Shown piece by piece: positions 1 to 64,000 of a stretch of DNA of 64,000 nt (position 1 is its first letter; every line of letters starts with the position of its first letter). Source of the stretch: an uncultured Armatimonadetes bacterium (GTDB lineage: Bacteria > Armatimonadota > Hebobacteria > Hebobacterales > Hebobacteraceae); contig OY970296.1 in assembly GCA_963716175.1 (NCBI GenBank), forward strand, positions 1,600,001 through 1,664,000, in the 5' to 3' direction. The notes under the pieces were generated by a model. The model saw only the letters and a list, made by a program, of their open reading frames with translations. It was not told where the DNA came from and ran no database searches. Both the position numbers and the translations under genes were made by a program.

Positions 1-98
1 TCATCCTGGTGCTGCTGACCGTGGCTCCCTCCATCCGCAACGTGCTCGATCTCTGGGGGCTGCGGCTACTGGCATTCTTCAGGTCTTTTCATCTTTGA
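1..98 (+). CDS. 3' end of membrane-anchored protein, probably SteA-like (partial)
   Basis: Frame from nt 3 reads ILVLLTVAPSIRNVLDLWGLRLLAFFRSFHL* (TGA 96-98); hydrophobic C-terminus directly upstream of mctB-like gene, the usual steA-mctB order. Confidence 0.45.
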   Translation, partial: ILVLLTVAPSIRNVLDLWGLRLLAFFRSFHL

Positions 99-119
99 GC
101 ACGAGCCGGTCAGGAGGCT

Positions 120-1007
120 GTGGTGCCCATTGACTACCGCTATCATATCGGCAGCTTCGTCGCCATCTTCGTGGCGCTACTGCTGGGAATTCTGATCGGC
201 ATCGGGCTGGCCCCGAACCCGGAGGAGCTGGACCGCAAGGTGGGAGAGCTGAAACAGCTCTACCGGGAGACACAGACTGCGAAGGAGGCGGAGCTGGCCA
301 GCCTGGGCCAGGAGAAGAGCGAATATGAGACAGTGGCCAAGGAAGCGGTCTCCGGGGTGATACGCGACCGCTTGGCGGGCCGGCGGGTGGCGATCGTGCT
401 GGATCACGATTTCGGGCGCGATCCTCTGCCGGATGTGCTGCGGGGGCTGATGAAGCAAGCAGGCGCCACCCTGGCATCTACGACCACCGTCACCCGGGAG
501 TTCGTCTCCCTGCCCAGGCCGGTGCAGCAGCGGGTGACTGAGCAGCTTGCGCTGTACCCCGCGCCGGGGGTTCACTATCGCAGCCTGATCGCGGAGGCGC
601 TGGCGCGGGCCTTGGCCCAGGGCCGGCGCGAGGTGGTACTGGAGCTGCAGTCCGCGGGCCTGGTGAAGTCGAGCGCCGACTCCGACTACGGGCCTCCAGT
701 GGACACCGTGCTGCTGGTGGGCGGAGCGCAGTCGAGCGCGGAGGCCTCGCCGGAGCGGATTGACCTTCCTCTGATCGCGGAGTTGACTCGCCTGCGGGTG
801 CGGGTGGTTGGCTGCGAGTCCAGCCGGGCTGCGACCTCCTCGACACCACTCTACAAATCGAAGGGGATTCCCACCGTGGACAATGCCGACACCCTGGCGG
901 GGAGGATGGCGATCGTGCTGGCGCTGGCCGGGGCAGATGGGCACTTCGGTGTGAAGGAAGCGGCCGACCGCTTGCTGCCGGATCTCTCTGCCGCCGGCCG
1001 CCGCTGA
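120..1007 (+). CDS. MctB/SteB (DUF3186) family protein
   Basis: N-terminal DYRYHIGSFVAIFVALLLGILIG, coiled coil, C-terminal TVDNAD..G....VLAL.G..GHFGVK; AGGAGG RBS before GTG. Confidence 0.8.
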   Translation: MVPIDYRYHIGSFVAIFVALLLGILIGIGLAPNPEELDRKVGELKQLYRETQTAKEAELASLGQEKSEYETVAKEAVSGVIRDRLAGRRVAIVLDHDFGRDPLPDVLRGLMKQAGATLASTTTVTREFVSLPRPVQQRVTEQLALYPAPGVHYRSLIAEALARALAQGRREVVLELQSAGLVKSSADSDYGPPVDTVLLVGGAQSSAEASPERIDLPLIAELTRLRVRVVGCESSRAATSSTPLYKSKGIPTVDNADTLAGRMAIVLALAGADGHFGVKEAADRLLPDLSAAGRR

Positions 1008-1010
1008 AAG

Positions 1011-2612
1011 ATGCCGGTCTCAGCCATCATCCCGGCCTACCGAGCCGCCGCCATCGTGGGCGAGACGGTGAAGGCGGCCCGCCGCATTCCCCAGGTGTCG
1101 GAAGTGATCGTGGTGGACGACGGCTCGAACGACGGCACCGGCGAGGCGGCGCGGCTGGCCGGGGCCGATGTGGTGATGGCGCTGCCGAGGAATGCGGGCA
1201 AGGGAGGGGCGCTGGCGGCGGGAGTAGCGGCAGCTCACTGCGATCGCGTGCTCTTTCTCGATGCCGACCTGGGCGGGTCGGCGGCGGAGGCGGGGCCGCT
1301 GGTCGAGGCGGTGGGTGAGGCCGCGGCGATGGCGATCGCGGTGCTGCCGAAACGCGGCGGTGGAGGCGGCTTCGGGCTGGCGCGGGGCCTGGCGTGGGCG
1401 AGCATCCGGCTGCTCGCGGGCCGGGAGGTGGCGGCTCCGCTCTCGGGACAGCGCGCGCTGCCGGCGCAACTGGTGCGGCACGTGGGCCTGGCGCCTCGCT
1501 TTGGGGCGGAGACCGGGCTGACGGTGGAGGTGGCACACCTCAACCTGCCGATCGTGGAGATTCCGCTTCCCCTGGAACACGAGCCGACGGGGCGGACGCT
1601 CTCGGGATTCCTGCACCGCGGCAGGCAGTTCAGGGATGTGCTGCGGTTTGCTCTGCTGGCGGGGTATGGGCTGGGATGGCCGGCGCTGTCACCGGCGCGG
1701 ACGGCGGTCCGCATGGCGGCGTGGCTGGCGGCGCTGGCGGCGGTGATCGCGCTGGCAGGGGTGAGGTTGCCATCGGCGGCCGAGCTGGTGGGCATCACGG
1801 CTGGGGCCGGGGTGGCCGCGTGGCTCCCGTCGCTGTGGGTGGGCGCGGTGTGGCTTCGGCTGCGGAGGCCCAACTACCTGGGCCGGTCGCTGCCGGCAGG
1901 GGCGGGGCTGCTGTTTCTTGCGGTGGGGCTGCCGGCGCTCTGGTTCTCGCCACTTGCCAGGGAGCTGCGCGCGCCGGGGCTGATCGTGGTCGGCGTGCTG
2001 GGCGCGGCCGGTCTGCTGGACGATCTGCTGGCGCGGCGGCGCCAGGCGCGGGGGCTGCGCGGGCACCTGGGGTCTCTGCTGCGGGGGAGGCTGACCACAG
2101 GCGCAGTGAAGGCCATCGCCGGACTGGGCGCAGGCCTGGCGGCCGGCGCGATGCTGGCGCCCGGGCGGCCCGCGATGATAGCACTGGACGCGCTGCTGAT
2201 CGCGCTCTCCGCGAACGTGGTCAACCTGCTCGACCTGCGGCCGAGCCGGGCCCTGAAGGGGTTCGGGGTGATGTGCGCGGTGGCGATCGCGGCCTCGCCC
2301 AAATCCATTGACCTGCTGGGGCCGCTGCTGGCGCTGGCGGTGGTGGCGGCGCCGGCCGAGTTTGCGGGGCGGGTGATGCTGGGCGATGTGGGGGCGAATG
2401 TGCTGGGGGGCGCGGCGGGCCTGGGGCTGGCGATTGCGCTATCACCGGTAGCGCGCTTGATGGCAGTCGCGCTCTTGCTTGCGGTTCACCTGGTCTGCGA
2501 ACGCGTTTCCCTGACCGACGTGATTGCGGGAAACCGCGTGCTGGCCTGGCTCGACCGCATCGGCACCGCGCACCTGGCGCCATTCCCGGCGCCGGAGGCG
2601 GTGAAGACGTGA
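1011..2612 (+). CDS. Glycosyltransferase family 2 fused to MraY/WecA-like (Glycos_transf_4) membrane domain
   Basis: N-term IIPAY, VVDDGSND, NAGKGGA, FLDAD; C-term multi-TM with GLLDD, NLLDLRP, MLGDVGAN. Confidence 0.8.
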   Translation: MPVSAIIPAYRAAAIVGETVKAARRIPQVSEVIVVDDGSNDGTGEAARLAGADVVMALPRNAGKGGALAAGVAAAHCDRVLFLDADLGGSAAEAGPLVEAVGEAAAMAIAVLPKRGGGGGFGLARGLAWASIRLLAGREVAAPLSGQRALPAQLVRHVGLAPRFGAETGLTVEVAHLNLPIVEIPLPLEHEPTGRTLSGFLHRGRQFRDVLRFALLAGYGLGWPALSPARTAVRMAAWLAALAAVIALAGVRLPSAAELVGITAGAGVAAWLPSLWVGAVWLRLRRPNYLGRSLPAGAGLLFLAVGLPALWFSPLARELRAPGLIVVGVLGAAGLLDDLLARRRQARGLRGHLGSLLRGRLTTGAVKAIAGLGAGLAAGAMLAPGRPAMIALDALLIALSANVVNLLDLRPSRALKGFGVMCAVAIAASPKSIDLLGPLLALAVVAAPAEFAGRVMLGDVGANVLGGAAGLGLAIALSPVARLMAVALLLAVHLVCERVSLTDVIAGNRVLAWLDRIGTAHLAPFPAPEAVKT

Positions 2613-3319
2613 GGGCGGAGCCGGCGCCTGTGCTCTCGGCGCAGCCCACCGTGATCTTCACCGGGGCCTATGGCAGCGGGAAGACGGAGGTGGCGATCAA
2701 CTACGCGCTGGCGGCGCGGGCGAGGGGCAAGGCCGCGTGCATCGTGGACCTGGATGTGGTCACGCCCTACTTCCGGGTGGGGGACTACCGGGAGCAGCTC
2801 AAGCGGGCGGGCGTGCGGGTGGTAGCGCCGGAGGGCGGGCTGGCTTCGTTCGAGCTGCCCGCGCTGCCGGCGGAGATCGCGGGCGCGCTGGATGATCGCA
2901 CCATGCACGTGGTGCTGGACGCGGGGGGCGACCCGGAGGGGGCGCGCCTGCTGGCGATCTACGCGGACCGGATCAGAGGCCGGGGATATGACCTGTGGGT
3001 GGTGGTGAATCCTTTTCGTCCGGCCACCAGCTCGGCGGCTGCGGCGGCGGAGCAGGCGCGAGCGATCGAGGAGCAAACCGGCCTGCGCCTCACCGGGGTG
3101 GTGGCGAACCCGAATCTCGGACCCGCAACGACGGTTGCGGAGGTAAGGCGCGGCCTGGAGATCATCCAGCAAGGTGCGGCGCGGCTGGGGCTGCCGGTAG
3201 TGCTGGTGGCAGCCGCACGTTCGCTGGCGCTGGAGGAGCGGCTGCTCGGGGTCAGGGTGCTGGCGCTGGAGCTGGCGGTGAGGTTGCCGTGGGAGGGGGG
3301 AAGCGGAATGGGCGCATAG
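2609..3319 (+). CDS. P-loop ATP-binding protein (MinD/ParA/CobQ-like)
   Basis: TGAYGSGKTE Walker A, DLDVVTPYFR, VVLDAGGD, VVNPFRP; GTGA overlap with upstream stop. Confidence 0.75.
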   Translation: MRAEPAPVLSAQPTVIFTGAYGSGKTEVAINYALAARARGKAACIVDLDVVTPYFRVGDYREQLKRAGVRVVAPEGGLASFELPALPAEIAGALDDRTMHVVLDAGGDPEGARLLAIYADRIRGRGYDLWVVVNPFRPATSSAAAAAEQARAIEEQTGLRLTGVVANPNLGPATTVAEVRRGLEIIQQGAARLGLPVVLVAAARSLALEERLLGVRVLALELAVRLPWEGGSGMGA

Positions 3320-3462
3320 CGGCGCATATGTCGCGCTCGGCGCTGTGTCAGTCACGGCTGCTCGATGTGACCGTCAATCTGCCGTTACAGCAGCGAGAGG
3401 ATGTGTTCTGTTCCCCTGCGAACTACGCTGACCGGCGTGATCACACAGGAGGCGGTCGCAGC

Positions 3463-4488
3463 ATGGGCGACGCCGCACGGGGCCCCTGCATATACTGCCG
3501 GGCGTTAGCACAACCGGGGGCGATGAAGCCGCCCAGAGAGCACGTGATACCTGCTTCGCTGTCGGCCGGCTTCGCTGGCAACCTGACGATCCCATGCGTG
3601 TGCCTTCGGTGCAACCGAAGGCTAGGAAAGGAACTTGACCAGATCCTAGTCGAGGGCACGCTGCTAGGCCCACTTCGGTACCGATCAGGCCTCAAGCAGG
3701 ACGTGCACCGAGCGCCAGTACCACGGGCGCCCCGCTTCACGGTCCTGTGGCGAGGCATGAACCTCCAGCTAAGACCGCGCGCTGACGGGCTCGACTACGA
3801 GCTCCATCTGCCGACACAGGTGGGCTTCCGGTGCCGCGAAACGGGGGAGTTCAGGTACTGGCTGCTCAGCGAGCTGTGCACTGTCCGGACCGACGCAGCA
3901 GTTGATACCGACGGAGAGCATCACATCGTTGGCGAAGATCCAAGCTACCTCGAAGATGCGGTCCGAAGTCTTGCGGAAGTCGGTATAGAGTCAGTAGGAC
4001 ACACCCGCGAACAGGTGCCCTTGTCGGGATCTAGCCCCGGTGGCGAGCCGTGTCAGCTCGATGTCGAGACATGTACTCTGGTTGATACTACGATCAAGCG
4101 GAGCATGGCGAAAATCGCCTTCAACTACCTGGCGTGGATTGTCATGGCCAGGACTGGGCGATCGGACTGGCTCATGCGCGACGAGTTTGACACGGTCAGA
4201 AGCTACGTGGTGGATCCGGCATCAACGTCTGGACCTCGACTCGCCACGGGTGCGAGACCACAGTGGCGCGGGAGTCCGGGGGCGGGCGCGCTGACCGGCC
4301 ATGTCGTCACATTGTCCTGGGAGCGCGGCCGCACCGACATTGTTGCGAGAGTCAGTCTGTTCTCCGAGCTGTCCTGGGATGTCGAACTGGCACGGTCGTT
4401 CCGCGGAGTCTGGTGGGAACTGTCATCAGGCCACCTCTGGGACCTGGACACACGGACTGTCAGCATGATGCGGAAGGCATCGATCTGA
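3463..4488 (+). CDS. HNH endonuclease domain protein
   Basis: CIYC...EHVIPASL...VCLRCN zinc/HNH motif; AGGAGG RBS upstream of ATG 3463; the upstream extension in the ORF track is spurious. Confidence 0.75.
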   Translation: MGDAARGPCIYCRALAQPGAMKPPREHVIPASLSAGFAGNLTIPCVCLRCNRRLGKELDQILVEGTLLGPLRYRSGLKQDVHRAPVPRAPRFTVLWRGMNLQLRPRADGLDYELHLPTQVGFRCRETGEFRYWLLSELCTVRTDAAVDTDGEHHIVGEDPSYLEDAVRSLAEVGIESVGHTREQVPLSGSSPGGEPCQLDVETCTLVDTTIKRSMAKIAFNYLAWIVMARTGRSDWLMRDEFDTVRSYVVDPASTSGPRLATGARPQWRGSPGAGALTGHVVTLSWERGRTDIVARVSLFSELSWDVELARSFRGVWWELSSGHLWDLDTRTVSMMRKASI

Positions 4489-4812
4489 CTGGGGACCGTG
4501 TCATGCCCACACGGGTTGCTTCATTGGAGCTCGTACTCCCATGGGCTCATACGGAGCGCTATGGCGCCATTGGCGCTGTCGCCTCTGCGGGAGGCGTTGG
4601 GGTTCGGCCTCTGCGCGAATGCGTTGCTGCGAGATCCTCCGCTGGGATCCGGAGGCGCAGGAGTGGGGCGGAGGTGGGGTGGGGCAGGTCGCGTGGCTAG
4701 GCCTGTGCAGCAGGCCGTGGCTAGGCTTCCAGCCGCCATCCCGGTCGAAGACCTAGGGACCACCCCGGCCGCGGCAGGCGGCCCAGGGGGACCTACCCTG
4801 CCGAAGGCGGCC

Positions 4813-5127
4813 GGCGGGCATGCAAGATATGCCCGCCCGACAGAGGGTGTCGCAAAAAGGGCTCACCGCGGGTGAGCGGCTTCAGCCATGGGGCCTGCGA
4901 GGCAACTGGGCAGGAGCAAGCTCCCGCCGAACGGGTTTCGCGATACACTCTACAGGGGTAGGTCGCGGATTCCTTCGGCTGCGCTCGGGACAGGCCTGCG
5001 CTACTACCCCAGATCGCCCGGAGGGCCAGGCTCGCACGTTGTGGGCAGGTCGGGGGACCTGCCCTACTGGGGTCGCAGGGTTACGCTCAGGATGATAACC
5101 GGGGCAGGAGGCCGGCTCCTGCCCAAC
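4813..5127. repeat. Cluster of GTAG/GTTG-type REP-like palindromes
   Basis: Hairpins GGCGGGCAT..ATGCCCGCC (4813-4837), GGGCAGGAGC..GCTCCCGCC (about 4908-4928), GGGCAGGTC..GACCTGCCC-TAC (5043-5067), GGGCAGGAG..CTCCTGCCC-AAC (5102-5127); relatives at 31819, 35511, 43727, 52596, 52732. Confidence 0.7.
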
Positions 5128-5220
5128 GTGAATGCGGCGGGAGAGGGTGTGACTTCCGCCCTGTCGAAAGCGCTGAGGGACGGGTTCCGGTACTGTAAGG
5201 GGCCCAGGAGGCGAGGACAG

Positions 5221-6456
5221 ATGCTCAAGGTTGGGTTTGTCGGAGCAGGTTTCGTTGCGAAGTTCCATGCCACTGCGCTGTGTTCGGTGCGTGGTGTTGA
5301 GGTGGCCGGCGTGACGGCTCTCGCCGGCGCGGAAGCACTCTCACAACAAATCCGAGGACTGGGGATCGGCGCCGGCAGGGTGTTCCCGACGGTGGGCGAG
5401 TTGTGCAAGAAGGTAGACGTGGTGGCCATCTTCGCTCCCAACTACGCGCGATTGGAAGTCATGCAGATGATCGCGGAAACTCGAACAGCCGGGGCTGAAC
5501 TCAAGGGGATCATCTGCGAGAAGCCCCTGGCGCGCAACGTGAGGGAAGCTGAAGCCATGGTGGCACTGGCTCGGGACGCCAAGGTGCTCACGGCGTATTT
5601 CGAGAACCAGATCCACATGCCCGCGGTTCGCAACGCCAGAGCACAACTGGCCAGCGTCGAGCAGGTAATGGGTCCTGTGCATCTGACTCGATCCGCCGAG
5701 GAGCACGGCGGGCCCCATGAGCCCTGGTTCTGGGATCCAACCCGGCAGGGCGGCGGCGTCCTCTGCGATATGGGCTGTCACTCGATTGCCGTGGGATGGT
5801 ATATGCTCACGCCCTCGGGGAAGGGACCGAGATTCCTATCACCGCGTCGGGTCGCCGCCCAGACCATGCTTCTGAAATGGGGTCTTGAGGAGTGGCGTAG
5901 TAAGCTGATGGCGCGTGGAGTTGACTACTCTAAGCACCCAGCCGAGGACTATGCTACAGGCACCATTGCGTTCCAGCACCCGGAGACCCACCAGGTGGTC
6001 CTGGCGCAGTTCACCGATTCCTGGATGTACGATGCTCCGGGTCTAAGGCTGCTGATGGAGGCTCTGGGGCCGGGCTACTCCTACACCGTCAACAGCCTTG
6101 AGTCTCCGGCAGGACTGTTCATCAGCGATGAGGCCGCGGCCGCGGTCGTGGACAAGGAGATAGCATTGGAGAAGTCCCAGGCAAGCCGCGGTGCACTCGT
6201 GCTGCAACCGAACGAGGCCGACTTGTATGGGTACGTCAACGAGTGGCGAGACGCGGTTGCCGCATTCTCGGAACAGCGGAACGGCCTTCTGGACTGGGAA
6301 TACGGCCGAGACATCACGCGCCTCGTGATGGCCGCTTACCTCTCGGCCGAGAAAGGGGTGACCATTGATCTCGGCGATCCCGAGGTCATCGCGAGCCTGG
6401 TCACCTACATCCCTGCTATCCAGGCCGGGGACGGCTGCAAAGTGCTCGGCCTATGA
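5221..6456 (+). CDS. Gfo/Idh/MocA family oxidoreductase
   Basis: VGFVGAGFVA Rossmann start, ICEKPLA, GGGVLCDMGCH; GAGGA RBS before ATG 5221. Confidence 0.85.
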   Translation: MLKVGFVGAGFVAKFHATALCSVRGVEVAGVTALAGAEALSQQIRGLGIGAGRVFPTVGELCKKVDVVAIFAPNYARLEVMQMIAETRTAGAELKGIICEKPLARNVREAEAMVALARDAKVLTAYFENQIHMPAVRNARAQLASVEQVMGPVHLTRSAEEHGGPHEPWFWDPTRQGGGVLCDMGCHSIAVGWYMLTPSGKGPRFLSPRRVAAQTMLLKWGLEEWRSKLMARGVDYSKHPAEDYATGTIAFQHPETHQVVLAQFTDSWMYDAPGLRLLMEALGPGYSYTVNSLESPAGLFISDEAAAAVVDKEIALEKSQASRGALVLQPNEADLYGYVNEWRDAVAAFSEQRNGLLDWEYGRDITRLVMAAYLSAEKGVTIDLGDPEVIASLVTYIPAIQAGDGCKVLGL

Positions 6457-6562
6457 CCATCGCGAGACGGGCGTAGTATTGCAGAAGTGATCTGTGGTGC
6501 GAGAGTGGCCCGGAGGTGGGGTGGAGCAGGTGCCTAGGCCTGCTGACTGACGGAGGCGAGGT

Positions 6563-7360
6563 ATGCATCCTGCGCTGAGAGAGCTGCTCGACCAGACGGT
6601 GGCGCGGTTCCGGGAAGATGCCCGCGCCATCGCCGCCTTTCACAGCGGGTCCATCGGGACAGAGCACGAGGATGAGTATTCCGACGTGGACCCGGTGTTC
6701 GTGATCGCGCCCGAGGCATTCGAGGAGGTGGACTCAGAGCTGCCGGGGATCTTCCAGGGGCTGTGCGAAGTCATCCATCTCTGGTGGCCGGAGCGGGGCC
6801 ATAGCGACAGGTGGCGGAACTACGCTTGTCTGTTCGAGGCCGGTGGGGCGCTCTTGCAGTACGATGTGACCATCATGAAGCCTCCGGCGGAGCTGCCCAT
6901 CCGGGTGGCGCCGCCGCAGTTCCTGTTCGACAAGGCCGGGCTGCTGGCAGTGGCGGCGCCGGAGCCGCAGCCAGTCCACGCGCCAAGCCGCCTGCTGTGG
7001 ACGGTGCAGCGGTACTGGCTCTACGTGTTCATCCAGGCGAAATACCTGCGGCGGGGCGATCCCTTCAAGCTGGCCTTCGCCCAGGGGGAGCTGTTCCAGG
7101 ACCATCTTCAGGTTCTGCGCGCGCGGCACGGGCAGGCCGATACGGATTGGTGGCCTCTGGCGGCAAGGGCGGGGGTGTCACCGGAGCGCCGGGATGAGAT
7201 GCTGCTGTATTTCGGGCCGCCCGACCGCGACTCAGTCCTGTCAGCGCTGCCGCGCGAGCTGGATGCCTTCTCGCGGGATGCCCGGGCCGCTTGCACTCGC
7301 TGGGGGCTCCCATACCCCGAGGCCCTCGAGAGCACCGTGCGGGCCCATGTCGGGAGGTAA
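6563..7360 (+). CDS. Nucleotidyltransferase domain protein (aminoglycoside/lincosamide NTase-like architecture)
   Basis: GSIG...DEYSDVD pol-beta-type motif plus helical C-terminal domain. Confidence 0.65.
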   Translation: MHPALRELLDQTVARFREDARAIAAFHSGSIGTEHEDEYSDVDPVFVIAPEAFEEVDSELPGIFQGLCEVIHLWWPERGHSDRWRNYACLFEAGGALLQYDVTIMKPPAELPIRVAPPQFLFDKAGLLAVAAPEPQPVHAPSRLLWTVQRYWLYVFIQAKYLRRGDPFKLAFAQGELFQDHLQVLRARHGQADTDWWPLAARAGVSPERRDEMLLYFGPPDRDSVLSALPRELDAFSRDARAACTRWGLPYPEALESTVRAHVGR

Positions 7361-7441
7361 TGCCGGCTGCTCCCGGCCTCGGTGATCGTACCGCGCGCGA
7401 GACCGGCAGGGGATGCGGTCGGGGGTGACGAAGAAGTGGTC

Positions 7442-7669
7442 ATGTCCAAGACAACGACGCGCGCGAGCGTGATTATAGATGAGGAGCTGTGCAAAGGGTG
7501 TGGGTTGTGCATCATGGCCTGCGGGCGCCAGGTGTTGGGGCTGGCCAGGCACATCAACAGCCGAGGCTTTCATCCGGCGGCTGCGCTGCACCTGGAGAGG
7601 TGCACGGCCTGCGCGCAGTGCGGGGTGATGTGTCCCGACGCGTGCATCACCATCATGAAGTCAGAATAG
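7442..7669 (+). CDS. 4Fe-4S dicluster ferredoxin (2-oxoacid:ferredoxin oxidoreductase delta-subunit-like)
   Basis: CKGCGLC...C and CTACAQC...CP motifs, IN..GFHP linker. Confidence 0.85.
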   Translation: MSKTTTRASVIIDEELCKGCGLCIMACGRQVLGLARHINSRGFHPAAALHLERCTACAQCGVMCPDACITIMKSE

Positions 7670-7696
7670 GAGCAAGTCGCGGCAGGAATGCTGCTC

Positions 7697-8395
7697 CTAC
7701 GGTGATAGTTGCTCTCGGCGGAGCTCTCGCCACTCCTCCAGGATCTTCGCGGTCTGGCTCACGCCGATGCGGCGGACGCCGAGTTCGCGGAGATGCAGGA
7801 TCCGGGCGCAGGTCCGGATGCCGCCGGCGGCCTTCACGCCCATCTCAGGGCCGGCCTCCTCCAGCATCAGCAGCACGTCCTCCTCTGTCGCTCCGCCGCT
7901 GCCATAGCCGGTGGAGGTCTTGATGAAATCGGCACCGACTCGGCGGCTGATGCGGCAGAGCTGGCGCTTCTCGTCATCGGATAGATAGCAGTTCTCGAAG
8001 ATCACCTTCACCAGCGCGCCGCTCTCGTGGCCGGCCTCCACTACGGCCCCGATCTCATCCTCCAGGTAGCGCCAGTCGCCGCTCTTCGCCTTGCCGATGT
8101 TCACGACCATGTCCAGCTCCTGCGCGCCGGTGCCCACTGCACCCCTGGCCTCAGCGACTTTGATGGCGATGGCGTGGCCGCCGTGCGGGAAGCCCACGGT
8201 GGCGCCGGCGGCGACGGATGAGTTCTCCAGCAGCTGGCGGGCGCGCCCCACGAAGTAGGGCTTGATGCAGACGCAGGCCACACCCCATTCGGCGGCCGAC
8301 TGGCAGCCGGCCTCGAGCTCCTGGTCGGTGAGAGCGGGCTGCAGCAGGGAATGGTCGAGCAGTTTGGCGATCTCGGGCCAGTCGGGGGTGGTCAT
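7697..8395 (-). CDS. deoC: Deoxyribose-phosphate aldolase
   Basis: LDHSLL, VGFPHG, ELDMVVN, KVIFE, FIKTSTG, VKAAGGIRT. Confidence 0.95.
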   Translation of the reverse strand: MTTPDWPEIAKLLDHSLLQPALTDQELEAGCQSAAEWGVACVCIKPYFVGRARQLLENSSVAAGATVGFPHGGHAIAIKVAEARGAVGTGAQELDMVVNIGKAKSGDWRYLEDEIGAVVEAGHESGALVKVIFENCYLSDDEKRQLCRISRRVGADFIKTSTGYGSGGATEEDVLLMLEEAGPEMGVKAAGGIRTCARILHLRELGVRRIGVSQTAKILEEWRELRREQLSP

Positions 8396-8507
8396 GGTCT
8401 CCTCTCACGGTAAGAGCTGAGCGACAGGTCAGAGTATATCACGAACGGAAGGGGCTTCGCCCATCACGCGGGTTGTCCCTCGCTGCGCTCGCGACAAACC
8501 CGCGCCA

Positions 8508-8611
8508 CCAGAGAGCTTCGTCGGATGAAGTAACACGGTGAAGCTCAGGAAGCGGCCCAGACAGGCACAGGGCGATGTTCGCACATCACCTCATTGTGCG
8601 AACATCATCAG
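8508..8611. repeat. 104-bp twin-hairpin MITE/REPIN-like element, copy 1
   Basis: Closely matches the reverse complement of 38718-38821; two hairpins GAGCTTCG..GAAGCTC and GATGTTCGCACA..TGTGCGAACATC. Confidence 0.75.
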
Positions 8612-8919
8612 GGGGCGTGAGACGGATCTTCTGGCCGCCGCGGCAGGCACTCGGCGGGGATAAGGAGGGTGGCGCCGGGTTGGAGCTGGGCCGGGGTGAC
8701 GGAGTTGGCGCTCATGATGGCCGCGACGATCTCGCGCACATCCCGGTCAGGGTCGCCATAGGTCCGGGCGAGCGTCCAGAGGCTGTCGCCGTATCGCACC
8801 TTGAGGGTGAGGGGAGCTGCATTCAACGCCGCGTCGGGGCGAGCGGCCACGGGCACTGCCGCCAGGGCGGCGGCGAGGCCGCCCAGCAGGGCCCATCTTG
8901 ACCAGCGGGGTCGTCTCAT
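8608..8919 (-). CDS. LysM peptidoglycan-binding protein, YneA/ChiZ-like SOS division inhibitor
   Basis: N-terminal hydrophobic segment, VRYGDSLWTLA...I...N.....LQPG..L.IP LysM; divergent from lexA. Confidence 0.8.
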   Translation of the reverse strand: MRRPRWSRWALLGGLAAALAAVPVAARPDAALNAAPLTLKVRYGDSLWTLARTYGDPDRDVREIVAAIMSANSVTPAQLQPGATLLIPAECLPRRPEDPSHAP

Positions 8920-8939
8920 CGTGTTACCCTCTCTTGGCT

Positions 8940-9023
8940 CAAACGTAGGTTTGCTACCACGGCAAGATACCACACATAAGTTTGCTAGCAAGACGTCCGC
9001 GGAGAATTTCAAACGGCTGTTTG
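8940..9023. promoter_or_regulatory. Three putative LexA operators (CAAAC-N4-GTTTG)
   Basis: CAAACGTAGGTTTG 8940-8953, CACACATAAGTTTG 8971-8984, CAAACGGCTGTTTG 9010-9023 in the LysM/lexA divergent spacer. Confidence 0.75.
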
Positions 9024-9049
9024 CGAAGAAGGCGAAAACGTGGTATTAT
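9021..9049 (+). promoter_or_regulatory. sigma70-type promoter of lexA
   Basis: TTGCGA-17bp-TATTAT with extended TG; -35 overlaps third operator. Confidence 0.6.
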
Positions 9050-9083
9050 CCCCGCGCACCCATGTTGGCAGGAGGAGGAGAGC

Positions 9084-9698
9084 ATGCAGAAGATCACAGA
9101 CCGGCAGAGGAAAGTCCTGGAGGGCGTCTACCGAATTGCGCAGGAGAAGGGGTATCCGCCCACGGTGCGCGAGATCGGAGAGAAGCTGGGCCTGCGCTCG
9201 AGCTGCACTGTGCAGCGACACCTGGAGGCGCTGGAGCGCAAGGGTTACATCAGGCGCAGCCCCACCAAGGCGCGCTCGATCGAGATCGTGCAGGCGGAGG
9301 ACCCGACCATGGTGCCGGTGCCGATGGTGCCGGTGCCGGTGGTAGGCGCGGTGGCGGCAGGTCAGCCCATTCTGGCGGCCGAGAATATCGAGGAGGTCTT
9401 CCCCCTGCCGCGGGACATCGTGAAGGATGACCAGTGCTTCATGCTGCAGGTGAAGGGCGACTCGATGATCCAGGCGGGCATCTTCGACCGCGATTATGTG
9501 GTGGTGCGGCAGCAGCCGTATGCCGAGGACGGGGATATCGTGGTGGCACTGCTGGGGGAGGAGGCGACGGTCAAGTACTTCCGACGTCGGCGCAACCGCA
9601 TTTATCTGGATCCTGCCAACCCTTCCATGCAGCCGATCATCGCCACCGATGTCAAGATCATCGGCAAGGTGGTGATGAGCATACGGAGGTATGCTTGA
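9084..9698 (+). CDS. lexA: LexA repressor
   Basis: PPTVREIG HTH, VAAG cleavage site, GDSM catalytic Ser, ATVK catalytic Lys; GGAGGAGG RBS. Confidence 0.97.
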   Translation: MQKITDRQRKVLEGVYRIAQEKGYPPTVREIGEKLGLRSSCTVQRHLEALERKGYIRRSPTKARSIEIVQAEDPTMVPVPMVPVPVVGAVAAGQPILAAENIEEVFPLPRDIVKDDQCFMLQVKGDSMIQAGIFDRDYVVVRQQPYAEDGDIVVALLGEEATVKYFRRRRNRIYLDPANPSMQPIIATDVKIIGKVVMSIRRYA

Positions 9699-9723
9699 CG
9701 GGGGTGCGGGTGGTTGGTATGGT
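9695..9723 (+). promoter_or_regulatory. sigma70-type promoter of tRNA-Ser
   Basis: TTGACG-17bp-TATGGT about 40 nt before the tRNA. Confidence 0.55.
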
Positions 9724-9761
9724 CAGGGGCAGGTCGCGGAGCCGGCGTACCGCGCAGGCGC

Positions 9762-9849
9762 GGAGGGGTGTCCGAGCGGTTGATGGAGACGGTCTTGAAA
9801 ACCGTTGGGGCGAAAGCCCTCGTGGGTTCGAATCCCACCCCCTCCGCCA
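9762..9849 (+). tRNA. tRNA-Ser(TGA)
   Basis: GGAGGGG/CCCCTCC acceptor, ACGGT-CT-TGA-AA-ACCGT anticodon arm, long variable arm GGGC-GAAA-GCCC, GTTCGAATC, encoded CCA. Confidence 0.97.
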
Positions 9850-10092
9850 GATGGGTGAGATCATCGTGGACCCGTCTAAGATGCGCCTAGAGGCCTCTGG
9901 TGGGTTCGAACCCCACTCCCCCGGTCGAAAGTGACAGAGACGACAAACCCTCCGGCGTGGCCAAGCAGTGGCTATGTGCGTGCTCGTCCGTAGATAGGCT
10001 GATCCGCCCGGACGAGGGCCTCGAGGAACCCTGGGGAGGCCCTCGGGTGGCTCGCCACCAACACGCTGGCGAGCCCTTCGCCGCGCTGTGTA

Positions 10093-10212
10093 GCCGACGG
10101 CCCCGGCCACCTCCCGACTCCGGCTGCCCCCTCGGCTGGAGTCACTGTCCGGGGTTCGGCCGCGCGCCGGGACAGCAGCCGCGCCACGGGGCGATCACGG
10201 CCAGCCCCGTCC
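10093..10212 (+). repeat. Module-delimiting imperfect palindrome, copy 1
   Basis: Core CCGACTCCGGCT.CCC.CTCGGC..GGAGTC....CCGGGG; 3' extension CAGCCGCGCCA.GGG shared with copy 3. Confidence 0.7.
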
Positions 10213-10384
10213 ATCCTCGGTGCCTCTCAGCGCAGGGGTATGCACGAGGGGAGAGAATACCATGAGAGGGGATCTAGGAGCATTCTGGCAGCCAGGTGAT
10301 CACCTGGAGAGCACGGGCCCAGAACAGGCAGGACTGCCTATCCTACGCGGCGCCCCTCGGTCGCCGCCTCAAGGAGGACGACCG

Positions 10385-12754
10385 GTGCGACTGGCGATCA
10401 TGTCCCTTCTCCTGCTGACCGCGGCGATCGCGCCTTCGGTGGCTCACTGGACCGTCGATGCCTCCGTGCCTGACTGGTGCTGGCGCGGCGACCTGCACTG
10501 GGCCGTCCACTACGGGACCGTCACGCGGTCCGATGTCGACCTGATGCTAAAGGCCCGGCAGAACCTGGACCACGGTGCGAGCTACGACTCCGATGCCACG
10601 ACCGCCTATGCCGCCCAGAGCGGCCTGCACGACCTCATCTACATCTGTTCCCGCACCTTCGTGGTCGACGACTACCAGAAGCACCCTGAGCTAAAGCAGG
10701 GGGTAGTGCGGGCCTTCGATGGCAGCGAGGTCCTGGCCTACGGTAACCCCGTCCGGCGTTTCGGGTGTGTGAACTCCCCCGAGTGGAAGGCGTTTGTGCT
10801 CGGTCAGGTCGATGAGGTGCAGGCGCGGCGCCATCCGGCCGGCATCTTCTTCGACAACGAAGCCTGGTTCGTGCAGTGCCACTGTCCCGTGTGCCGCGCG
10901 AAGTTCCGCGAGTACTCGCGCCAGCACTACGGGGTCGAGATGGAACTGCCGGAGCGAGTTGAGGTGTCCACCCAGGTGGGGCGCGCAGCGCAAATGTTCT
11001 TACTCGATTCGCAGACGGCGTTCCACCAGGCGCTGCTCGGCTATTGCCATCGACAGAGGCCGCGCCTGCTGTGTGTGCCCAACACCTGCGGGCTGGACGC
11101 CTGGCCGATGCACGGGATCGAGGAGGGCGTCACCGATCTGCCTTTCTACGAGTCCTCCAGCCATCCCCCCTTCGAGGACAGCCTCTATGCCTACAAGCTC
11201 GCCCTAGCCGCCGGGCACGGCCGGAACGTAGGACGGTTGATGTACCTGCCCTCTACGGTGGCGGGTGAGCGGGGCAAGCGCGTCTGGGTCGAGACCTGGC
11301 ACGCATTCGAGAACCCGTCGTCACCACTGGCGAAGGAGTTCGCGCTGGGGATCGCGGAGAGCGCGGCGTGCGACGCCACCTATGTCGCGAACTACGACCT
11401 CAGCCCATCGACGCCGATCACCGACACGAAGGACCCGTTCAACGTCAATATCTACCAGACCATGAACCGCTACTACGGGTTCCTGGTGCGGAACCGCGAG
11501 CTCTACCTCAATGCTGATCAGGGAGCGCTGCTGGCGATCCTGCACTCGGTGCCAACGGACCTCTGGACGCACTCGTCCGACCGTTGGGCGAAGCTGGCGC
11601 AGAGTCTGAACCGCGCCGGGGTGCCCTACGAGGTGATCGTGGAACAGGACCTGAAGGCCAACCTGCTGGCGCGCTACCGGGCCGTCATCATCTCCGGCGT
11701 CCGCGCCATCTCGGAAGAGGGGGCGGCACAACTGGCCGCCTACGTCAGGGCTGGCGGGCGAGTGCTCTTCGGCGGGGAGTGCGGCCTGACCGACGAACGG
11801 GGAGAGGCGCATCCGAGCCGGGCGATCGAGGAGCTGCGCCGCAGTGGGGGCCGGGTAATCAACGTGGCCGAGGACCTCTCTGAGCTCGATGGCAGCCGGC
11901 TGCGGGAGCTGGTGACGCGCCTGATGGGGGAGCCGGAGATCAACGTTCGCAACCCGAGCGGGAAACTCTCGATCAACGTGCTCTCCGAACCCGGGCAAGG
12001 GCTGCGAACGGTACATCTGCTCAACTACGATTTCACCTACGACCGGCCGGCGTGGGTGATCTCCGATGACGACCAGTTCTCGGAGGCCCGCAGCTACCTG
12101 TCGGATAGGGCCTGGCGCATCCGCAAGGTGCTGGTGGTCCCGGACCCGGCAGCGCTGGAGCATCCGACGCTGGAGATCATCGGGTCAGCGGCTACGGAGA
12201 AGGCGCTGTTCCGGCTGGTAGTGACCCTGAACGCCACCGATGTCGCCTCCTTCTCGGGGGACGAAGTGCGCACGAACCTCTCCGTGCCCCTGACGGCCGA
12301 CCGCCTCGTCAAGGGCGAGAACGAGGTGGTCCTGCGGGTGGAGGGCCAGCCCAACGTGATGAGCGAGTGGTATCAGGTGATGATCGACAAGGACGCGAAG
12401 ACGGGGCGCTCGTACTTCAGCACGGATGCTGGGAAGACGTGGGCCCAAGACGATCTCTCGCGGGACCCCCAACCGCAGCAGGGCGAGTTCATGATCCGTC
12501 TGGTAGACCCGGACAAGCGACCGTCGCAGCTCGAGTGGGAGAACATGTGCCACGTGCACCCGGCACGGGGCGTCCAAGTGTTCGTGGCCGGCGCTCGGGT
12601 GCCGTGGGCGCTGGCTCTGTCACCCACGGCGGACCCCAGGCGGATCTCCGGTTCGCGGGTGTCGGGCGGGGCCGAGTTCATCGTGGACGTGGAGACATAC
12701 ACCGTGCTGGCACTGGCGGACGATCCGAAGGCGCTGCAGGTGTACGGGTACTAG
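10385..12754 (+). CDS. Secreted glycoside hydrolase-like protein (GH42-like barrel plus beta-galactosidase trimerisation-type domain)
   Basis: Signal peptide after GTG 10385 (AGGAGG RBS), GIFFDN, CHCPVC, L..AGVPYEVI, YVRAGGRVL, VHLLNY. Confidence 0.6.
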   Translation: MRLAIMSLLLLTAAIAPSVAHWTVDASVPDWCWRGDLHWAVHYGTVTRSDVDLMLKARQNLDHGASYDSDATTAYAAQSGLHDLIYICSRTFVVDDYQKHPELKQGVVRAFDGSEVLAYGNPVRRFGCVNSPEWKAFVLGQVDEVQARRHPAGIFFDNEAWFVQCHCPVCRAKFREYSRQHYGVEMELPERVEVSTQVGRAAQMFLLDSQTAFHQALLGYCHRQRPRLLCVPNTCGLDAWPMHGIEEGVTDLPFYESSSHPPFEDSLYAYKLALAAGHGRNVGRLMYLPSTVAGERGKRVWVETWHAFENPSSPLAKEFALGIAESAACDATYVANYDLSPSTPITDTKDPFNVNIYQTMNRYYGFLVRNRELYLNADQGALLAILHSVPTDLWTHSSDRWAKLAQSLNRAGVPYEVIVEQDLKANLLARYRAVIISGVRAISEEGAAQLAAYVRAGGRVLFGGECGLTDERGEAHPSRAIEELRRSGGRVINVAEDLSELDGSRLRELVTRLMGEPEINVRNPSGKLSINVLSEPGQGLRTVHLLNYDFTYDRPAWVISDDDQFSEARSYLSDRAWRIRKVLVVPDPAALEHPTLEIIGSAATEKALFRLVVTLNATDVASFSGDEVRTNLSVPLTADRLVKGENEVVLRVEGQPNVMSEWYQVMIDKDAKTGRSYFSTDAGKTWAQDDLSRDPQPQQGEFMIRLVDPDKRPSQLEWENMCHVHPARGVQVFVAGARVPWALALSPTADPRRISGSRVSGGAEFIVDVETYTVLALADDPKALQVYGY

Positions 12755-13006
12755 GCCCGGTCAGCAAGCCCCGGTTGCTGCGAAAGGGTCGGTCTGCCTG
12801 TGCTTCCGACTCTGGCGCAGGTCGCGTTGCTCCCGCCCGCCATGTGTTGACAACATAGCTTACCGACGCTGCATCACCCGCGGAAGAGCGGGGAACCTTC
12901 GGCGCGGCCCGACTCGCGCTACGGGCAGCGGTCAGTGCTTGAGCGAAGCGTGCTGCTCTGACGACGCGCCCAGATACGCGACCAACCGCCCCGGAGGTGA
13001 GGGCAG

Positions 13007-13036
13007 TTGGTCGCAGGCTTCACCCTGATCGAGCTG
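13007..13036 (+). pseudogene. Remnant of prepilin-type N-terminal cleavage/methylation gene
   Basis: GGAGGTG RBS, TTG, then AGFTLIEL; the hydrophobic helix that should follow is missing. Confidence 0.5.
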
Positions 13037-13447
13037 AGACGATGCTGTCCCCGCAGCACTCGTATCTTCTCACGACATGATGTGGGCGACGTGAAAGCCA
13101 CTGGAAACTTCCGTGTAGGGACCGCTCCAGTGGAGAAACCGCTGTGAGGCACGGCATGCCCAGCCAAGTCCCGCAGGGGGTCTGTCCGCGTCCGCGCCGG
13201 ATGAACATCCTGTGTCAGCAGAGACACGTCCTGCTGTGCCGCCCAAGAGAAGAGCCGGGGAGAGCCCACGTCCGCGGGCCCCGCCCTGGCTCCATGCGTA
13301 GGGGCCAACCCACACTGAAACCGCCCTGAGCCGTTCCGTTGGGAGCAGCTAGCGCTGGGGTGATGTGGCCTCTTGCCGGCATGAGACCGCGATCCGGGCG
13401 GTTCGCCGGCGGAATGGTCTCATAGGGCGTGCGCGTGCAGTGCGTTG

Positions 13448-13517
13448 CCGGGCGCGAGGAAGAGCCCCAGGCACCCCCGACTCCGGCTACCCGCTCGGCG
13501 CGGAGTCACGATCTTCT
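13448..13517 (+). repeat. Module-delimiting imperfect palindrome, copy 2
   Basis: GGCACCCCCGACTCCGGCTACCCGCTCGGCGCGGAGTC. Confidence 0.7.
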
Positions 13518-13791
13518 CAGGGCGAAGCGGCCGCTTCAGCCGGTCTCAGGGTCGCCCGACATGCGCAGGTGGTCCACGTGTACCGTTCACTGACAGGCGT
13601 ACCCAACAATGTGCTGGAACCGGCCCCCGGCTGTCGTCCTGGGCACATGAGAACCTGAGATGCGTCTCTGTGCCCCCTGGACCGCCTTACCGTCTCGCAC
13701 CTGGAGCCGGAGGCTGGCGGAGGTATGCATAGGCGAGCAGGCGAATTCCCTATCTTCCGCGATGCGCGTGCTGATCACCAGGAGCTACGCG

Positions 13792-14904
13792 ATGAGTGTG
13801 TTGGCGCCGATCCTAATCGCTTGTGTTTTCGGGATGGTGCTGCATTCCGCCGCCCAGGCCGACGACGAGCTGACATGGCATGACGCGACCAGCCTGCGAA
13901 TCGAAGGGAAGGCATGGCAGGACACTGAGAGCTTCTTCGACCGGCTCCCCGCACGTGCGCTGAGCCACGTGAACGGCGATCTCAAGGGACTGGCCAGACT
14001 CAGCGCTGGCATGGCAATCCGCTTCACCACTGACTCCGACACGCTCCGGGTGCGCTGGAGCCTGGGAGATCCAGTCTACGTCATGACCCATATGGCAGCT
14101 ACGGGCACCAGCGGCCTCGACCTGTACGTGAAGGGGGCCGACGGCCACTGGGCCTACGCCGGGACGGGGCGCCCGGAGGACAAGCGAGACAACGAGGCGA
14201 CGTTCTTCTCGAACCGGCCGAAGGCCGAGCGGACGTACCTGCTCTACCTGCCTCTCTTCAACAAACTGACTTCTCTCAGCATCGGAGTGACCGCCGGCTC
14301 CTCCTTGGAGACGGTTGGGAACGGCGCCGGCAAGCGCGTCGTGTTCTATGGCACGAGTATTGTCCACGGCGGTTGTGCCTCCCGGCCGGGGATGGCCTAT
14401 CCCGCAATCATCGGGCGTGCCCTCGACTGCGAGACTGTCAACCTCGGCTTCTCGGGCAGCGCCAGAATGGAGCCTGTGGTCTGCGATCTGCTGGCTGAGC
14501 TCAACCCGGATGTCTTCGTCATCGACGCGCTCCCCAACATGCACGAGGAGCCGATCACCGAGAGGACGCTGAACCTGGTCCGGACCATCCGCAAGAGCTG
14601 TCCGACCACGCCCATCGTGCTCGTCGGGAACATCACCTATCAGACCACCCGCGCCTTTGGGGGTGACGGCGGCGAGGTCCGCGAGATCAACGCGCGATTC
14701 CGAAAGGCCTACGACCAGCTCCTCGCCGAAGGCTGCGCCGGGCTCCTGTATGTTCCCGGGCGCAACCTGCTCGGGGCTGACGGTGAGGGGACGGTTGACG
14801 GCACTCACCCCACAGACTTGGGCTTCAGCAGGATGGCCGAGGTGATCGGTGCGGCAGTGGCAGACGCGCTCGCCCAGGCTGCCTCAGCCGAGGAGAAGCC
14901 ATGA
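13792..14904 (+). CDS. SGNH/GDSL hydrolase with N-terminal GxDLY-type domain
   Basis: Signal peptide, GLDLY, FYGTSIVHG, NLGFSG, DGTHP; AGGAG RBS before ATG 13792. Confidence 0.85.
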   Translation: MSVLAPILIACVFGMVLHSAAQADDELTWHDATSLRIEGKAWQDTESFFDRLPARALSHVNGDLKGLARLSAGMAIRFTTDSDTLRVRWSLGDPVYVMTHMAATGTSGLDLYVKGADGHWAYAGTGRPEDKRDNEATFFSNRPKAERTYLLYLPLFNKLTSLSIGVTAGSSLETVGNGAGKRVVFYGTSIVHGGCASRPGMAYPAIIGRALDCETVNLGFSGSARMEPVVCDLLAELNPDVFVIDALPNMHEEPITERTLNLVRTIRKSCPTTPIVLVGNITYQTTRAFGGDGGEVREINARFRKAYDQLLAEGCAGLLYVPGRNLLGADGEGTVDGTHPTDLGFSRMAEVIGAAVADALAQAASAEEKP

Positions 14905-15116
14905 ACAAGGTGTCGGTTACGCTGGAAGAGGATGCCCTGCTAGAGCTCCACGCCGTGCTTCTGGACGATGACCCGGTCGCGGCGCTGGAGTTCCTGAAGA
15001 GGCACATCGCCCCCAAGATCCCGCGCAAGGGAAGCGCGGCCTGTGATTCCACTCGGCTCAATCCGTTCATTCTGCGCGCGAGGCCTGGGCAACGCGGCGG
15101 CGTAGAGCCCGGATGA
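14901..15116 (+). CDS. Small hypothetical protein
   Basis: ATGA overlap with upstream gene, GAGGAG RBS, protein-like amphipathic N-terminus. Confidence 0.55.
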   Translation: MNKVSVTLEEDALLELHAVLLDDDPVAALEFLKRHIAPKIPRKGSAACDSTRLNPFILRARPGQRGGVEPG

Positions 15117-15325
15117 TGTCCTGCGCGCCCCGGCCGCAGCAAGAGGATCGCAGACAGATCCCGGCGCTGGCATCGCCAGGGGCCCCGATTGTCCAGTGTG
15201 TGGGTGTCAAGTTAGCATGAAAGCATGATGCACCCCGGCGGTGCCGCTGATAGGATCAGCGATCAGGCACCTCGTCCCGGCTGCGAGACTCAGCTCGAGC
15301 GGGAGCACCGGGTGACTGGCGCAAC

Positions 15326-15470
15326 TTGTCGGTGTCAACCGCCCGTGAAGCCGACCCCGTGCACCTCCGACTCCGGCTAGCCCCTCAACTCGGGGTCATC
15401 AATCGGAGTTCTGTCGCGTGTGGGCACATCAGCCGCGCCATGGGAGCGATTGCGGGCAGGCCCGCTCAGT
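15326..15470 (+). repeat. Module-delimiting imperfect palindrome, copy 3
   Basis: TTGTCGGTGTCAACCGCCCGTGAAGCCG..GCACCTCCGACTCCGGCTA..; aligns over about 100 nt with copy 5. Confidence 0.75.
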
Positions 15471-15606
15471 CGAATCCCCCCTGGGCAGCCCTCCAGTCCC
15501 GGCAGCCCGCTAGGATAGGGCTATCAGCGAGTGCGGGGAACACAGCGAGAGAGCTTCCGGGAACCCCCTCGAAGCCAGATGGGGTGGTCGACAGGACTCC
15601 TGGGTC

Positions 15607-15658
15607 TTGACAGTCGGCCGGTTCCTGCGTATGCTACTCTCGCCCAAACATATGTTTG
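15607..15658 (+). promoter_or_regulatory. sigma70 promoter followed by putative LexA operator
   Basis: TTGACA-17bp-TATGCT (15607-15635) and CAAACATATGTTTG (15645-15658) just before the AGGAGG RBS. Confidence 0.7.
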
Positions 15659-15672
15659 CCAGGAGGGGAACC

Positions 15673-17793
15673 ATGGCTTCTGTATGTCAGGTGGCCGTGG
15701 GGGCGGTGCTGGGGGTGGGCCTGCTGGCGCTGTCGGCGCCGATAGGTGCCGAAGGAAGCGGAGGGGCATCTGGGGCGCGGCCTGATTACGGCAAGCTCGT
15801 ACTGCGCGGCAAGGGCATGGCCCAGGACTCGTTCTCGCTCGCCCTTCAGGCGGCCGCCCGCCTCCTGGGACGAGACGCTGACTACGAGACCATCGCAGCT
15901 ATGACCACCAGCGTCTTCTCGCCCGCCATCACCCCGGGTGAGGACTGCACGTCCTGGTGGCACGTGGACGCGCGTTACCTCGCTACGGCCGCGGACCTCC
16001 AGCCGGTCTCCGAGCTGATCGGGGTGCGCCTGAGGCGCCTCGATGTCCCTGTGTTCAAGGGCGATGGGAAGGACGAGGAGGAGGCGCGCCGCCACCGTCG
16101 CGACGTGGCGAAGCTCCTCGCCCAGACCATGGATGCCGGTGCCGTCATCGTTGTCAGTGGCAGATGGGAACCGACAGGAGGGCCGCATGGCTTCGTGCCC
16201 TGGGGATGGGCCGGCATCGTCACAGAGGCGAGGCCCGACGGCACGATTCTCGGCGCCTGCCTGAACGGTGAGAAGGACAACCCGCTGCGCTGGTTTGCCC
16301 CGATGTGGGCGGTCTCGGCCGGTGAGGTGACGGCCACGCCTGCCCAAGCCAGCCGGGCGACGCTGCGTCAGGCCGTCTCGCGGATCCGCGGCACAGGCCG
16401 CTTCCAGCGCGGCGAGTCCAGCGTCTACGGCCTTGATGCGATGGATCTGTGGATCAAACAGATGGAGCAGGTGCCAGGGTTCTGTGCCCAGTGCCAGGAG
16501 AGGGGCGGGCGCGGTTGGACTGACGCCGTCGACAATGCCGTGGCGATGCGCGAGCGCGCGGCGGCCGCTGCCTCCTACCTGCGCCGCGTTGGGTCCACCT
16601 TCTCGCCCGCTGGGCGCCCCTACCTGGAGTCCGCCGCGCAGCACTACGATCGCATCCGGCAGTTGCTCAACCCGGCGCTAACCGGCGAGGGTGGCGAGAA
16701 GTTCGAGCAGTTCGTCGGGGATCTTGCCAAGCAGAAGGCGCACGCCCAGACCGTGCTGCGGCCGGCGCGCTCCGAGCTGTCCGCGGCCGCCGACGACATG
16801 GACAAGGCGCTCGCCGTTCCGCTTCCGGAGGCGCGACTCCTCCGTGATGTGCCGGCCGGCAAGGGCGATGGCAACGAATTCGTCCGCGGCCTGGAGGTCA
16901 TCCTGGATCACGCGGGCACGCCCGTGGACTACGACACGCTGATGGGCGATCTGGGACTTGCCTTCATCCTGCAGGCCAGCGATCAGGTCCCAAGGTACAA
17001 CGGCGCGCTGGACGTCGGCTGGTGGCCTCTCGACCCGGCCTGCATACCTAGCTATCTCGACTTCGTGAGCCGCACTGCTGGGCGCTGCATCGACTTCCTC
17101 CACCTCGAGACCGTCTCCGAAGCAGAGCTACCACAGGCCTTCCGAGAGAGAGCGCTGCCGCGTGCGGAAGCCACCCTCAACAACGGCTCCCCCTTCCTGG
17201 CGATAGACTGCTGCTGGAAGGTCGTCACCGGCTGCGACGGAGGCGAGCCCCCGCTGCTGGGGTTCCTGGCCAGCGCGGGGAGCGCAGAACCGGCCCGCTT
17301 CCCGTCGTACCCATGGGCCTTCGCCTTCCTCGATGACACTGTGCCGAAGGTGGACCGCCGCACCGCGGATCGAGAGGCGCTGCGGCACGCGGTCGCACTC
17401 AGCCGCGACGAGGTCGCGATGCCGTGGGGATTCGTCACCGGGCAGAAGGCCTACGCACTGTGGGCGCAGACCCTGCGGGACACTGAGCACCTGGGTGAGG
17501 CGCGCTGGCACTGTAACATGGTGAGGCATCTCACCCTCAACCGCACCAGCGCCACCGCCTACCTCCGCGGCATGGTGGAGCGACAACCAGCCGCGGCCCC
17601 TCGTCTGTTGGCCGCCGCCGCGTGCTACGAGTGTACTCTAGCACGGCTCAAGGAGGCCGACCTCAGTGAAGCCGCTCTCATGTCCAGCGACGGACGCAAG
17701 AAGCTGGCCGCGCTGGTGGAAGGGATCGCCCGGATCGAGGCGGATGCCGTCGGTGAGCTGGAGGCGGCGGTCGCCGCGATGCCGGCCCGCTGA
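15673..17793 (+). CDS. Secreted hypothetical protein with an internally duplicated domain
   Basis: Signal peptide; two halves share DY.T, WW, G..A..LW and A..YL...L..AA..Y motifs; AGGAGG RBS. Confidence 0.7.
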   Translation: MASVCQVAVGAVLGVGLLALSAPIGAEGSGGASGARPDYGKLVLRGKGMAQDSFSLALQAAARLLGRDADYETIAAMTTSVFSPAITPGEDCTSWWHVDARYLATAADLQPVSELIGVRLRRLDVPVFKGDGKDEEEARRHRRDVAKLLAQTMDAGAVIVVSGRWEPTGGPHGFVPWGWAGIVTEARPDGTILGACLNGEKDNPLRWFAPMWAVSAGEVTATPAQASRATLRQAVSRIRGTGRFQRGESSVYGLDAMDLWIKQMEQVPGFCAQCQERGGRGWTDAVDNAVAMRERAAAAASYLRRVGSTFSPAGRPYLESAAQHYDRIRQLLNPALTGEGGEKFEQFVGDLAKQKAHAQTVLRPARSELSAAADDMDKALAVPLPEARLLRDVPAGKGDGNEFVRGLEVILDHAGTPVDYDTLMGDLGLAFILQASDQVPRYNGALDVGWWPLDPACIPSYLDFVSRTAGRCIDFLHLETVSEAELPQAFRERALPRAEATLNNGSPFLAIDCCWKVVTGCDGGEPPLLGFLASAGSAEPARFPSYPWAFAFLDDTVPKVDRRTADREALRHAVALSRDEVAMPWGFVTGQKAYALWAQTLRDTEHLGEARWHCNMVRHLTLNRTSATAYLRGMVERQPAAAPRLLAAAACYECTLARLKEADLSEAALMSSDGRKKLAALVEGIARIEADAVGELEAAVAAMPAR

Positions 17794-17818
17794 TCATTCC
17801 TCGGAGAGGGAGGGAAAC

Positions 17819-18877
17819 ATGCCATCATGCGCTAGCCCGGAGGCCCTCACACGCGAACTGACGCAGCACGGCCATTCCCTGGGCGTGGACCTCGTCGGCT
17901 GCACTTCGTCCGCGCCCTTCGTCGTCGGCGAGGCGGCGCGAGAGATACTGCCGGAGGCGATCCTTCCCGGCGCACGCTCCATCGTCGTTGCCGCCTGCGC
18001 AACTAGCGGGGTCGATCGCTACCAGCCCTCCCGACCCGGCGCTCCTCGCGGCCGGCTGGGCCCGTGGACACGCGCCTCCGTGCCCGCCTACGACCATACG
18101 CTCGGCGTCATCACCGAGTTCCTCACCGCGCGCGGCTATCGCACGGCCGCCGGCCACGAGCTTCCACTCAAGGCGACCGCGGTCCGCGCGGGGATTGCGT
18201 ACTACGGCAAGAACAGCATCGTCCACGCCGAGGGTTTCGGCTCGTACCTCGAACTGGCGGCCGCACTGACAGATGCCGAGTTGATCTGCACTGATCGCCC
18301 GGTTCAGTCCTCCGACTGCCCGGACGACTGCCGCGCGTGCATGGAGGCGTGCCCGACGGGCGCGCTCGCGGAGCCGTTCCGGCTCACTCGCGACAAGTGC
18401 ATCTGCCATTACCTCTGGGGCGCGCCGATTCCGCGCGAGCATAGACAGGCTGTTGGCGATCTCATCTTCCGGTGCGACGCGTGCCAGCAAGCCTGCCCAC
18501 GCAATCACAAGCTGTGCGGGGGTCGCGAGCTCGCCTACCGTCCTCAGGAAGGAGATGACTCGCCGGTGCTGCTGCCCTTGCTGCTCGGAGACGAGACCTA
18601 CTACCGAAGCGCCATTCCGGAGTTCGTGCAGCAGGCCGGGCTCGACACCGTACGCCGCAACGCGGCCATCGCAGCTGGGAACATAGGCGATGTGGCGACC
18701 CTGCCTGCCCTGCTCACGTGCCTGAGCTCCGCTCACGATCTCACCCGCATCGCCGCCGCCTGGGCCCTCGGCCGCTTCAGCGGCACAGAAGTCGCCCGCG
18801 CCCTTGCCGAGCGGCTCGCCGTAGAGGAGAACGCCGAAGTCCGCGACGAGATTGCCTGTGCCCTCCACACAGACTGA
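17819..18877 (+). CDS. Epoxyqueuosine reductase QueG-like Fe-S protein with C-terminal HEAT repeats
   Basis: AVRAGIAYYGKNS, C..DC.AC...CPTGAL, CDACQQACP, RRNAAIAAGN, AAWALG. Confidence 0.7.
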   Translation: MPSCASPEALTRELTQHGHSLGVDLVGCTSSAPFVVGEAAREILPEAILPGARSIVVAACATSGVDRYQPSRPGAPRGRLGPWTRASVPAYDHTLGVITEFLTARGYRTAAGHELPLKATAVRAGIAYYGKNSIVHAEGFGSYLELAAALTDAELICTDRPVQSSDCPDDCRACMEACPTGALAEPFRLTRDKCICHYLWGAPIPREHRQAVGDLIFRCDACQQACPRNHKLCGGRELAYRPQEGDDSPVLLPLLLGDETYYRSAIPEFVQQAGLDTVRRNAAIAAGNIGDVATLPALLTCLSSAHDLTRIAAAWALGRFSGTEVARALAERLAVEENAEVRDEIACALHTD

Positions 18878-18939
18878 GGCGCCCTCCCGCGCCCGCAGAG
18901 CCAGCTAGCGCAGGACTGATCCTCGCCCGCAGGTGGCGG

Positions 18940-19013
18940 GCCGACGGCCTCTGGCGTCGCCGACTCCGGCTACCCACTCGGTTCGGGTCGCTGGTCGGGG
19001 TCTCGTCGCGCGT
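18940..19013 (+). repeat. Module-delimiting imperfect palindrome, copy 4
   Basis: CCGACTCCGGCTACCCACTCGGTTCGGGTCGCTGGTCGGGGTCTCGTCGCG. Confidence 0.65.
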
Positions 19014-19362
19014 ACGGCAGGCGTGCTCGTCGAAGGGGAACGGCGCCCGAAGGCGCCGCCTTACCGGTCCCAGGTAGTGCGAGGGGTGAGCTGAGGCAAG
19101 CCCGGGACGCTCCCAGGACGGTCCTACGGGTCCTCGGCACCTACAGAGGATCCCGCCAGAACAAGGCTAGGGTGGTGCAACAGCGAAGTAATCACGACAC
19201 ACGGTCCTACGGGCGCCCAACACCCCCAGGAGGTCCCACGGAGGCAGGACTCAACTCTGGGACTTTCACCCCTTCTCGTGACGCCCGCCATGGCGTACAG
19301 TGCTCAGCGACGGTAGCCGATGAGCCCGGCCCAACACTTTCGGCCGGAGTGGAGGTGTCGCC

Positions 19363-20334
19363 ATGAAGGCCAGTCTAGCGCCTTGCCGTTTCCCTTTCGG
19401 CGTGGTTCGCTCTGCGCTGACGCTGGCTGTAGTTCTGCCGGCCGCGCTCTGCCTCGGAGGCTGCGGCCCTGTGCCAGAGACATCTTGGTCTCCGACAGAT
19501 CAGGAGATTGCCTACCTCGACAACGGCGCCCTCCGCATCCTGGACATGGCCACGAAACAGTCGCGGGCGCTCGACACCGGACCCGGCGCGGTCTGCTCTC
19601 CTTCCTGGTCTCCCGATGGCAAGACGATCGCCTTCTACTCGGCGGTGTTCGGCAAGGAGCCGAGCGTATCGTTGCGGGCCATTGATCTGTCCTCCGGCCA
19701 GGTGCGCACTCTTGCCTCGGACGTCTGGCCCTTACCCACTGAGGCAAGCGGCGGCACGACGCACCCGGGCCAGTCGCCCGAGGAGGCCCTCGAGGAGGCT
19801 CAGCGCGAGGAACTCTCCGGGCTGATGCTTTTCGGCACTATCCCTTGGAGCCCGGACAGCGCGCGCCTCGCCTGCTCGGCGGGGCCTATCAGCCCCGGCT
19901 CGCTGCTCGTCGTTGACGCGGCCACCGCCGCCGCGACTCCTATCACCCAGCACACGAAAGTGCCGGGCATGATGATGATGGCGGCCTGGTCCCCTGACGG
20001 CAAGCGAATTGCCTAGCTGCTGTGCCCGGGTGATCCGGCTGAGGCTCAGTCCGGGTCAGACGAGCCGCCGGGCAGCAACAGCTTCTGGGTGTACGACCTA
20101 ACAACCGGCGCCGCTGATCGGTTATACGATGTGCCGACCGATAGCTCGGGCGATACCTATGTGATCGGTCCGCGACTCGAATGGTCGGCCGACTCCACCC
20201 GGATCGGTTTCATCATGGAGGACGTTCACAATGAGGGGCGGGCGATCGCCTACACGATCGCGGCGGAGCCGGGGGCGACGGTGCGAGAGGAGATGCAGGG
20301 CATCACTCCCATTGTCCGTGTCAACCGGCCGTGA
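19363..20334 (+). pseudogene. TolB-like (PD40 repeat) lipoprotein, nonsense-interrupted and 3'-truncated
   Basis: LGGC lipobox-like motif, repeated WSPDG..IA motifs; in-frame TAG at 20014-20016 after which the frame continues (WSADSTRIGF) and runs into repeat copy 5. Confidence 0.7.
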
Positions 20335-20410
20335 AGCCGGCCTCGGGCACCCCCGACTCGGGCTGCCCTCTCGGCTTGGAGTCGCTGTCCGGGGGTTCGT
20401 CGCGTATGGG
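20312..20410 (+). repeat. Module-delimiting imperfect palindrome, copy 5
   Basis: TTGTCCGTGTCAACCGGCCGTGAAGCCG..GCACCCCCGACTCGGGCTG..TCGGCTTGGAGTC..CCGGGGG..GTCGCGTATGGG. Confidence 0.75.
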
Positions 20411-20513
20411 ATCTGGGGGAGGGAGGGGCTGAGCCCTGCGACACCTGACCAGACTGGGTGCCACACCCGGCCTGGCTACGTAGAGTCCCGAATGCCGTCT
20501 GCATCCTCCTGGC

Positions 20514-20541
20514 TTGACAGCTTCGACAGGCCGAGTATCCT
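20514..20541 (+). promoter_or_regulatory. sigma70-type promoter, possibly for a leaderless mRNA
   Basis: TTGACA-16bp-TATCCT ending 7 nt before ATG 20549. Confidence 0.45.
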
Positions 20542-20548
20542 CAGGCCG

Positions 20549-21745
20549 ATGACCGTCACCCGGCGCCACACGAAGCTGCGTGCCCTTGGCGCTGCCCTGG
20601 CCGTTTTGGCTGGCCTGAGCTTGGCGCCAGGTGCGACCAGTGTGTCCGGTCCCAGAGAGGATGCCTACGCCATGAGTAGTGCACCGAAGATGCGCTTCGA
20701 GCATCGCATCATCGATCCCGAGCCGCCACGCGATCCGCATATCAAGGCGGCCGGCGACATCGATGGCGACGGTAACCCCGATGTCGTCGTCGCCAGTAGT
20801 GACGGCGGCCCTCTGGTCTGGTACCGGAACCCGGACTGGAGCAGGCACGTGGTTCACCCTTCCGGGAAATGGAGCTGTTATGCCCGGGTTGTGGACATGG
20901 ACGGGGATGGCGATGCCGACATCCTGATCTCGGAGTGGTACACCCACAACCGATTGGAGTGGTACGAGAACCCCCGGCCGGACGGTGACCCCACCAAGGA
21001 CCCTTGGCACCAGCACATCATCGGGAGCCCGCGGGCTCACGATATCTGCAGCGGCGACATCGACGGCGATGGACAGATGGAGATCGCGACCCGCGCCCAA
21101 GGTGAGGACGGACGCGAGATCGTCCTCTGGAAGCGCGCCGGCGGCGGCTCGTGGTCGAGGCGCAGCCTCCCGTGTCCCGCAGGCGAAGGGCTGAGCATCG
21201 GCAGCATCGCCGGGGACGGGCGGCTGGATATCGTGATCGGCGGCCGCTGGTACGAAGCGCCGGAGGACATCATGGCCGGCCACTGGCAGGAGCATGTCTT
21301 CGCCGACTGGCCTGCGGACGCGGTAGTGGCGGTGGCCGATGTGGACAGGGAGGGCCGGGCGGACATCGTGCTCACCCGCTCCGAGGGCGCTCACCGTCTC
21401 TCGTGGTTTGGTGCGCCACCCGACCCAAAGCGCGGCCAATGGTCGGAGCACGTGGTGGACGATTCCGTGGACTTCGCTCACAGCCTGGTAGTGTGCGACA
21501 TTGACGGCGACGGTCAGCTCGACATCGTCACCGCCGAGATGCACCAGTCGCCGCGCAAGCGTGTCATGGTCTACCTGGGCGGTCGGAGGGGGACCGAATG
21601 GACACGGGAGGTCATCGCCGAGACGGGTTCGCATAACGTTTGTGTTGTCCGTCTGGGGGATACCGGAAGGATCGGCATCGTCGGGGCAAACTGGAGCGGC
21701 GGGTACCAGCCGCTTGAGCTGTGGGAACAGATAGCTGGTGGATAG
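20549..21745 (+). CDS. FG-GAP/VCBS repeat protein
   Basis: Signal peptide; repeated DIDGDG..D and WY.NP motifs; alternative start at 20672. Confidence 0.85.
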   Translation: MTVTRRHTKLRALGAALAVLAGLSLAPGATSVSGPREDAYAMSSAPKMRFEHRIIDPEPPRDPHIKAAGDIDGDGNPDVVVASSDGGPLVWYRNPDWSRHVVHPSGKWSCYARVVDMDGDGDADILISEWYTHNRLEWYENPRPDGDPTKDPWHQHIIGSPRAHDICSGDIDGDGQMEIATRAQGEDGREIVLWKRAGGGSWSRRSLPCPAGEGLSIGSIAGDGRLDIVIGGRWYEAPEDIMAGHWQEHVFADWPADAVVAVADVDREGRADIVLTRSEGAHRLSWFGAPPDPKRGQWSEHVVDDSVDFAHSLVVCDIDGDGQLDIVTAEMHQSPRKRVMVYLGGRRGTEWTREVIAETGSHNVCVVRLGDTGRIGIVGANWSGGYQPLELWEQIAGG

Positions 21746-21788
21746 GGCGGCCTCGGTTCCCCCCAACTGGGGTATAGCAAGGCGCGGC

Positions 21789-22931
21789 ATGCGATCGGCG
21801 GCAGTTGTGCTGCTGGCGCTGTGCGCGGCGGCAGCGCCCGGAGGAGGTTATGCGGTGGCTGGAGGTAAGCTCGCGTTCGAGCATCAGGTGGTGGACGCCG
21901 ACCCGCCCAGTGGGACCGGATGCTGCCTCGACGTTTGCGCATTGGGTGATCTCGACGGCGACGGCCGCACCGATATCGTGGTGGGCTCTCAGGAGTCGAT
22001 CGGGCTGGCCTGGTACCACAACCCGCACTGGAAGCGCTACCTCATCGGTCCGGGCGAGTTCACCACCGATGGTGAGGTCGCCGACATCGACGGGGACGGC
22101 AAGGCCGAGGTCATCGCGAGCTGCATGCAGCGCGATCAGATCGAGTGGTATGAGCGAGTCGGTGATCCGTTCCGCAGCGAGGGCTGGAAGCGTCATCGCA
22201 TCGGCGGCGGGTGGGCGCACGACCTGGCCGTCGGCGACATCAACGGCGACGGCCGCCTCGACGTGATCGCCTTCTCGAAATACGTCACCCCGCCGCACCT
22301 GGTGTGGTACGAGGCGCCGCCCGATCCGCGGAGCGAGTGGATCCGCCACCAGATCGACCAGCCCGCGGGCGAGGGGCTGGACGTGAGCGACCTCAATGGT
22401 GACGGCCATCTCGAGATTGTGGCAGGGCGGTACTGGTACCAGAATGTGGATGGTCGTGGCCTCAAGTGGGAGAAGCGCGAGCTAACGTCGGACTGGACCC
22501 ACGATTGCCGCGTCGTCATCGCCGACATGAATGGCGATAGGAGGCCCGACATCGTGCTGAGCTACTCCGAGGGCAAGGGCCGCCTCTCCTGGTTCGAGAA
22601 CCCGACCTGGCGCGAGCACCGCATCGATGCGGGGCCGCTGGAGGGGGCGCACAGCTTGGGGGTGGCCGACTTCGATGGAGACGGCAGGCTGGACGTGATG
22701 GCCGGGGAGATGCATAGCAGCAGCACGCGGCGCGTCCTGGTGTACCGGAACCTATCGCGCGGCGACAGGTGGCAGCGAATGGTGCTCGCGACCACCGGCA
22801 CTCACAACGCGCGGGTCGGCCGTCTGGCTCCTGGCGCGCTACCGGCCATCGTGGGGAAGAACTACGACGGTTCGAAGCAGGTCGAGATTTGGCAGGCGGT
22901 CACCGGGCCGGCTGGGGAGGTGCGGCGGTAA
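21789..22931 (+). CDS. FG-GAP/VCBS repeat protein (paralog of upstream gene)
   Basis: Signal peptide; DLDGDG, DINGDG, DFDGDG repeats; shares GEGL, AHSL, EMH, G.HN motifs with neighbour. Confidence 0.85.
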   Translation: MRSAAVVLLALCAAAAPGGGYAVAGGKLAFEHQVVDADPPSGTGCCLDVCALGDLDGDGRTDIVVGSQESIGLAWYHNPHWKRYLIGPGEFTTDGEVADIDGDGKAEVIASCMQRDQIEWYERVGDPFRSEGWKRHRIGGGWAHDLAVGDINGDGRLDVIAFSKYVTPPHLVWYEAPPDPRSEWIRHQIDQPAGEGLDVSDLNGDGHLEIVAGRYWYQNVDGRGLKWEKRELTSDWTHDCRVVIADMNGDRRPDIVLSYSEGKGRLSWFENPTWREHRIDAGPLEGAHSLGVADFDGDGRLDVMAGEMHSSSTRRVLVYRNLSRGDRWQRMVLATTGTHNARVGRLAPGALPAIVGKNYDGSKQVEIWQAVTGPAGEVRR

Positions 22932-22987
22932 TGCTCGCCGGCGTATGCGCGCGGACGAGCCACAGGCAGCGACGGGAGGAGCCAGTG

Positions 22988-24373
22988 ATGGTTATCGGAC
23001 CGATGGGATGGGGTGTAGCAGCCTGCCTGTTGGTGCTGCTCTGTGCCGGCGCCGCCACCGCGGGGCCCGCCGGGCTGCCACGGCTGAAGGTGAGTGAGAA
23101 CGGCCGCTTCCTGGTGACGGAGGAGGGAAAGCCCTTCTTCTGGCTCGGGGACACCGCCTGGCTGCTGTTCGCGCGGCTGAGCAAGGAGGAAGCCTGGCAC
23201 TACCTGAAGGCCCGTGCTGCACAGGGCTTCACGGTCATCCAGGCCATGACTGTGCCTTGGGATGCGCGGCACGTGCCGAACGCGGCCGGTGAGCTGGCCT
23301 TCCTCGACGGCGATCCCGCCAAGCCCAACGAGCGGTACTTCGCGCACGTGGACGCTGTGGTGGAGATGGCGGCTCGACTCGGCCTCTACATGGGCCTGCT
23401 GCCGACCTGGGGGGACGCCTGGAACCCGTGGGATGGAGGCACGGAGCTGCTCAGCCCGGAGAGCGCCGAGGTCTACGGGGAGTTCCTGGGCCGGCGCTAC
23501 CGGGACAGGCCGGTGATCTGGATCCTGGGCGGTGACCGGAACCCGGAGAACGAGCGCCACCGCGCCACCGTGCGGGCGCTGGCGAGAGGGCTGCGCCGGG
23601 GCGATGGCGGGCGTCACCTGATGACCTTCCACCCGAGCGGCTGGAGCAGTTCGTCGCGCTGGTTCCATGGGGATGACTGGCTGGCCTCGAATATGATGCA
23701 GAGCGGCCACTCCACGCGCAACGCGCGGAACTACGAGCTGATCGCGGCAGACTACGCGCGCACGCCCGCGAAGCCGTGTCTGGACGGGGAAGCGGACTAT
23801 GAGGATCATCCGGTAGACTGGAAGCCGGAGAACGGCTACTTCGACGACTATGATGTCCGGAAGACCGCCTACTGGGCGGTGTTTGCAGGTGCCCACGGGC
23901 ACACGTATGGCTGCAACGATGTCTGGCAGTTCTACAGGACGGGTGGCCAACCGGAGACCAACGCGCGCACGCCATGGCGGGAAGCGCTCCTGCTCCCAGG
24001 CGCGCGCCAGATGCATCACCTGCGCGCGCTGATGGAGTCGCGGCCGTTCCTCACGCGCGTCCCGGACCAGAGTCTGATTGTGGGGGCCGCCGGGGATGGG
24101 GCGCGCCATGTGCACGCCACCCGCGACGCGAGCGGCTCCTACGCGATGCTCTACGTGCCGACGGCTGGCCAGACGGTGACGGTGGACAGCAGCGAGCTGT
24201 CCGGGAAGCGGCTGAAGGCCTGGTGGTATGACCCGCGTACGGGGAAGGCCACCGCGCTCAAGGACGACTTCCTCGTCGGCGGGAAGCTGGAGTTCACCAC
24301 CCCGGCCGAGGGGCCGGACTGGGTGCTCGTGCTCGACGACGCGGCGAAGAGGTACCCGAAGCCCGGAAGCTGA
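22988..24373 (+). CDS. DUF4038/GH140 apiosidase-like glycoside hydrolase
   Basis: GKPFFWLGDTAW, GFTVIQ, LPTWG, IWILGGD, LMTFHP, QSGH, DGEADYE, GHTYG, C-terminal WYDPRTG..DWVLVL. Confidence 0.85.
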   Translation: MVIGPMGWGVAACLLVLLCAGAATAGPAGLPRLKVSENGRFLVTEEGKPFFWLGDTAWLLFARLSKEEAWHYLKARAAQGFTVIQAMTVPWDARHVPNAAGELAFLDGDPAKPNERYFAHVDAVVEMAARLGLYMGLLPTWGDAWNPWDGGTELLSPESAEVYGEFLGRRYRDRPVIWILGGDRNPENERHRATVRALARGLRRGDGGRHLMTFHPSGWSSSSRWFHGDDWLASNMMQSGHSTRNARNYELIAADYARTPAKPCLDGEADYEDHPVDWKPENGYFDDYDVRKTAYWAVFAGAHGHTYGCNDVWQFYRTGGQPETNARTPWREALLLPGARQMHHLRALMESRPFLTRVPDQSLIVGAAGDGARHVHATRDASGSYAMLYVPTAGQTVTVDSSELSGKRLKAWWYDPRTGKATALKDDFLVGGKLEFTTPAEGPDWVLVLDDAAKRYPKPGS

Positions 24374-24485
24374 TGAGTGCCGTCTGAGGTCCCAGCGCCA
24401 CCGGCTGGGGCATGCCCCAGCAACCGCTGACATAGGCGCCGACGTCTCGCAGGCCCCGGCCAAAGTCCGCCGCGCGACTCAGGGA

Positions 24486-24572
24486 GGCGGGCTGGACGGC
24501 GGCCCCATGCCCCCCCGACTCCGGCTACCGCTTCGGCTTGGAGTCAGTGGCCGGGGTGGCGTCGGGTGTGGG
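24486..24572 (+). repeat. Module-delimiting imperfect palindrome, copy 6
   Basis: CCCCGACTCCGGCTACCGCTTCGGCTTGGAGTCAGTGGCCGGGGTGGCGTCGGGTGTGGG. Confidence 0.7.
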
Positions 24573-24836
24573 AAGGGAGACCGGCTGCCGGCTCTGACTG
24601 CGACTGCATCCCTGGCCGGATTGCTCTGGAATCAGTGGCCAGCTTCGAGCGGAATCCGCAGATATGCCCAGCTGTGAACAGGAAGCGCGAAACGGTACTC
24701 ATGGGAGCAAGGATAGCACCGACTCAGCCGGGAAGGAGACCGCCCGGAAGTGCCCCGGATAGGGTTTCTGGGGAGGGCAAGGGGGTGCCGAAGCGATACC
24801 GAACCGACCCTCTATTGCTCAGGGAGGAGGTAGGAC

Positions 24837-25508
24837 ATGAAGCGACTCATTGCCGTGCTCATTGTGGTGGCGGCGATGGCCGTGCCCACCGCCGTGGTCG
24901 GCGGGGCGACGGCGCCGGCCGCCGGTCCGCAGGAGGTCACGCTTCCCGCGCCGGAGACCAAGGGAGGGATGTCGCTGAACGAAGCTCTGTCGCGCCGGCG
25001 TTCGGTACGCGGCTTCGACGCGAAGACCCTCGATCAGCAGCAGCTGGGGCAGTTGCTGTGGGCGACCCAGGGCATCACCGACCCGGCCACCGGGCACCGG
25101 ACGTCGCCCTCCGCGATGGCGATGTATCCGCTCACAGTGTACGTCTGCACGGCCGACGGCGTGTTCACCTACGAGCCGAAGGGCCACAAGCTGGTGCGCG
25201 TCTCCACCGAAGATCGGCGCGCCGATGTCACCCAGCCCCCGCGGGGAGGACAGCCGGCCCCGGTGAGCTTCGTGTTCACCGGTGACCCGAGCAAGTTCGG
25301 GTCGCGCCTCCCGGATCGGGCCGCCGCGTTCGTCTATCTGGAGGTCGGGCACGCGGCCGAGAACTTGGCCCTGGAGGCGACCGCGCTGGGGCTCGCAACC
25401 GTGACCCAAGGCGGCATCGACGCGGCGAAGGTGTCGAAGGCGCTCAACCTGCCGCAGGGCACGCTGGTAGTCTACACCATGCCCGTGGGCTATCCCGTCG
25501 CGCGGTAG
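24837..25508 (+). CDS. SagB/ThcOx-type nitroreductase family protein with signal peptide
   Basis: RRSVR, LLWATQG, RTSPSA..YP, EVGHAAENL.L.A.ALGL. Confidence 0.85.
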   Translation: MKRLIAVLIVVAAMAVPTAVVGGATAPAAGPQEVTLPAPETKGGMSLNEALSRRRSVRGFDAKTLDQQQLGQLLWATQGITDPATGHRTSPSAMAMYPLTVYVCTADGVFTYEPKGHKLVRVSTEDRRADVTQPPRGGQPAPVSFVFTGDPSKFGSRLPDRAAAFVYLEVGHAAENLALEATALGLATVTQGGIDAAKVSKALNLPQGTLVVYTMPVGYPVAR

Positions 25509-25684
25509 CAGGCACGCCCCCGGGACAAGGCGGCGCGGCAACCATCGGTGGCGGCAGGTTCTGCCTCGTGTCGTCCGGATTGCACCGCGAGCGCATGCTC
25601 GAGGATAGCCTATTCGCGACCTCCCGCTGCCATCTCGCGTGTTGCACCGAGCTGCCCATGCTGGTATCCATGACCCGTTCGCCC

Positions 25685-25825
25685 TTGACAACCCGCTCGG
25701 GTGGGGCTACGATCCGTCTGGCTGACGAGAGACAAAACAAGAGAGGTCGCAGGCTTACGCGCATCAGCCCTTGACGCGCCTGCTTCGCGCCACCCGAAGC
25801 ATCGGGTGGCGCGAGGCGGGCGCGT
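25685..25825 (+). promoter_or_regulatory. sigma70 promoter plus structured leader
   Basis: TTGACA-17bp-TACGAT (25685-25713); 24-bp hairpin 25774-25825. Confidence 0.55.
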
Positions 25826-25864
25826 TGTGTCCGGGGTGGGCCCTACTCGGGAGGGGATGAGGAG

Positions 25865-26971
25865 TTGACCGAGACGAGCTGGCCGGGACTCCATGGAAGC
25901 TGGATAACGCCGGAATCGGCGCTCCATGACTGGCGGGACCGGATCGCACGCGTGGAGGCCCAGGAGACGGCGCATTTCGCGAACCTGCCGTACGTGACGG
26001 GCGTGGCGGTCATCGGATCGGTGGGCCGCGGGACGCAGTGGCCGCTCTCGGACCTCGACCTGCTGGTGGTGGCTGACTTCTGGGAGGGCGAGGACCCAGA
26101 GTGGCTGATCCGACGCGAGGAAGAAGAGCGCATCAGGCGGCTGCACGCGGCCGGGATCCCGAACGACGTGGAGGCCGGCAACTGGGTGCTTACCACGGAT
26201 GAGGTCCGTGCCGCCATGGATGGGGACGATGACACGTTCCTGAAGACGCTCGACCATGGGCACTGGTTGGGGATCGCGATCAAGGCTGAGGGGGCGCGGG
26301 TGGCACTGGATTTCGATGGCTACGTGACTCGGTTCATCAGCAGATGCAATCGCATGCTGTGGACTGATCGCTTTGTGAAGCTGTGGCTGCGGCGGGCCGG
26401 GGAGGACGCGGAGGAGCGGGTCGAGGGGGCTCGAAGCCGCCTGCGAAACGGCGATGCCGCGGCGGCTTCGCTCGAGCTGATCCTCGCCGCCCAGGTGATG
26501 ACAGGGCCCATGTACGCGCTGTGGCGAAAGCTGCCGGAGAGCATCAGCAGAGGGGTGACGCGATTCCTCGCGGCGGCAGCAGAGATGCGCGAGCAGGAGG
26601 TCTCCTCACACTTCCTGTCAGCAGCGAGGTTGAGCGAGGATGAGGTGGGCGAACGGTTCGCAGCGACTCCACCGGCGGGACAGCGGGAGCGTGATGTGTG
26701 CCTCGCTATCCGTCGTGGGAATGGCGAGAGCCTGGACGCGTTAGGGGCCACCCGCGACCTGCTTCACATAAGCCTGTGGGTCGCCGTGATGCTCGACCGC
26801 AGTCTCTGCGCTCCGTATGCCCTGTGGACGGGCGTGACCGCGGACGAGCAGATCGTCCGCCGGCAGTTGGATGCTGCACAGGCGATGCTCGCGCGGCTGC
26901 AGAGGCCCAGGGCCGACCTGGAGGCAGCTGAGGGAGCTACTGAGCGGTCGCGCGGGACTGCGTCGGAATGA
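25865..26971 (+). CDS. Nucleotidyltransferase domain protein (KNTase-like)
   Basis: GSVGRG.....SDLDLLVV motif, helical C-terminus; GAGGAG before TTG. Confidence 0.65.
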   Translation: MTETSWPGLHGSWITPESALHDWRDRIARVEAQETAHFANLPYVTGVAVIGSVGRGTQWPLSDLDLLVVADFWEGEDPEWLIRREEEERIRRLHAAGIPNDVEAGNWVLTTDEVRAAMDGDDDTFLKTLDHGHWLGIAIKAEGARVALDFDGYVTRFISRCNRMLWTDRFVKLWLRRAGEDAEERVEGARSRLRNGDAAAASLELILAAQVMTGPMYALWRKLPESISRGVTRFLAAAAEMREQEVSSHFLSAARLSEDEVGERFAATPPAGQRERDVCLAIRRGNGESLDALGATRDLLHISLWVAVMLDRSLCAPYALWTGVTADEQIVRRQLDAAQAMLARLQRPRADLEAAEGATERSRGTASE

Positions 26972-27235
26972 CCTCGCGAAGATGGGCGATGTCAGCGCCG
27001 ATAGAGGCGTGTCTGAAGAGACCGATCACGGGATCTGGCCGTCGCCAACACTTGCAGGGGGTATTGGCTGTCCGTCCTATGGAGACACTAAGGACGGGCT
27101 CGCCATAGCTGTCGCGGAATCCTCGCCAGAGCCAGCGCGCGATCTCTCGAGGCAGAGCAGGCGACAGCCCGATGGGTGTCGAACGCGCACAGCGGCGAGC
27201 GCGCCATGGTCTGCGGCGGCTCGCCGGAGAGAGGG

Positions 27236-27961
27236 ATGCCAATCCTTTACATCATCGCAACTCCCATCGGCAACCTGGAGGACATAAGCTACCGCGCGGT
27301 GCGGGTGCTCGGAGAGCTTGAGGCGCTGGCCTGCGAGGACACGCGGCGCACGCGCATACTGCTGGATCGCTATCACATTCCCAGGCCGAAGAGGCTCTTC
27401 TCCTACCACGAGCACAATGAGAAGGAGGCCGCGGCGCGCATTCTCGGGCTGCTTGAGAAGGGCACGGCGCTAGGACTAGTGACGAAGGCGGGTTACCCTG
27501 GGGTGAGCGATCCCGGCTATCGGGTGATCTCGCAGGCGGTGGAGCGGGGGTTCCGGGTGGAGGTGCTTCCGGGCGCGGGAGCGGTGGAGGCGGCGCTGGT
27601 GCTGTCGGGCCTGCCCGGCGCCAGCTTCACGTTCAAGGGATTCCCTCCGAGAGGCGCGAGCAAGAGGCGGCGCTTTCTGGAGGCGGAGAAGGAGCTGCCG
27701 CACACTCTGATATTGTTCGAGTCTCCCCGCAGGTTCGCAGCGCTTCTGGCCGACGCGCTCGCGGTGCTGGGCGATCGGAAGGCGGCGGTGTGCATCGAGA
27801 TCACGAAGATGTTCGAGGAGGTGGCCCGGGGCTACCTCTCGGAGCTGGCCGAGAAGTTCCGGGGCACCACGATCAAGGGTGAAGTCACGGTGGTGATCGC
27901 GGGCAATAACCCGAAGTTCATGAAGCCGGAGGAGAAGGCGCGGGAGGCCGGCTCGCCATGA
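27236..27961 (+). CDS. rsmI: 16S rRNA C1402 2'-O-methyltransferase
   Basis: LYIIATPIGNLEDIS, ACEDTR, SYHEHN, SDPG, FESP. Confidence 0.93.
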   Translation: MPILYIIATPIGNLEDISYRAVRVLGELEALACEDTRRTRILLDRYHIPRPKRLFSYHEHNEKEAAARILGLLEKGTALGLVTKAGYPGVSDPGYRVISQAVERGFRVEVLPGAGAVEAALVLSGLPGASFTFKGFPPRGASKRRRFLEAEKELPHTLILFESPRRFAALLADALAVLGDRKAAVCIEITKMFEEVARGYLSELAEKFRGTTIKGEVTVVIAGNNPKFMKPEEKAREAGSP

Positions 27962-29066
27962 ATGAGCTGTGCACTGCAGATGGGAGGATTCGGCTCCCTG
28001 CATTCCTGCCGGACGCGACGAGGGGCGTTGTGCGCAGCCTCGATTCGGAGGACCTGGCCCGGGTGGGAGTCGAGGGGATCGTTGTGAACGTGCTTCATTC
28101 TCCTCCGACCCCGGTGCGTCGGTGATATCGGGCCTCGGAGGGATCGGCCGTTTCATGGGGTGGAAGGGTGTGGTGGCCTGCGATTCGGGAGGGTTTCAGG
28201 TCTACTCGCTGATCGCGCGTTCGGCCAAGATGGGAAGTGTGTCGGAGCGGGGGTTCAGCTACCGGCTTGGACAAGGGCAGAAGAAGGAGATGCTGACCCC
28301 GGAGAGGTGTATCGAGAGGCAGTTCCAGATCGCGGCCGATCTGATGTTCTGTCTCGACTACTGCACACACCCCGATGCGCCCGCAGATGTCCAGCGGGAG
28401 AGCGTGGAGTGGACGATCGCGTGGGCCAGAAGGTGTAAGGAGGAGTTCTCGCGACGGCTGGAGGGCGTGGCGTCGAGGGGACACAGGCCCATGCTCTTCG
28501 CGGTTGTCCAGGGAGGGGCGGACCGGGATCTTCGCAGGCGATGCGCGGAGGAGCTGCTGGAGATCGGCTTCGACGGGTATGGCTACGGGGGGTGGCCGGT
28601 GGATTCGAAGGGGTCGCTGGTGGAGATGGTGGAGTACGTCAGGGAACTAGTGCCGCGGGAGTTCCTGCTTCACGGGCTGGGGATTGGAAAGCCCGAAAGT
28701 GTGGTGCGCTGCGCCAAGATAGGCTATCAGCTTTTCGACTGCGTGCTGCCGACGCGGGATGCGCGGCACGGCAGGCTTTACGTCTCGACCGACGGCTTTG
28801 CAGACCTCACCGCGGAAGATGGATCCTGCTACGAGTACTTGTACATCCGGGATGACAGATACCGGAGGGACGAACGTACGCTGGAGGAGGGCTGTGACTG
28901 TCCAGCATGCGGCAGCCATTCACGCTCTTACCTGCGGCATCTCTTCGAGATTGGGGACGCGGCGGGGTGGAGGCTGGCCACACTTCACAACCTGCGGTTC
29001 TACGCGCGGCTGATGGAAAAGCTGCAGTCACAGCGGGACCGCGGGGGAGGGCCGCAGAGCGGGTGA
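27958..29066 (+). CDS. tgt: tRNA-guanine transglycosylase (single-base frameshift near 28099, probably sequence error)
   Basis: ATG 27958 frame gives LPAFLPDATRGVV..VVNVLH; second frame gives DSGGFQ, VVQGG, FDCVLPTR, CDCPAC..HNL. Confidence 0.85.
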
Positions 29067-29070
29067 AGAG

Positions 29071-29877
29071 ATGACCGAGGATGAACTCGGCGAGATCGTC
29101 TCGGCCCTCAGGCGGTCGCGGAAGTACCGCTTTGTGTGTGAGGACACTCTTCGGCGGATTGCGCGCTGGGCCGCCGCGCGGCATGGGAAGAGGAAGGACA
29201 TCGTCAAGGCGGCGAAGCGGAAGCTCCACCAGGCCTATGGCGCGTACCTCGAGGGGTTCGATCCGGCCGAGGTTGAGGCATTAGTGGAGGCTCTCCCCTC
29301 AGATCCCCCGGAGGGAATGCTGCGGGAGACCTGTCTGAAGATACTGGAGCAGCACGCCTCGGCCAAGGAGCGCATACCATTTATGGAGGAGGCCTTTGCC
29401 GAGGTCTTTCGGAGAACGGGCCGGCCGGAGGTCATCCTCGACCTTGCCTGTGGGCTGAATCCGTTCGCCTTTCCGTGGATGGGGCTGTCGAGGGAGACGG
29501 AGTATCACGCGTACGACATGGAGAGCCGACTTGTGTCGGCGGTGGACGCATTCCTGCTGCGGGTCGGCGTCGAACACAGTGCGGTCTGCTGCGATCTCCT
29601 GGTGTCGGTGCCGGAGGCGGAGGCGGATGTCGCTTTTCTGCTGAAGACGATGCCTTGTCTGGAGCGGCAGGAGAAAGGCGCGAGCAGCCGGATCCTGCGC
29701 GGGGTGAAGGCCCGCAATGTCGTTATCTCATTCCCCGCTCAGTCGCTGGGCGGGAGGGACAAGGGAATGCACGAGCACTACGGGGAGGAGGTGCTGCGGC
29801 TTGGTGCAGACCTCGGCCTCGCTGCAGAGGAGGTCGCCTTCCCGAACGAGACCTTCTACCTGCTGACGAAGGCTTGA
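29071..29877 (+). CDS. Arm/Rmt (FmrO/Sgm) family 16S rRNA m7G1405 methyltransferase-like protein
   Basis: K.KLHQ..GAY, HAS.KER, LDLACGLNP, LLKT.PCLERQ, SFP.QSLGGR.KGM..HY. Confidence 0.85.
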   Translation: MTEDELGEIVSALRRSRKYRFVCEDTLRRIARWAAARHGKRKDIVKAAKRKLHQAYGAYLEGFDPAEVEALVEALPSDPPEGMLRETCLKILEQHASAKERIPFMEEAFAEVFRRTGRPEVILDLACGLNPFAFPWMGLSRETEYHAYDMESRLVSAVDAFLLRVGVEHSAVCCDLLVSVPEAEADVAFLLKTMPCLERQEKGASSRILRGVKARNVVISFPAQSLGGRDKGMHEHYGEEVLRLGADLGLAAEEVAFPNETFYLLTKA

Positions 29878-30163
29878 GCAGCGCTCGCTCTGCGAATCAG
29901 CGCAGCTCCCGCGGGCTCCAGGTCGCGCTCCTGGAGCCGGATTTCGACCTTCTGAGCATCTTGCTGGCCGCGGATGACGGCAGGACCGCAGGGGTGGCCG
30001 CGGCGGTGGGACTGAGGCGGGCGGTCCGGGGTGCCCGTGAGACGCGAGACGGTTCGATTCCCACGCGGACCAGGAAGACGCTCTGGCATCGAAATCCCCG
30101 ACTTCGTCCGAAGGCCCGTCGTTTCGATGCCAGGATGTTGTCCTCCGCCAAGTGCGTGGCGAT

Positions 30164-30217
30164 AGGTCTGGTGCATGCGAGGGGGGAGGGAAACCATCCC
30201 CCCTCGGTTCTTCCCCC
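30164..30217. repeat. G/C-run hairpin repeat (copies also at 44872-44920 and 52781-52834)
   Basis: AGGTCTGGTGCAT.CGA(A)GGGGGAGG-loop-CC.CCCCC.TCG.TTCTTCCCCC. Confidence 0.65.
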
Positions 30218-30291
30218 ACCTTGTGGGAGGAGAACGATAGGCTTGGCGCCGTTCGCGGGGCAGGGTCATGCTCCTGCCCGGCCTGCGGGAG

Positions 30292-31788
30292 CTATCTGTG
30301 CGCCAACACCCGCATCACTTCGTCAATGGTGGTGAGGCCGTCTTTGGCCTTGCGCAGGCCATCCTGAAGCATGGTGACCATGCCGGACTCGATGGCGGCC
30401 TGGCGCAGCTCGCCGGTGGGGGCGCGGCGGATGGTCATCTCCTTAAGGCGGTCGTCCATCTCCAACAGCTCGAAGAGCGAGATGCGCGCCCGATAGCCGG
30501 TGCCGCGGCAGTCGGCGCACCCCCGCCCGCGGTAGAAGGCCGCGCCGGTGAGGTCCAGGCCAGAGAGCGACTGGACGTGCTCGGCCAGCCCTGTCCCAGG
30601 CTGGAAGGGCGCTTTGCACTTCTGGCAGAGGCGGCGCGCCAGGCGCTGCGCGAGCACCGCGGTGAGCGCGGTGCCGACGAGGAAGGGCTCGGCGCCCATA
30701 TCGAGTAGGCGGGTGATGGTGCTGGGAGCGTCGTGCGGAAGCATCGTGGTCAGGACCAGGTGGCCAGTCAGGGCGGCCTGGATGGAGGTTTCGGCAGTGG
30801 CCAGGTCCTCGATCGCCCCGACCAGTATGATGTCGGGGTCGGCGCGCTGGAAGTAGCGCATGGCGGCGGCGTAGGTTAACCCCATCTTCCGGTTGACGTG
30901 CATCTGGGAGACACCGCGCATGCGGTAGATCACGGGATCCTCAATCGTGACCAGCTTCCTGGTGGGCGAGTTGAGGATGTTGAGCGCCGAGTAGAGGGTG
31001 GTCGTCTTGCCTGATCCCGCAGGCCCCACGACGACGATCAGCCCGTTCGGGTCGCGCAGCCTGCGCTCGAAGCGCTCCTGGATCTCCGGGTAGAAACCAA
31101 GCTTCTCCATGCCGATGAGCACACTGCTCTGGTCGTAGATGCGTACCACCGCGCTCTCCCCATAGAGGGCGGGGAAGGTGAGGGTCCGCAGGTCATACTC
31201 GCGACCCTCGTACTCATAGATGATGCGGCCGTCCTGGGGGATGCGGCGCTCGCCGACCTCGGCGTCGGCCATGATCTTCAGGCGCGCGACCAGGGGACGA
31301 TGCGCCTCTTTAGGGAGGGATAGTGCCTCGCTAAGCACGCCGTCAACGCGGTAGCGGATCACAACCTGGTCGCGGCTGGTGTCGAGGTGGATGTCGCTGG
31401 CGCGGGCTGCGATCGCTTCCCTGAAGATGGTGTTCCAGGTGGCAGCGACCGCGCTCTGTGGGCCTGCCTCCTCGGTGCTGACTTGGTCCCAGTCAATCGG
31501 AGGGAGGTGGCGCTCCTGGCGGGCCTTGTTGACGGCCTTCGCCAACCCGGCGGGCTCGTGCAGCTCGGCCGGCTCTTCGGCCTGGAGGAACTGCTCCAGG
31601 TCCCGGCGGTAGAACCTCCACTGGGTGCCGGCCTTGAAGCCCTTGATCTTCTCCTGCGCGAGCCAGCGGTAGAAGGTGGGCTTGCTCACTTTCAGGAAGG
31701 CCGCCGCGGCTGTCAAGTCCAGCACCTCGTCCGGCGGGGGTGCCTGGGGCTGCTCCTTCGTCGTCTTCGCCTGCTTTGCTCTACGCAT
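30292..31788 (-). CDS. GspE/PilB-family ATPase with N-terminal excisionase-type HTH and degenerate catalytic motifs
   Basis: AAAFLKVSKPTFYRW..GTQWRF HTH_17; ASDIH, PQDGR, GPAGSGKTT, CQKC/CADC; altered EDPVIY, VGAIED, TTMLPH. Confidence 0.9.
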   Translation of the reverse strand: MRRAKQAKTTKEQPQAPPPDEVLDLTAAAAFLKVSKPTFYRWLAQEKIKGFKAGTQWRFYRRDLEQFLQAEEPAELHEPAGLAKAVNKARQERHLPPIDWDQVSTEEAGPQSAVAATWNTIFREAIAARASDIHLDTSRDQVVIRYRVDGVLSEALSLPKEAHRPLVARLKIMADAEVGERRIPQDGRIIYEYEGREYDLRTLTFPALYGESAVVRIYDQSSVLIGMEKLGFYPEIQERFERRLRDPNGLIVVVGPAGSGKTTTLYSALNILNSPTRKLVTIEDPVIYRMRGVSQMHVNRKMGLTYAAAMRYFQRADPDIILVGAIEDLATAETSIQAALTGHLVLTTMLPHDAPSTITRLLDMGAEPFLVGTALTAVLAQRLARRLCQKCKAPFQPGTGLAEHVQSLSGLDLTGAAFYRGRGCADCRGTGYRARISLFELLEMDDRLKEMTIRRAPTGELRQAAIESGMVTMLQDGLRKAKDGLTTIDEVMRVLAHR

Positions 31789-31800
31789 TTCGATGCTCCT

Positions 31801-32490
31801 TCAGGCTTGTCTCTTGCCGGGCAGGTCGCGGACCTGCCCTACGCGGGCTGGGCGCGCCTTCGCGGCTTCATCCAGCAGGTAGTCCGCTACGATGGAAAGG
31901 GTTTCGGCCAGCCTTCCGGTTTGCTCACCATCGCGGATCATCTCAATGGTCATCGGCGGCAGGTCGGCGGCCACCGGGGCGAGCGCTTCGCTGAGATCGG
32001 CACCCCCGCGCACGGCCTCGCGGGCGGCGAGCAAGGCCCCGCGCGGCTCCGGCACCACGATGGACTCGGCGGCCGCCTCCAGAGCCTGGAGGATCGGCAC
32101 TCCCACCTGGAGCATTAGTCCGAGACGGCCCACGGCAAGGGAGTATTCGCGAAGCAGACGGTTGTGAGACGCCGGCAGGGATCGCTCCGCCTCCAGGCGA
32201 TCAGCGAGCTTAGTCAGCGCAGGCCCGGGCGCGCCGTGCAGCTCACCGCTGAGGATGGTTCCCCAGACGAACGCTGGGACGCGGGAGATCAGCCCTCTCG
32301 CAACCGTGGCCTCCGATACCAGGTTGTCTCGCATCGCGCGCAGGAGGGCTCGTGGCCCCGCGGGGGCGCGTGGAGAGATGCTGTCCAAGGCCTGCAAGAT
32401 GGTGGTGTCGCCCTGCAGGGCGGCCGCCAGGCGGCGGCAAACCCAGACTACGTCCTTTGCGGCCTGCGCGGAAAGCTGGTTCTGGCCCAT
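31801..32490 (-). CDS. GspF/PilC-like protein with two cytoplasmic T2SSF domains and no transmembrane helices
   Basis: ILQAL..GELHG..L..LAD and GVPILQAL..V.GG..LS.AL..MI..GEQTG.L...L..VADY repeats joined by a short polar linker. Confidence 0.75.
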   Translation of the reverse strand: MGQNQLSAQAAKDVVWVCRRLAAALQGDTTILQALDSISPRAPAGPRALLRAMRDNLVSEATVARGLISRVPAFVWGTILSGELHGAPGPALTKLADRLEAERSLPASHNRLLREYSLAVGRLGLMLQVGVPILQALEAAAESIVVPEPRGALLAAREAVRGGADLSEALAPVAADLPPMTIEMIRDGEQTGRLAETLSIVADYLLDEAAKARPARVGQVRDLPGKRQA

Positions 32491-32510
32491 GCCAAGGCCC
32501 CCTTTCCAAT

Positions 32511-32565
32511 GGCTATCACTGGTTATCATCAGTCATCATATACCATATTTGATAGGACATGTCAA
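32511..32565 (-). promoter_or_regulatory. Promoter of gspF/gspE-like operon with 10-bp-phased direct repeats
   Basis: Minus-strand TTGACA at 32565-32560, AT-rich -10 region near 32535-32542; GGCTATCACT/GGTTATCATC/AGTCATCATA at 32511-32540. Confidence 0.55.
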
Positions 32566-32630
32566 GGGGCTCCTGCATATTCCTCGCACCGTAGTGGCCG
32601 GAGCAGATGGTAGGACGGTGAGGTGGAGCC

Positions 32631-33542
32631 GTGACGCCTGAGATTCCAGTATTGCCGCAGATGCGGGCCCTCGGACTGGAGGACCGAGCGATCCTGCATC
32701 CACTCTTGGGGGAGCTGCGGCCCCAGCAGTCCGAGTTCACGTTCACCAATCTGTTCATCTGGCGTGACGCGCATCAGCTCCGGCTCTCCCGCGTGGGCGA
32801 GGCGGTGCTGATCTTCTCGTGGCGGGCCGACCCGGAGGACTCGTTCCTGTTCCCTCCCTTGGGCGCGGGTGCGGATAGGACCGTGGTGCGCGCGGCGCTG
32901 GAGCACATGGCGGCGGAGGGGCACAATCCCCGGCTGGCGCGGGCCACCGTGGAGGACCTGACGCGGTTGGAGGTGACGGAAGACGAGTTTGCGATCCAGT
33001 CCGATCGCGCGCAGTGGGACTACGTCTACCCGGTGCAGGACCTGATCGAGCTGCGCGGGAATCGCTATCATGGGAAGCGGAACCACCTGGAGCAGTTCAC
33101 CCAACGCTATCAGTTCAGCTATCATGGGCTGGCGGCGGAGCTGGCGCCGGCCTGTCAGGAGCTGCAGGATCGCTGGTGCGATGAGAAGCACTGCGACCTG
33201 GTGGCGACCCTGCACAGTGAGAGCCGGGCGGTGAAGGAGGCGCTGGAGGAGTTCGAGACGCTGGGGATCACCGGGGGCTGCATCGTGGTGGAGGGGAAAG
33301 TGGAGGCGTTCGCGCTGGGCGAACTCCTGAACCCCGAGACGGTGGTGATCCACATCGAGAAGGCGAACGCGGCCTTCCACGGTCTCTATCAAGCTGTCAA
33401 CCAGCAGTTCCTGGAGCAGGCATGGAGGCGAGTTCCTTACGTGAATCGAGAGCAGGATCTAGGCCTTGCGGGCCTACGCAAGGCGAAGGAATCGTACCAC
33501 CCACATCACATGGTCGAGAAATTCGAAGTGCGCCTGAAGTGA
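32631..33542 (+). CDS. DUF2156 (phosphatidylglycerol lysyltransferase-like) protein
   Basis: SEFTFTNLFIW, DYVY...L..L.G..YH.KRNH, HIEKA, YVNREQDLG..GLRKAK.SY.P. Confidence 0.9.
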   Translation: MTPEIPVLPQMRALGLEDRAILHPLLGELRPQQSEFTFTNLFIWRDAHQLRLSRVGEAVLIFSWRADPEDSFLFPPLGAGADRTVVRAALEHMAAEGHNPRLARATVEDLTRLEVTEDEFAIQSDRAQWDYVYPVQDLIELRGNRYHGKRNHLEQFTQRYQFSYHGLAAELAPACQELQDRWCDEKHCDLVATLHSESRAVKEALEEFETLGITGGCIVVEGKVEAFALGELLNPETVVIHIEKANAAFHGLYQAVNQQFLEQAWRRVPYVNREQDLGLAGLRKAKESYHPHHMVEKFEVRLK

Positions 33543-34399
33543 GAGCGCGTCTCCGCCAGCTCTTCGTCTCTGGACTCTGCCTGCTGGCGACGGCCGGCGC
33601 GGCGCGCGCGGCGCCCCGGATCGAGCTGGCCCCGGAAGGACCGCGGCCCGGGGAGGTGATACTGATCACACTGCGGCCCGAGCAGGCGCTGCTGCGCGCT
33701 TCCTGCTCGTGGCGCGGGCGCGCGTATGCTTTCCTCCCTGTCGAAGACGGCTACGGGCTGGTGCTCCCGGTGGCGGCGAGCGCGCGACCTGGCGGCTATC
33801 ATGCCACCATCTACTGGAAATACGAGGACGGCCAGGGCGGAGCGGTAAGCCTGCCGGTGGAGGTGGCACCGAGACGGTTTGGAGTGCAGCGGCTGCGGCT
33901 ATCGGCGAGCCAGGAGCGGCGGTATTCGGCGCCAGAGACGGCGCGGGAGTACCAGCTGATTGGGGCGGCGCTGGACCGGGTGGGCCCGCAGCGGCTGTGG
34001 CGGGGGGATTTCACGATGCCGCTGCATGGGCGTGTGAGCACGGAATTCGGGCTTCAGCGGTACGTCAACGGGCGCTTCGACTACCGCCACCGGGGGCTCG
34101 ACATCGCGGCGCCGCAGGGCACGCCGGTGCTGGCGCCAGCGGCGGGGGTGGTGGCGCTGGCCGACGCCTCCTTCCTGCTGCACGGGCAGACGGTGATCCT
34201 GGACCACGGGCAGGGCACGGCCTCACTCTACCTGCACCTGTCTCAGATCGAGGTCACGCCGGGCGAAGCGGTGGAGCAGGGCCAGGTGATCGGTCGCGTG
34301 GGGGCCACCGGGATTGCGACCGGGCCGCATCTGCATTACGCTGTCTACGTCTACCACGAGGCGGTGGATCCGCGGTGCTGGCTGCACCTTCCCCGCTGA
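33539..34399 (+). CDS. M23 family metallopeptidase
   Basis: Signal peptide, HRGLDIAA, DHG.G..SLYLHL, TGPHLH. Confidence 0.9.
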   Translation: MRARLRQLFVSGLCLLATAGAARAAPRIELAPEGPRPGEVILITLRPEQALLRASCSWRGRAYAFLPVEDGYGLVLPVAASARPGGYHATIYWKYEDGQGGAVSLPVEVAPRRFGVQRLRLSASQERRYSAPETAREYQLIGAALDRVGPQRLWRGDFTMPLHGRVSTEFGLQRYVNGRFDYRHRGLDIAAPQGTPVLAPAAGVVALADASFLLHGQTVILDHGQGTASLYLHLSQIEVTPGEAVEQGQVIGRVGATGIATGPHLHYAVYVYHEAVDPRCWLHLPR

Positions 34400-34474
34400 A
34401 GATGGAGTGAGGAAAGCGGCGTTCCCTCGGTGTTACTCTGGCGCGCGCTGCTGCGAGCAGGGAGATCAGATAGC

Positions 34475-34507
34475 GATCGGGCGAGGGAGCATCTCCCTCG
34501 CCCGATC
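34475..34507. terminator. 14-bp GC hairpin between convergent genes
   Basis: GATCGGGCGAGGGA-GCATC-TCCCTCGCCCGATC, 11 nt after the microprotein stop; no strong U tract. Confidence 0.45.
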
Positions 34508-34518
34508 TCTTTCGCCGA

Positions 34519-34584
34519 CTACTTCTTCTTTTTCTTCGCCGATTTCTTTGCGACCTTCTTTGCGGCCTTCTTCTTGGCTGGCAA
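34519..34584 (-). CDS. 21-aa Lys/Ala-rich histone-H1-like microprotein
   Basis: AAGGGGGG RBS, TTG start, MPAKKKAAKKVAKKSAKKKKK*, followed by a hairpin. Confidence 0.65.
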   Translation of the reverse strand: MPAKKKAAKKVAKKSAKKKKK

Positions 34585-34847
34585 CTCTGTTGCCCCCCTT
34601 CTTGCGTACCGCGTATGCGATGAGGACCGCATCACCTGTGCCCGGGCTCAGGCCCCTTTGGCGCGGCACGTTGATAGATGGCCTAACCGCCTCTTTGGCC
34701 ACTCGCGCGCGTCCGCGCGATGAGTCTGATCGCATATGCCACACTTTGGTCACTTTCTCGCACTCACCTCGCGAAAAAGTTTTGCACTGAGGTCGCGTGG
34801 GAGACGAGAGCGCGACACGAGAGGTGATGTCATGTGAGGACGCGGCA

Positions 34848-34951
34848 CTACTGAGCTTCGCCCAAAGAAATAACGGAGCGAAGCTCAGGCAACTGGTCAG
34901 ACGGGCCCGGAGCGGCGTTCGCACATTACTTCTCTGTGCGAACGCCATTAG
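34848..34951. repeat. 104-bp twin-hairpin MITE/REPIN-like element, copy 2
   Basis: CTACTGAGCTTCGC..GCGAAGCTCAG and GGCGTTCGCACA..TGTGCGAACGCCATTAG. Confidence 0.75.
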
Positions 34952-35021
34952 TGCACGATGACGCGGTCATCGGCAATCAGGTGCGCGCGGGGGCCGCATC
35001 GGGATCGACGATGGAGTCGGA

Positions 35022-35306
35022 CTACTCGCGCACGGCGAGAATGGAGTCTTCATCCAGCAGCACCAGGTCCTCGCCGCCTACCGTCACTTCGGTCCCCGCG
35101 TACTTCGAGTAGATTACAGTATCGCCGACCTTGATATGGAGCGGGATACGCTTGCCATTCTCCAAGCGCTTGCCGCTGCCGACAGCCAGCACCCTTCCCT
35201 CCTGGGGTTTCTTGCGAGCGGTATCCGGGAGCACGATGCCGCCCCGGGTGCGCTCCTCTGCTTCGTGCGGGCGCACCAGCACACGATCAGCTAGCGGCTT
35301 CAGCAT
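35022..35306 (-). CDS. groES: Co-chaperonin GroES
   Basis: LKPLADRVLV, TRGGIVLPD, AVG.GK, KVGD.V.YSKYAGTEV. Confidence 0.97.
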   Translation of the reverse strand: MLKPLADRVLVRPHEAEERTRGGIVLPDTARKKPQEGRVLAVGSGKRLENGKRIPLHIKVGDTVIYSKYAGTEVTVGGEDLVLLDEDSILAVRE

Positions 35307-35473
35307 GAGCCTGTACCTCCTTGACGGTGTCTGACAACGCTGTGTTCAGGGCTCTATGAAAGCGGCCTACGAGCCGTGCCAACCCGGGTATCCGGTTCTG
35401 ATGCGGCTTCGGCGCAGACTCGCCCCGAAGCCCGCCACCGCCCTTCCTGGGCAAGAGCACGGACACGGGCGGT

Positions 35474-35502
35474 ATTGTATTTTCCGCCTGTGGGGTTGTC
35501 AA
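35474..35502 (-). promoter_or_regulatory. sigma70 promoter of groES
   Basis: Minus strand TTGACA-17bp-TACAAT. Confidence 0.65.
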
Positions 35503-35601
35503 GCCAGCAGGGGCAGGAGCAAGCTCCTGCCCAACGAACCCTACTTCGCCAAGGCTTCGTAGGGCAGGCTGCTTCTGGCCTGCTCACGCAGCCGGAGAGC
35601 C

Positions 35602-37053
35602 ATGGCCTTCGAGGGACTGCAAGACTACGCGGCGGCGCTGGAGAGGCGCGGCGAGCTGCGCACGATTGGGGCCTCGGTTGACCCGGAGCTCGAGATCACT
35701 GAGATCGCGGACCGGGTGCTGCGCGCGGGCGGACCCGCGCTGCGGTTCACCGCGCCCAAGGGATCGCGCTATCCGGTGCTGATCAACCTGTTCGGCACGG
35801 CCGCGCGGACGGCCTTCGCGCTGGGAGTCTCGAATGTGAACGAGATCGGGGCGCGACTGGAGGGCCTGCTGCGGACCCAGCCGCCGAGCTCGCTGCTGGA
35901 TAAGCTGCGGGCGATACCCAGGCTGGTGGAGATGAGCTCATGGGCGCCGCGCCAGGTGGGGACCGCGCCTTGCCAGGAAGTGGCGGAGGAGAATGCCTCG
36001 CTGTTGGACCTGCCGGCCCTGAAGTGCTGGCCGGGGGATGGCGGGCGGTTCCTCACGCTCCCCATGGTGATCACGCGCCATCCCGAAAGCGGGCAGCGCA
36101 ATGTGGGCATGTACCGGATGCAGATCTTCGACGAGCGCACCACGGGCATGCACTGGCACCCCCACAAGGTGGGGGCGGCGCACTACCGAGCCTATCAGGC
36201 GCGGGGGGAGCGAATGCCGGTGGCAGTGGCCCTGGGCAGCGACCCGGCGGTGATCTATGCCGCCACCGCGCCGCTGCCGGAGGAGTTCGACGAGATGCTC
36301 TTCGCCGGGTTCCTGCGGCGGAAGTCGGTGGAGATGGCGCGGTGCCGGAGTTGCGAGCTGGAGGTGCCGGCCGACGCCGAGTTCGTGCTGGAGGGATATG
36401 TCGAGCCCGGCGAGTTGAGAACAGAGGGACCGTTCGGGGACCATACCGGCTACTACTCACTGCCCGCCGAGTTCCCGGTGTTCCACTTGACGGCACTGAC
36501 GCGGCGGGCGCGCCCGGTCTATCCGGCCACCATCGTGGGGCCTCCGCCCAAGGAGGACTGCTTCCTGGGGAAGGCCACGGAACGGATTTTCCTGCCCTTG
36601 CTGCGAATGCAGGTTCCCGAGATCGTTGACATCAACCTGCCGATCGAAGGGATCTTCCACAACCTGGCGCTGGTGCGCATCGCCAAGCGCTATCCGGGGC
36701 AGGCCTTCAAGGTGATGCACGCGCTCTGGGGAATGGGCCAGATGATGCTGACCAAGATCATCGTGGTGGTGGATGAGGAGGTGGATGTGCAGAACCTGCC
36801 CCAGGTGATATGGCGGGTGGGGAACAACATAGACCCGGAGCGCGATGTCTGCTTCGTGCCAGGGCCGGTGGATATCCTCGACCACGCGGCCCGGCTGCCG
36901 GGCTTCGGCTCCAAGATGGGCGTTGACGCCACGCGCAAGCTGCCCGGGGAAGGCTTCTCTCGCCCCTGGCCGGAGGTGATCGAGATGAGCGCAGAGGTGC
37001 GGGCCCGGGTGGACGGGGTGATGGGGACGCTGGGACTGGAGGAAAGAGAATGA
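35602..37053 (+). CDS. ubiD: UbiD-family decarboxylase (menaquinone biosynthesis)
   Basis: VDPELEITEI, NVGMYRMQ, EGPFGDHTGYY, GPPPKED, SKMGVDAT. Confidence 0.92.
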   Translation: MAFEGLQDYAAALERRGELRTIGASVDPELEITEIADRVLRAGGPALRFTAPKGSRYPVLINLFGTAARTAFALGVSNVNEIGARLEGLLRTQPPSSLLDKLRAIPRLVEMSSWAPRQVGTAPCQEVAEENASLLDLPALKCWPGDGGRFLTLPMVITRHPESGQRNVGMYRMQIFDERTTGMHWHPHKVGAAHYRAYQARGERMPVAVALGSDPAVIYAATAPLPEEFDEMLFAGFLRRKSVEMARCRSCELEVPADAEFVLEGYVEPGELRTEGPFGDHTGYYSLPAEFPVFHLTALTRRARPVYPATIVGPPPKEDCFLGKATERIFLPLLRMQVPEIVDINLPIEGIFHNLALVRIAKRYPGQAFKVMHALWGMGQMMLTKIIVVVDEEVDVQNLPQVIWRVGNNIDPERDVCFVPGPVDILDHAARLPGFGSKMGVDATRKLPGEGFSRPWPEVIEMSAEVRARVDGVMGTLGLEERE

Positions 37054-37646
37054 CGGAAGTAAAGGAGCTGTTCATCGCCATCACGGGAGCGAGTGGGGCG
37101 ATCTATGCCGATCGTCTGCTGCGCAGAGCGGCGGACCTGGTGGGCCGGCTGGATGTGGTGCTGAGCACGCACGGCGCGGAGGTGGCAGCTCACGAGTTGG
37201 GGTGGGCGGTGGACTTCGACACCCTCCACGTCACCGGGCCGCCGCCGGAGGTGCTGAAGCGGGCGCAGTTCTATCGGCCGGATGACCTCTCGGCGCGCTA
37301 CGCCAGCGGCTCGGCCGCGCCCGACGCCATGATCGTCATCCCCTGCTCGATGAACGTGGCGGGACGGATCGCCTCAGGCCTGGGAGATACCCTGATCACC
37401 CGCGCGGCGGCGGTGTGCCTGAAGGAGCGCCGGCCCCTGGTGCTGGTGGTGCGGGAGGCGCCTCTCAATCTGCTTGACTTGCGGAACTTCGTGGCCCTCA
37501 CGGAGGCGGGGGCGACGATCATGCCGGCGGCGCCGCCTTTCTACTCGAGCCCCAAGAGCATCGAGGAGCTGGCCGATTACTTCGCGGCGCGGGTGCTGGA
37601 CCAGGTGGGCCTGCGGGTGCGGCATCCGGGCCGCTGGGGAGGTTGA
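37050..37646 (+). CDS. ubiX: UbiX flavin prenyltransferase
   Basis: AITGASGAIYA, ASGS, PCSM, RAA.V.LKERR, REAP, P.FY. Confidence 0.93.
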   Translation: MTEVKELFIAITGASGAIYADRLLRRAADLVGRLDVVLSTHGAEVAAHELGWAVDFDTLHVTGPPPEVLKRAQFYRPDDLSARYASGSAAPDAMIVIPCSMNVAGRIASGLGDTLITRAAAVCLKERRPLVLVVREAPLNLLDLRNFVALTEAGATIMPAAPPFYSSPKSIEELADYFAARVLDQVGLRVRHPGRWGG

Positions 37647-37659
37647 GAGGAGCCGCGCC

Positions 37660-38721
37660 ATGCCCTATCCGAAGCTCAAGCCAGCTCCGGATTTCGGCCG
37701 GCTCCAGCGGGTCTTCGCCCGCGGCGTGCCGGACCGGGTGCCGTTCATCGAGCTGTTCCTGGATGAGGAGATCATGGTGGCCCTCCGGGAAGCTCCCTTC
37801 TCCGCCGACCCCCAGCAGCGGTGGCAAGAGATGGCCGACCTCTACCTGCGTCTGGGGTACGATTATGTCCCGGCGGCTACTGGGTTCGGCTTCCCATATC
37901 GCACCATGGAGGCGGCGGACACGGCGGGGCTGAGCCGGGGCGAGCGGAGCTGGGTGGATGAGGCCCATGGGGCCATCGAGACCCGGGATGATTTCGAGCG
38001 CTACCCGTGGCCGCGGGCAACGGAGGAGCATTACCTCCCGCTGGAGCAGGCGGCGCAGGCGCTGCCGGAGGGGATGAAGGTGATCCCTAGCGGGCCGGGT
38101 GGGGTGCTGGAGAACGTGATGTGGCTGATGGGCTATGGGCCGATGAGCTATGCCATGGCCGACGAACCCGACCTGGTGCAGGCCATGTTCGACCGGGTGG
38201 GAGAGACGTTGGTGGAGGTGTTCCGCACCATGGCGAGCCATGAGGGTGTGGGGGCGGTGTTCCTCGGCGACGATATGGGGTTCAAGACCCAGACCATGAT
38301 CTCGCCGGAGGACATGAGGCGCTACGTCTTCCCGTGGCAGCGACGGCTGGCGGAGGTGGTGCACGCGGCGGGCAAGCCGTTCCTGCTGCACGCCTGCGGG
38401 AATCTCGAGGCGGTGATGGACGACCTCATTGACGACGTGGGTATTGACGCCAAGCACAGCTTCGAGGATGTGATCATGCCGGTGACCGAGGCGAAGCAGC
38501 GATGGGGCGATCGGATCGCGCTGCTGGGCGGGATTGACGTGGACCTGCTGACCCGGGGCCGGCCGGAGCAGGTGAGGGCGCGGACGCGGGAGGTGCTGGA
38601 GGCGTGCATGCCCGGAGGCGGGTACACGCTGGGGTCGGGGAACTCGGTAGCCAATTACGTATCGCTCGGAAACTACCTGGCGATGCTGGAGGAGGGGTGG
38701 CGCGTGGGGGTCTACGCCTAA
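37660..38721 (+). CDS. Uroporphyrinogen decarboxylase (URO-D/MtaA-like) family protein
   Basis: PDRVP, GDDMG, LHACG, LLGGIDV, GGGY.LGSGNS. Confidence 0.85.
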   Translation: MPYPKLKPAPDFGRLQRVFARGVPDRVPFIELFLDEEIMVALREAPFSADPQQRWQEMADLYLRLGYDYVPAATGFGFPYRTMEAADTAGLSRGERSWVDEAHGAIETRDDFERYPWPRATEEHYLPLEQAAQALPEGMKVIPSGPGGVLENVMWLMGYGPMSYAMADEPDLVQAMFDRVGETLVEVFRTMASHEGVGAVFLGDDMGFKTQTMISPEDMRRYVFPWQRRLAEVVHAAGKPFLLHACGNLEAVMDDLIDDVGIDAKHSFEDVIMPVTEAKQRWGDRIALLGGIDVDLLTRGRPEQVRARTREVLEACMPGGGYTLGSGNSVANYVSLGNYLAMLEEGWRVGVYA

Positions 38722-38821
38722 TGATGTTCGCACAACGAAGTAATGTGCGAACATCGCCCTGTGCCTGTCTGGGCCGCTTCTTCAGCTTCGCCGTGTTAGT
38801 TCATTCGGCGAAGCTCTTTAG
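38718..38821. repeat. 104-bp twin-hairpin MITE/REPIN-like element, copy 3 (inverted)
   Basis: Reverse complement of 8508-8611 family; its terminus supplies the TAA of the upstream gene. Confidence 0.78.
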
Positions 38822-38992
38822 GGGTGGTATGGAGGCTCCACTCCTTCCGTTCCGCCGAAGCGGCGGCGGGCATGGGTGCCCAGGCCTGAAGGCCGGGATG
38901 TCCCTAGGCCCGATAGGGCCGGGATGGCGGCCGGCTCTGCCGGCCTAGCTAGCGGTCGCGGTAACCTGGCCACGTGCCCGCCCTACAATGAC

Positions 38993-39865
38993 ATGGCTGC
39001 AAGAGCTGTCATCCTGCTGAAGGCGATTCGGTTTGAGCATACTGCGTTTGCGCTGCCCTTCGCGCTCACCGCGACCTTCGTGGCGGCGATGGGGTGGCCG
39101 CGTCCCTGGACGCTGCTGTGGATTCTGGCGGCGATGGTGGGGGCGCGGACGGCGGCGATGGCGTTCAACCGCATCGCAGACCTGCCTTACGATCGGGCGA
39201 ACCCGCGCACCGCGGATCGGGCGCTGGTCACCGGCGCGCTGACAACTCCGCAGCTCTGGGTGGTGCTGGGGAGCGGCGCCGCGGTCTATTTTCTCTGGGC
39301 CGGGATGCTGAACCGGCTGGCGCTGTCACTGTCGCCGTTCGCGCTGGCGGTGCTGCTGGGCTACTCCTATACCAAGCGGTTCACGGTATGGACGCACTGG
39401 ATCCTGGGCTTCTGCCTGGGGCTGGCGCCGGTGGGGGCCTGGATCGGGGTGCGGGGCCGATTCGATCTGCCGCCCTTGATCCTGTGCCTGGCGGTGACCA
39501 CGTGGACGGCCGGCTTCGACATCATCTATGCCTGCCAGGATGTACAGTTCGACCGGAAGCAGGGCTTGTTCTCACTGCCGGCGCGGTGGGGCGTGCGGCG
39601 GGCGCTGGTGATCTCCACGGTGAACCATGTGCTCACGGTCTGGCTGCTCTGGCTGTTCGGTGAGGCGGCGCACCTGGGGGCGCTGTACTTCGCGGGCGTG
39701 GTGGCGCTGATACCGGTGCTCTGGTACGAGCACCACGTGGTGCGGCCGGAGGACCTGAGCCGGGCCGAGATCGCCTCCTTTTTCGCCAACGGCGTCTTCA
39801 GCATCGTGCTCTTCCTCTTTGCTGCGGCCGATGTTATCCTGGTCAGCAGCAAGATGCGAATATGA
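38993..39865 (+). CDS. ubiA: UbiA-family prenyltransferase (MqnP-like)
   Basis: IRFEHT.FALPF, AMAFNR..D..YD..NPRT..R, YSYTKRF, GFDIIYACQD. Confidence 0.9.
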   Translation: MAARAVILLKAIRFEHTAFALPFALTATFVAAMGWPRPWTLLWILAAMVGARTAAMAFNRIADLPYDRANPRTADRALVTGALTTPQLWVVLGSGAAVYFLWAGMLNRLALSLSPFALAVLLGYSYTKRFTVWTHWILGFCLGLAPVGAWIGVRGRFDLPPLILCLAVTTWTAGFDIIYACQDVQFDRKQGLFSLPARWGVRRALVISTVNHVLTVWLLWLFGEAAHLGALYFAGVVALIPVLWYEHHVVRPEDLSRAEIASFFANGVFSIVLFLFAAADVILVSSKMRI

Positions 39866-40968
39866 GCCAAGTCGTCTTCGAGTCAGCGGACCTGCGCGAT
39901 ATCGCGGACAAGGTCGTGCGCGGTGAGCGGCTCTCGCGGGAGCACGGCCTGCGCCTGATGGCGACTCCTCACCTGGCAGCGCTGGGGGCGCTGGCCAACC
40001 TGGTGCGCGAGCGATGGCACGGGAATGGCACTTACTACATCGTGAACCGGCACATCAACTACACCAATATCTGCGTCAACCGCTGCCGATTCTGCGCTTT
40101 CTCTCGAAGCGAGGGGGAGCCGGGCGCTTTCCTGCTGCCAATCGAGGAATGCCTGGCGAAGGCCGAGTCGTTCCGCGGGGGCCGGGTGAGCGAGTTCCAC
40201 ATCGTGGGGGGCTGCCATCCATCGCTCGGCCTCGATTACTACACCGGGTTGCTGTCCGGGCTCCGCGCGCGGTTCCCGGAGGTGCACCTGCAGGCCTTCA
40301 CCGCGGTGGAGGTGGCGCACATCGCCCAGGTGGCCGGTATCACGGTGCACGAATGCCTGGAGCGGCTGCGGGAGGCGGGGTTGGGGTCACTGCCGGGAGG
40401 CGGGGCGGAGGTGTTCTCCTCGCGGGTGCGGGAGGCGCTCTGCCCCCGCAAGCTGCCCGCGGAGGAGTGGCTGGAGGTGATGCGCGCCGCCCATTCCCTG
40501 GGCCTGCGCAGCAACTGCACCCTGCTCTATGGTCACATCGAGAGGGCGGAGGAGGTGGTTGATCACCTGCTGCGGCTGAGGGCGCTTCAGGATGAGACCA
40601 GGGGCTTCCTCGCCTTCATCCCGTTGGCCTTCCACTCCGGTCACACGGAGCTCGAGGGAGAGATCGCAGGGCCGACGGCCTGGGAGAGCCTGCGCCTGTT
40701 TGCGGTGAGCCGGCTGCTGCTGGACAATATCCCGCACCTGAAAGTGTTCTGGATCATGCTGGGGCTGAAGTTGGCCCAGGTGGCGCTGAGCTTCGGCGCG
40801 GATGATGTGGACGGCACGGTGGTGGAGGAGCGGATCACGCACGCGGCGGGGGCGGAGACGCCGGAGGCGCTGACGGTGGAGGAGCTGAAGCAACTGATCC
40901 AGGGCGCGGGGCGGCAGCCGATCGCCCGCGATACCGTCTACCGGCCGGTGCGGGAGGAGGTGTCGTGA
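39862..40968 (+). CDS. mqnE: Aminofutalosine synthase (radical SAM)
   Basis: NRHINYTNIC...C.FCAF, SLPGGGAE, LYGHIE, FIPLAFH, PHLKVFW, DGTVVEERITH.AGA. Confidence 0.88.
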   Translation: MSQVVFESADLRDIADKVVRGERLSREHGLRLMATPHLAALGALANLVRERWHGNGTYYIVNRHINYTNICVNRCRFCAFSRSEGEPGAFLLPIEECLAKAESFRGGRVSEFHIVGGCHPSLGLDYYTGLLSGLRARFPEVHLQAFTAVEVAHIAQVAGITVHECLERLREAGLGSLPGGGAEVFSSRVREALCPRKLPAEEWLEVMRAAHSLGLRSNCTLLYGHIERAEEVVDHLLRLRALQDETRGFLAFIPLAFHSGHTELEGEIAGPTAWESLRLFAVSRLLLDNIPHLKVFWIMLGLKLAQVALSFGADDVDGTVVEERITHAAGAETPEALTVEELKQLIQGAGRQPIARDTVYRPVREEVS

Positions 40969-41756
40969 AGCAGCATCGCCTGGGCCTGGTCAGCTACCTC
41001 AACACCAGCCCGTTCCGCTATGGCCTGCGCGAGCTGGGCGAGACAGACTGGATGGAGCGGGTGCCGTCTCTGCTGCTTCCCCTGCTCGAGTCCGGAGGGG
41101 TGGAGGCGGCAACTCTGCCGGCCTTCGACGTGCTCAGTCATCCCCATCTACCAGTGCTGCCGGAATCGTGTATCGCCTCCCATGGGGCGGCCTATAGTGT
41201 CAGGCTATTCTCTCGCATCCCGCTGCGGCGAGTGAGCAGTGTGGCGCTGGATTCCAGCTCTCACACCTCGGCCGCGCTGACCCGGATCGTGCTCCACGCG
41301 CAGGGGTGCAGCCCGAGCTATTTCTCGATGTCGCCGGACCTGACCATGATGCTGAATGCGGCCGATGCCGCGCTGCTGATTGGGGATCCGTGCATGCGCG
41401 CCAACACCACCGGCTTGCTGGTGACAGATCTCGGGCAGGAGTGGCTGAACCTGACGGGCCTGCCGTTCGTGTTCTCGGTGTGGGCGGCCCGGCCCGGTGC
41501 GGATCACGGGGGTCTGACGCGACTCATCGCAGAGGCGAAGCGCAAGGGGCTGGCGGCGGTGGAGAGAGTGGCGGAAGAGGAGTGCGAGAGAGTGGCGCTG
41601 GACCGGGCGGTCTGCCTGGTCTATCTGCGGGACCACATGCGCTACGATCTGGACGAGGGCGCTCGCGCCGGGCTGGAGCGTTTCCGCCAGTTGGCAGTGG
41701 AGCAGAAGCTGATCGCCGATGCGGGACCGGTCCGTTTCCTGGAAATCAGCGCTTGA
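40965..41756 (+). CDS. mqnA: Chorismate dehydratase
   Basis: VSYLNT.PF, SV.LFS, S.TS..L, ALLIGD, DLG.EW...TGLPFVF.VWA. Confidence 0.9.
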   Translation: MKQHRLGLVSYLNTSPFRYGLRELGETDWMERVPSLLLPLLESGGVEAATLPAFDVLSHPHLPVLPESCIASHGAAYSVRLFSRIPLRRVSSVALDSSSHTSAALTRIVLHAQGCSPSYFSMSPDLTMMLNAADAALLIGDPCMRANTTGLLVTDLGQEWLNLTGLPFVFSVWAARPGADHGGLTRLIAEAKRKGLAAVERVAEEECERVALDRAVCLVYLRDHMRYDLDEGARAGLERFRQLAVEQKLIADAGPVRFLEISA

Positions 41757-42795
41757 GCGAGCCGTCTGGGGAAAGCGCCTGCTAGCAGAGGAGGCGGTTG
41801 CTCTATTCGGCGCGCCGCTGGCCCTGCTGGGGGCGGCGGCTGATCACGCCTGCCGGCGGCTGCACCCGGAGCCGGTGCGGACCTTCGTGATTGACCGCAA
41901 CATCAACTACTCCAACATCTGCATCTCGGGGTGTCGGTTCTGCGCCTTCTTCCGCCCGCCGCGCCATGCCGAGGGCTACCTGCTCTCCCAGGACCAGATC
42001 CTGGAGAAGGTCGAAGAGGCGGTGGCAGTGGGCGCGACGCAGATACTGATGCAGGGAGGGCTGCATCCCGAACTGCCGCTGGAGTGGTTCGAGGAGACCT
42101 TTCGCGCCATCAAAGCCCGGTTCCCAATCACCATACACTCGCTCTCGGCGCCGGAGGTGGTGCACCTGTCTCGCATTTCAGATCTGACATTCAGGGATAC
42201 TCTGGCGCGGCTGCAGGCGGCGGGGCTGGACTCGCTGCCGGGCGGGGGCGCGGAGATCCTGTGCGATGACATTCGCAGCGCCCTCAGCCCGCGGAAGTGT
42301 ACCGTGGAGGAATGGTGTGGCGTGATGCGGGAGGCGCACGCGCTGGGGATGCGCGCGACGGCGACCATGGTATTCGGGCACATCGAGACCCCGGCGCACC
42401 GGGTGAGGCATCTACTGCGGGTGCGGGAGCTGCAGGACGAGACGGGAGTGTTCACCGCCTTCATCCCATGGACCTTCCAGCCGGCCAACACCGCGCTGGG
42501 AGGGAAGGCGGCCGGCCCACACGATTACCTGCGCACGCTGGCGATCTCGCGACTGGCGCTGGATAACATCGCGAACCTCCAGGCCTCATGGGTGACCCAG
42601 GGGGAGAAGATCGGACAGCTCGCGCTGGCCTTCGGGGCGAACGACCTGGGCAGTACCATGATCGAGGAGAATGTGGTACGGGCGGCGGGGGTGGAGTTCC
42701 GCTTGTCGGCCGATGAGCTGGCGGCGCTGATCCGGGGCGCGGGCTTCACGCCGGCGAGGCGGGATACCCAGTACCGCATCCTGGAGACGGTGTGA
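41719..42795 (+). CDS. mqnC: Cyclic dehypoxanthine futalosine synthase (radical SAM); start uncertain
   Basis: TFVIDRNINYSN.C...C.FCAF, QILMQGGLHP, FTAFIPWTFQ, NLQASWVTQG, GSTMIEENVV. Confidence 0.9.
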   Translation: MRDRSVSWKSALERAVWGKRLLAEEAVALFGAPLALLGAAADHACRRLHPEPVRTFVIDRNINYSNICISGCRFCAFFRPPRHAEGYLLSQDQILEKVEEAVAVGATQILMQGGLHPELPLEWFEETFRAIKARFPITIHSLSAPEVVHLSRISDLTFRDTLARLQAAGLDSLPGGGAEILCDDIRSALSPRKCTVEEWCGVMREAHALGMRATATMVFGHIETPAHRVRHLLRVRELQDETGVFTAFIPWTFQPANTALGGKAAGPHDYLRTLAISRLALDNIANLQASWVTQGEKIGQLALAFGANDLGSTMIEENVVRAAGVEFRLSADELAALIRGAGFTPARRDTQYRILETV

Positions 42796-43713
42796 GCAGA
42801 AAGACGGAGCCGCAGATGAACGCAGATGGACGCAGAGTGACAGCCCCTGATAGCCTGGCGGTGATTGGGGGCAGCGGGGCGCATGAGCTGCTGCGGGCGG
42901 AGGCGCGGAATGTGATGCGGCTGGGGCCGGTGTCCACGCCCTTCGGCCTCTCGGCCCCGCTTTATCGGGTGCGGCTGCGGGAGGCGCACTTCCTGTTCCT
43001 GCCGCGCCACGGCGAGACGGGGTATGAGATCGCGGCCCCGTGGGTGAACTACCGCGCCAACATCTACGCGCTGAAGGAGCAGGGGATCACTCGCATCATG
43101 GCCTGGTCGGGGCCGGGGGCGATAGCCCGCTCGCTGCGGCCGGGGCAGTATGTGCTGCCCAGCGACCTGATAGACCACACCCAGGGGCGGGAAGGAAGCT
43201 TCTTCAAGGGAACGGGGTTGGGGTTCATCCGGCAGCACCCGACCTTCTGCCCGGAGCTGCGAGAGGTGGCGGCGCGCGCGCTGGACGGGCTGCGGCTGTC
43301 CCACCGCGATTTCGGGACCTATGTCTGCACCCAGGGCCCGCGGCTGGAGACGGCGGCCGAGATCAAGATGTTCCGGGCCTGGGGCGCGGACATGGTGGGC
43401 ATGACCCTGGCGCCTGAGGCCTTTCTGGCGCGGGAGCTGGAGTTGTGCTATCTGCCGGTATGCTACATCACGAACTACGCGGGAAGGGGTGCGGGAGCTG
43501 CCGAGCAAGCCGGGAGAGCTGTTCGAGGGGTTGCTGGAGCAGGCGGAGGGAGAGGCGGCGGCGGAGGCGGCCTCGCGCTTCTTCGAGATCGGGGCGGCGC
43601 TCTTCCGCCTGCTTCCGAGGGAACGGCTTTGCCCATGTGCACTGGCGATGGAGCGCTTCCGAAAAGCCGGACGGGCGGGAGAAGATTGGCACACTTGGAT
43701 TGGGAAGGCGTGA
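42792..43713 (+). CDS. MTAP/purine nucleoside phosphorylase family protein (+1 frameshift near 43481; true start may be GTG 42837)
   Basis: IGGSG, TPFG, LPRHG, NYRANIYALK, QGPRLET.AE, VGMT..PE..LAREL; removing one G gives TNYAEGV.. ending TGA 43711-43713. Confidence 0.8.
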
Positions 43714-44873
43714 GCGGAGAACCGCCGGCGGGCATGCCCTTCGACTCCGCCCAGGGTAGACTCCGACATGCCCGCCCTACAGGGGAGGACTGGGATTTCG
43801 CGGACCTGGGGATGAAGGAGACTCAGGCCTCGGTGCATTTCTTCCACCACTGGACGGCGAAGTTCATCCCGCAGATTCCGCGGCGCATCATTGAGATGTA
43901 TGGCCGGCCGGGAGATGTGGTGCTCGACCTGTTCATGGGGAGCGGAACCACGCTGGTGGAGGCGGCGCGGCTGGGCCATGATAGCTGGGGCACGGACATC
44001 AACCCGCTGGCGGTGAAGATCGCGCAGGCGAAGACCGCGCGAGTGAACGAGTCAAGGCTGGACGATCTCATCGCGTGGTTGAGTGAAGCAGCCAGGAACC
44101 CCGAGCGTCACCGGGCGCGATCGGCTCATCTGTTCGAGGACAGCGAGAGGTGGTTCCGCGAGGATGTGGCTCGTGCCATCCGCGCCATCGTGAACCGGGG
44201 CCGAGCTCTGGACGAGGCGACGCGCAATTTCGTCGAGGTGGGGCTATCGGATCTGCTCAAGGGGATGAGCAACGCGCGGATGGACCGCACCATCCCCACG
44301 CTGCCGGACAAGCAGCAGTATGAGGACAAGAAACACTACTGGCGGATGGTGGACAATCGCACGCGGGAGATCAACCCGTTCGCGCGGCTGGCGGCGCAGT
44401 TGCGGCGGATGCAGGGAGCGCTGGCGGCGTTTCAGGCCCAGGCGGGCGGCCGGGCGGAGCCGCTGCTGCACGATGCCCGCCAGCTCGCCTCTCTGGGCCG
44501 GCGGGCGCAGCTTGCGGTCACTTCACCGCCCTACTGGAACGCGCAGAACTATCAGCAGTTGCACCTGCTGTCGTTCCGTTTGCTTGGATTGCCAGAGCCG
44601 GGGCGGGCCGAGATTGGTCGGCGGGCGCAAGATTACCTGGCAGACATGGAGGCGGTGATCGCGCAGCTCGCGCAGGTGCTCGACGGGCATTTCGCGTTGG
44701 TGATCGGGGAATCGAAAGAGGGGATTCACGAGGCGGTGCGCGACCAGTGCCTGGCGCATGGGATGCGGCTGGTGGACACGTTCACGCGGCGGCTGGTCAA
44801 CCAGGCCTTCTTTGCCAAGGCGGTGAAGCGGGAGTTCGTGTACGTGTTCTGTGGGAGGAGAGCGGCACGTTGA
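43710..44873 (+). CDS. Orphan DNA amino-methyltransferase (m4C-type, SPPY motif)
   Basis: H.W.AKFIPQIP, VLDLFMGSGTT, DINPLA, VTSPPY; GTGA overlap with repaired MTAP stop. Confidence 0.8.
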   Translation: MSGEPPAGMPFDSAQGRLRHARPTGEDWDFADLGMKETQASVHFFHHWTAKFIPQIPRRIIEMYGRPGDVVLDLFMGSGTTLVEAARLGHDSWGTDINPLAVKIAQAKTARVNESRLDDLIAWLSEAARNPERHRARSAHLFEDSERWFREDVARAIRAIVNRGRALDEATRNFVEVGLSDLLKGMSNARMDRTIPTLPDKQQYEDKKHYWRMVDNRTREINPFARLAAQLRRMQGALAAFQAQAGGRAEPLLHDARQLASLGRRAQLAVTSPPYWNAQNYQQLHLLSFRLLGLPEPGRAEIGRRAQDYLADMEAVIAQLAQVLDGHFALVIGESKEGIHEAVRDQCLAHGMRLVDTFTRRLVNQAFFAKAVKREFVYVFCGRRAAR

Positions 44874-44947
44874 GTGGACTCGAAGGGCGAGGCACATCCT
44901 CCCCCTTCGATTCTTCCCCCGCCTAACAGGGGCCGCAGGTGCACGGG

Positions 44948-46915
44948 CTAGCTCGAAAGCTGGAAGGCGCGGGAGACGTAGATCGCCATCTGGTCCCGGG
45001 TGACGGTGTCACTGGGATGATACAGGCCATCCAGGTAGCCCTTCACCACCCCATGGTCCACACAGGCCTTGATGGCAGTGCCGGCCCAGAAGCCGGTGAG
45101 GACATCGGGGAAGACCTGTGGCGCAGTGGTCATGTCATCCCCCAGAGTCACCCACCCCTGGGAGCGGGCCACGAACACCGCCATCTGGCCCCGGTCCACC
45201 ACGGCGTCTGGCTGATAGCTGCCATCCGCGTAGCCGGTGACCACGTTCGCCCCTTTCGCGTATTCGATGTACTTGAAGGCCCAGTGCTCGGCGCCAACAT
45301 CGCTGAAGCTGGGCGTCCCGGTGAAGGCCGGCACTTTGTCATCCCCGCCGGCCATCGCGCGGGCGATGTAGACCGCCATTTGATCGCGGGTGACGGGGTT
45401 GGCCGGCTGATAGGTGCCGCCAGGATAGCCAGCGACGATGCCGGCAGCGACACAGGCGTCAATGGCCGCATAGGCCCAGAACGGATCAACGCCATGCGGC
45501 CCGTAACCGCCCGGTGTGACATCGGAGAAGCTGTGCGGGACGAACCCACCCAGCCCGAAGGCCGACAACGAGGTGGTGCTCCCGTAGATCACGTTGCTGT
45601 CTGGGTCCCGCGAGGTCGTGACGTCCTCCCAGTAGCCCGCGGTGTTGTAGTGGAGCATGGCCAGCTGGCTCTCGGCCACGCCGGCCGGGAGATCCCCGTC
45701 CTGATAGGTCATCTGGACCTCGATCGGCCCGGCCGCCTCCGCAGTGCTGTGGATCTGGTAGAACTGCTCCGCCGCCTGATAGCCGTCTGGCAGTTGCGGC
45801 TGATCTTGATCGAGCACGATGGTGGTAAGGCCCGGCGTGGACACCTGGTCGAAGGTGACGGTGGTGTTGTCTACGGTCACCGTCGGGCGATCGGGGTAGG
45901 TGTTGTCCCCGTGCCAACTGAACCCGGAATCGGACCAGGCGTTGGTGGTGATCTGAGTGGCCAGGCCGCTGGCGAAGCTGTACATCCAGACCTCGCGCTG
46001 GAGGTCGTAGTGGGGGCCCTGCACGTCGAGCGGCATCGCCGCGCTGAAGACAACGAGGTCGGCGGTAGGCGCCCATTGCGGCTCCACCGGCCCGATGTTG
46101 CACAGCATGCCGTCAATGTGAAAGTCATCCGGCGTGAACCCGATGTTGGTCAGATGCGCAACCACGTCCGCATCCGAGATGAAGCGCTCGACCAGCACCT
46201 GGGGATTGCTGCCGTCCAGGTTGGTCAGCAGCAGGCGCCGGTACGTTCCCTGCGCGGTATCGCTGTGTTCCGAGACCGAGGAAACGATCTTCGAGCCATC
46301 AGGTGAAAGCGCAGGGGACCCGCCGACATTGGGCAGAACCTGCACGTTGGTGCCATCGGTGTTGATGAGAATGATCCCAAGGGACGACTCGCACATCAGC
46401 CGGCCGCCGTTGGACATCCACACCGGATAGGCCGTCGTGCCGAAGTCCGGCGTGGTCACGGGATGCGCGCCGGTGCCGTCGGCGTTCATGATCCAGAGAT
46501 GGAAGCCGGCGTCGCACGGGATCTGATCGGTCTGCGGCTCGGCGTGCTGGAAGGCGATCTGGCTGCCGTCTGGCGACCATCGGGCGAAGCAGTTGACGCC
46601 CGCGAGCCCGGCAGGCTGGGTCAGGTTCACCTGGTTCGAGCCGTCTATGTTCGCGGTCCAGATGTGGACACCCGTGTCGCTGTCGCCCATGATGTACGCC
46701 ACCTCGGTGCCGCTCGGCGAGATATCGCCGTTGTAGAACAACCCCGGAGGCGCGGGAGTGACGTTGTCGGTGTCGCCTTCCATGAAATAGACAGTCGTCT
46801 GCGTGAAATCCTGCCCGATCACCATCAGCTTTCCGGGGATCGGCATGGCGAGAGAGGCAGCCGGCGCGCACACGACTAGCAGGAATGCAGGCAGGCAGAG
46901 CGCAGCAGCACGCAT
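44948..46915 (-). CDS. S-layer homology (SLH) protein with TolB-like PD40 repeats
   Basis: Signal peptide, WSPDGSQIAF-type repeats, three C-terminal GY.DG.Y.P...VTRDQMA SLH repeats. Confidence 0.88.
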   Translation of the reverse strand: MRAAALCLPAFLLVVCAPAASLAMPIPGKLMVIGQDFTQTTVYFMEGDTDNVTPAPPGLFYNGDISPSGTEVAYIMGDSDTGVHIWTANIDGSNQVNLTQPAGLAGVNCFARWSPDGSQIAFQHAEPQTDQIPCDAGFHLWIMNADGTGAHPVTTPDFGTTAYPVWMSNGGRLMCESSLGIILINTDGTNVQVLPNVGGSPALSPDGSKIVSSVSEHSDTAQGTYRRLLLTNLDGSNPQVLVERFISDADVVAHLTNIGFTPDDFHIDGMLCNIGPVEPQWAPTADLVVFSAAMPLDVQGPHYDLQREVWMYSFASGLATQITTNAWSDSGFSWHGDNTYPDRPTVTVDNTTVTFDQVSTPGLTTIVLDQDQPQLPDGYQAAEQFYQIHSTAEAAGPIEVQMTYQDGDLPAGVAESQLAMLHYNTAGYWEDVTTSRDPDSNVIYGSTTSLSAFGLGGFVPHSFSDVTPGGYGPHGVDPFWAYAAIDACVAAGIVAGYPGGTYQPANPVTRDQMAVYIARAMAGGDDKVPAFTGTPSFSDVGAEHWAFKYIEYAKGANVVTGYADGSYQPDAVVDRGQMAVFVARSQGWVTLGDDMTTAPQVFPDVLTGFWAGTAIKACVDHGVVKGYLDGLYHPSDTVTRDQMAIYVSRAFQLSS

Positions 46916-47016
46916 ATCGCACCCCCTGTGAGGCCGACCCGCCGTCCCATGGCCGTTCACAGAAGTGGTAGCGAGCAGCACTGGCGATAGGCTTCGACGC
47001 GGTGCAGGAGGCTCCT

Positions 47017-47120
47017 CTACTGAGTTTCGCCTAACGGAGTAACGGCGAAACTCAGACAGACCAGCTCTCAGAGCAGCAGGACGGCTTCGGCATGCTACTT
47101 CTATCTGCGAAGCTCATTAG
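47017..47120. repeat. 104-bp twin-hairpin MITE/REPIN-like element, copy 4
   Basis: CTACTGAGTTTCGCC..GGCGAAACTCAG and GCTTCG..CGAAGCTCATTAG. Confidence 0.65.
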
Positions 47121-47283
47121 GTTGAGCCGACTCCCACGAGCCACGTGTGACCAGCGAACGTAGCCGGCCAGCAGCGTGGCGTCGGGTGGATGAGGGAAGC
47201 ACACTCCACTCACCGCAGGCTGGCGGCGGTGGCACGTCGAAGCTATAGGGGGCGAGGCGAGTGCGCCGAACCGGGGAGAGCAA

Positions 47284-49772
47284 GTGAGCACTTTGCGGGT
47301 CCCACTGCGGTGGGCGATGGGAAGGCGAGTAGACAGGCTGCTGGCCGGAGTCGTCGTCTGGCTGTTGGTGGCCGGCGTGGCGGTGCCGGCGAGCGGGCAG
47401 ACTAGGGCCCCCAATGCCCTGGTGCTGCTGAGCTGCCAGGAGGAGGCGGGGATGCGCCAGGTGGTGGCCCGGATCGAGGCCGCCGGGGGCGAGGTGGACC
47501 ACCTGTTTCCGCCGCACGCGCTGATCGGTAGAGTGCCCGAAGCAGCGGCACGGGTGCTGGCAGGCGATCGCCGGGTTGACCGCATCTGCTACCGCCAGGT
47601 CGAGGCGGCGTTGGTTCCGCCCGCCTATGGCAGGGCGGCGCGGGATGCGGCCCGGGCCTGGAACGAGGTGTTTGCCAGTCCGCAGCCGGCGCCGGCTCCA
47701 CTGGCCCCGGGCAAGCCTCTAGTGGGTGATGCCCTCCCTCAGCCGCAGCCACCGGCCGGGCTCTCTCTCCAGGCGATGGGGGCGAACGCGCCGCCGGGAG
47801 CCAGTCGCTGGCAGACCAGCGAGTACCTGATGGGCAAGGTGGCAGTCTCGGTGATCCTGCCGGAGAGCACGGGCGCGATTGACCCAAGCACCGAGGATTG
47901 GGGCGCCGACCGGCAGTCGCTGGTGGTATCCGAGATCGTGGCTGGGATGAACTGGTGGATCTCGGTATACCCCTATTCGGTGGCGCGGCCTTCGTTCACC
48001 TATGTCTACCATTACGGGGTGCCAACAGGCTATGAGCCGATCATGCATCCCCAGGAGGAGCAGGGGCTGTGGATGTCCGAGGTGATGACGGAGCTGGGGC
48101 ACTCCTGCACCGCGCACGACTACTTGTCGGCGATCAACGAGTACGACAACGCGCTGAGGGAGAGCCAGCAGACGGACTGGGCCTTCACCATCTTCGTGGT
48201 GGACAGCGCCAATCGGACCACGGGCGAATTCCCGGATGGTGGTTTCGCCTACGGCTATGTGGGCGGGCCCTGCCTGGTGATGACCTATGGCAACGATAAC
48301 TGGGGGATTGGCCGCATGGACCGCGTGGTGGCCCATGAGACAGGGCACATATTCAGGGCCGGGGATGAGTACTGCGAGAGCAGCAGTAACTGCTGCGATC
48401 CGAAGGAGTACTGCGGCTATCTCAAGGTGGCTAACTCCAACTGCGACAGCGGCGTGCACTGCGTGATGGCGGATGTCGCCTGGAACGCGGTCTGCTCGGT
48501 GACCCGACAGCAGCTCGGCTGGCGGGACTCGGACGGAGACGGCTGCCCCGATATCCTGGAGGTGGCCCCCGCGGCTTCGATGAACACGTACAGCCCCGAC
48601 CCCACGGGGGACGCCACCCCTGCTTTCAGTGGTACTGCGTGGGTGAACTCTTACCCGAACCAGCTCTACCCGGGGAGCGACGTGACGATCAACCGCGTCG
48701 CCGGGGTGCAGTACCGGGTGGATGGCGGGGGATGGCGGGAGGCAGCAGCGGCAGACGGGGGCTTTGATGAGGGGACGGAAAGCTTCACCCTCACCACCCC
48801 CGTGATCCCTACCGGCACGCACACGGTGGAGGTGCGAGGGGTAGACAGCAGTGGCAACGTGGGCGCGCCGCCCTATGCCAGCGATACGGTCACCATCGTG
48901 AGAGCGCATCAGGTGCTGGTGAGCGCGGCGGCAGCCCTGACCCCGATCTACTCGCAGGCGGTGACACCACTGACCGCGGCGGCGACCGACGAGCTGGGGG
49001 ACGACATCATCTCCTGGCTCTGGAGTGATGGCGGCGCGGGAGGGAGCTTCTCGCCCAGCGGGGCGGTGCAGAACCCCAGCTACACGGCGCCGGTGAGGCT
49101 GGGGTCAGGGGATTTTACGATAAGGCTCACGGCCACCGCGACCTGCAATGGCGTGCCGCCGGCGCAGGGCGAGGGGATCGTGCAGTTGGTGGTGCACGAC
49201 TTCACGGATATCCCTCATGACCAGTGGGCGGCGGATGCGATCTACGCCTGCTATCGCGCCGGGATGGTTTCCGGCTATCCGGACGGCAGCTATCAGCCAG
49301 ACGAAGCCGTGACCCGGGATCAGATGGCGGTGTACCTGGCGCGGGCAGTGGCCGGGGGGAGGACAAGATTCCCGATGGCCCCGCGGTGCCGAGCTTCCCG
49401 GACGTGGAGAGCGACTACTGGGCGTATAAGTATATCGAGTACGCGAAGGGGCAGAATGTGGTGGCCGGCTACCCGGATGGCAGCTACCAGCCTACGGTGG
49501 AACTCGACCGGGGTCAGATGGCGGTGTTCATCGCCAGGGCCATCGCCACCCCCAGCGATCGGCCGAACCTAACCAGCTACACGCCGCCAACCACTGCCAC
49601 GTTCCCAGATGTGCCGACGAGCTTCTGGTCGTTCCAGTTCGTCGAGTACATCGCCGACCCGGCGCGGGGCGTGACCGAAGGCTACCTGGACGGCAAGTAC
49701 CACCCCGAGTACGTCTGCACCCGGGACCAGATGGCGGTGTATCTGGCGCGGGCCTTCAAGCTGCCGAGGTGA
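47284..49772 (+). CDS. SLH-anchored zinc metallopeptidase-like protein (frameshift in G run 49354-49359)
   Basis: Signal peptide, VAHETGHIF (HExxH), Ig-like region, SLH repeats continuing in the 49224-49772 frame. Confidence 0.8.
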
Positions 49773-49993
49773 GGTAGGAGGGCGTCGCGACAGGAGTGTC
49801 GCTCCTGTGGACCTACTCGCGGTTCGGGCTAGATGTGCCGTGGCGGGAACAGATGCGCCCCGGGTGAGATGGCAGTCTATCTGGCGCGGCGTTCAGGCTG
49901 GCCGGGTGAGGTGCGACTGCCTCGCGACAGGAACGTCGCGCCTACCGCGGCAGGCAGAGGCCGGGTGCAGGGCAGTTCAGTGGGAGGTGAGGG

Positions 49994-50830
49994 ATGCAGA
50001 AGATCGGCTTGATCGGGGTGGGGAATATCGGGAGCCGGTTTGCGCAGATCTTGTGCCAAGCTGGGCATACGGTAGTGGTATTCGATGCTGACTCGAAGAA
50101 GATGGTGGCGACGGCAAGCCTGGGCGCGCGTCTGGCCACTAACCCGGCCGAGGTGGCGGCGAGGTCGGACGTGATCCTCCTGTGCCTTCCGGATAGCCGC
50201 GCGGTGGAGCACGTGATGGAGGGTTCGGAGGGGCTGCTAGCTGCTCTCAAGCCGGCGCAACTAGTAGTGGACACCGGGACCACTCATCCGGAGACCGATA
50301 TCCGCTATGCGCGGCGGTGCGAGGAGAAGGGCGCGGGCCTGATCGACGCTCCCATCACGGGCCGGAGCCAGGGCTTCATCTTCATGGTCGGCGGGACGCC
50401 CGAGAACTTCGCCAGGGCGCGGGAAGTGCTGGAGCGGCTGGGCTATAAGGTGAAACACATCGGGCCCGTCGGCCGGGGACAGATGCTGAAGCTGATGAAC
50501 CAGATGGTGCTGGCCGGCCAGTGGGCGGTGTGGGCGGAGGCGATGGCCTGGGGTGAGAAGGCCGGGGTGGAGCCGCGGCTGCTGCGGGACTATCTGGAGT
50601 TCCCGGTGGACGAAGGGCTGTATGGAGATGATTTCACAGGCGGGGGCACGCTGGCGCTGCACTACAAGGACCTGGGATATGCGCTCGATCTGGCGCACAA
50701 GAACGGGGCGGTGGTTCCGGTGACTAATGTCGTGCATGAGGCGTTCAAGGCGGTGAAGGCCTGGGGCGATCCGAGCTGGACGCAGGCCGGGATTGTCACT
50801 TACTGGCGTCGGCTGGGCGGGTGGAAGTAG
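49994..50830 (+). CDS. NAD(P)-dependent 3-hydroxyisobutyrate dehydrogenase family protein
   Basis: IGLIGVGNIG, IDAPITG, MVGG, KLMNQ, KDL. Confidence 0.88.
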   Translation: MQKIGLIGVGNIGSRFAQILCQAGHTVVVFDADSKKMVATASLGARLATNPAEVAARSDVILLCLPDSRAVEHVMEGSEGLLAALKPAQLVVDTGTTHPETDIRYARRCEEKGAGLIDAPITGRSQGFIFMVGGTPENFARAREVLERLGYKVKHIGPVGRGQMLKLMNQMVLAGQWAVWAEAMAWGEKAGVEPRLLRDYLEFPVDEGLYGDDFTGGGTLALHYKDLGYALDLAHKNGAVVPVTNVVHEAFKAVKAWGDPSWTQAGIVTYWRRLGGWK

Positions 50831-50934
50831 CTGACGGCCAGCAGCGGGAGGGTGGCCGTTCCGCTCCAGACCAGGGCCCGCGGTGCTATCCGTAGATGGC
50901 GCAGACTGATGAAGATAACAGGCGAGGAGAGAGG

Positions 50935-51822
50935 ATGAGCAAGAAGGTCTGGTATACGGGCGAGGAGATTGTGGGGGGCCCGCGCCGGCAGGGCATCGAG
51001 GAGCCGCTTCACATCCACTTCCACTTCATCCCGCCGCGGCCGGCCGACCTGTGCATGACGCTGGACCCGGTGTCCAAAGAGGTGAACGCGATGGCGGGGA
51101 CGGTGGGGCCGCTCACCTGGACGCCGCTGACCATCTGCCTGCATATCGAGATCAGCGAGCTGAGCGACACCTACCGCAATCTCATCGCCACCAAGGAATG
51201 CGTGATCGCGTTCCCCACCAAGACGCAGTTGCGGGAGACCTGGATCCTCAACATGCGGCTGCCGCGGGGGATCAGCGAGCTGGAGGTGGCGCGCCTCACC
51301 CCGCTGCCCTCGAAACTGGTGGCGCCTCCCGGGGTAGCGGAGTGCCCGGTCAACCTGGAGTGCAAGGTCGAGTTCCACAAGGACTACTATAGCCACGGGA
51401 TCTTCTTCTGCCGGGTGATCGGCGGCAGCATTGATGAGGAGATGCTCGGCTGGCCCCGGGAGCGGGTGATGAACCTGTACCCGACCTATGAGGTGGATGA
51501 CACTCGGAACCAGTGGGGCGGACACATCGAGCGGCTGGGAGTCCTGGGCGAACTCTACGAAACCCCGGTGTTCCCGATGGGGGTAAAGGAGGGGTGGTGG
51601 CCGGCCGGGATCGAGGAGTGGATCGAGCAGTTGAGAGAGGAAGGCCGCCTCAGCGTGGAGGAGGCGAGGAAGATGTCGGGGTGGCAGCAGACCTTCGCGG
51701 CGGAGTTCGAGAGACTGGATTCACCCGCGCGGGCGGGGGCCCGCGCCAAGCTTACCCGCGCCTGCGAGCTGATCGCGTGGGAGGAGTGGGAGAAGGTGAG
51801 GGAGCACTTGCGGGGGAGGTGA
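50935..51822 (+). CDS. Flavin reductase-like (DIM6/NTAB) protein
   Basis: DTYRN...TKE.VI, SELE...LT..PS..V.PP.VAECPVNLEC. Confidence 0.75.
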   Translation: MSKKVWYTGEEIVGGPRRQGIEEPLHIHFHFIPPRPADLCMTLDPVSKEVNAMAGTVGPLTWTPLTICLHIEISELSDTYRNLIATKECVIAFPTKTQLRETWILNMRLPRGISELEVARLTPLPSKLVAPPGVAECPVNLECKVEFHKDYYSHGIFFCRVIGGSIDEEMLGWPRERVMNLYPTYEVDDTRNQWGGHIERLGVLGELYETPVFPMGVKEGWWPAGIEEWIEQLREEGRLSVEEARKMSGWQQTFAAEFERLDSPARAGARAKLTRACELIAWEEWEKVREHLRGR

Positions 51823-52041
51823 GCGCGGGGCGCGGCGGTTTCGGGCAGTGAAGTCCGGAAGCACCAGCAACTGCCATCCGCAGATTGCGCAGATTACCCA
51901 GCTAGCGCGGTCTCGGGACTGAAGTCCCGAAAGACCGAGAGCTGACCGCACATTCCGCATGGCTTCGCCCCTGCCCGTTGGGCCGGGGCATCAGTTGCCT
52001 CTGGTGAGTTGCCTCCTGCCCTGCGCTCTCCGCCGCGAATG

Positions 52042-52284
52042 CTACCAGAAATGCCGCTTGGCAAACGCCCAGCCCGACCCAGTCTTGAGGTAGGCCTCGA
52101 ACGCGGCGGCCCTCTTGTCGTCCGCAAAGGCAAGCGCAAGGCACAGGTTCCAAGGGCGGTACTTCGAGGTGTGAGGTGATTTGCCAGCGTTATGGTCGGC
52201 CAAGCGCGCTTCCACGTCCGATGTCAGACCGATGTATCGCTGTCTGGGATGGCTAACACTTCGCAGCAGGTATACGCACTTCAC
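52042..52284 (-). CDS. Small GIY-YIG nuclease family protein
   Basis: VYLLRS..YIG.T.D...RL..HN.G.S.HT..YRPW..FE.YLKTGSG.AF..RH. Confidence 0.88.
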   Translation of the reverse strand: MKCVYLLRSVSHPRQRYIGLTSDVEARLADHNAGKSPHTSKYRPWNLCLALAFADDKRAAAFEAYLKTGSGWAFAKRHFW

Positions 52285-52498
52285 CTGACACGCTCCCGAG
52301 GCTGACTTGGCAGTGGCGCATACCCCACGTTGCCCCCTCCGCCGGAGCGACTCGGCCAAGCCTCCATCGCCCAGGGGCGTCGGGGAGCTATGTGGGGCAC
52401 CCTTCGCCCGAGTGACACCGATTGCTGGCCGCCTCCGTGCGAGAATGGCTTGCCACCCGAAGCTCCTTGGCGCCCGCTAGGGCGACAAGGGCGAAGGG

Positions 52499-52572
52499 TG
52501 GTGGAGCCAGGCGGATTCGAACCGCCGCCTCGTCCGTGCGAGGGACGCGTCTTCCCACTCGACTATGGCCCC
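52499..52572 (-). tRNA. tRNA-Ala(CGC)
   Basis: GGGGCCA/TGGCTCC acceptor with G3:U70, CGTCC-CT-CGC-AC-GGACG anticodon arm, GGCGG-TTCGAAT-CCGCC T arm, ACCA end. Confidence 0.93.
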
Positions 52573-52595
52573 ACGAGGAGACGTGAGTACTGAAC

Positions 52596-52762
52596 GGCGG
52601 ACATGCAGTCCTGCTTCGCCAAGGCTTCGCAGGACAAGCGACATGCCCGCCCTACAAGCTACCAGAGAGCAGAGGCAGCGTCAAGCAAGACGCGCCCGCG
52701 GCAGCCATAGCATCCGCCCTACAGAACGGCCGGCGGGCATGCCTGCAGCATACCCGCCCTAC
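52596..52762. repeat. Tandem GTAG-type REP cluster
   Basis: Three units ending CCGCCCTAC near 52655, 52722 and 52762. Confidence 0.7.
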
Positions 52763-52838
52763 TCGTGGGAGGGCGGCCGAAGGTCTGGTGCATTCGAAGG
52801 GGGAGGCAGATCCTCCCCCTTCGATTCTTCCCCCTCCT

Positions 52839-53678
52839 TCAGAGGCCGGCGGCACGCCAGACGCCGAGCAGGGCTTCGGCGGTCAGGCGGATGGCCTCCT
52901 CGGGCGGCAGGCCTCGCAGCTTCTTGCTGAAGGGCTCCGGAACGACTGGGCCGGTGTAGCCGATCTCCTTCAGACCGGTGAGAAAGCCGACCAGGTCAAT
53001 CACCCCGGACTCGCCGGGGAGCCGGCGATCGTTGTCTATCTGCTCATCCGGAGCTCGTCCCTCCGCACCGTCGTTGATGTGGACATCCACGATCAGGGCA
53101 TCACTGAGCCGGCGGAGGTCCTCCAGGGAGCCATGGGAGGTATACCAGTGGAAGCAGTCGAGGAGGAGGCCCACGTTCCCAGTGCCGATGGCCTGGCACA
53201 GGTCGAGCATGCCGTCCATGGTGTGGATGAACTCGTGGGTGTGCCCCTGGCGGAGGGTCTTGGGCCCGACGAACTCCAACCCGAGTCTGCAGCCGTGATC
53301 GGCCAGCACCTCGGCGCAGCCGCGCAAGCGCGTCCGGTGCAGCTCCAGGTTCTGTGCGAAGGTCAAGCTGTCGGAGAAGGGCAGAATCCAGGTCGAGCAG
53401 CGGTCGGCCCCGATCTGCTTGGCCGCCTTTGCCAGGCGGGACAACCCCGCCAGCCCCTGCCGATAGCTCTCCTCATCGGCCCGGAATTCCACGGGCAAAC
53501 CCCAGGCTGCCGGCAGCAGCTTGTTCTTCTCCAACACCGACCTCACCCCGCCGATGTCCGCGGCCGCGGCTTCGATGCTCACGCCAATGCCTTTGAAGCC
53601 CGCGCCCGCGGCCACCCGGGCACATTCCTCAGACGGCAGATCCACACCGATCGCACCTGGTTCCAGAGCTGGGTACAT
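52839..53678 (-). CDS. Sugar phosphate isomerase/epimerase (xylose isomerase-like TIM barrel)
   Basis: LGLEF, NVGLLLDCFHW, VHIND, LPGESGVIDL, GYTGPV..E. Confidence 0.85.
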   Translation of the reverse strand: MYPALEPGAIGVDLPSEECARVAAGAGFKGIGVSIEAAAADIGGVRSVLEKNKLLPAAWGLPVEFRADEESYRQGLAGLSRLAKAAKQIGADRCSTWILPFSDSLTFAQNLELHRTRLRGCAEVLADHGCRLGLEFVGPKTLRQGHTHEFIHTMDGMLDLCQAIGTGNVGLLLDCFHWYTSHGSLEDLRRLSDALIVDVHINDGAEGRAPDEQIDNDRRLPGESGVIDLVGFLTGLKEIGYTGPVVPEPFSKKLRGLPPEEAIRLTAEALLGVWRAAGL

Positions 53679-53914
53679 GAGTCCCTCCACAGAGAAGGTG
53701 GCGGCTGAAGGCAGGCCGCGGGCGCAAGGGTAACATGCTCCATCGCTCAGATCAAGTCACGTGTTGCTGGTTCACCCGGCATGGTGTTGACAAATTGTCG
53801 TTGAAATGGGATAAGTGTCACGGTATAGGCCTTAATAAGCTCAAATGGCAGGAGCCAGTCTCCAGAGGCGACTAAAGCTTCCGCCCAGCGAGGCGCAGCG
53901 GCAAGGGTTAGCTC

Positions 53915-54109
53915 ATGTACCTGATGTCGGTGGAGGAACTGGCGGAATACCTGGGGGAGAGCAAACGCACCATCTACCGATATATCCAGTCGGGCGATTG
54001 CCCGCGCTACGTCCGCCTGACGGCCCGCAACATCAAGTTCGACAAGCGGGACGTGGACGCGTGGCTGGAATCCAAGAAGGTGGACCCGGGAAAGAAGGGC
54101 GAGCGATGA
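53915..54109 (+). CDS. Excisionase-family (HTH_17) DNA-binding protein
   Basis: LMSVEELAEYLG.S.RTIYR.I..G..P..KF...DVDAWL. Confidence 0.8.
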   Translation: MYLMSVEELAEYLGESKRTIYRYIQSGDCPRYVRLTARNIKFDKRDVDAWLESKKVDPGKKGER

Positions 54110-54702
54110 GCTGGTGGCACGCGGTCAGATGGGTGGCTCTGGTGGCGATAGCCCTAGTGGTGACAGTGGGGCTGGCGCGCCTGTTCTCGGGGCCGGAGGA
54201 CACCTGGATCAGGGACGCTTCGGGGCAGTGGGCAGCGCACGGCCACCCGGCCGGGCCGCCGCCCGGAGCCGATTACCAGCGCCCGTGGAGCGAGCGTTTC
54301 CTACCGGCGTTCTTCCTGGCGGCCTTTGGCGCCGGGCTGCTGGCGGCCTTTCTCCGGCCTGCCCGGTCACCGGCCGGGCCGGAATCGCTGCGCCGGGGGC
54401 TGCAGTTGCTGCGCGCAATCAGCGTGATCTCGCTGGTGCTGGCGGGCGGCCTGGCGCTGGCGCTGCCGCTGAGCCTGGTGTCGGGTCTGTGGATGGCCCC
54501 GGAGCGACCAGAGGGGTTTGACCTTATGAGCGCGGTGGTCCTGCTGGGGCTGGCCGGGCTGACCGGATTCCTGGCGCTGTTGGGGGCGGTTGCGCATGCG
54601 GCGAAGAAGGTGCTGGAGGCGCACTACGACCTCAAGCGGCAGATGGCGCTGCTGCAGGAGACGATTGACCAATGGCCGCGGGCGCGGCTTGACAGCGAGT
54701 GA
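54106..54702 (+). CDS. Multi-pass membrane hypothetical protein
   Basis: Four hydrophobic segments; ATGA overlap with HTH gene. Confidence 0.65.
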   Translation: MSWWHAVRWVALVAIALVVTVGLARLFSGPEDTWIRDASGQWAAHGHPAGPPPGADYQRPWSERFLPAFFLAAFGAGLLAAFLRPARSPAGPESLRRGLQLLRAISVISLVLAGGLALALPLSLVSGLWMAPERPEGFDLMSAVVLLGLAGLTGFLALLGAVAHAAKKVLEAHYDLKRQMALLQETIDQWPRARLDSE

Positions 54703-54799
54703 GAGCTTGAGATATGGTCGGCGCACTCGGGTCGCGAGGCGCCATGGGGCAGACTGTCGTGCTGCCCCAGCGACTGGAGCACCGGATGGAGGGTAAGCG

Positions 54800-56137
54800 G
54801 TGAGCTTTTCGCCCCATACCAGGGAAGACGTGGAGAGGATGCTGCGGGCGATCGGCCTGCCCCAGGTGGACCGCCTGTTCGACGAGGTGCGGGCGGCCCT
54901 GCCCCCGGGCGAGGTGCCTGACCTGCCCAGCTACAGCGAATTCGAGCTTCGCCATCACCTTTGGGATATCGCCCGCCTGAACGGCCGCCCCGACCAGACC
55001 CCCTGTTTCCGGGGCGCGGGGGCCTACGAGCACTACGTCCCTGCGGCCGTTTCCCACATCATCTCGCGGGGCGAGTTCCTCACCGCCTACACTCCCTACC
55101 AGGCCGAGATCAGCCAGGGCACACTGCAGGCGATGTACGAGTTCCAGACCATGGTGTGCGAGCTGATGGGCCTGGAGGTGGCGAATGCCTCCATGTACGA
55201 TGGCGCTTCCGCGCTGGCGGAGGCGGCGCTGATGGCGATGCGGATCACCCGCAAGCGGCGTCTGCTGGTGTCCGCCGCGATCCACCCTCACTGGCTTCAG
55301 GTGGTGAGGACATATACCGCCAATGTGGAGCCCGAGATCGTGCTGCTGCCCGCTCCGCAGGGGGTGACCAGCAGGGAGGCGCTAGCCGACTGCTTGGATG
55401 AGGAGACGGCGGCGGTGATAGTGCAGAACCCGAACGTGTTCGGTCTGATTGAGCCCACGCGGGAGATCGGATCCCAGTTGCAGGGCAGGGGGCTGTACAT
55501 CATCGCGGCCTATCCCACCGCGCTGGGCTTGCTCGCCAGCCCCGGGGAGGCCGGGGCGGACATCGCGGTGGGCGAGGGGCAGCCGCTGGGGATTCCGCTC
55601 TCCTATGGCGGGCCCTATCTGGGCCTGTTCGCCACCCGGATGGAGCACTTGCGCCAGATGCCGGGGAGGATCGCGGGAGTGGCGTACGATGACCAGGGCC
55701 GGCGGGGATATGTGATGAGCCTGCAGGCGCGGGAGCAGCACATCCGCCGCGAGCGCGCCACCTCTAACATCTGCTCCAACCAGGCACTGTGCGGACTGGC
55801 GGCCACGGTCTACCTGTCGCTGATGGGCCCCAGCGGATTGCGCACTATCGCCGAGCGGAGCTTCGTGATCGCCCACCAGTTGTCGGAGCGGCTGGCGGCC
55901 CTGCCAGGCTGCTCCTTGGCCTTCGACCAGCCCTTCTTCAACGAGTTCCTGCTCAACCTGCCGGTGCCGGCGGAAGATATGGAGCGGGAGCTCTGGAACG
56001 ACGGCATCATCTCGGGCTTGCCGCTGGGACGGTGGTGGCCGGAGCGAGGTAACCAGATGCTGTTCTGCGCCACGGAGATCATCACCGAGGCCGCCATCCA
56101 CCGGCTGGTGGCGGGGATGGAGGAGGCACTGCCGTGA
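54800..56137 (+). CDS. gcvPA: Glycine dehydrogenase subunit 1
   Basis: GAGAY.HYVP, EFLTAYTPYQAEISQG, NASMYDG, REQHIRRERATSNIC. Confidence 0.95.
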   Translation: MSFSPHTREDVERMLRAIGLPQVDRLFDEVRAALPPGEVPDLPSYSEFELRHHLWDIARLNGRPDQTPCFRGAGAYEHYVPAAVSHIISRGEFLTAYTPYQAEISQGTLQAMYEFQTMVCELMGLEVANASMYDGASALAEAALMAMRITRKRRLLVSAAIHPHWLQVVRTYTANVEPEIVLLPAPQGVTSREALADCLDEETAAVIVQNPNVFGLIEPTREIGSQLQGRGLYIIAAYPTALGLLASPGEAGADIAVGEGQPLGIPLSYGGPYLGLFATRMEHLRQMPGRIAGVAYDDQGRRGYVMSLQAREQHIRRERATSNICSNQALCGLAATVYLSLMGPSGLRTIAERSFVIAHQLSERLAALPGCSLAFDQPFFNEFLLNLPVPAEDMERELWNDGIISGLPLGRWWPERGNQMLFCATEIITEAAIHRLVAGMEEALP

Positions 56138-57592
56138 GCGCGCGCACGATTTTCGAGAAAGGCCGGAGCGGCCGGGGCACCAGCTATGTCTCCGCGCGGT
56201 GGGATGGCAGGCCTGCGCGACCAGCTCCCGGCCGATGCGGCGAGGCAAAGGCCGCCGGCACTGCCCGAGGTGACCGAGGGGGAGGTGGTGCGCCACTACA
56301 CCAACTTGGCGCGGAAGAACTGGGCGGTGGATGTGGGGTTCTACCCGCTGGGGTCGTGCACCATGAAGTACAACCCGCGGGTGTCCGAGCAGATCGCGGC
56401 CTGGCCGGAATTCGCGGCCGCCCATCCCCTGCGGCCGGTGCGCGCGGCGCAGGGATGGCTGCGGATCATGTACGAGACCGAGCGCATGCTCTCGCAGCTC
56501 TGCGGAGTGGAGCGGTTCACGCTGCAGCCGGCGGCCGGGGCGCAAGGCGAGCTCTGCGGGATGCTGATGATCCGGCGTTACCACGCCGAGCGCGGTGATC
56601 GCCGCAACACCGTGATCGTGCCCGACAGCGCGCATGGCACCAATCCGGCGACCGCGGCGCTGGCCGGCTTCTCCGTCAGGACTTGCCCCTCCAAGGATGG
56701 GCTGGTTGACCTGGGGGCGCTGCGGAGTCTGCTGGACGACCAGGTGGCGGGGATCATGCTCACCAACCCCAACACTCTGGGTCTGTTCGAGCGCGATATT
56801 CAGGAGGTGTGTGGCCTGGTGCATGAGGCCGGGGGCTTAGCTTACTATGACGGGGCCAACTTCAACGCGCTGGTGGGCCGGTTTCGGCCGGGCGATATGG
56901 GCTTCGATGTAGTGCACTTGAACCTGCACAAGACGTTCGCTACGCCACACGGCGGGGGCGGCCCAGGCGCGGGGCCCGTGGGCGTGGTCGAGAAGCTGGA
57001 GGCGTATCTGCCGGTGCCGTTGGTGCGGAAAGGACCAGAGGAGTTCGAGCTGGAGGAGGATCGTCCCCGCAGCATCGGGCGGCTGAACGCGTTCGCGGGG
57101 AACGCGCTGGTGATCCTGCGCGCCTATGCCTATCTTCGCCTGTTGGGGACGGCCGGGCTGAGGGAGGCGAGCGGGGAGGCGGTGCTGGCGGCCAACTACC
57201 TGAAGCATCGGCTGGCCGGGGCCTATCAGCCTTCGCAACCGGGTCGCTGCATGCACGAGTTCGTGCTCTCTGCCGCGCGGCAGAAGGAGCGCGGGGTTCG
57301 CGCCCTGGACATTGCCAAGCGCTTGATTGACCTGGGGTTCCATCCGCCCACGGTCTACTTCCCGCTGACCGTGCCGGAGGCGCTGATGATCGAACCCACC
57401 GAGACCGAGAACCTCGAGACCCTGGATGCCTTTGCCGACGCCATGCTGGCCATCGCCGAGGAGGCGGAGAGCAACCCGGAGGTGCTGCACGGCGCTCCGC
57501 ATCACACCCCGGTGGGCCGCTTGAACGAGGTGGCGGCGGCGAAGGACCTGAACCTGCGGTGGCAACCGGGGACGGCGGAAGGGAGGGGGAAC
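56134..57592 (+). CDS. gcvPB: Glycine dehydrogenase subunit 2 (frameshift near 56186-56215; runs in frame into gcvT as given)
   Basis: TIFEKG..GR N-terminus, YPLGSCTMKYNP, LQPAAGAQGE, NLHKTFATPHGGGGPG, MIEPTETE. Confidence 0.9.
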
Positions 57593-58720
57593 ATGCCGGC
57601 GCGTGAGTCACCGCTGGCGGCGCTGCACGAGGAAGCCCAGGCCAAGATGGTGGAGTACGCGGGGTGGCGGCTGCCTCTGCAGTACACCTCGGTGGCGGAG
57701 GAGGTGCAGAGCACGCGGCGCGCGGCCGGCCTGTTCGACATCTCGCACATGGGGAATCTCCACCTGCTGGGGCCGGGGGCCGTCCGGGCTGCGCGGAACC
57801 TGCTGACCCGGAACGTAAGCGCGATTCCGGTGGAGTGCAGCGCCTATGCCCTGCTGTGCAATGACCGGGGGAGGATCCGGGATGATCTGTTCGTGATGGT
57901 GATCTCGGAGGCGGCGGTGGGACTGGTGGTGAACGCGGTGAACCACGACCGGGACGTGGGGTGGCTGAAGGAGCGCCTGGCGCTGGACCTGCGGGTGGTG
58001 GTGGAGGATCTGCGAGAGCGGAGCTTTGGGGTGGCGCTGCAGGGGCCGCGATCGGAGCAGATCCTGCGGAGCGCCAACATCCAGGGGCGGTTCCCCGATC
58101 TGTTCGCGACCTTCTCCTATATGCGGCTGGCGCGGGTGGACGTGCTGGTCTCGCGCACCGGCTACACGGGTGAGGATGGGTTCGAGATCTTCGGGGCGGC
58201 GCGGGATGGCCCGCTGGTGTGGAGGACGATCCTGGATTTCGGGCGCGAGCACGGGCTGGTGCTGGCGGGGCTGGCGGCGCGGGACGTGCTGCGCCAGGAG
58301 ATGGGGTATCCGCTGTGGGGTCAGGACATTGACGAGCAGACCACACCCCTGGAGGCCGGCCTGGGATGGGCGATTGACTGGGAGGGGGAGTTCATCGGCC
58401 GGGCGGCCCTGGAAGGGGCCAAGGCGAACAGGCAGCGCATCGGGTTCACCATGCAGGAGCCGGGCGTGGCGCGACATGGCGCCGCGATCTCCCTGGCGGA
58501 TGAAGAGATCGGCGTCGTCACCAGTGGCACCTACTCCCACAATCTGGGGGCGGCGATCGGGCAGGGATATGTGGCCGCCTCTGCGAACGCGGCGGCCGGG
58601 GCCGAGATCGGCATCGAAGTGAGGGCGAGGCGCCTGCGGGCGAGAGTGGAGAGGCTGCCCCTGATTCCGAAGAAGACGCGCAAGAGCTGGAGACAGACCG
58701 CGGGGAGGAGAGGGTCGTGA
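57593..58720 (+). CDS. gcvT: Aminomethyltransferase (glycine cleavage T protein)
   Basis: GW.LP.QY, GLFDISHMG, ALQGP, SRTGYTGEDGFEI, ARD.LR.E.G; GGAGGGG RBS before ATG 57593. Confidence 0.92.
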   Translation: MPARESPLAALHEEAQAKMVEYAGWRLPLQYTSVAEEVQSTRRAAGLFDISHMGNLHLLGPGAVRAARNLLTRNVSAIPVECSAYALLCNDRGRIRDDLFVMVISEAAVGLVVNAVNHDRDVGWLKERLALDLRVVVEDLRERSFGVALQGPRSEQILRSANIQGRFPDLFATFSYMRLARVDVLVSRTGYTGEDGFEIFGAARDGPLVWRTILDFGREHGLVLAGLAARDVLRQEMGYPLWGQDIDEQTTPLEAGLGWAIDWEGEFIGRAALEGAKANRQRIGFTMQEPGVARHGAAISLADEEIGVVTSGTYSHNLGAAIGQGYVAASANAAAGAEIGIEVRARRLRARVERLPLIPKKTRKSWRQTAGRRGS

Positions 58721-59112
58721 ATGTCCCGGATGAGCTGAGCTACACGAACACTCATGAATGGATGCGGCGAGGGCCGGAGGGGGTGACGGTCGGGATCACT
58801 GACTATGCGCAGGGCGAGCTCACCGACATCGTGTTCGTGGAACTGCCGGAGGTGGGCCGCCATCTCAACGCGGGGGACGAGGTCTGCGCGCTGGAGTCGG
58901 TGAAGGCGGTGGCCTATGTCTACGCGCCGCTCGCCGGCACCATCTCCGCGGTGAATGAGAGGCTGCGCAAAGAGCCGGAGCTGGTGAACCAGCAGCCTTA
59001 TGAGGAGGGGTGGATCGTGCGGCTCACGCCGGACGATCCGGGGAAGACGGTGACGCTGCTCGACGCGGCGGCCTATCGGAAGAAGGTCGAGGCCGCGGGC
59101 GCAAGCGGCTGA
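58717..59112 (+). CDS. gcvH: Glycine cleavage H protein
   Basis: THEW, VGITDYAQ..L.DIVFVELP, ESVKA lipoyl-Lys, PY.EGW. Confidence 0.95.
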   Translation: MNVPDELSYTNTHEWMRRGPEGVTVGITDYAQGELTDIVFVELPEVGRHLNAGDEVCALESVKAVAYVYAPLAGTISAVNERLRKEPELVNQQPYEEGWIVRLTPDDPGKTVTLLDAAAYRKKVEAAGASG

Positions 59113-59165
59113 CCGGCAGGCCGCGCGGGAGACGGCAGGTGGCGGCGATTCCCCTCTCTGTCACC

Positions 59166-59795
59166 TCACCGTCTCAGGCTGATCAGCGCGGCCAGCCCGA
59201 ACCCCAGGATGATGGCACCTGAGAGGCGGTTAGCCCAGCGCAGGCCCGCGGGGCTGAACCGCGACCGGGACAGGCCGACGCCCCCGCTCAGGATCGCCCA
59301 CCAGATGGCCGACCCCAGGAAGATGCCTGACACCAGGAGCGCGGCTGAGACGTAGCTCCTATCTCCTGCCGCCATCCCCAGCCCCGCAAACACCGCCGCG
59401 AAGAACAGGATGGTAACCGGGTTGGTGAGCGTGAGCAAGAGCGTGGAGGTGTAGGCGCCCAGCAGCCCATCCCCCACATCGGCGCGGACCTCCGGGCCGG
59501 GCCTGGCGACGAACGTCCTGAGGCCGAGGTAGAGCAGAAACGCGCCGCCCACCAAGCGAAGCCAGAGCTGCTGCTTGGTCAGGAAGGTCGAGACGGAGGT
59601 GAGGCCGAAGGCGGCGACCGCACCGTAGATGCCATCGGCGGTGGCCGCCCCGAGCCCGGAGGCCAGCCCGAAGGCGCGGCCCCTGGCCAGGGTCCGGCGC
59701 ACGCAGAGCACGGCGATGGGGCCTACCGGCGCGGCGATGGAGAAGCCGATCACCAGCCCCTTGACCAGGAATCCGAGACCCCTATCAGTGAGCAA
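59166..59795 (-). CDS. LysE family translocator
   Basis: IAAPVGP, G.GAATAD, LLTLTNP.TI. Confidence 0.9.
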   Translation of the reverse strand: MLTDRGLGFLVKGLVIGFSIAAPVGPIAVLCVRRTLARGRAFGLASGLGAATADGIYGAVAAFGLTSVSTFLTKQQLWLRLVGGAFLLYLGLRTFVARPGPEVRADVGDGLLGAYTSTLLLTLTNPVTILFFAAVFAGLGMAAGDRSYVSAALLVSGIFLGSAIWWAILSGGVGLSRSRFSPAGLRWANRLSGAIILGFGLAALISLRR

Positions 59796-59813
59796 GGCAG
59801 GCCCAGTTCTCCT

Positions 59814-61664
59814 CTACGTATAGCCTTCGCGGGGCGGCTCGTCGCCGGGCCTCAACCACTGCTTCACAGTCGCACGTTCGCCCAGCGCGGCGAGCAGTTG
59901 GGGCACATCGGTCAGCAGCGCCAGCCCCGGGACCCAAGCCGTGTAAGCGATCTGCCCGAGCAGGCCTGGAGCATCGCGCAGGGTCCGCGGCATGCCGTGC
60001 AGTACGATTGGGGCCAACCGCGGCTCCACGGAGGCGGCCAGCACCGCGATCAGGCTGGCCTCGCCGCCGAAGGCCACCACTTTGCTGACTGCCAGTCCCT
60101 CTCGCTGCAGCCAGTGGAAGGCGGCGAGGAGGTCGGTCACTCTCCCACCGGGTAGGGGCTGCCCGGCGAAGGCGAGGTAGTGGCTGGCGCGCTGATGCCA
60201 CAGGTCAGCATCGGGCGCGGTCTCTCCCTGGCCGCGCCAGTCGAAGGCAGCGACCGAGGCAGGGGCAGGGCCGAGCTGCTGGAGCGCGGCCTGTTTGCCC
60301 TTGTCAGCGATGGCGAGGACGAGGGGACGACGGCCGCGCCTTCGCATCAGCATTGGCAGCGCCGCGCCGTCGCCGGTCTGCAGCAGAATGCGGGACCAGT
60401 CCTCTTCCTCTCGCCGCACCAGGCAATGGGCCTGCACTGGCCTCGCGGCTCGGCCCAGCAGGTGGTTGAGCGCGGCCGCGTCTAGGCGCTTGGGGCGCGC
60501 CTCTCGCAGGCGGGCGCGATAGAGGTCGGCCACCGTGAGGAAGCGGCGCGGCCGCTTGGGCAGAGCGCGCAGCCGCGGGTCGGACAGGTCTATGTCGTCG
60601 CTCTCATCGCCTGGGCCGGCCATGTCGCCGGGCCGCTTCAGGGCCTGCTCGAAGAACCGGTAGACTCCCTCCCGGTAATCGGCGGGACAGGCATGGCCGC
60701 AGTAGTGCTCCTCGATGCTGCAGCGGCCGCGCGCGCCCAGGGCGCGATAGGCTGCCCTGGCCTCCTGCACCGCGCGACGCGCCCCAATGATCGGGAAGAG
60801 AGGATCGCGAACTCCCGCGAAGACGCGCAGGGGCTTGGGCGCGAAGGCGGCCAGCAGGTCGTGATACTCCACCCCGGCCGCCCCCAGCCACGGCACCGCC
60901 TCGCAGTGGCAATAGGCATCGGAGCCGGAGTTGGCATGCTCCCACACCAGACAGGGCGCGTTGCAGGGAGCCGCGGCGGCGGGCCGGCCATCGGCCGCGC
61001 AGAAGAAGACGGTCTGGTTTCCACCTCCGGAGCTGCCGGTCACGCCAATCCGGTTCTCATCCACGAAGGGCAGCTCCGCGAGATAGGTGAAAGCGGCCGA
61101 GTTGTCCTGCACCATGATGGCCTGCAGCGGAAGATCGGCGAGCACCGGATACCAGAGGGCGTGGCCGGTGCCCTTGCGCTCATCCGCCTCGGGGAAATCC
61201 ACGAACAGAGCCACGAAGCCCCGGCGTGCCAGCCCGCGGCAGCGGCGCGCGTAGACGAGGCCGGACTTGCCTTCATAGGAGTGGCCATGGACGTGCATCA
61301 CCGCGGGGGCGGGCCGGGTGAGGCCGTCCGGGAGATAGAGGTGGGCGGTGATATACCATCCGCTTCCTCTCTCTATGGCCAATGGCTGGATAGAGAAGCC
61401 ATCGAAGTGGACGGGCGGGCGCTCGGTCACCCGGGTGGGGCGTGCGGGCAGCGCGCGGGGCGGCAACCCCAGGGCGCGCTTGAGGGATTGCCGGACGGCT
61501 CGCAGCCGCGTGCGCACCTCATCCGCGGACTTGCCCTGGTAGGGATAGCGCGGGTGGCGCTCCATGGCCTGCCGCGCCAGCTCCTTGAGCAGCCCCGGGT
61601 AGGGGAGCGGCTTCGGTTGCTCTCCCGTTTCAGGTTCCTGCAAGAGACTCTTGATCTCGGGCAT
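59814..61664 (-). CDS. Acetyl xylan esterase-like alpha/beta hydrolase (two-domain)
   Basis: LYLP..PAV..VHGH, VD..RIGVTGSSGGG, APKPL; start taken at MPEIK. Confidence 0.75.
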   Translation of the reverse strand: MPEIKSLLQEPETGEQPKPLPYPGLLKELARQAMERHPRYPYQGKSADEVRTRLRAVRQSLKRALGLPPRALPARPTRVTERPPVHFDGFSIQPLAIERGSGWYITAHLYLPDGLTRPAPAVMHVHGHSYEGKSGLVYARRCRGLARRGFVALFVDFPEADERKGTGHALWYPVLADLPLQAIMVQDNSAAFTYLAELPFVDENRIGVTGSSGGGNQTVFFCAADGRPAAAAPCNAPCLVWEHANSGSDAYCHCEAVPWLGAAGVEYHDLLAAFAPKPLRVFAGVRDPLFPIIGARRAVQEARAAYRALGARGRCSIEEHYCGHACPADYREGVYRFFEQALKRPGDMAGPGDESDDIDLSDPRLRALPKRPRRFLTVADLYRARLREARPKRLDAAALNHLLGRAARPVQAHCLVRREEEDWSRILLQTGDGAALPMLMRRRGRRPLVLAIADKGKQAALQQLGPAPASVAAFDWRGQGETAPDADLWHQRASHYLAFAGQPLPGGRVTDLLAAFHWLQREGLAVSKVVAFGGEASLIAVLAASVEPRLAPIVLHGMPRTLRDAPGLLGQIAYTAWVPGLALLTDVPQLLAALGERATVKQWLRPGDEPPREGYT

Positions 61665-61822
61665 GGCTTCCCTCGGCGGCGATGCCTGCGGCATGGCCGC
61701 CCTACAGCGCTGGACTGGGATGCGTGAACGGAGTGGTATTAGGCGCGACGGAGGCCGTCCCCTTTGGCGGATGGCAGGGAGCGGCTTGACGACGGTCGGG
61801 GGGTGCCCTAGTATGGCGGGAA

Positions 61823-63233
61823 ATGGCGGGGGCATCGGCGGTAGATCAGGCGGTGGAGAGACGGCGGGCGTGGCTGATCGGGCTCGCCTTGCTCTGCGCC
61901 TACGGCTTTTTCTTCTACCGCGGCGGGAACTGGAATGTCGAGGCGCGCAACGCGCAGATCGTGTCGCTGGCCGAGGACCAGACTCTGGCGATTGACCCCT
62001 ATGAGCGCTGGACCGGTGACAAGGCCTACTATCAGGGCCATTACTACAGCGACAAGCTGATCGGCCCCAGCCTGGTGGCGGTGCCGTTTTACCTGGCTAG
62101 CAACCGATTGCTGTCGGCGGCGGGAGTGAGGCCGCAGTTGGCGCTGATGCTGGCCCTGCGCATCGCTAACGTGTTCGCCAATGCCGTTCCCTCGGCCCTG
62201 ATAGGCGGGCTGCTCTACCTCTTCCTCTCCGAGCTGGGGCTGGCCGCGAAGCTGCGGATCTGGCTGGCCTTCGCTTACGGGTTCGGGACGCTGGCGCTGC
62301 CCTACTCCACCGCGCTCTTCGGTCACCAATTCGGCGCGGTCTGCGCATTCGGCTGCTTCCTGCTTCTCTGGCGGCAGCGGGAGGTCTGGTCGGCGAGGCG
62401 AGCCGTGGCGGCTGGACTGCTCGCCGGGCTGGGAGCTATCTCTGACTTCACCACTATGCTGATCGCCTGCTTCCTGGGACTCTATGCCATCTGGCGGTCG
62501 CGCGGTCAGCCGGGCGACGCGCCCGGAATGGCCACGGTAGTGACGCGGGTGCTGCTCTTCGCCCTGCTGGCAGCGGTGCCGGTCTCGCTCCAGTTGAGCG
62601 CCAACTGGTCGAGTTTCGGGAGCCCGTTCGTGTTCCCCCACATCCACCACGTTCAGCCGAGCTTCCGGGCCCGGCACGCCGCCGGGCTGCTGGGGGTGCA
62701 TCTCCCGCAGCTCTATCCGCTCTACCAGCTCACGGTGGGCTCGTGGCGAGGGCTGTTCTACGCCAGCCCTGTGCTGCTGCTGGCCCTCCCGGGGTTTTTC
62801 CTGCTAGGCCGGGGACGGCGGGCGGAGGCGGCGCTGATCGCGGTGAGCTGGCTGGGGGTGCTGCTGATGAACGCGGGGTACGAGAACTGGACTGCGGGCA
62901 GCGCCTACGGTCCTCGCTACCAGATTCCGGCCATTCCATTTCCTGGTCTTCGCGGCGGCCCCGGCGGCGCAGCGCTGGCCGTTCCTGTTCAAAGTGCTGG
63001 CCACGATCTCGATCGCGTTCACCGTGATCGTGACCGCGCAGAGCCCGTTCGTGCCGGAAACGTTGCAGAACCCGCTGGGGGAGGCGCTGGCCGCGTTCTC
63101 CGTAGGCAACCTGCTGAACGGGAACCTGGGCAAGAGCATCGGCCTGCCGGGGATCTTCAGCTTGCTGCCGCTGGCTGCGGTGGAGGCGGCGTTTCTGTAC
63201 GCGCTTTCCGGGATGTCGGCGCGGGAGCAATGA
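61823..63233 (+). CDS. Polytopic membrane protein, GT-C glycosyltransferase-like (frameshift near 62940)
   Basis: GHYYSDK..G.S..A.P, YST.LFGH, RGLFYASP, YGPRY; removing one T continues into IPFLVF.. ending 63233. Confidence 0.65.
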
Positions 63234-63254
63234 GAGTACCGAGAGGAGGATGAG

Positions 63255-64000
63255 GTGCGAGCAGATGAGCGGCGCCGAAAGCAGGCGCCACCCAAGTGGG
63301 ACATCGTCTACACTCGCGGGCTGGTGACCCCCCATGTGAAATGGGCCGACCCCTATGCCAAGGGGCCGGTCCGCGCGTTCTTCATCTCCAGTGTGCACGA
63401 GGGCCGCACGGTGGTGGAGCTGATGCAGCGGCTCAGCCTGGAGGCGAGGGCGGTGAGCATTGACCCTCACTGGGATGTGAACCGGTGGTGCATTGACCGC
63501 TATCACGCTGACTTCGAGGATCGCGAGCCCAAGGACTACGCGCCCGTACATGAGACGCTGGAAGCGGAACTGGAGTCCGCGTGGCGCTACGACGTGCTGG
63601 TGATGCACAGCATCCTGGGCTGGAACCACCTCCCGGGCCGGGTGCGCGAGCTGATCCAAGCGCGGGTGAAGCGGGGGGAGGGCCTGGTCCTGGTGCATCC
63701 CCAGCTTGGGGAGGACGAGGCTGACAAGGGCTTGTGGGAGATGTCGCCGATCGTGGGGGTGGAGGCGACGAAGCTCACCGGCGCCGGGGCCGGGGTGGAG
63801 GAGGGATACCCGCAGGTGCCTCGCACCGCGATCTCGGGCGCGCCGTGGCGGAAGGTGGCCGATCACTTCATCGTGGACGGGATTCCGTTCGAGGCCCTCC
63901 CCTATCCCGCCCTGCGCCATTACCGCTATCGCCTCGGGAAAGGGGCGCAGGCGCTGGCGGCGGGGGAGGCGGGCGCGCCGGTGGTGGCGGTGAAGCAGTA
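63255..64000 (+). CDS. Large hypothetical/glycoside hydrolase-associated protein, 5' part (runs off window)
   Basis: GAGGAGG RBS, GTG 63255, frame reads MRADERR..TPHVKWADPYAKG..VVELMQRL and stays open to the end. Confidence 0.65.
   Translation, partial: MRADERRRKQAPPKWDIVYTRGLVTPHVKWADPYAKGPVRAFFISSVHEGRTVVELMQRLSLEARAVSIDPHWDVNRWCIDRYHADFEDREPKDYAPVHETLEAELESAWRYDVLVMHSILGWNHLPGRVRELIQARVKRGEGLVLVHPQLGEDEADKGLWEMSPIVGVEATKLTGAGAGVEEGYPQVPRTAISGAPWRKVADHFIVDGIPFEALPYPALRHYRYRLGKGAQALAAGEAGAPVVAVKQ

Follow-up and report, generated by a model that had tools for sequence, protein, structure and literature searches.

The six palindromic sites arrayed behind a tRNA-Ser gene belong to a single family of intergenic repeats, imperfect palindromes of about 75 nt, whose behaviour looks more like that of a selfish repeat of the REP/MITE type than like that of the gene-capture site supposed in the preliminary description. 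Within the Armatimonadota, a single lineage carries it. A probability of about 0.55 was assigned to the reading that this is a new REP/MITE-like family, serving as a target of insertion sequences (IS) and as a recombination hot spot.

The window, that is, the whole 64,000-nt stretch that was analysed, contains the 12-nt core motif exactly at positions 10114, 13477, 15367, 18960, 20353, and 24515, always on the + strand, as previously described. With one mismatch allowed, nine matches were observed, a number reached in none of 100 shuffles. Since nhmmer gives exactly six matches in the window, the one-mismatch sites at 676, 12909, and 60923 are not family members, and the statement that no other copy occurs in the 64 kb holds. 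The array consists of the following parts:

9762..9849, + strand: tRNA-Ser (TGA), to the left of core copy 1 (ARAGORN, Rfam tRNA)
10090..10165, + strand: core copy 1 (nhmmer, 52.1 bits; covariance model, 10080-10177)
10385..12754, + strand: module 1, GH42-like protein (Pfam, weak GH42 middle domain)
13463..13513, + strand: core copy 2, truncated, model positions 15-65 (nhmmer, 41.3 bits; alignment)
13762..14904, + strand: module 2, SGNH/GDSL esterase (Pfam)
15343..15424, + strand: core copy 3, "type A" left end and X-type right flank (nhmmer)
15607-15635: promoter-like site downstream of core copy 3
15691..18877, + strand: module 3, protein of 700-728 aa with no Pfam family, then a HEAT and 4Fe-4S protein
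18939..19014, + strand: core copy 4, with a GC hairpin in the flank that follows (nhmmer)
19402..20334, + strand: module 4, PD40 beta-propeller gene, which seems to be split (19402-20016 and 20089-20334)
20330..20410, + strand: core copy 5, type A left end (nhmmer)
20514-20541: promoter-like site downstream of core copy 5
20549..24373, + strand: module 5, FG-GAP, FG-GAP, and apiosidase (GH140) (Pfam)
24492..24571, + strand: core copy 6 (nhmmer, covariance model)
24837..25508, + strand: module 6, nitroreductase (Pfam)

Most of the local architecture given in the preliminary description was confirmed. The tRNA-Ser is in place, core spacings agree with modules of 1.4–4.2 kb, all genes called between 10.1 and 25.5 kb lie on the + strand, their families were recovered with Pfam, promoter-like sites follow the cores of two modules, and the window contains no integrase (zero PF00589 matches). 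The rule of one repeat per intergenic gap failed: six cores are distributed among about eleven gaps of the window, and in the largest repeat region of the genome a core is present in 49 of 130 gaps. Every window core lies 139–388 nt upstream of a co-oriented gene, and no core follows the nitroreductase gene. The "X" flank of core copy 1 extends to approximately 10260 and derives from an rve-family IS, of whose left end it is a shortened remnant.

The genome from which the window comes (G000, 4.56 Mb) contains 105 copies of the repeat according to nhmmer and 98 according to the covariance model. They occupy both strands and are grouped in seven regions with a total length of about 0.5 Mb, the remainder of the chromosome being free of copies; 102 of the 105 are intergenic. 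The array of the window thus comprises six of about 100 copies. With so many copies on both strands, the tRNA-Ser locus is not unique, as had been implied, and this dispersal over the genome is what the preliminary description had named as contrary to its proposal. A tRNA-Ser lies near the start of just one further repeat region.

Among 15 genomes of the family searched with the covariance model, two from a sister genus carry 74 and 31 copies, four more contain single matches, and eight (completeness 55–96%) contain none. A phylum-wide sample gave matches in two of 121 genomes, with 119 lacking them. Metagenome searches with nhmmer yielded 140 matches on 80 contigs, and contigs of the relative G005 frequently terminate at copies of the repeat. 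A plasmid collection contained no match to the cores. Two contigs of Solirubrobacterales share a 23-mer with the repeat and do not match the model; this similarity was taken as chance. A literature search for intergenic repeats, attC sites, and miniature inverted-repeat elements in Armatimonadetes/Armatimonadota returned nothing relevant.

The copies can be aligned across approximately 75 nt, and longer forms of 180–280 nt exist. The nested inverted repeats noted earlier are genuine, 90% of cells being paired in 57 copies. The consensus fold is weak (−3.0 kcal/mol), and covariation in the same 57 copies was no better than in shuffled alignments, the observed score being reached by 342 of 500 shuffles; the primary sequence of the core is thus conserved in the absence of covariation. 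When folded as DNA, the given strand was more stable than its complement in only 17 of 57 copies, so that the lagging-strand hairpin model, in its simple form, is unsupported by folding. R-box-like ends (RYYYAAC ... GTTRRRY, motifs as quoted in the preliminary description) are absent from the 57-copy consensus, in agreement with the earlier view that the sites are not attC-like. The possibility that the core is a reverse-strand coding sequence was rejected: a peptide motif recurs there, but the frames are broken and vary in length (2–240 aa), and the motif comes from a transposase, the N-terminal part of an IS-encoded enzyme that has become joined to the core.

The orientation of the cores is unusually regular. 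Adjacent cores lie on the same strand in 58 of 60 pairs from 37 multi-core metagenome loci and on opposite strands in two (median spacing 1.3 kb, range 232–5371 nt); co-oriented arrays were found in three genomes and in 35 of these 37 loci. Neighbouring genes are not oriented with the cores: in the metagenome loci, same and opposite strands were counted 71 and 47 times for the gene downstream of a core and 58 and 59 times for the gene upstream, and in the genome the downstream gene shares the strand of the core for 68 of 105 cores. Genes on the minus strand between plus-strand cores were confirmed with Pfam. The direction of replication, inferred from the position of dnaA (1.34 Mb) and the minimum of the skew (1.14 Mb), is followed by 95 of 105 cores compared with 57% of genes genome-wide. 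The strand of the cores reverses across the inferred origin, and in the related genome G011 its flip coincides with that of the GC skew and of the gene majority. Co-orientation is not a feature of ordinary DDE-type MITEs or of REP pairs. The REP/MITE reading accounts neither for the 58 of 60 co-oriented pairs nor for the restriction to about 0.5 Mb of 4.56 Mb.

Many copies are physically joined to insertion sequences. The preliminary description had stated that a match to a known IS end or an Rfam family would refute it. Rfam returned nothing except tRNA above the gathering score and nothing plausible at E up to 10. In 24 of the 105 copies, however, the end is formed by the initial ~175 nt of an rve-family IS, and the break falls at one constant point. 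Their right end is the left terminus of the IS itself, while the left "type A" end shares only a TGTC-type terminus. Eight of the 24 also possess an IS-like left end and form units of 260–356 nt (six at 260–267 nt); one or both ends are missing from most of the 105. When the extended right terminus is taken as the limit, 13 two-ended units from the genome and metagenome loci span 258–363 nt, 11 of them 258–280 nt. The outer boundaries of the units with IS ends are sharp. No target-site duplication is recognisable at the 13 units; the copies are 70–80% alike, so such duplications may have decayed. Filled and empty sites were sought in two genome comparisons, and no clean case was found. An intact IS sharing the 175-nt end has a copy in the genome and lacks the core, and core conservation exceeds that of the supposed terminal repeats, which is the opposite of the usual MITE. 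The type of left flank is almost independent of the type of right flank (8 observed, 5.5 expected), a pattern suggestive of exchange inside the core. In addition, four copies carry an IS481-like element, inserted independently each time at the same position of the core and with a 5-bp duplication. No transposase linked to the cores was found: five Y1_Tnp (PF01797) loci are located at 0.96, 1.20, 3.13, 3.63, and 4.05 Mb, the nearest core being about 70 kb away, and searches of the genome for TnpB and for reverse transcriptase were negative.

Module order and content do vary among relatives, as predicted, and the breaks fall at the repeat or inside it. Adjacent modules of relatives correspond to scattered sites of G000, and their homology stops at the limit of the coding sequence or within the core, although not at one fixed core position. 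Gene-sized units reappear in different contexts with breaks at cores, modules reach 10 kb, and G000 lacks homologues of 37 of the 71 genes that lie between cores in the metagenome loci. One module gene shows 93% identity between genera, compared with 72–79% for backbone genes. The left and right flanks of the window are non-adjacent in G011 and G001. The linkage of core and gene is preserved in G011 for two modules: core copy 3 and the first gene of module 3 match G011 positions 1939855-1942347 at 76%, and the G011 nitroreductase gene (86% identical) sits between two cores. Module 5 lies there within a longer operon with no flanking cores, and a partial paralogous copy of it exists in G000 near 0.779 Mb. 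The module gene with 93% identity is the GH42-like one, whose DNA matches a gene on a 6.7-kb contig of G005 (C242) that carries no core. Circular module junctions were also sought. Contigs from four public runs compared with positions 8001-27000 contained several joints that go back or skip, for example, from 25530 to 13323 in two runs; their short sides of 21–56 nt lie in multi-copy flank pieces, and the contigs are only some hundreds of bases long. They thus do not demonstrate circles or a rearranged array.

The preferred REP/MITE-like reading starts from repeats that occupy the space between transcription units, hold one orientation relative to the replication fork, and offer a preferred landing site to at least one insertion sequence. 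They would spread as mobile units, and the 258–280-nt form, bounded by IS-like terminal repeats, would be moved by the related rve-family transposase. Dispersed as it is, the repeat is also a site where neighbouring gene blocks are exchanged, duplicated, and reordered, and this shuffling of modules may be a by-product of recombination between copies, requiring no dedicated recombinase.

The co-oriented arrays, with their median spacing of 1.3 kb, and the differing module order are what keeps a recombination site for gene capture possible; owing to the dispersal, the IS fusions, the missing integrase, and the replication-linked strand, it is only possible. We doubt its specific form, a non-integron cassette system in which the core is the site of a recombinase acting in trans (Xer-like or another tyrosine recombinase) and modules of 0.3–10 kb are inserted, excised, and reordered site-specifically to give co-oriented arrays. 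The independence of core orientation from gene strand, the many inter-core genes foreign to G000, the recurrence of gene-sized units, which a cassette system would also produce, and the module gene that is unusually similar across genera fit such a system, and IS elements are known to target attC sites as they target the cores here. The genome has no integron integrase (28 weak matches to TIGR02249, the highest scoring 90 bits where the cut-off is 265). The only multi-copy recombinase found near some arrays is an Xer-like tyrosine recombinase, with fragments inside arrays and two intact copies, divergently oriented, 7–15 kb upstream of them; however, six of its seven intact copies in G011 have no core within approximately 10 kb, and two genomes lacking cores carry it as well. 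Being unlinked to the cores, it was rejected as the array integrase, and no recombinase proved to be tied to the arrays. Also contrary to the system are the varying positions of the homology breaks, a greA-type gene beside glnA among the modules of relatives, the coreless G005 contig with the shared GH42-like gene, the fusions to IS ends, whose sharp outer ends point to transposition, and the reversal of core strand across the origin, a dependence on replication that gene capture does not itself predict. It is unlikely that the cores are attachment sites of an undescribed Armatimonadota cassette system with its integrase in trans and the IS-end fusions as secondary debris; gene-sized modules, copies of chromosomal genes included, would then be captured and reordered into arrays of up to ~55 sites spanning 200 kb, and array polarity would be set relative to replication, as it is in sedentary integrons.

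Replication polarity is also the strength of a rather improbable reading in which a chromosomal protein, one of the nucleoid or of replication, segregation, or repair, binds the core and acts according to fork orientation, the core being kept by selection rather than mobility. The excess of co-directional copies over genes, the coincident flips in G011, sequence conservation with no covariation, and the intergenic location agree with it. A site serving the host would hardly be restricted to seven regions, be undetected in eight of 15 family genomes and 119 of 121 phylum genomes, or be so often truncated, disrupted by IS, or fused to IS ends. The position of every window core ahead of a co-oriented gene, and the two linkages kept in G011, would suit an RNA transcribed as a cis-regulatory leader, terminator, or insulator for a regulon of secreted enzymes. 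This is very improbable given the strand counts of downstream genes, the confirmed minus-strand genes amid plus-strand cores, the feeble fold with no covariation, the lack of an Rfam match, and promoter-like sites downstream of two cores.

If the REP/MITE-like reading holds, a barely studied phylum gains a well-documented repeat family that marks gene-order breaks and IS landing sites and is of use for annotation, MAG assembly, and studies of genome plasticity. As the near-perfect co-orientation is unexplained by ordinary MITE/REP biology, it offers a testable case for replication direction or site-specific recombination shaping arrays.

Among known systems, CALIN elements, which are integrase-less attC arrays, have their sites clustered on one strand at distances below 4 kb (Cury et al. 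2016, PMC4889954). The present repeats likewise form clusters of co-oriented palindromes, mostly with under 4 kb between neighbours, that separate short modules variable among relatives, and no integrase is adjacent; they differ in the absence of IntI from the whole genome, of R-box-like ends (boxes as quoted above) from the consensus, and in the fusions to IS ends. Integron cassettes are mostly single promoterless genes co-oriented with their sites, whereas here genes occur in either orientation, have promoter-like sites of their own, and form modules of up to 10 kb. Should the cassette reading be correct, integrons would be joined by a second type of platform for capturing genes. Elements of the IS200/IS605 type are described as preferring the lagging strand (PMC3333891; PMC6006769), and the repeats resemble them as hairpin-bearing elements oriented with the replication fork (95 of 105); however, TnpB is missing, the Y1 genes are unlinked to cores, neither strand folds clearly better, and the IS relatives found are of DDE (rve) types. 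The 258–280-nt subfamily, with its IS-like terminal repeats and the first ~175 nt of an rve-family IS, resembles IS-derived MITEs, from which the family differs in showing no target-site duplication at the 13 two-ended units, in an internal conserved core missing from the intact IS, in strong co-orientation, and in most copies lacking one or both IS-like ends. REP elements measure 20–40 nt, against ~75 nt here, and carry a GTAG head, which these repeats lack; no Y1 (RAYT) transposase lies near the repeats (nearest ~70 kb), and the family is limited to a few regions rather than spread chromosome-wide. REP orientations alternate in BIMEs, according to PMC2817692, whereas only two of 60 adjacent pairs are inverted here. 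The likeness to REP, BIME, and REPIN sequences lies in the high copy number of GC-rich imperfect palindromes, in their intergenic and lineage-specific occurrence, and in their role as IS targets, site- and orientation-specific insertion into REPs having been reported (PMC1525189).

Six copies of the core, an imperfect-palindromic intergenic repeat of ~75 nt, were confirmed in the window. All are on the plus strand, carry the 12-nt motif without a mismatch and can be aligned across ~75 nt, copy 2 being truncated. When up to one mismatch was allowed, the motif had nine matches in the window, and none of 100 shuffles contained as many.

Features in the window:
9762-9849, tRNA-Ser
9890-9925, tRNA 3'-end-like fragment (T-arm look-alike), 40 nt past tRNA-Ser
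10114, plus strand, core 1
10316-12859, plus strand, segment with the GH42-like gene
13477, plus strand, core 2
15367, plus strand, core 3
18960, plus strand, core 4
20353, plus strand, core 5
20549-24373, plus strand, two FG-GAP genes and apiosidase gene
24515, plus strand, core 6
25704-25834, different small repeat or RNA of ~110-130 nt, just past the array

Pfam and a crude gene caller based on codon usage agreed that every gene between 10.1 and 25.5 kb is located on the plus strand, as had been claimed. Pfam analysis of the products indicated a GH42-like protein (weak match), an SGNH esterase, a protein of no family, a HEAT/4Fe-4S protein, a PD40 protein, two FG-GAP proteins, an apiosidase (GH140) and a nitroreductase. 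The reported absence of an integrase was confirmed, with no tyrosine recombinase domain in the window, and promoter-like sites were found 3' of cores 3 and 5, in accordance with the two modules (genes between two cores) said to have a promoter downstream of the repeat. The preliminary description was largely correct, except that "once per gap" is loose, since the six cores are spread over approximately eleven gaps. The tRNA-like fragment at 9890-9925 may be what is left of an old integration. The element at 25704-25834 shows 75–83% identity to several places in four relatives' genomes (G001, G005, G010 and G014) and belongs to no Rfam family.

The preliminary description implied that the repeat was special to this locus, which is not the case. 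In the genome under study (G000, a single 4.56-Mb contig with 66% G+C, of which the window covers bases 1,600,001-1,664,000), an HMM trained on 54 exact-core copies found 105 copies, and a covariance model for which 57 full copies were used found 98. The HMM copies, 102 of which are intergenic, are located on both strands in seven regions.

Core regions in G000:
0.72-0.80 Mb, mostly minus strand
1.03-1.08 Mb, mostly minus strand, starting near another tRNA-Ser
1.61 Mb, plus strand, the window
1.71-1.73 Mb, minus strand, starting at a tRNA-Thr beside a different integrase
1.90-2.10 Mb, 52 of 55 copies on the plus strand, the largest region
2.26-2.30 Mb and 2.79-2.82 Mb, mostly plus strand

Of the 130 gaps in the largest region, 49 contain a core. 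Five tRNA-Phe(GAA) genes were identified in G000 (747667, 789636, 981231, 2099497 and 2285183); four of them lie in or near core regions and have ~60 nt of upstream sequence in common, with a partial tRNA-like stretch inside it, and tRNA-Phe-linked island modules are suggested in this genome.

With the covariance model, G005 yielded 74 copies and G011 31; both genomes belong to a sister genus. Among the 15 family genomes, four more contain single matches and eight (completeness 55–96%) contain none, and in a phylum-wide sample of 121 genomes matches were detected in G000 and G005 only. JGI metagenome contigs gave at least 119 matching stretches, with 140 cores on 80 loci among the matches listed; some of these loci represent one organism sampled twice, and the counts are not independent. 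Exact 23-mer matches in two actinobacterial MAGs (L033 and L034, Solirubrobacterales) had no covariance-model match and were dismissed as chance or partial.

The core is neither a structured RNA nor an attC site. A search of Rfam with the core gave no match. The consensus fold is weak (-3.0 kcal/mol), the two nested stems are 90% paired, and covariation is no better than chance, the observed score being reached by 342 of 500 shuffles. In the subfamily with the "type A" left end, one arm of the outer stem is altered without a compensating change. R-box-like ends are absent from the consensus, which supports the earlier designation of the repeat as non-attC. No integron integrase was found in G000 (best TIGR02249 score 90 bits, cut-off 265), nor were reverse transcriptase or TnpB.

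The cores are co-oriented mutually and not with the genes. In G000, the neighbouring gene is on the core's strand in 68 of 105 cases downstream and in 61 of 105 upstream, and Pfam-confirmed minus-strand genes (aminotransferase, enolase-superfamily, RGL11 lyase and DUF6785) lie between plus-strand cores. Among the metagenome matches listed, all cores are on one strand in 35 of the 37 loci with two or more; there, 58 of 60 adjacent core pairs agree in strand (median spacing 1.3 kb), and same- and opposite-strand flanking genes number 71 and 47 downstream and 58 and 59 upstream. For this reason, a role of the core as a leader or terminator was ruled out. Cumulative GC skew of G000 is lowest at 1.14 Mb and highest at 3.58 Mb, with dnaA at 1.34 Mb. 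With the origin placed at an inferred 1.25 Mb, 95 of 105 cores would be oriented fork-wise, as would 57% of genes in the whole genome and 64% of those in the repeat regions. In G011, the DNA around the plus-strand cores at 1.80-1.99 Mb has positive skew and a plus-strand gene majority, and that around the sole minus-strand core (1.58 Mb) has negative skew and a minus-strand gene majority; dnaA is at 2.65 Mb, so the origin position in this genome is only putative. DNA folding revealed no asymmetry favouring the written strand, which was more stable in just 17 of 57 copies.

Cores are also linked to insertion sequences. Four different cores are interrupted by an IS481-like element (1.36 kb, 378-aa rve transposase), whose insertion point and relative orientation are the same in all four, each insertion having a 5-bp duplication of its own.

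IS481-like copies in G000 (99% identical):
1725478-1726832
1904459-1905814
1934760-1936120
1973938-1975305

A second, symmetric position of the core carries an end related to that of this element in one copy and a ~800-bp non-autonomous relative with the same terminus in three copies. The flank seen most often on the right of the core is a fragment of another rve-family IS, namely its first ~175 nt, which span the terminal repeat, the ribosome site and ~25 codons. This fragment always has an identical breakpoint and is directed away from the core; the IS from which it comes is also present intact (1.4 kb, at 2.862 Mb of G000), in a copy that has no core. According to regular-expression searches of G000, this IS end is present on 24 of 105 cores, the left "type A" end with its IS-like TGTC terminus likewise on 24 of 105, and both on 8 of 105, giving units of 260–356 nt. 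When the extended right terminus is taken as the end point, 13 two-ended units from G000 and the listed metagenome loci have lengths of 258–363 nt (258–280 nt in 11), and none has a recognisable target-site duplication. Left and right ends assort near-independently (8 observed, ~5.5 expected), which points to exchange inside the core. Another right-hand flank, ~100 nt long, lies against a core in 13 of the 17 places where it occurs in the genome.

The module order differs in relatives, in line with the cassette-like array initially described: window modules occur in G011 at other places and in another order.

Counterparts in G011:
1.917 Mb, nitroreductase gene, between two cores
1.934-1.938 Mb, two FG-GAP genes and apiosidase gene, within a longer operon without cores
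1.940 Mb, 728-aa gene, behind a core
2.788 Mb, SGNH gene
3.206 Mb, LexA gene and tRNA-Ser, without an array behind

The window segment 20549-24373 is a paralogous partial copy of the longer operon, which is intact at G011 1931624-1939312 and shortened at G000 778876-779649 (0.78 Mb). The GH42-like gene shares 93% DNA identity with G005:C242:1352-3896, on a 6.7-kb contig without a core, as against 72–79% for backbone genes; this level of identity suggests a recent transfer of a single-gene segment between genera. Within G000, the repeat regions are linked by at least nine duplicated segments, which end inside cores or close to them, though at varying core positions. Among the metagenome matches listed, 37 of 71 genes between cores have no G000 homologue, and 9 of the other 34 map to G000 repeat regions. 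Neighbouring genes split by a core in these loci correspond to distant places in G000, homology being confined to coding sequence, and one unit, made up of half a core, the IS end and a 181-aa gene, was seen in two different contexts with 95% identity. Metagenome modules extend beyond accessory enzymes and include a greA-type gene beside glnA, flavodoxin, URO-D and helicases.

An Xer-like recombinase of ~300 aa was considered as the enzyme of the arrays.

Xer-like recombinase in G000:
808848-809822, plus strand, intact
2242368-2243381, minus strand, intact
2027195-2027470, fragment inside an array
2102651-2103166, fragment inside an array

Two copies, oriented divergently from arrays, lie 7–15 kb upstream of them. 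The copies are 82–89% identical, compared with 41–45% for ordinary Xer homologues. The candidate was rejected for want of linkage to the cores: in G011, six of seven intact copies have no core within ~10 kb, and the recombinase is found in two genomes without cores as well. It is accompanied by a conserved segment of its own 5–9 kb away, with variable cargo between, and is therefore part of a separate element; an unclassified integrative element family is suggested. Adjacent pairs of strong tyrosine-recombinase matches at three other G000 loci (2841.6-2843.1, 2959.8-2961.2 and 3032.2-3033.7 kb) are reminiscent of multi-recombinase elements.

The core family fits best as a lineage-specific REP/MITE-like repeat family. 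Its members would occupy gaps between transcription units, keep a single polarity relative to the fork, attract IS insertions and serve as homology at which adjoining blocks may be exchanged. REPs are known as IS insertion targets (PMC1525189). A site-specific cassette system built on the cores, with the repeat as the recombination site of the preliminary description, is a minority reading; no enzyme, no fixed crossover point and, in short contigs from four sequencing runs, no circular form was found for it. It stays alive because three properties misfit the REP/MITE-like reading in its textbook form. The cores are almost perfectly co-oriented, whereas REP pairs alternate according to PMC2817692; unlike textbook REP/MITE families, the core family is restricted to roughly a tenth of the chromosome, and gene-sized units recur in different contexts.

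Follow-up and report, generated by a model that had tools for sequence, protein, structure and literature searches.

The locus analysed lies in a 64-kb stretch of DNA (below, the window, within which all coordinates are counted) from an uncultured Armatimonadetes bacterium (GCA_963716175.1 OY970296.1:1600001-1664000). It contains two adjacent genes, both on the minus strand, as are all of the features described below: (i) gene B (31801..32490), encoding a 229-aa protein of the PilC/GspF type that has two T2SSF cytoplasmic domains and is devoid of predicted transmembrane (TM) helices, and (ii) gene A (30292..31788), whose ORF, translation, Pfam and NCBIfam matches define a 498-aa HTH_17 + T2SSE protein, a putative PilB/GspE-like pseudo-ATPase. 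They are separated by a gap of 12 nt (31789..31800), and since the ribosome binding site (RBS) of gene A (AAGGAG; 31794-31799) is located wholly within it, the two genes appear to constitute one operon. A promoter with a candidate operator (32514..32565), defined by its sequence and conservation, is placed upstream of gene B.

The T2SSE core of gene A (N2D + CTD; residues 113-493, 30310..31452) was recognised by PF00437 (E 3.9e-106), and a sequence search of the PDB matched this core to PilB, PilF and GspE with E-values of 1e-92 to 1e-103. The AlphaFold2 model of gene A (mean pLDDT 87.5), when compared with PilB/PilF by Foldseek, gave a TM(target) of up to 0.94 at 42% identity, so the PilT-like N2D + CTD fold of PilB/GspE proteins (e.g. 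G. metallireducens PilB and T. thermophilus PilF) is present. Unlike these proteins, gene A has no Pfam match to the GSPII/MshEN (N1) domain, and its N-terminus is occupied by a winged HTH; its canonical relatives carry PF05157.

Alignment to the solved Geobacter PilB placed in gene A (i) the Walker A motif GPAGSGKTT (residues 255-263, 31000..31026), with the Lys kept, (ii) the Asp box IEDPVIY (residues 282-288, 30925..30945), (iii) the Walker B motif ILVGAIED (residues 321-328, 30805..30828), (iv) the His box GHLVLTTMLPHDA (residues 342-354, 30727..30765) and (v) the tetracysteine zinc motif (C388, C391, C424 and C427; 30508..30627). Walker A and the CxxC...CxxC motif are both retained, whereas EDPVEF is changed to EDPVIY in the Asp box, GEIRD to GAIED in Walker B and STLHTNDAP to TTMLPHDAP in the His box. 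Counting along the PDB alignment, I287 corresponds to the Mg-binding Asp-box residue E357 of G. metallireducens PilB, A325 to the catalytic E395 (the Arg that follows is replaced by Glu) and L350 to the gamma-phosphate residue H420. Mg coordination by E357, catalysis by E395 and the gamma-phosphate contact of H420 are described in excerpts of PMC5424180, according to which the catalytic residues are completely or highly conserved over the superfamily of these ATPases.

Gene A shares with PilB/GspE the P-loop, both arginine fingers (R201 and R216, equivalent to R271 and R286 of G. metallireducens PilB), the initial His of the His box, the Asp of the pore loop and the four-Cys zinc site. Judging from its sequence, it is probable that the protein is still able to bind nucleotide and oligomerise. 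The original prediction, i.e. an HTH_17 domain instead of N1/MshEN, together with an intact Walker A and zinc site, is borne out by the Pfam matches and the PilB alignment. Each of the motif substitutions that it named was also seen in gene A, but their exact set is limited to a small subclade.

Gene B produced a Pfam match to T2SSF (E 2.8e-23) in two stretches. Repeat 1 (32176..32439; profile positions 2-94 of 125) is collinear with the N-terminal cytoplasmic domain of PilC, and repeat 2 (31852..32127; positions 4-96 of 125) with the C-terminal one. Both matches end at position 94-96, short of the TM part of the profile; 14 of the 15 remaining T2SSF matches in the genome reach position 118-125, and the other is a weak sub-cut-off fragment (10-75). 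The peak Kyte-Doolittle mean over 19 residues is 1.48 in gene B, versus 2.56-3.39 in 21 canonical PilC proteins. On the basis of this hydropathy scan and the profile ends, which together define the absence of TM helices, gene B is predicted to be soluble. It therefore resembles PilC/GspF in its two tandem, collinear, helical T2SSF cytoplasmic domains but, unlike these proteins (~400 aa, three TM helices), it has only 229 aa, the first ~55 residues and all of the TM helices being absent. The AlphaFold2 model (pLDDT 93.4) contains 12 helices, and each of its halves superposes on the cytoplasmic domains of EpsF, OutF, PilC and TcpE (Foldseek, TM(target) 0.74-0.83).

The gene B family comprises 58 clusters of 163-255 aa, after which the score falls from 141 to 68 bits, to 400-aa PilC proteins. 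A search of 1.84 billion representatives gave 17 matches at E <= 1e-30, with lengths of 99-235 aa (13 are near full length, the others are fragments). By these size and score criteria, gene B is a discrete short family. Its start is the ATG at 32490, preceded by the RBS GGAAAGGGGG (32498..32507), which agrees with the start on record (P0123). An alternative ATG at 32529 (242 aa) was rejected, as it falls on the predicted transcription start.

Gene B was present in 10 of the 401 sampled genomes of the phylum, and full-length gene A in the same 10 (gene A was searched for in 41 of the 401, comprising the own genome and 40 relatives). Gene B is located directly upstream of gene A in all 10 genomes having either gene and in all 44 metagenome loci in which 200 nt or more are available downstream; by this co-occurrence the two genes are an obligate pair. 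The TM-less, two-domain partner of 229 aa that had been predicted upstream of gene A, and its co-occurrence with the HTH_17 + T2SSE architecture, were thus both found. The pair was found in just one class-level group of Armatimonadota, mostly uncultured and from wetland and sediment metagenomes, which limits the reach of any conclusion to that group. Strain variants and presence were followed in environmental contigs from four DNA runs. Among the metagenome loci, one gene B is frameshifted and another is single-domain, and the C-terminal tail of gene B contains an indel among strains.

The distribution of the motif changes was determined in 83 core HTH-fused protein clusters related to gene A. 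At least one of the four catalytic residues is missing in 82 of them, and all four are canonical in one. Most relatives, unlike gene A itself, have replaced the Walker A Lys with Arg (73/83) and retained the Asp-box Glu. The catalytic Glu position is occupied by E in 39 clusters, D in 36, A in 4 and G in 4, and the gamma-phosphate His position by Leu in 71 (only 4 have His). Both arginine fingers, the Asp-box E283 and the four zinc Cys are found in 83/83 clusters, and the pore-loop D328 in 81. Lys, Glu and Glu are retained in some members (the G022 variant, P0029 and P0093), and the Walker A residue toggles between Lys and Arg on the gene A tree; some clade members may hydrolyse ATP slowly. 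Fully canonical motifs are present in all 33 MshEN-type or unfused relatives of the same match list, as well as in the five other PilB paralogs of the own genome.

The HTH-fused clade is monophyletic (SH-aLRT 100), and the closest canonical relatives of gene A are the MshEN-type PilB proteins of the same phylum (52-53% identity). Identity within the 83 gene A and 58 gene B clusters is 43-73%, and the reading frames of the pair are intact in 10/10 genomes. The dN/dS values over six pairs were 0.15-0.26 for gene A and 0.23-0.42 for gene B, by which measure selection on both genes is purifying. Judged across the clusters, the whole conserved clade has lost catalytic residues and membrane helices as a fixed trait, not by random decay. 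A coordinated loss of this kind had been proposed at the outset, and the clade-wide pattern, the intact frames and the dN/dS range (0.15-0.42) agree with it; canonical homologs accompanied by a TM-bearing PilC, the pattern of isolated decay, were not found among the HTH-fused clusters.

We also modelled the complex of the two proteins. The prediction gave an ipSAE of 0.48-0.49 in three runs (best of three controls, 0.00), a band where a pass is usually false if the pairing was not likely beforehand. Of 80 solved complexes, 58 attained the mark applied, as did 2 of 110 mismatched pairs; these counts are only rough for this pair since the alignments used here were self-made. With a score of up to 0.60, the mark was attained by only 7 of the 80 solved complexes and by both mismatches. 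The runs share at least 37% of contacts, with a partner pLDDT of at least 81, and these models hint that gene A and gene B may bind each other.

The winged HTH of gene A (residues 23-70, 31579..31722) belongs to the HTH_17/excisionase family, being matched by PF12728 (E 3.5e-12; 46.8 bits, cut-off 27) and TIGR01764 (39.7 bits, cut-off 28.8). Residues 22-69 were modelled as strand-helix-helix-hairpin-helix, i.e. a winged-helix fold (block pLDDT 77-88), and are preceded by a disordered basic tail (residues 1-19). No region of gene A is as well conserved as the HTH, which has a mean majority-residue frequency of 0.86 versus 0.70-0.78 in the ATPase domains and contains 13 invariant residues. Sequence and profile searches of the PDB with the HTH part gave no match, and a search of the ESM Atlas with residues 1-112 gave no usable one.

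A detailed inspection of the region upstream of gene B revealed a candidate -35 (TTGACA, 32560-32565), a TG-extended -10 (TGG + TATATG, 32537-32545), an inverted box TATCA (32550-32554) in the spacer between them, and three direct boxes at 10-bp phase, TGATG (32534-32538), TGATA (32524-32528) and TGATA (32514-32518), which span the -10/+1 region. This arrangement is present at all 56 loci examined (10/10 genome and 46/46 metagenome), and such a conserved promoter/operator element is new here. The consensus of 49 distinct sequences is TTGACA-N4-TATCA-N5-TGGTATATGATAAC-N3-TGATAAC-N3-TGATAA. Two metagenome loci that had seemed to be without the operator both possess it, with a frameshifted or single-domain gene B. 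All strain variants listed for 32510-32529 in the environmental contigs are outside the boxes; the conservation of box B may come from the promoter alone, because part of this box overlaps the -10. The reading as a promoter is based on the perfect TTGACA, the TG-extended -10 and conservation. A simple promoter scan of 29700-32900 called 0 sigma-70-like sites and left the promoter of the pair uncalled, its -10 hexamer (TATATG, or TATGAT at 19-nt spacing) failing the rule of the scan. In the intergenic region shared with the LPG_synthase_C gene, no convincing divergent promoter for that gene was seen by eye.

The operator arrangement is unique in the 4.56-Mb own genome, whether clusters of at least three boxes, phased triple boxes or an nhmmer model are considered (own site E 1.8e-13, runner-up E 0.18), and a triple box with at most one mismatch occurs at this promoter alone in G000, G011 and G014. 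No boxes were found upstream of the distant G022 variant, whose HTH differs. The GATAA repeats resemble the boxes of the iron regulator Fur. A global Fur-box regulon was rejected, the boxes being found at this promoter alone, both in the 4.56 Mb and in G011 and G014. The extreme conservation of the HTH, together with a genome-unique repeat element in the promoter of its own operon, provides indirect support for a DNA-binding role of gene A. Like lambda Xis and BldC, the latter classed in HTH_17, gene A contains an HTH_17/excisionase domain, and its candidate target consists of direct repeats at helical-turn spacing; unlike in these proteins, the domain is joined in one protein to a ring-forming NTPase fold of ~400 residues and has no sequence match to a solved member. 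MerR-like/Xis-type proteins, BldC being an example, are reported in excerpts of PMC5859096 to bind direct repeats as cooperative multimers.

The pair is, unlike PilB/GspE genes, unlinked to pilins or a membrane platform. The ten ORFs tested from 25865 to 37646 gave no match to any pilus family, and none of the 71 prepilin N_methyl matches in the genome falls within the window, which upholds the earlier observation that no pilin genes are adjacent. The genome encodes a full canonical pilB-pilT-pilC set, together with 5 further PilB-like and many PilT-like genes. It also contains a second HTH_17 + T2SSE paralog with near-canonical motifs, situated ~5 kb from a TM-bearing PilC and beside a ComEC-like gene. 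A known anti-phage defence system was considered and rejected: in the PADLOC models the pair belongs to no system, gene A gave no more than P-loop noise and a weak match of its HTH to mad1 (E 1e-05), and gene B gave nothing.

The explanation that we prefer, and to which we give about an even chance, is that the pair constitutes an autorepressing, nucleotide-binding, non-hydrolysing PilB-derived oligomer with a soluble PilC-derived cofactor, i.e. a self-regulating switch and not a pilus motor. We infer for it nucleotide binding without hydrolysis, an oligomer, an A-B contact, an HTH-operator contact and a direction of regulation. The operon would be autoregulated and would encode a regulatory complex with the type IV pilus extension motor as its ancestor. 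Gene A would keep the PilB fold, P-loop, arginine fingers and zinc site and, as it is devoid of the ATP-hydrolysing residues, nucleotide would serve as a structural ligand or slow switch, not as fuel. The targets of its winged HTH would be the inverted TATCA and the three TGATA repeats at 10-bp phase; because these boxes overlap the -35/-10 spacer, the -10 and the transcript start, binding would repress the operon. Gene B, a putative PilC minus its three membrane helices, would dock on gene A in the manner supposed for PilC on PilB, and thereby set the conformation of gene A and hence its DNA binding, as a co-repressor or anti-repressor. Self-regulation alone leaves the cellular output unexplained, the sole operator found being that of the pair itself. 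For the same reason, the original proposals of a transcriptional switch for other genes and of a nucleoid protein are so far unsupported.

Type Ia ParA proteins (P1/F) have an N-terminal HTH, autorepress their own operon with a small partner as co-repressor, and hydrolyse ATP. By analogy, the pair would resemble them in combining an HTH-NTPase, a small partner and an operator in its own promoter; it differs in the PilT-like fold of gene A, which is unrelated to the deviant Walker A fold of the ParA/MinD type, and in having no centromere or plasmid context. A precedent for the nucleotide state of a PilB, and not pilus assembly, controlling another process is the signalling role of M. xanthus PilB, whose nucleotide state controls exopolysaccharide production (excerpts of PMC11656802); unlike gene A, that protein works as the motor of a pilus machine and lacks a DNA-binding domain. 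The literature searched yielded nothing relevant on an HTH-fused or non-catalytic PilB or a soluble PilC. PilB/GspE ATPases and PilC/GspF platforms are regarded as obligate parts of membrane machines. If the self-regulating switch proves correct, this sizeable clade, having given up catalysis and membrane anchors together and acquired a DNA-binding domain, would plainly exemplify the conversion of a molecular motor into a regulator, under selection and with its own operator. The pair, being naturally soluble, could then permit the long-sought PilB-PilC interface to be studied structurally without membranes.

A more elaborate explanation, which we consider unlikely, is a sensor of the sequestration type. 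A dead PilB ring bearing up to six winged helices would clamp its own promoter while holding the soluble PilC mimic, and would leave the DNA when captured by membrane PilC or pilus bases, or when its nucleotide changes. If true, the number or state of pilus machines would be coupled to gene expression, and the pair would provide both a transcription factor that stems from a secretion/pilus ATPase and a soluble PilC, each the first of its kind.

It is also conceivable, though improbable, that the pair is an inhibitor or decoy of the pilus motor: dead PilB would compete with PilB/PilT at the pilus base or join mixed rings, soluble PilC would plug motor pores, and the HTH would, by autorepression, only keep the amount of the pair constant. 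This reading shares some ground with the self-regulating switch and differs from it in an output at the protein level, on pili. The canonical pilB-pilT-pilC set, the five additional PilB-like genes and the many PilT-like ones offer possible targets, the nearest canonical relatives of gene A (52-53% identity) are MshEN-type PilB proteins of the phylum, the pore-loop D328 is kept in 81/83 HTH-fused clusters, and a single operator in the genome suits pure self-regulation. Small PilB-binding inhibitors also exist, e.g. Aqs1, and the N1 domain probably forms an interface with the stator of the pilus machine (both from excerpts of PMC11656802). However, gene A is devoid of N1, so docking at the pilus base would not be expected, and neither the ten nearby ORFs nor the N_methyl search of the 64-kb window links the pair to any pilus locus.

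That HTH_17 is a protein-docking module which replaces N1/MshEN and does not bind DNA, the promoter boxes being read by some other regulator, seems to us decidedly improbable. It would suit the second, near-canonical HTH_17 + T2SSE paralog ~5 kb from a TM-bearing PilC, the lack of a solved DNA-bound homolog in the sequence search of the PDB, and the distant HTH-fused forms (P0093 and G022), which are canonical or nearly so; the HTH fusion would therefore predate the loss of catalysis and be compatible with a working motor. However, the HTH of gene A scores above the curated cut-offs of two DNA-binding families, follows a basic N-terminal tail and is the most conserved region of the protein. 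The boxes are moreover exclusive to the operon of the pair in each genome tested, so that a separate regulator would need to serve this promoter exclusively and yet have its gene at another place in every lineage, and the G022 variant, with its different HTH, has no boxes upstream.

A working, atypical ATPase motor with a soluble platform, acting on a non-pilus substrate such as DNA, is in our estimation very improbable. Gene A has an intact fold, P-loop, zinc site and pair of arginine fingers, many of the changes in the clade are conservative (catalytic Glu to Asp in 36/83 clusters, Lys to Arg in 73/83) and one clade member has all four residues. Gene A, however, has simultaneously lost three catalytic residues (the Mg-binding Glu, the catalytic Glu and the gamma-phosphate His), in place of the Walker A Lys that is replaced in most relatives; different subclades have lost different residues, which is the pattern expected once hydrolysis is no longer selected.

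Functionless decay of two paralogs, which might be read from the lost catalytic motifs and TM helices, the frameshifted and the single-domain gene B among the metagenome loci and the strain indel in the gene B C-terminal tail, has virtually no chance of being correct, as it is already contradicted by the conservation data (intact frames in 10/10 genomes, dN/dS of 0.15-0.42, 83 + 58 clusters at 43-73% identity, gene order and promoter conserved at 56 loci) and by the confident structure models of both proteins.

Two minor observations concern gene B and its relatives. The stops apparently present inside gene B in G001 and G014 are in fact its own stop codons at the ends of the matches. P0238 is another short TM-less T2SSF protein; a scan of the genome contigs with P0238 identified five loci, four of which span ~880-890 nt for about 200 query residues and were read, from this span alone, as ordinary full-length PilC.

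Gene A (30292-31788, minus strand; 498 aa) encodes a PilB/GspE-like protein with an HTH_17 domain (residues 23-70) and a T2SSE domain (residues 113-493). The domain search revealed no GSPII/MshEN domain in this protein, which agrees with the original prediction that HTH_17 replaces the usual N-terminal domain. The predicted motif substitutions were likewise borne out by alignment to the solved Geobacter PilB: EDPVEF is changed to EDPVIY, GEIRD to GAIED and STLHTNDAP to TTMLPHDAP, with the Walker A and CxxC...CxxC motifs retained. As reported for PilB by McCallum et al. 2017 (PMC5424180), Mg is coordinated by E357 (Asp box), the catalytic glutamate is E395, the gamma-phosphate is contacted by H420 (His box), and the arginine fingers are R271 and R286. 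Counted by hand on the Geobacter PilB alignment, these residues correspond to I287, A325, L350, R201 and R216 of gene A, respectively.

A search of 5.8 billion protein clusters with gene A identified 83 core clusters containing HTH_17 and T2SSE (53-73% identity); next in rank came canonical MshEN-type PilB proteins (approx. 50% identity over the ATPase part). When residues 1-115 alone were used as the query, the same HTH-fused family and one unrelated protein were retrieved. In a quick tree that included the HTH columns, the core clusters form a monophyletic clade (SH-aLRT 100). The HTH is the best-conserved region of gene A (0.86 vs. 0.70-0.78), and 13 of its residues are invariant, the two outlying sequences included. 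The Walker A Lys is replaced by Arg in 73 of the 83 clusters, the position of the catalytic Glu is occupied by E (39), D (36), A (4) or G (4), and that of H420 mostly by Leu (71; His, 4). The Glu that binds Mg is retained in 78 clusters, the other five, including the protein of the window, having I, L or Q. All four canonical residues occur together in a single cluster (P0029). Invariant in all 83 are the two arginine fingers, the first Glu of the Asp box, the four cysteines and D317 (an Asp in the DPD stretch immediately ahead of Walker B). Fully canonical motifs are present in each of the 33 canonical relatives listed in the same hit table, as well as in five other PilB/GspE paralogs of the genome under study. 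The Lys-bearing subclade of the window's protein is nested among Arg-bearing ones, which indicates that Lys and Arg have toggled. From these counts, different catalytic residues have been lost on different branches and the cross-subunit nucleotide contacts never change. Such a pattern would be expected if nucleotide binding and ring contacts were still under selection and hydrolysis were not. The view that coordinated loss with intact frames argues against random decay is thus upheld by the 83 clusters, of which 82 are degenerate, by frames that are intact in all 10 genomes carrying the pair, and by dN/dS values of 0.15-0.42 (six pairs, with dS near saturation in some; 0.15-0.26 for gene A and 0.23-0.42 for its partner, gene B).

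Gene B (31801-32490, minus strand; 229 aa) contains two T2SSF stretches. Its AlphaFold2 model, predicted with high confidence (pLDDT 93.4), comprises 12 helices, and the solved cytoplasmic domains of EpsF, OutF, PilC and TcpE can be superposed on each half (TM-score on target 0.74-0.83). The highest 19-residue hydropathy of the protein is 1.48, vs. 2.56-3.39 at the expected three places in 21 canonical PilC proteins. Its two T2SSF profile matches stop at position 94-96 of 125; 14 of the remaining 15 matches in the genome extend to 118-125, the other being a weak fragment below the cut-off. Matches to canonical PilC are collinear, domain 1 pairing with its N-terminal cytoplasmic domain and domain 2 with the C-terminal one. 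Taken together, collinearity, hydropathy and early profile ends identify gene B as a PilC lacking the N-terminal approx. 55 residues and the three membrane helices, in accordance with the predicted joining of two cytoplasmic domains without TM segments. In contigs from three of four environmental runs one base is missing at position 31845, which would shorten the partner by 13 residues (to ...KARPAA). In a different frame, the window encodes at 31730-31905 a tail (...KEHRNA and stop) that resembles the usual C-terminus of the family and overlaps the start codon of gene A; these observations point either to indels among strains or to an assembly error. Two more distant proteins, P0238 (219 aa) and P0280 (224 aa), each contain two T2SSF domains and lack strongly hydrophobic segments, and soluble PilC-like proteins may therefore exist in other lineages.

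Genes A and B form an obligate pair. Among 40 relatives and the genome under study, a full-length partner was found in 10 genomes, and a full-length HTH-type gene A in exactly the same 10, with gene B directly upstream on the same strand in every case. The predicted architecture, HTH_17 and T2SSE beside a TM-less T2SSF protein, is recurrent. Within the phylum, the partner is present in 10 of 401 sampled genomes (9/15 in family f1, counting the genome under study, and 1/2 in f5). A metagenome scan yielded 51 loci with the partner, some of which duplicate each other or the genome loci; gene A is adjacent or overlapping in each of the 44 that continue for 200 nt or more downstream, and the other seven end too soon, the start of gene A being visible in one. 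Judged by sequence, the partner family is discrete: it comprises 58 clusters (163-255 aa), after which the bit score falls from 141 to 68. From 1.84 billion representatives, a profile search retrieved 17 matches at E ≤ 1e-30 (99-235 aa), 13 of them near full length and the rest fragments. Complex prediction gave ipSAE values of 0.48-0.49 in three runs, vs. 0.00 for the best of three controls, which weakly suggests that the two proteins interact. Two metagenome loci with gene A following (L098:1888-2282 and L097:1016-1624) are unusual: one has the operator and a partner consisting of the second T2SSF domain only, and in the other the partner frame shifts mid-gene.

The pair lies on the minus strand of a mostly plus-strand stretch (window G+C content approx. 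66%) within a single-contig genome of 4.56 Mb (window at 1,600,001-1,664,000), and all named database relatives of both proteins are from Armatimonadota. The ATG of gene B at 32490, the same start as in its database record (P0123), is preceded by GGAAAGGGGG, and a further upstream ATG (32529) coincides with the predicted transcription start; the 12 bases between the two genes contain AAGGAG. The surrounding genes have housekeeping roles. On the downstream side, and convergent with the pair, are those of a tRNA-guanine transglycosylase and, directly after it, an FmrO-family rRNA methyltransferase (29071-29877, plus strand; Pfam E 1e-56). On the upstream side, divergent from the pair, come the overlapping genes of a stand-alone 303-aa LPG_synthase_C protein and of an M23 peptidase (32631-34399, plus strand), with GroES and UbiD/UbiX beyond. 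The LPG_synthase_C/M23 genes are syntenic with the pair in most family f1 genomes and roughly two thirds of the metagenome loci. One relative (G018) and several other loci lack them, in another relative (G007) they carry an internal deletion, and the intergenic region is shared with them in most loci, not all. In line with the original claim, no pilus genes were found beside the pair: the ten ORFs tested around it gave no match to pilus families, and no prepilin-signal (N_methyl) match falls within the window.

In each of the 10 genome loci, the region upstream of gene B contains TTGACA, a 17-nt spacer with TATCA, then TGGTATATGAT and further TGATA boxes. In the window sequence, the inverted box is located at 32550-32554 and the direct boxes at 32534-32538, 32524-32528 and 32514-32518, their starts exactly 10 bp apart. 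Of 46 metagenome loci that extend 110 nt or more upstream, 44 matched a profile built from the 10 genome sequences, and searching the whole loci revealed the element in the other two as well. The consensus of 49 distinct sequences approximates three tandem copies of ATGATAAC-NN. Among the strain variants listed for environmental contigs, those around the boxes fall between them. The element is unique in its own genome: nhmmer recovered it with E 1.8e-13 (next match, 0.18), only one phased triple box is found when a single mismatch is allowed, and no second operator site was found beyond the pair's own promoter. Exact phased box pairs occur three times, the other two being inside a repeated element. 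Two near-identical stretches of approx. 70 bases with TGATA-N5-TGATA, at about 3995986 and 4408560 (minus strand) of the same contig, are probably copies of a repeated element. In two relatives (G011 and G014) the same tolerance again leaves the promoter of the pair as the sole triple box. The automated promoter scan did not call the site, since its -10 hexamer departs from the rule of the scan.

The most economical explanation is that gene A recognises the promoter repeats through its HTH and represses its own operon. The protein would form a ring or oligomer that binds nucleotide without hydrolysing it, and gene B would act as a soluble cofactor, docked where PilC is thought to bind PilB. 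Winged-helix proteins of this kind have been reported to bind direct repeats as multimers (PMC5859096), and M. xanthus provides a precedent for PilB signalling through nucleotide state (PMC11656802). A serious rival is that the pair acts at the protein level, as an inhibitor or decoy of the many canonical motors of the genome, a role compatible with autorepression. It is also possible that the HTH serves in docking, which would fit a second HTH_17 and T2SSE paralog of the same genome (L042:11841-13355; G000:C1:3763841-3765355), which has near-canonical motifs (GPSGCGKTT, VEDPVEL, GELRT, VLHASTA) and lies approx. 5 kb from a 392-aa TM-bearing PilC.

This paralog, which is divergent from an adjoining ComEC-like "Competence" gene and has a different inverted repeat in its promoter (TCACAG-N12-CTGTGA), groups with P0096 through a long-branch join; its near-canonical motifs indicate that the HTH fusion preceded the loss of catalysis. 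A more distant HTH-fused gene of another relative (L041:270-1790; G022:C53; 46% identity) has a different HTH, canonical Walker A, Asp box and Walker B motifs and a changed His box (STLMPSNP); neither a partner gene nor upstream TGATA boxes were found at this locus, and it may represent an intermediate form.

The component families of both genes are known. A full-text literature search (supplementary domain-architecture tables being outside its scope) for HTH-fused or degenerate PilB, HTH_17 with T2SSE, pseudo-ATPase or soluble/TM-less PilC, and Armatimonadetes pili found no such proteins described, and passages of a 2024 review of PilB regulation (PMC11656802) mention helix-turn-helix for a phage peptide only. 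In the literature searched, there is no description of this combination of domains, of catalysis and membrane anchoring being lost together, or of the dedicated operator. The genome as a whole encodes a set of type IV filament parts that is unusually large for 4.56 Mb: prepilin N_methyl matches number 71 and T2SSF-domain matches 17, and there are seven PilB/GspE-like genes of full length besides many PilT-like ones.
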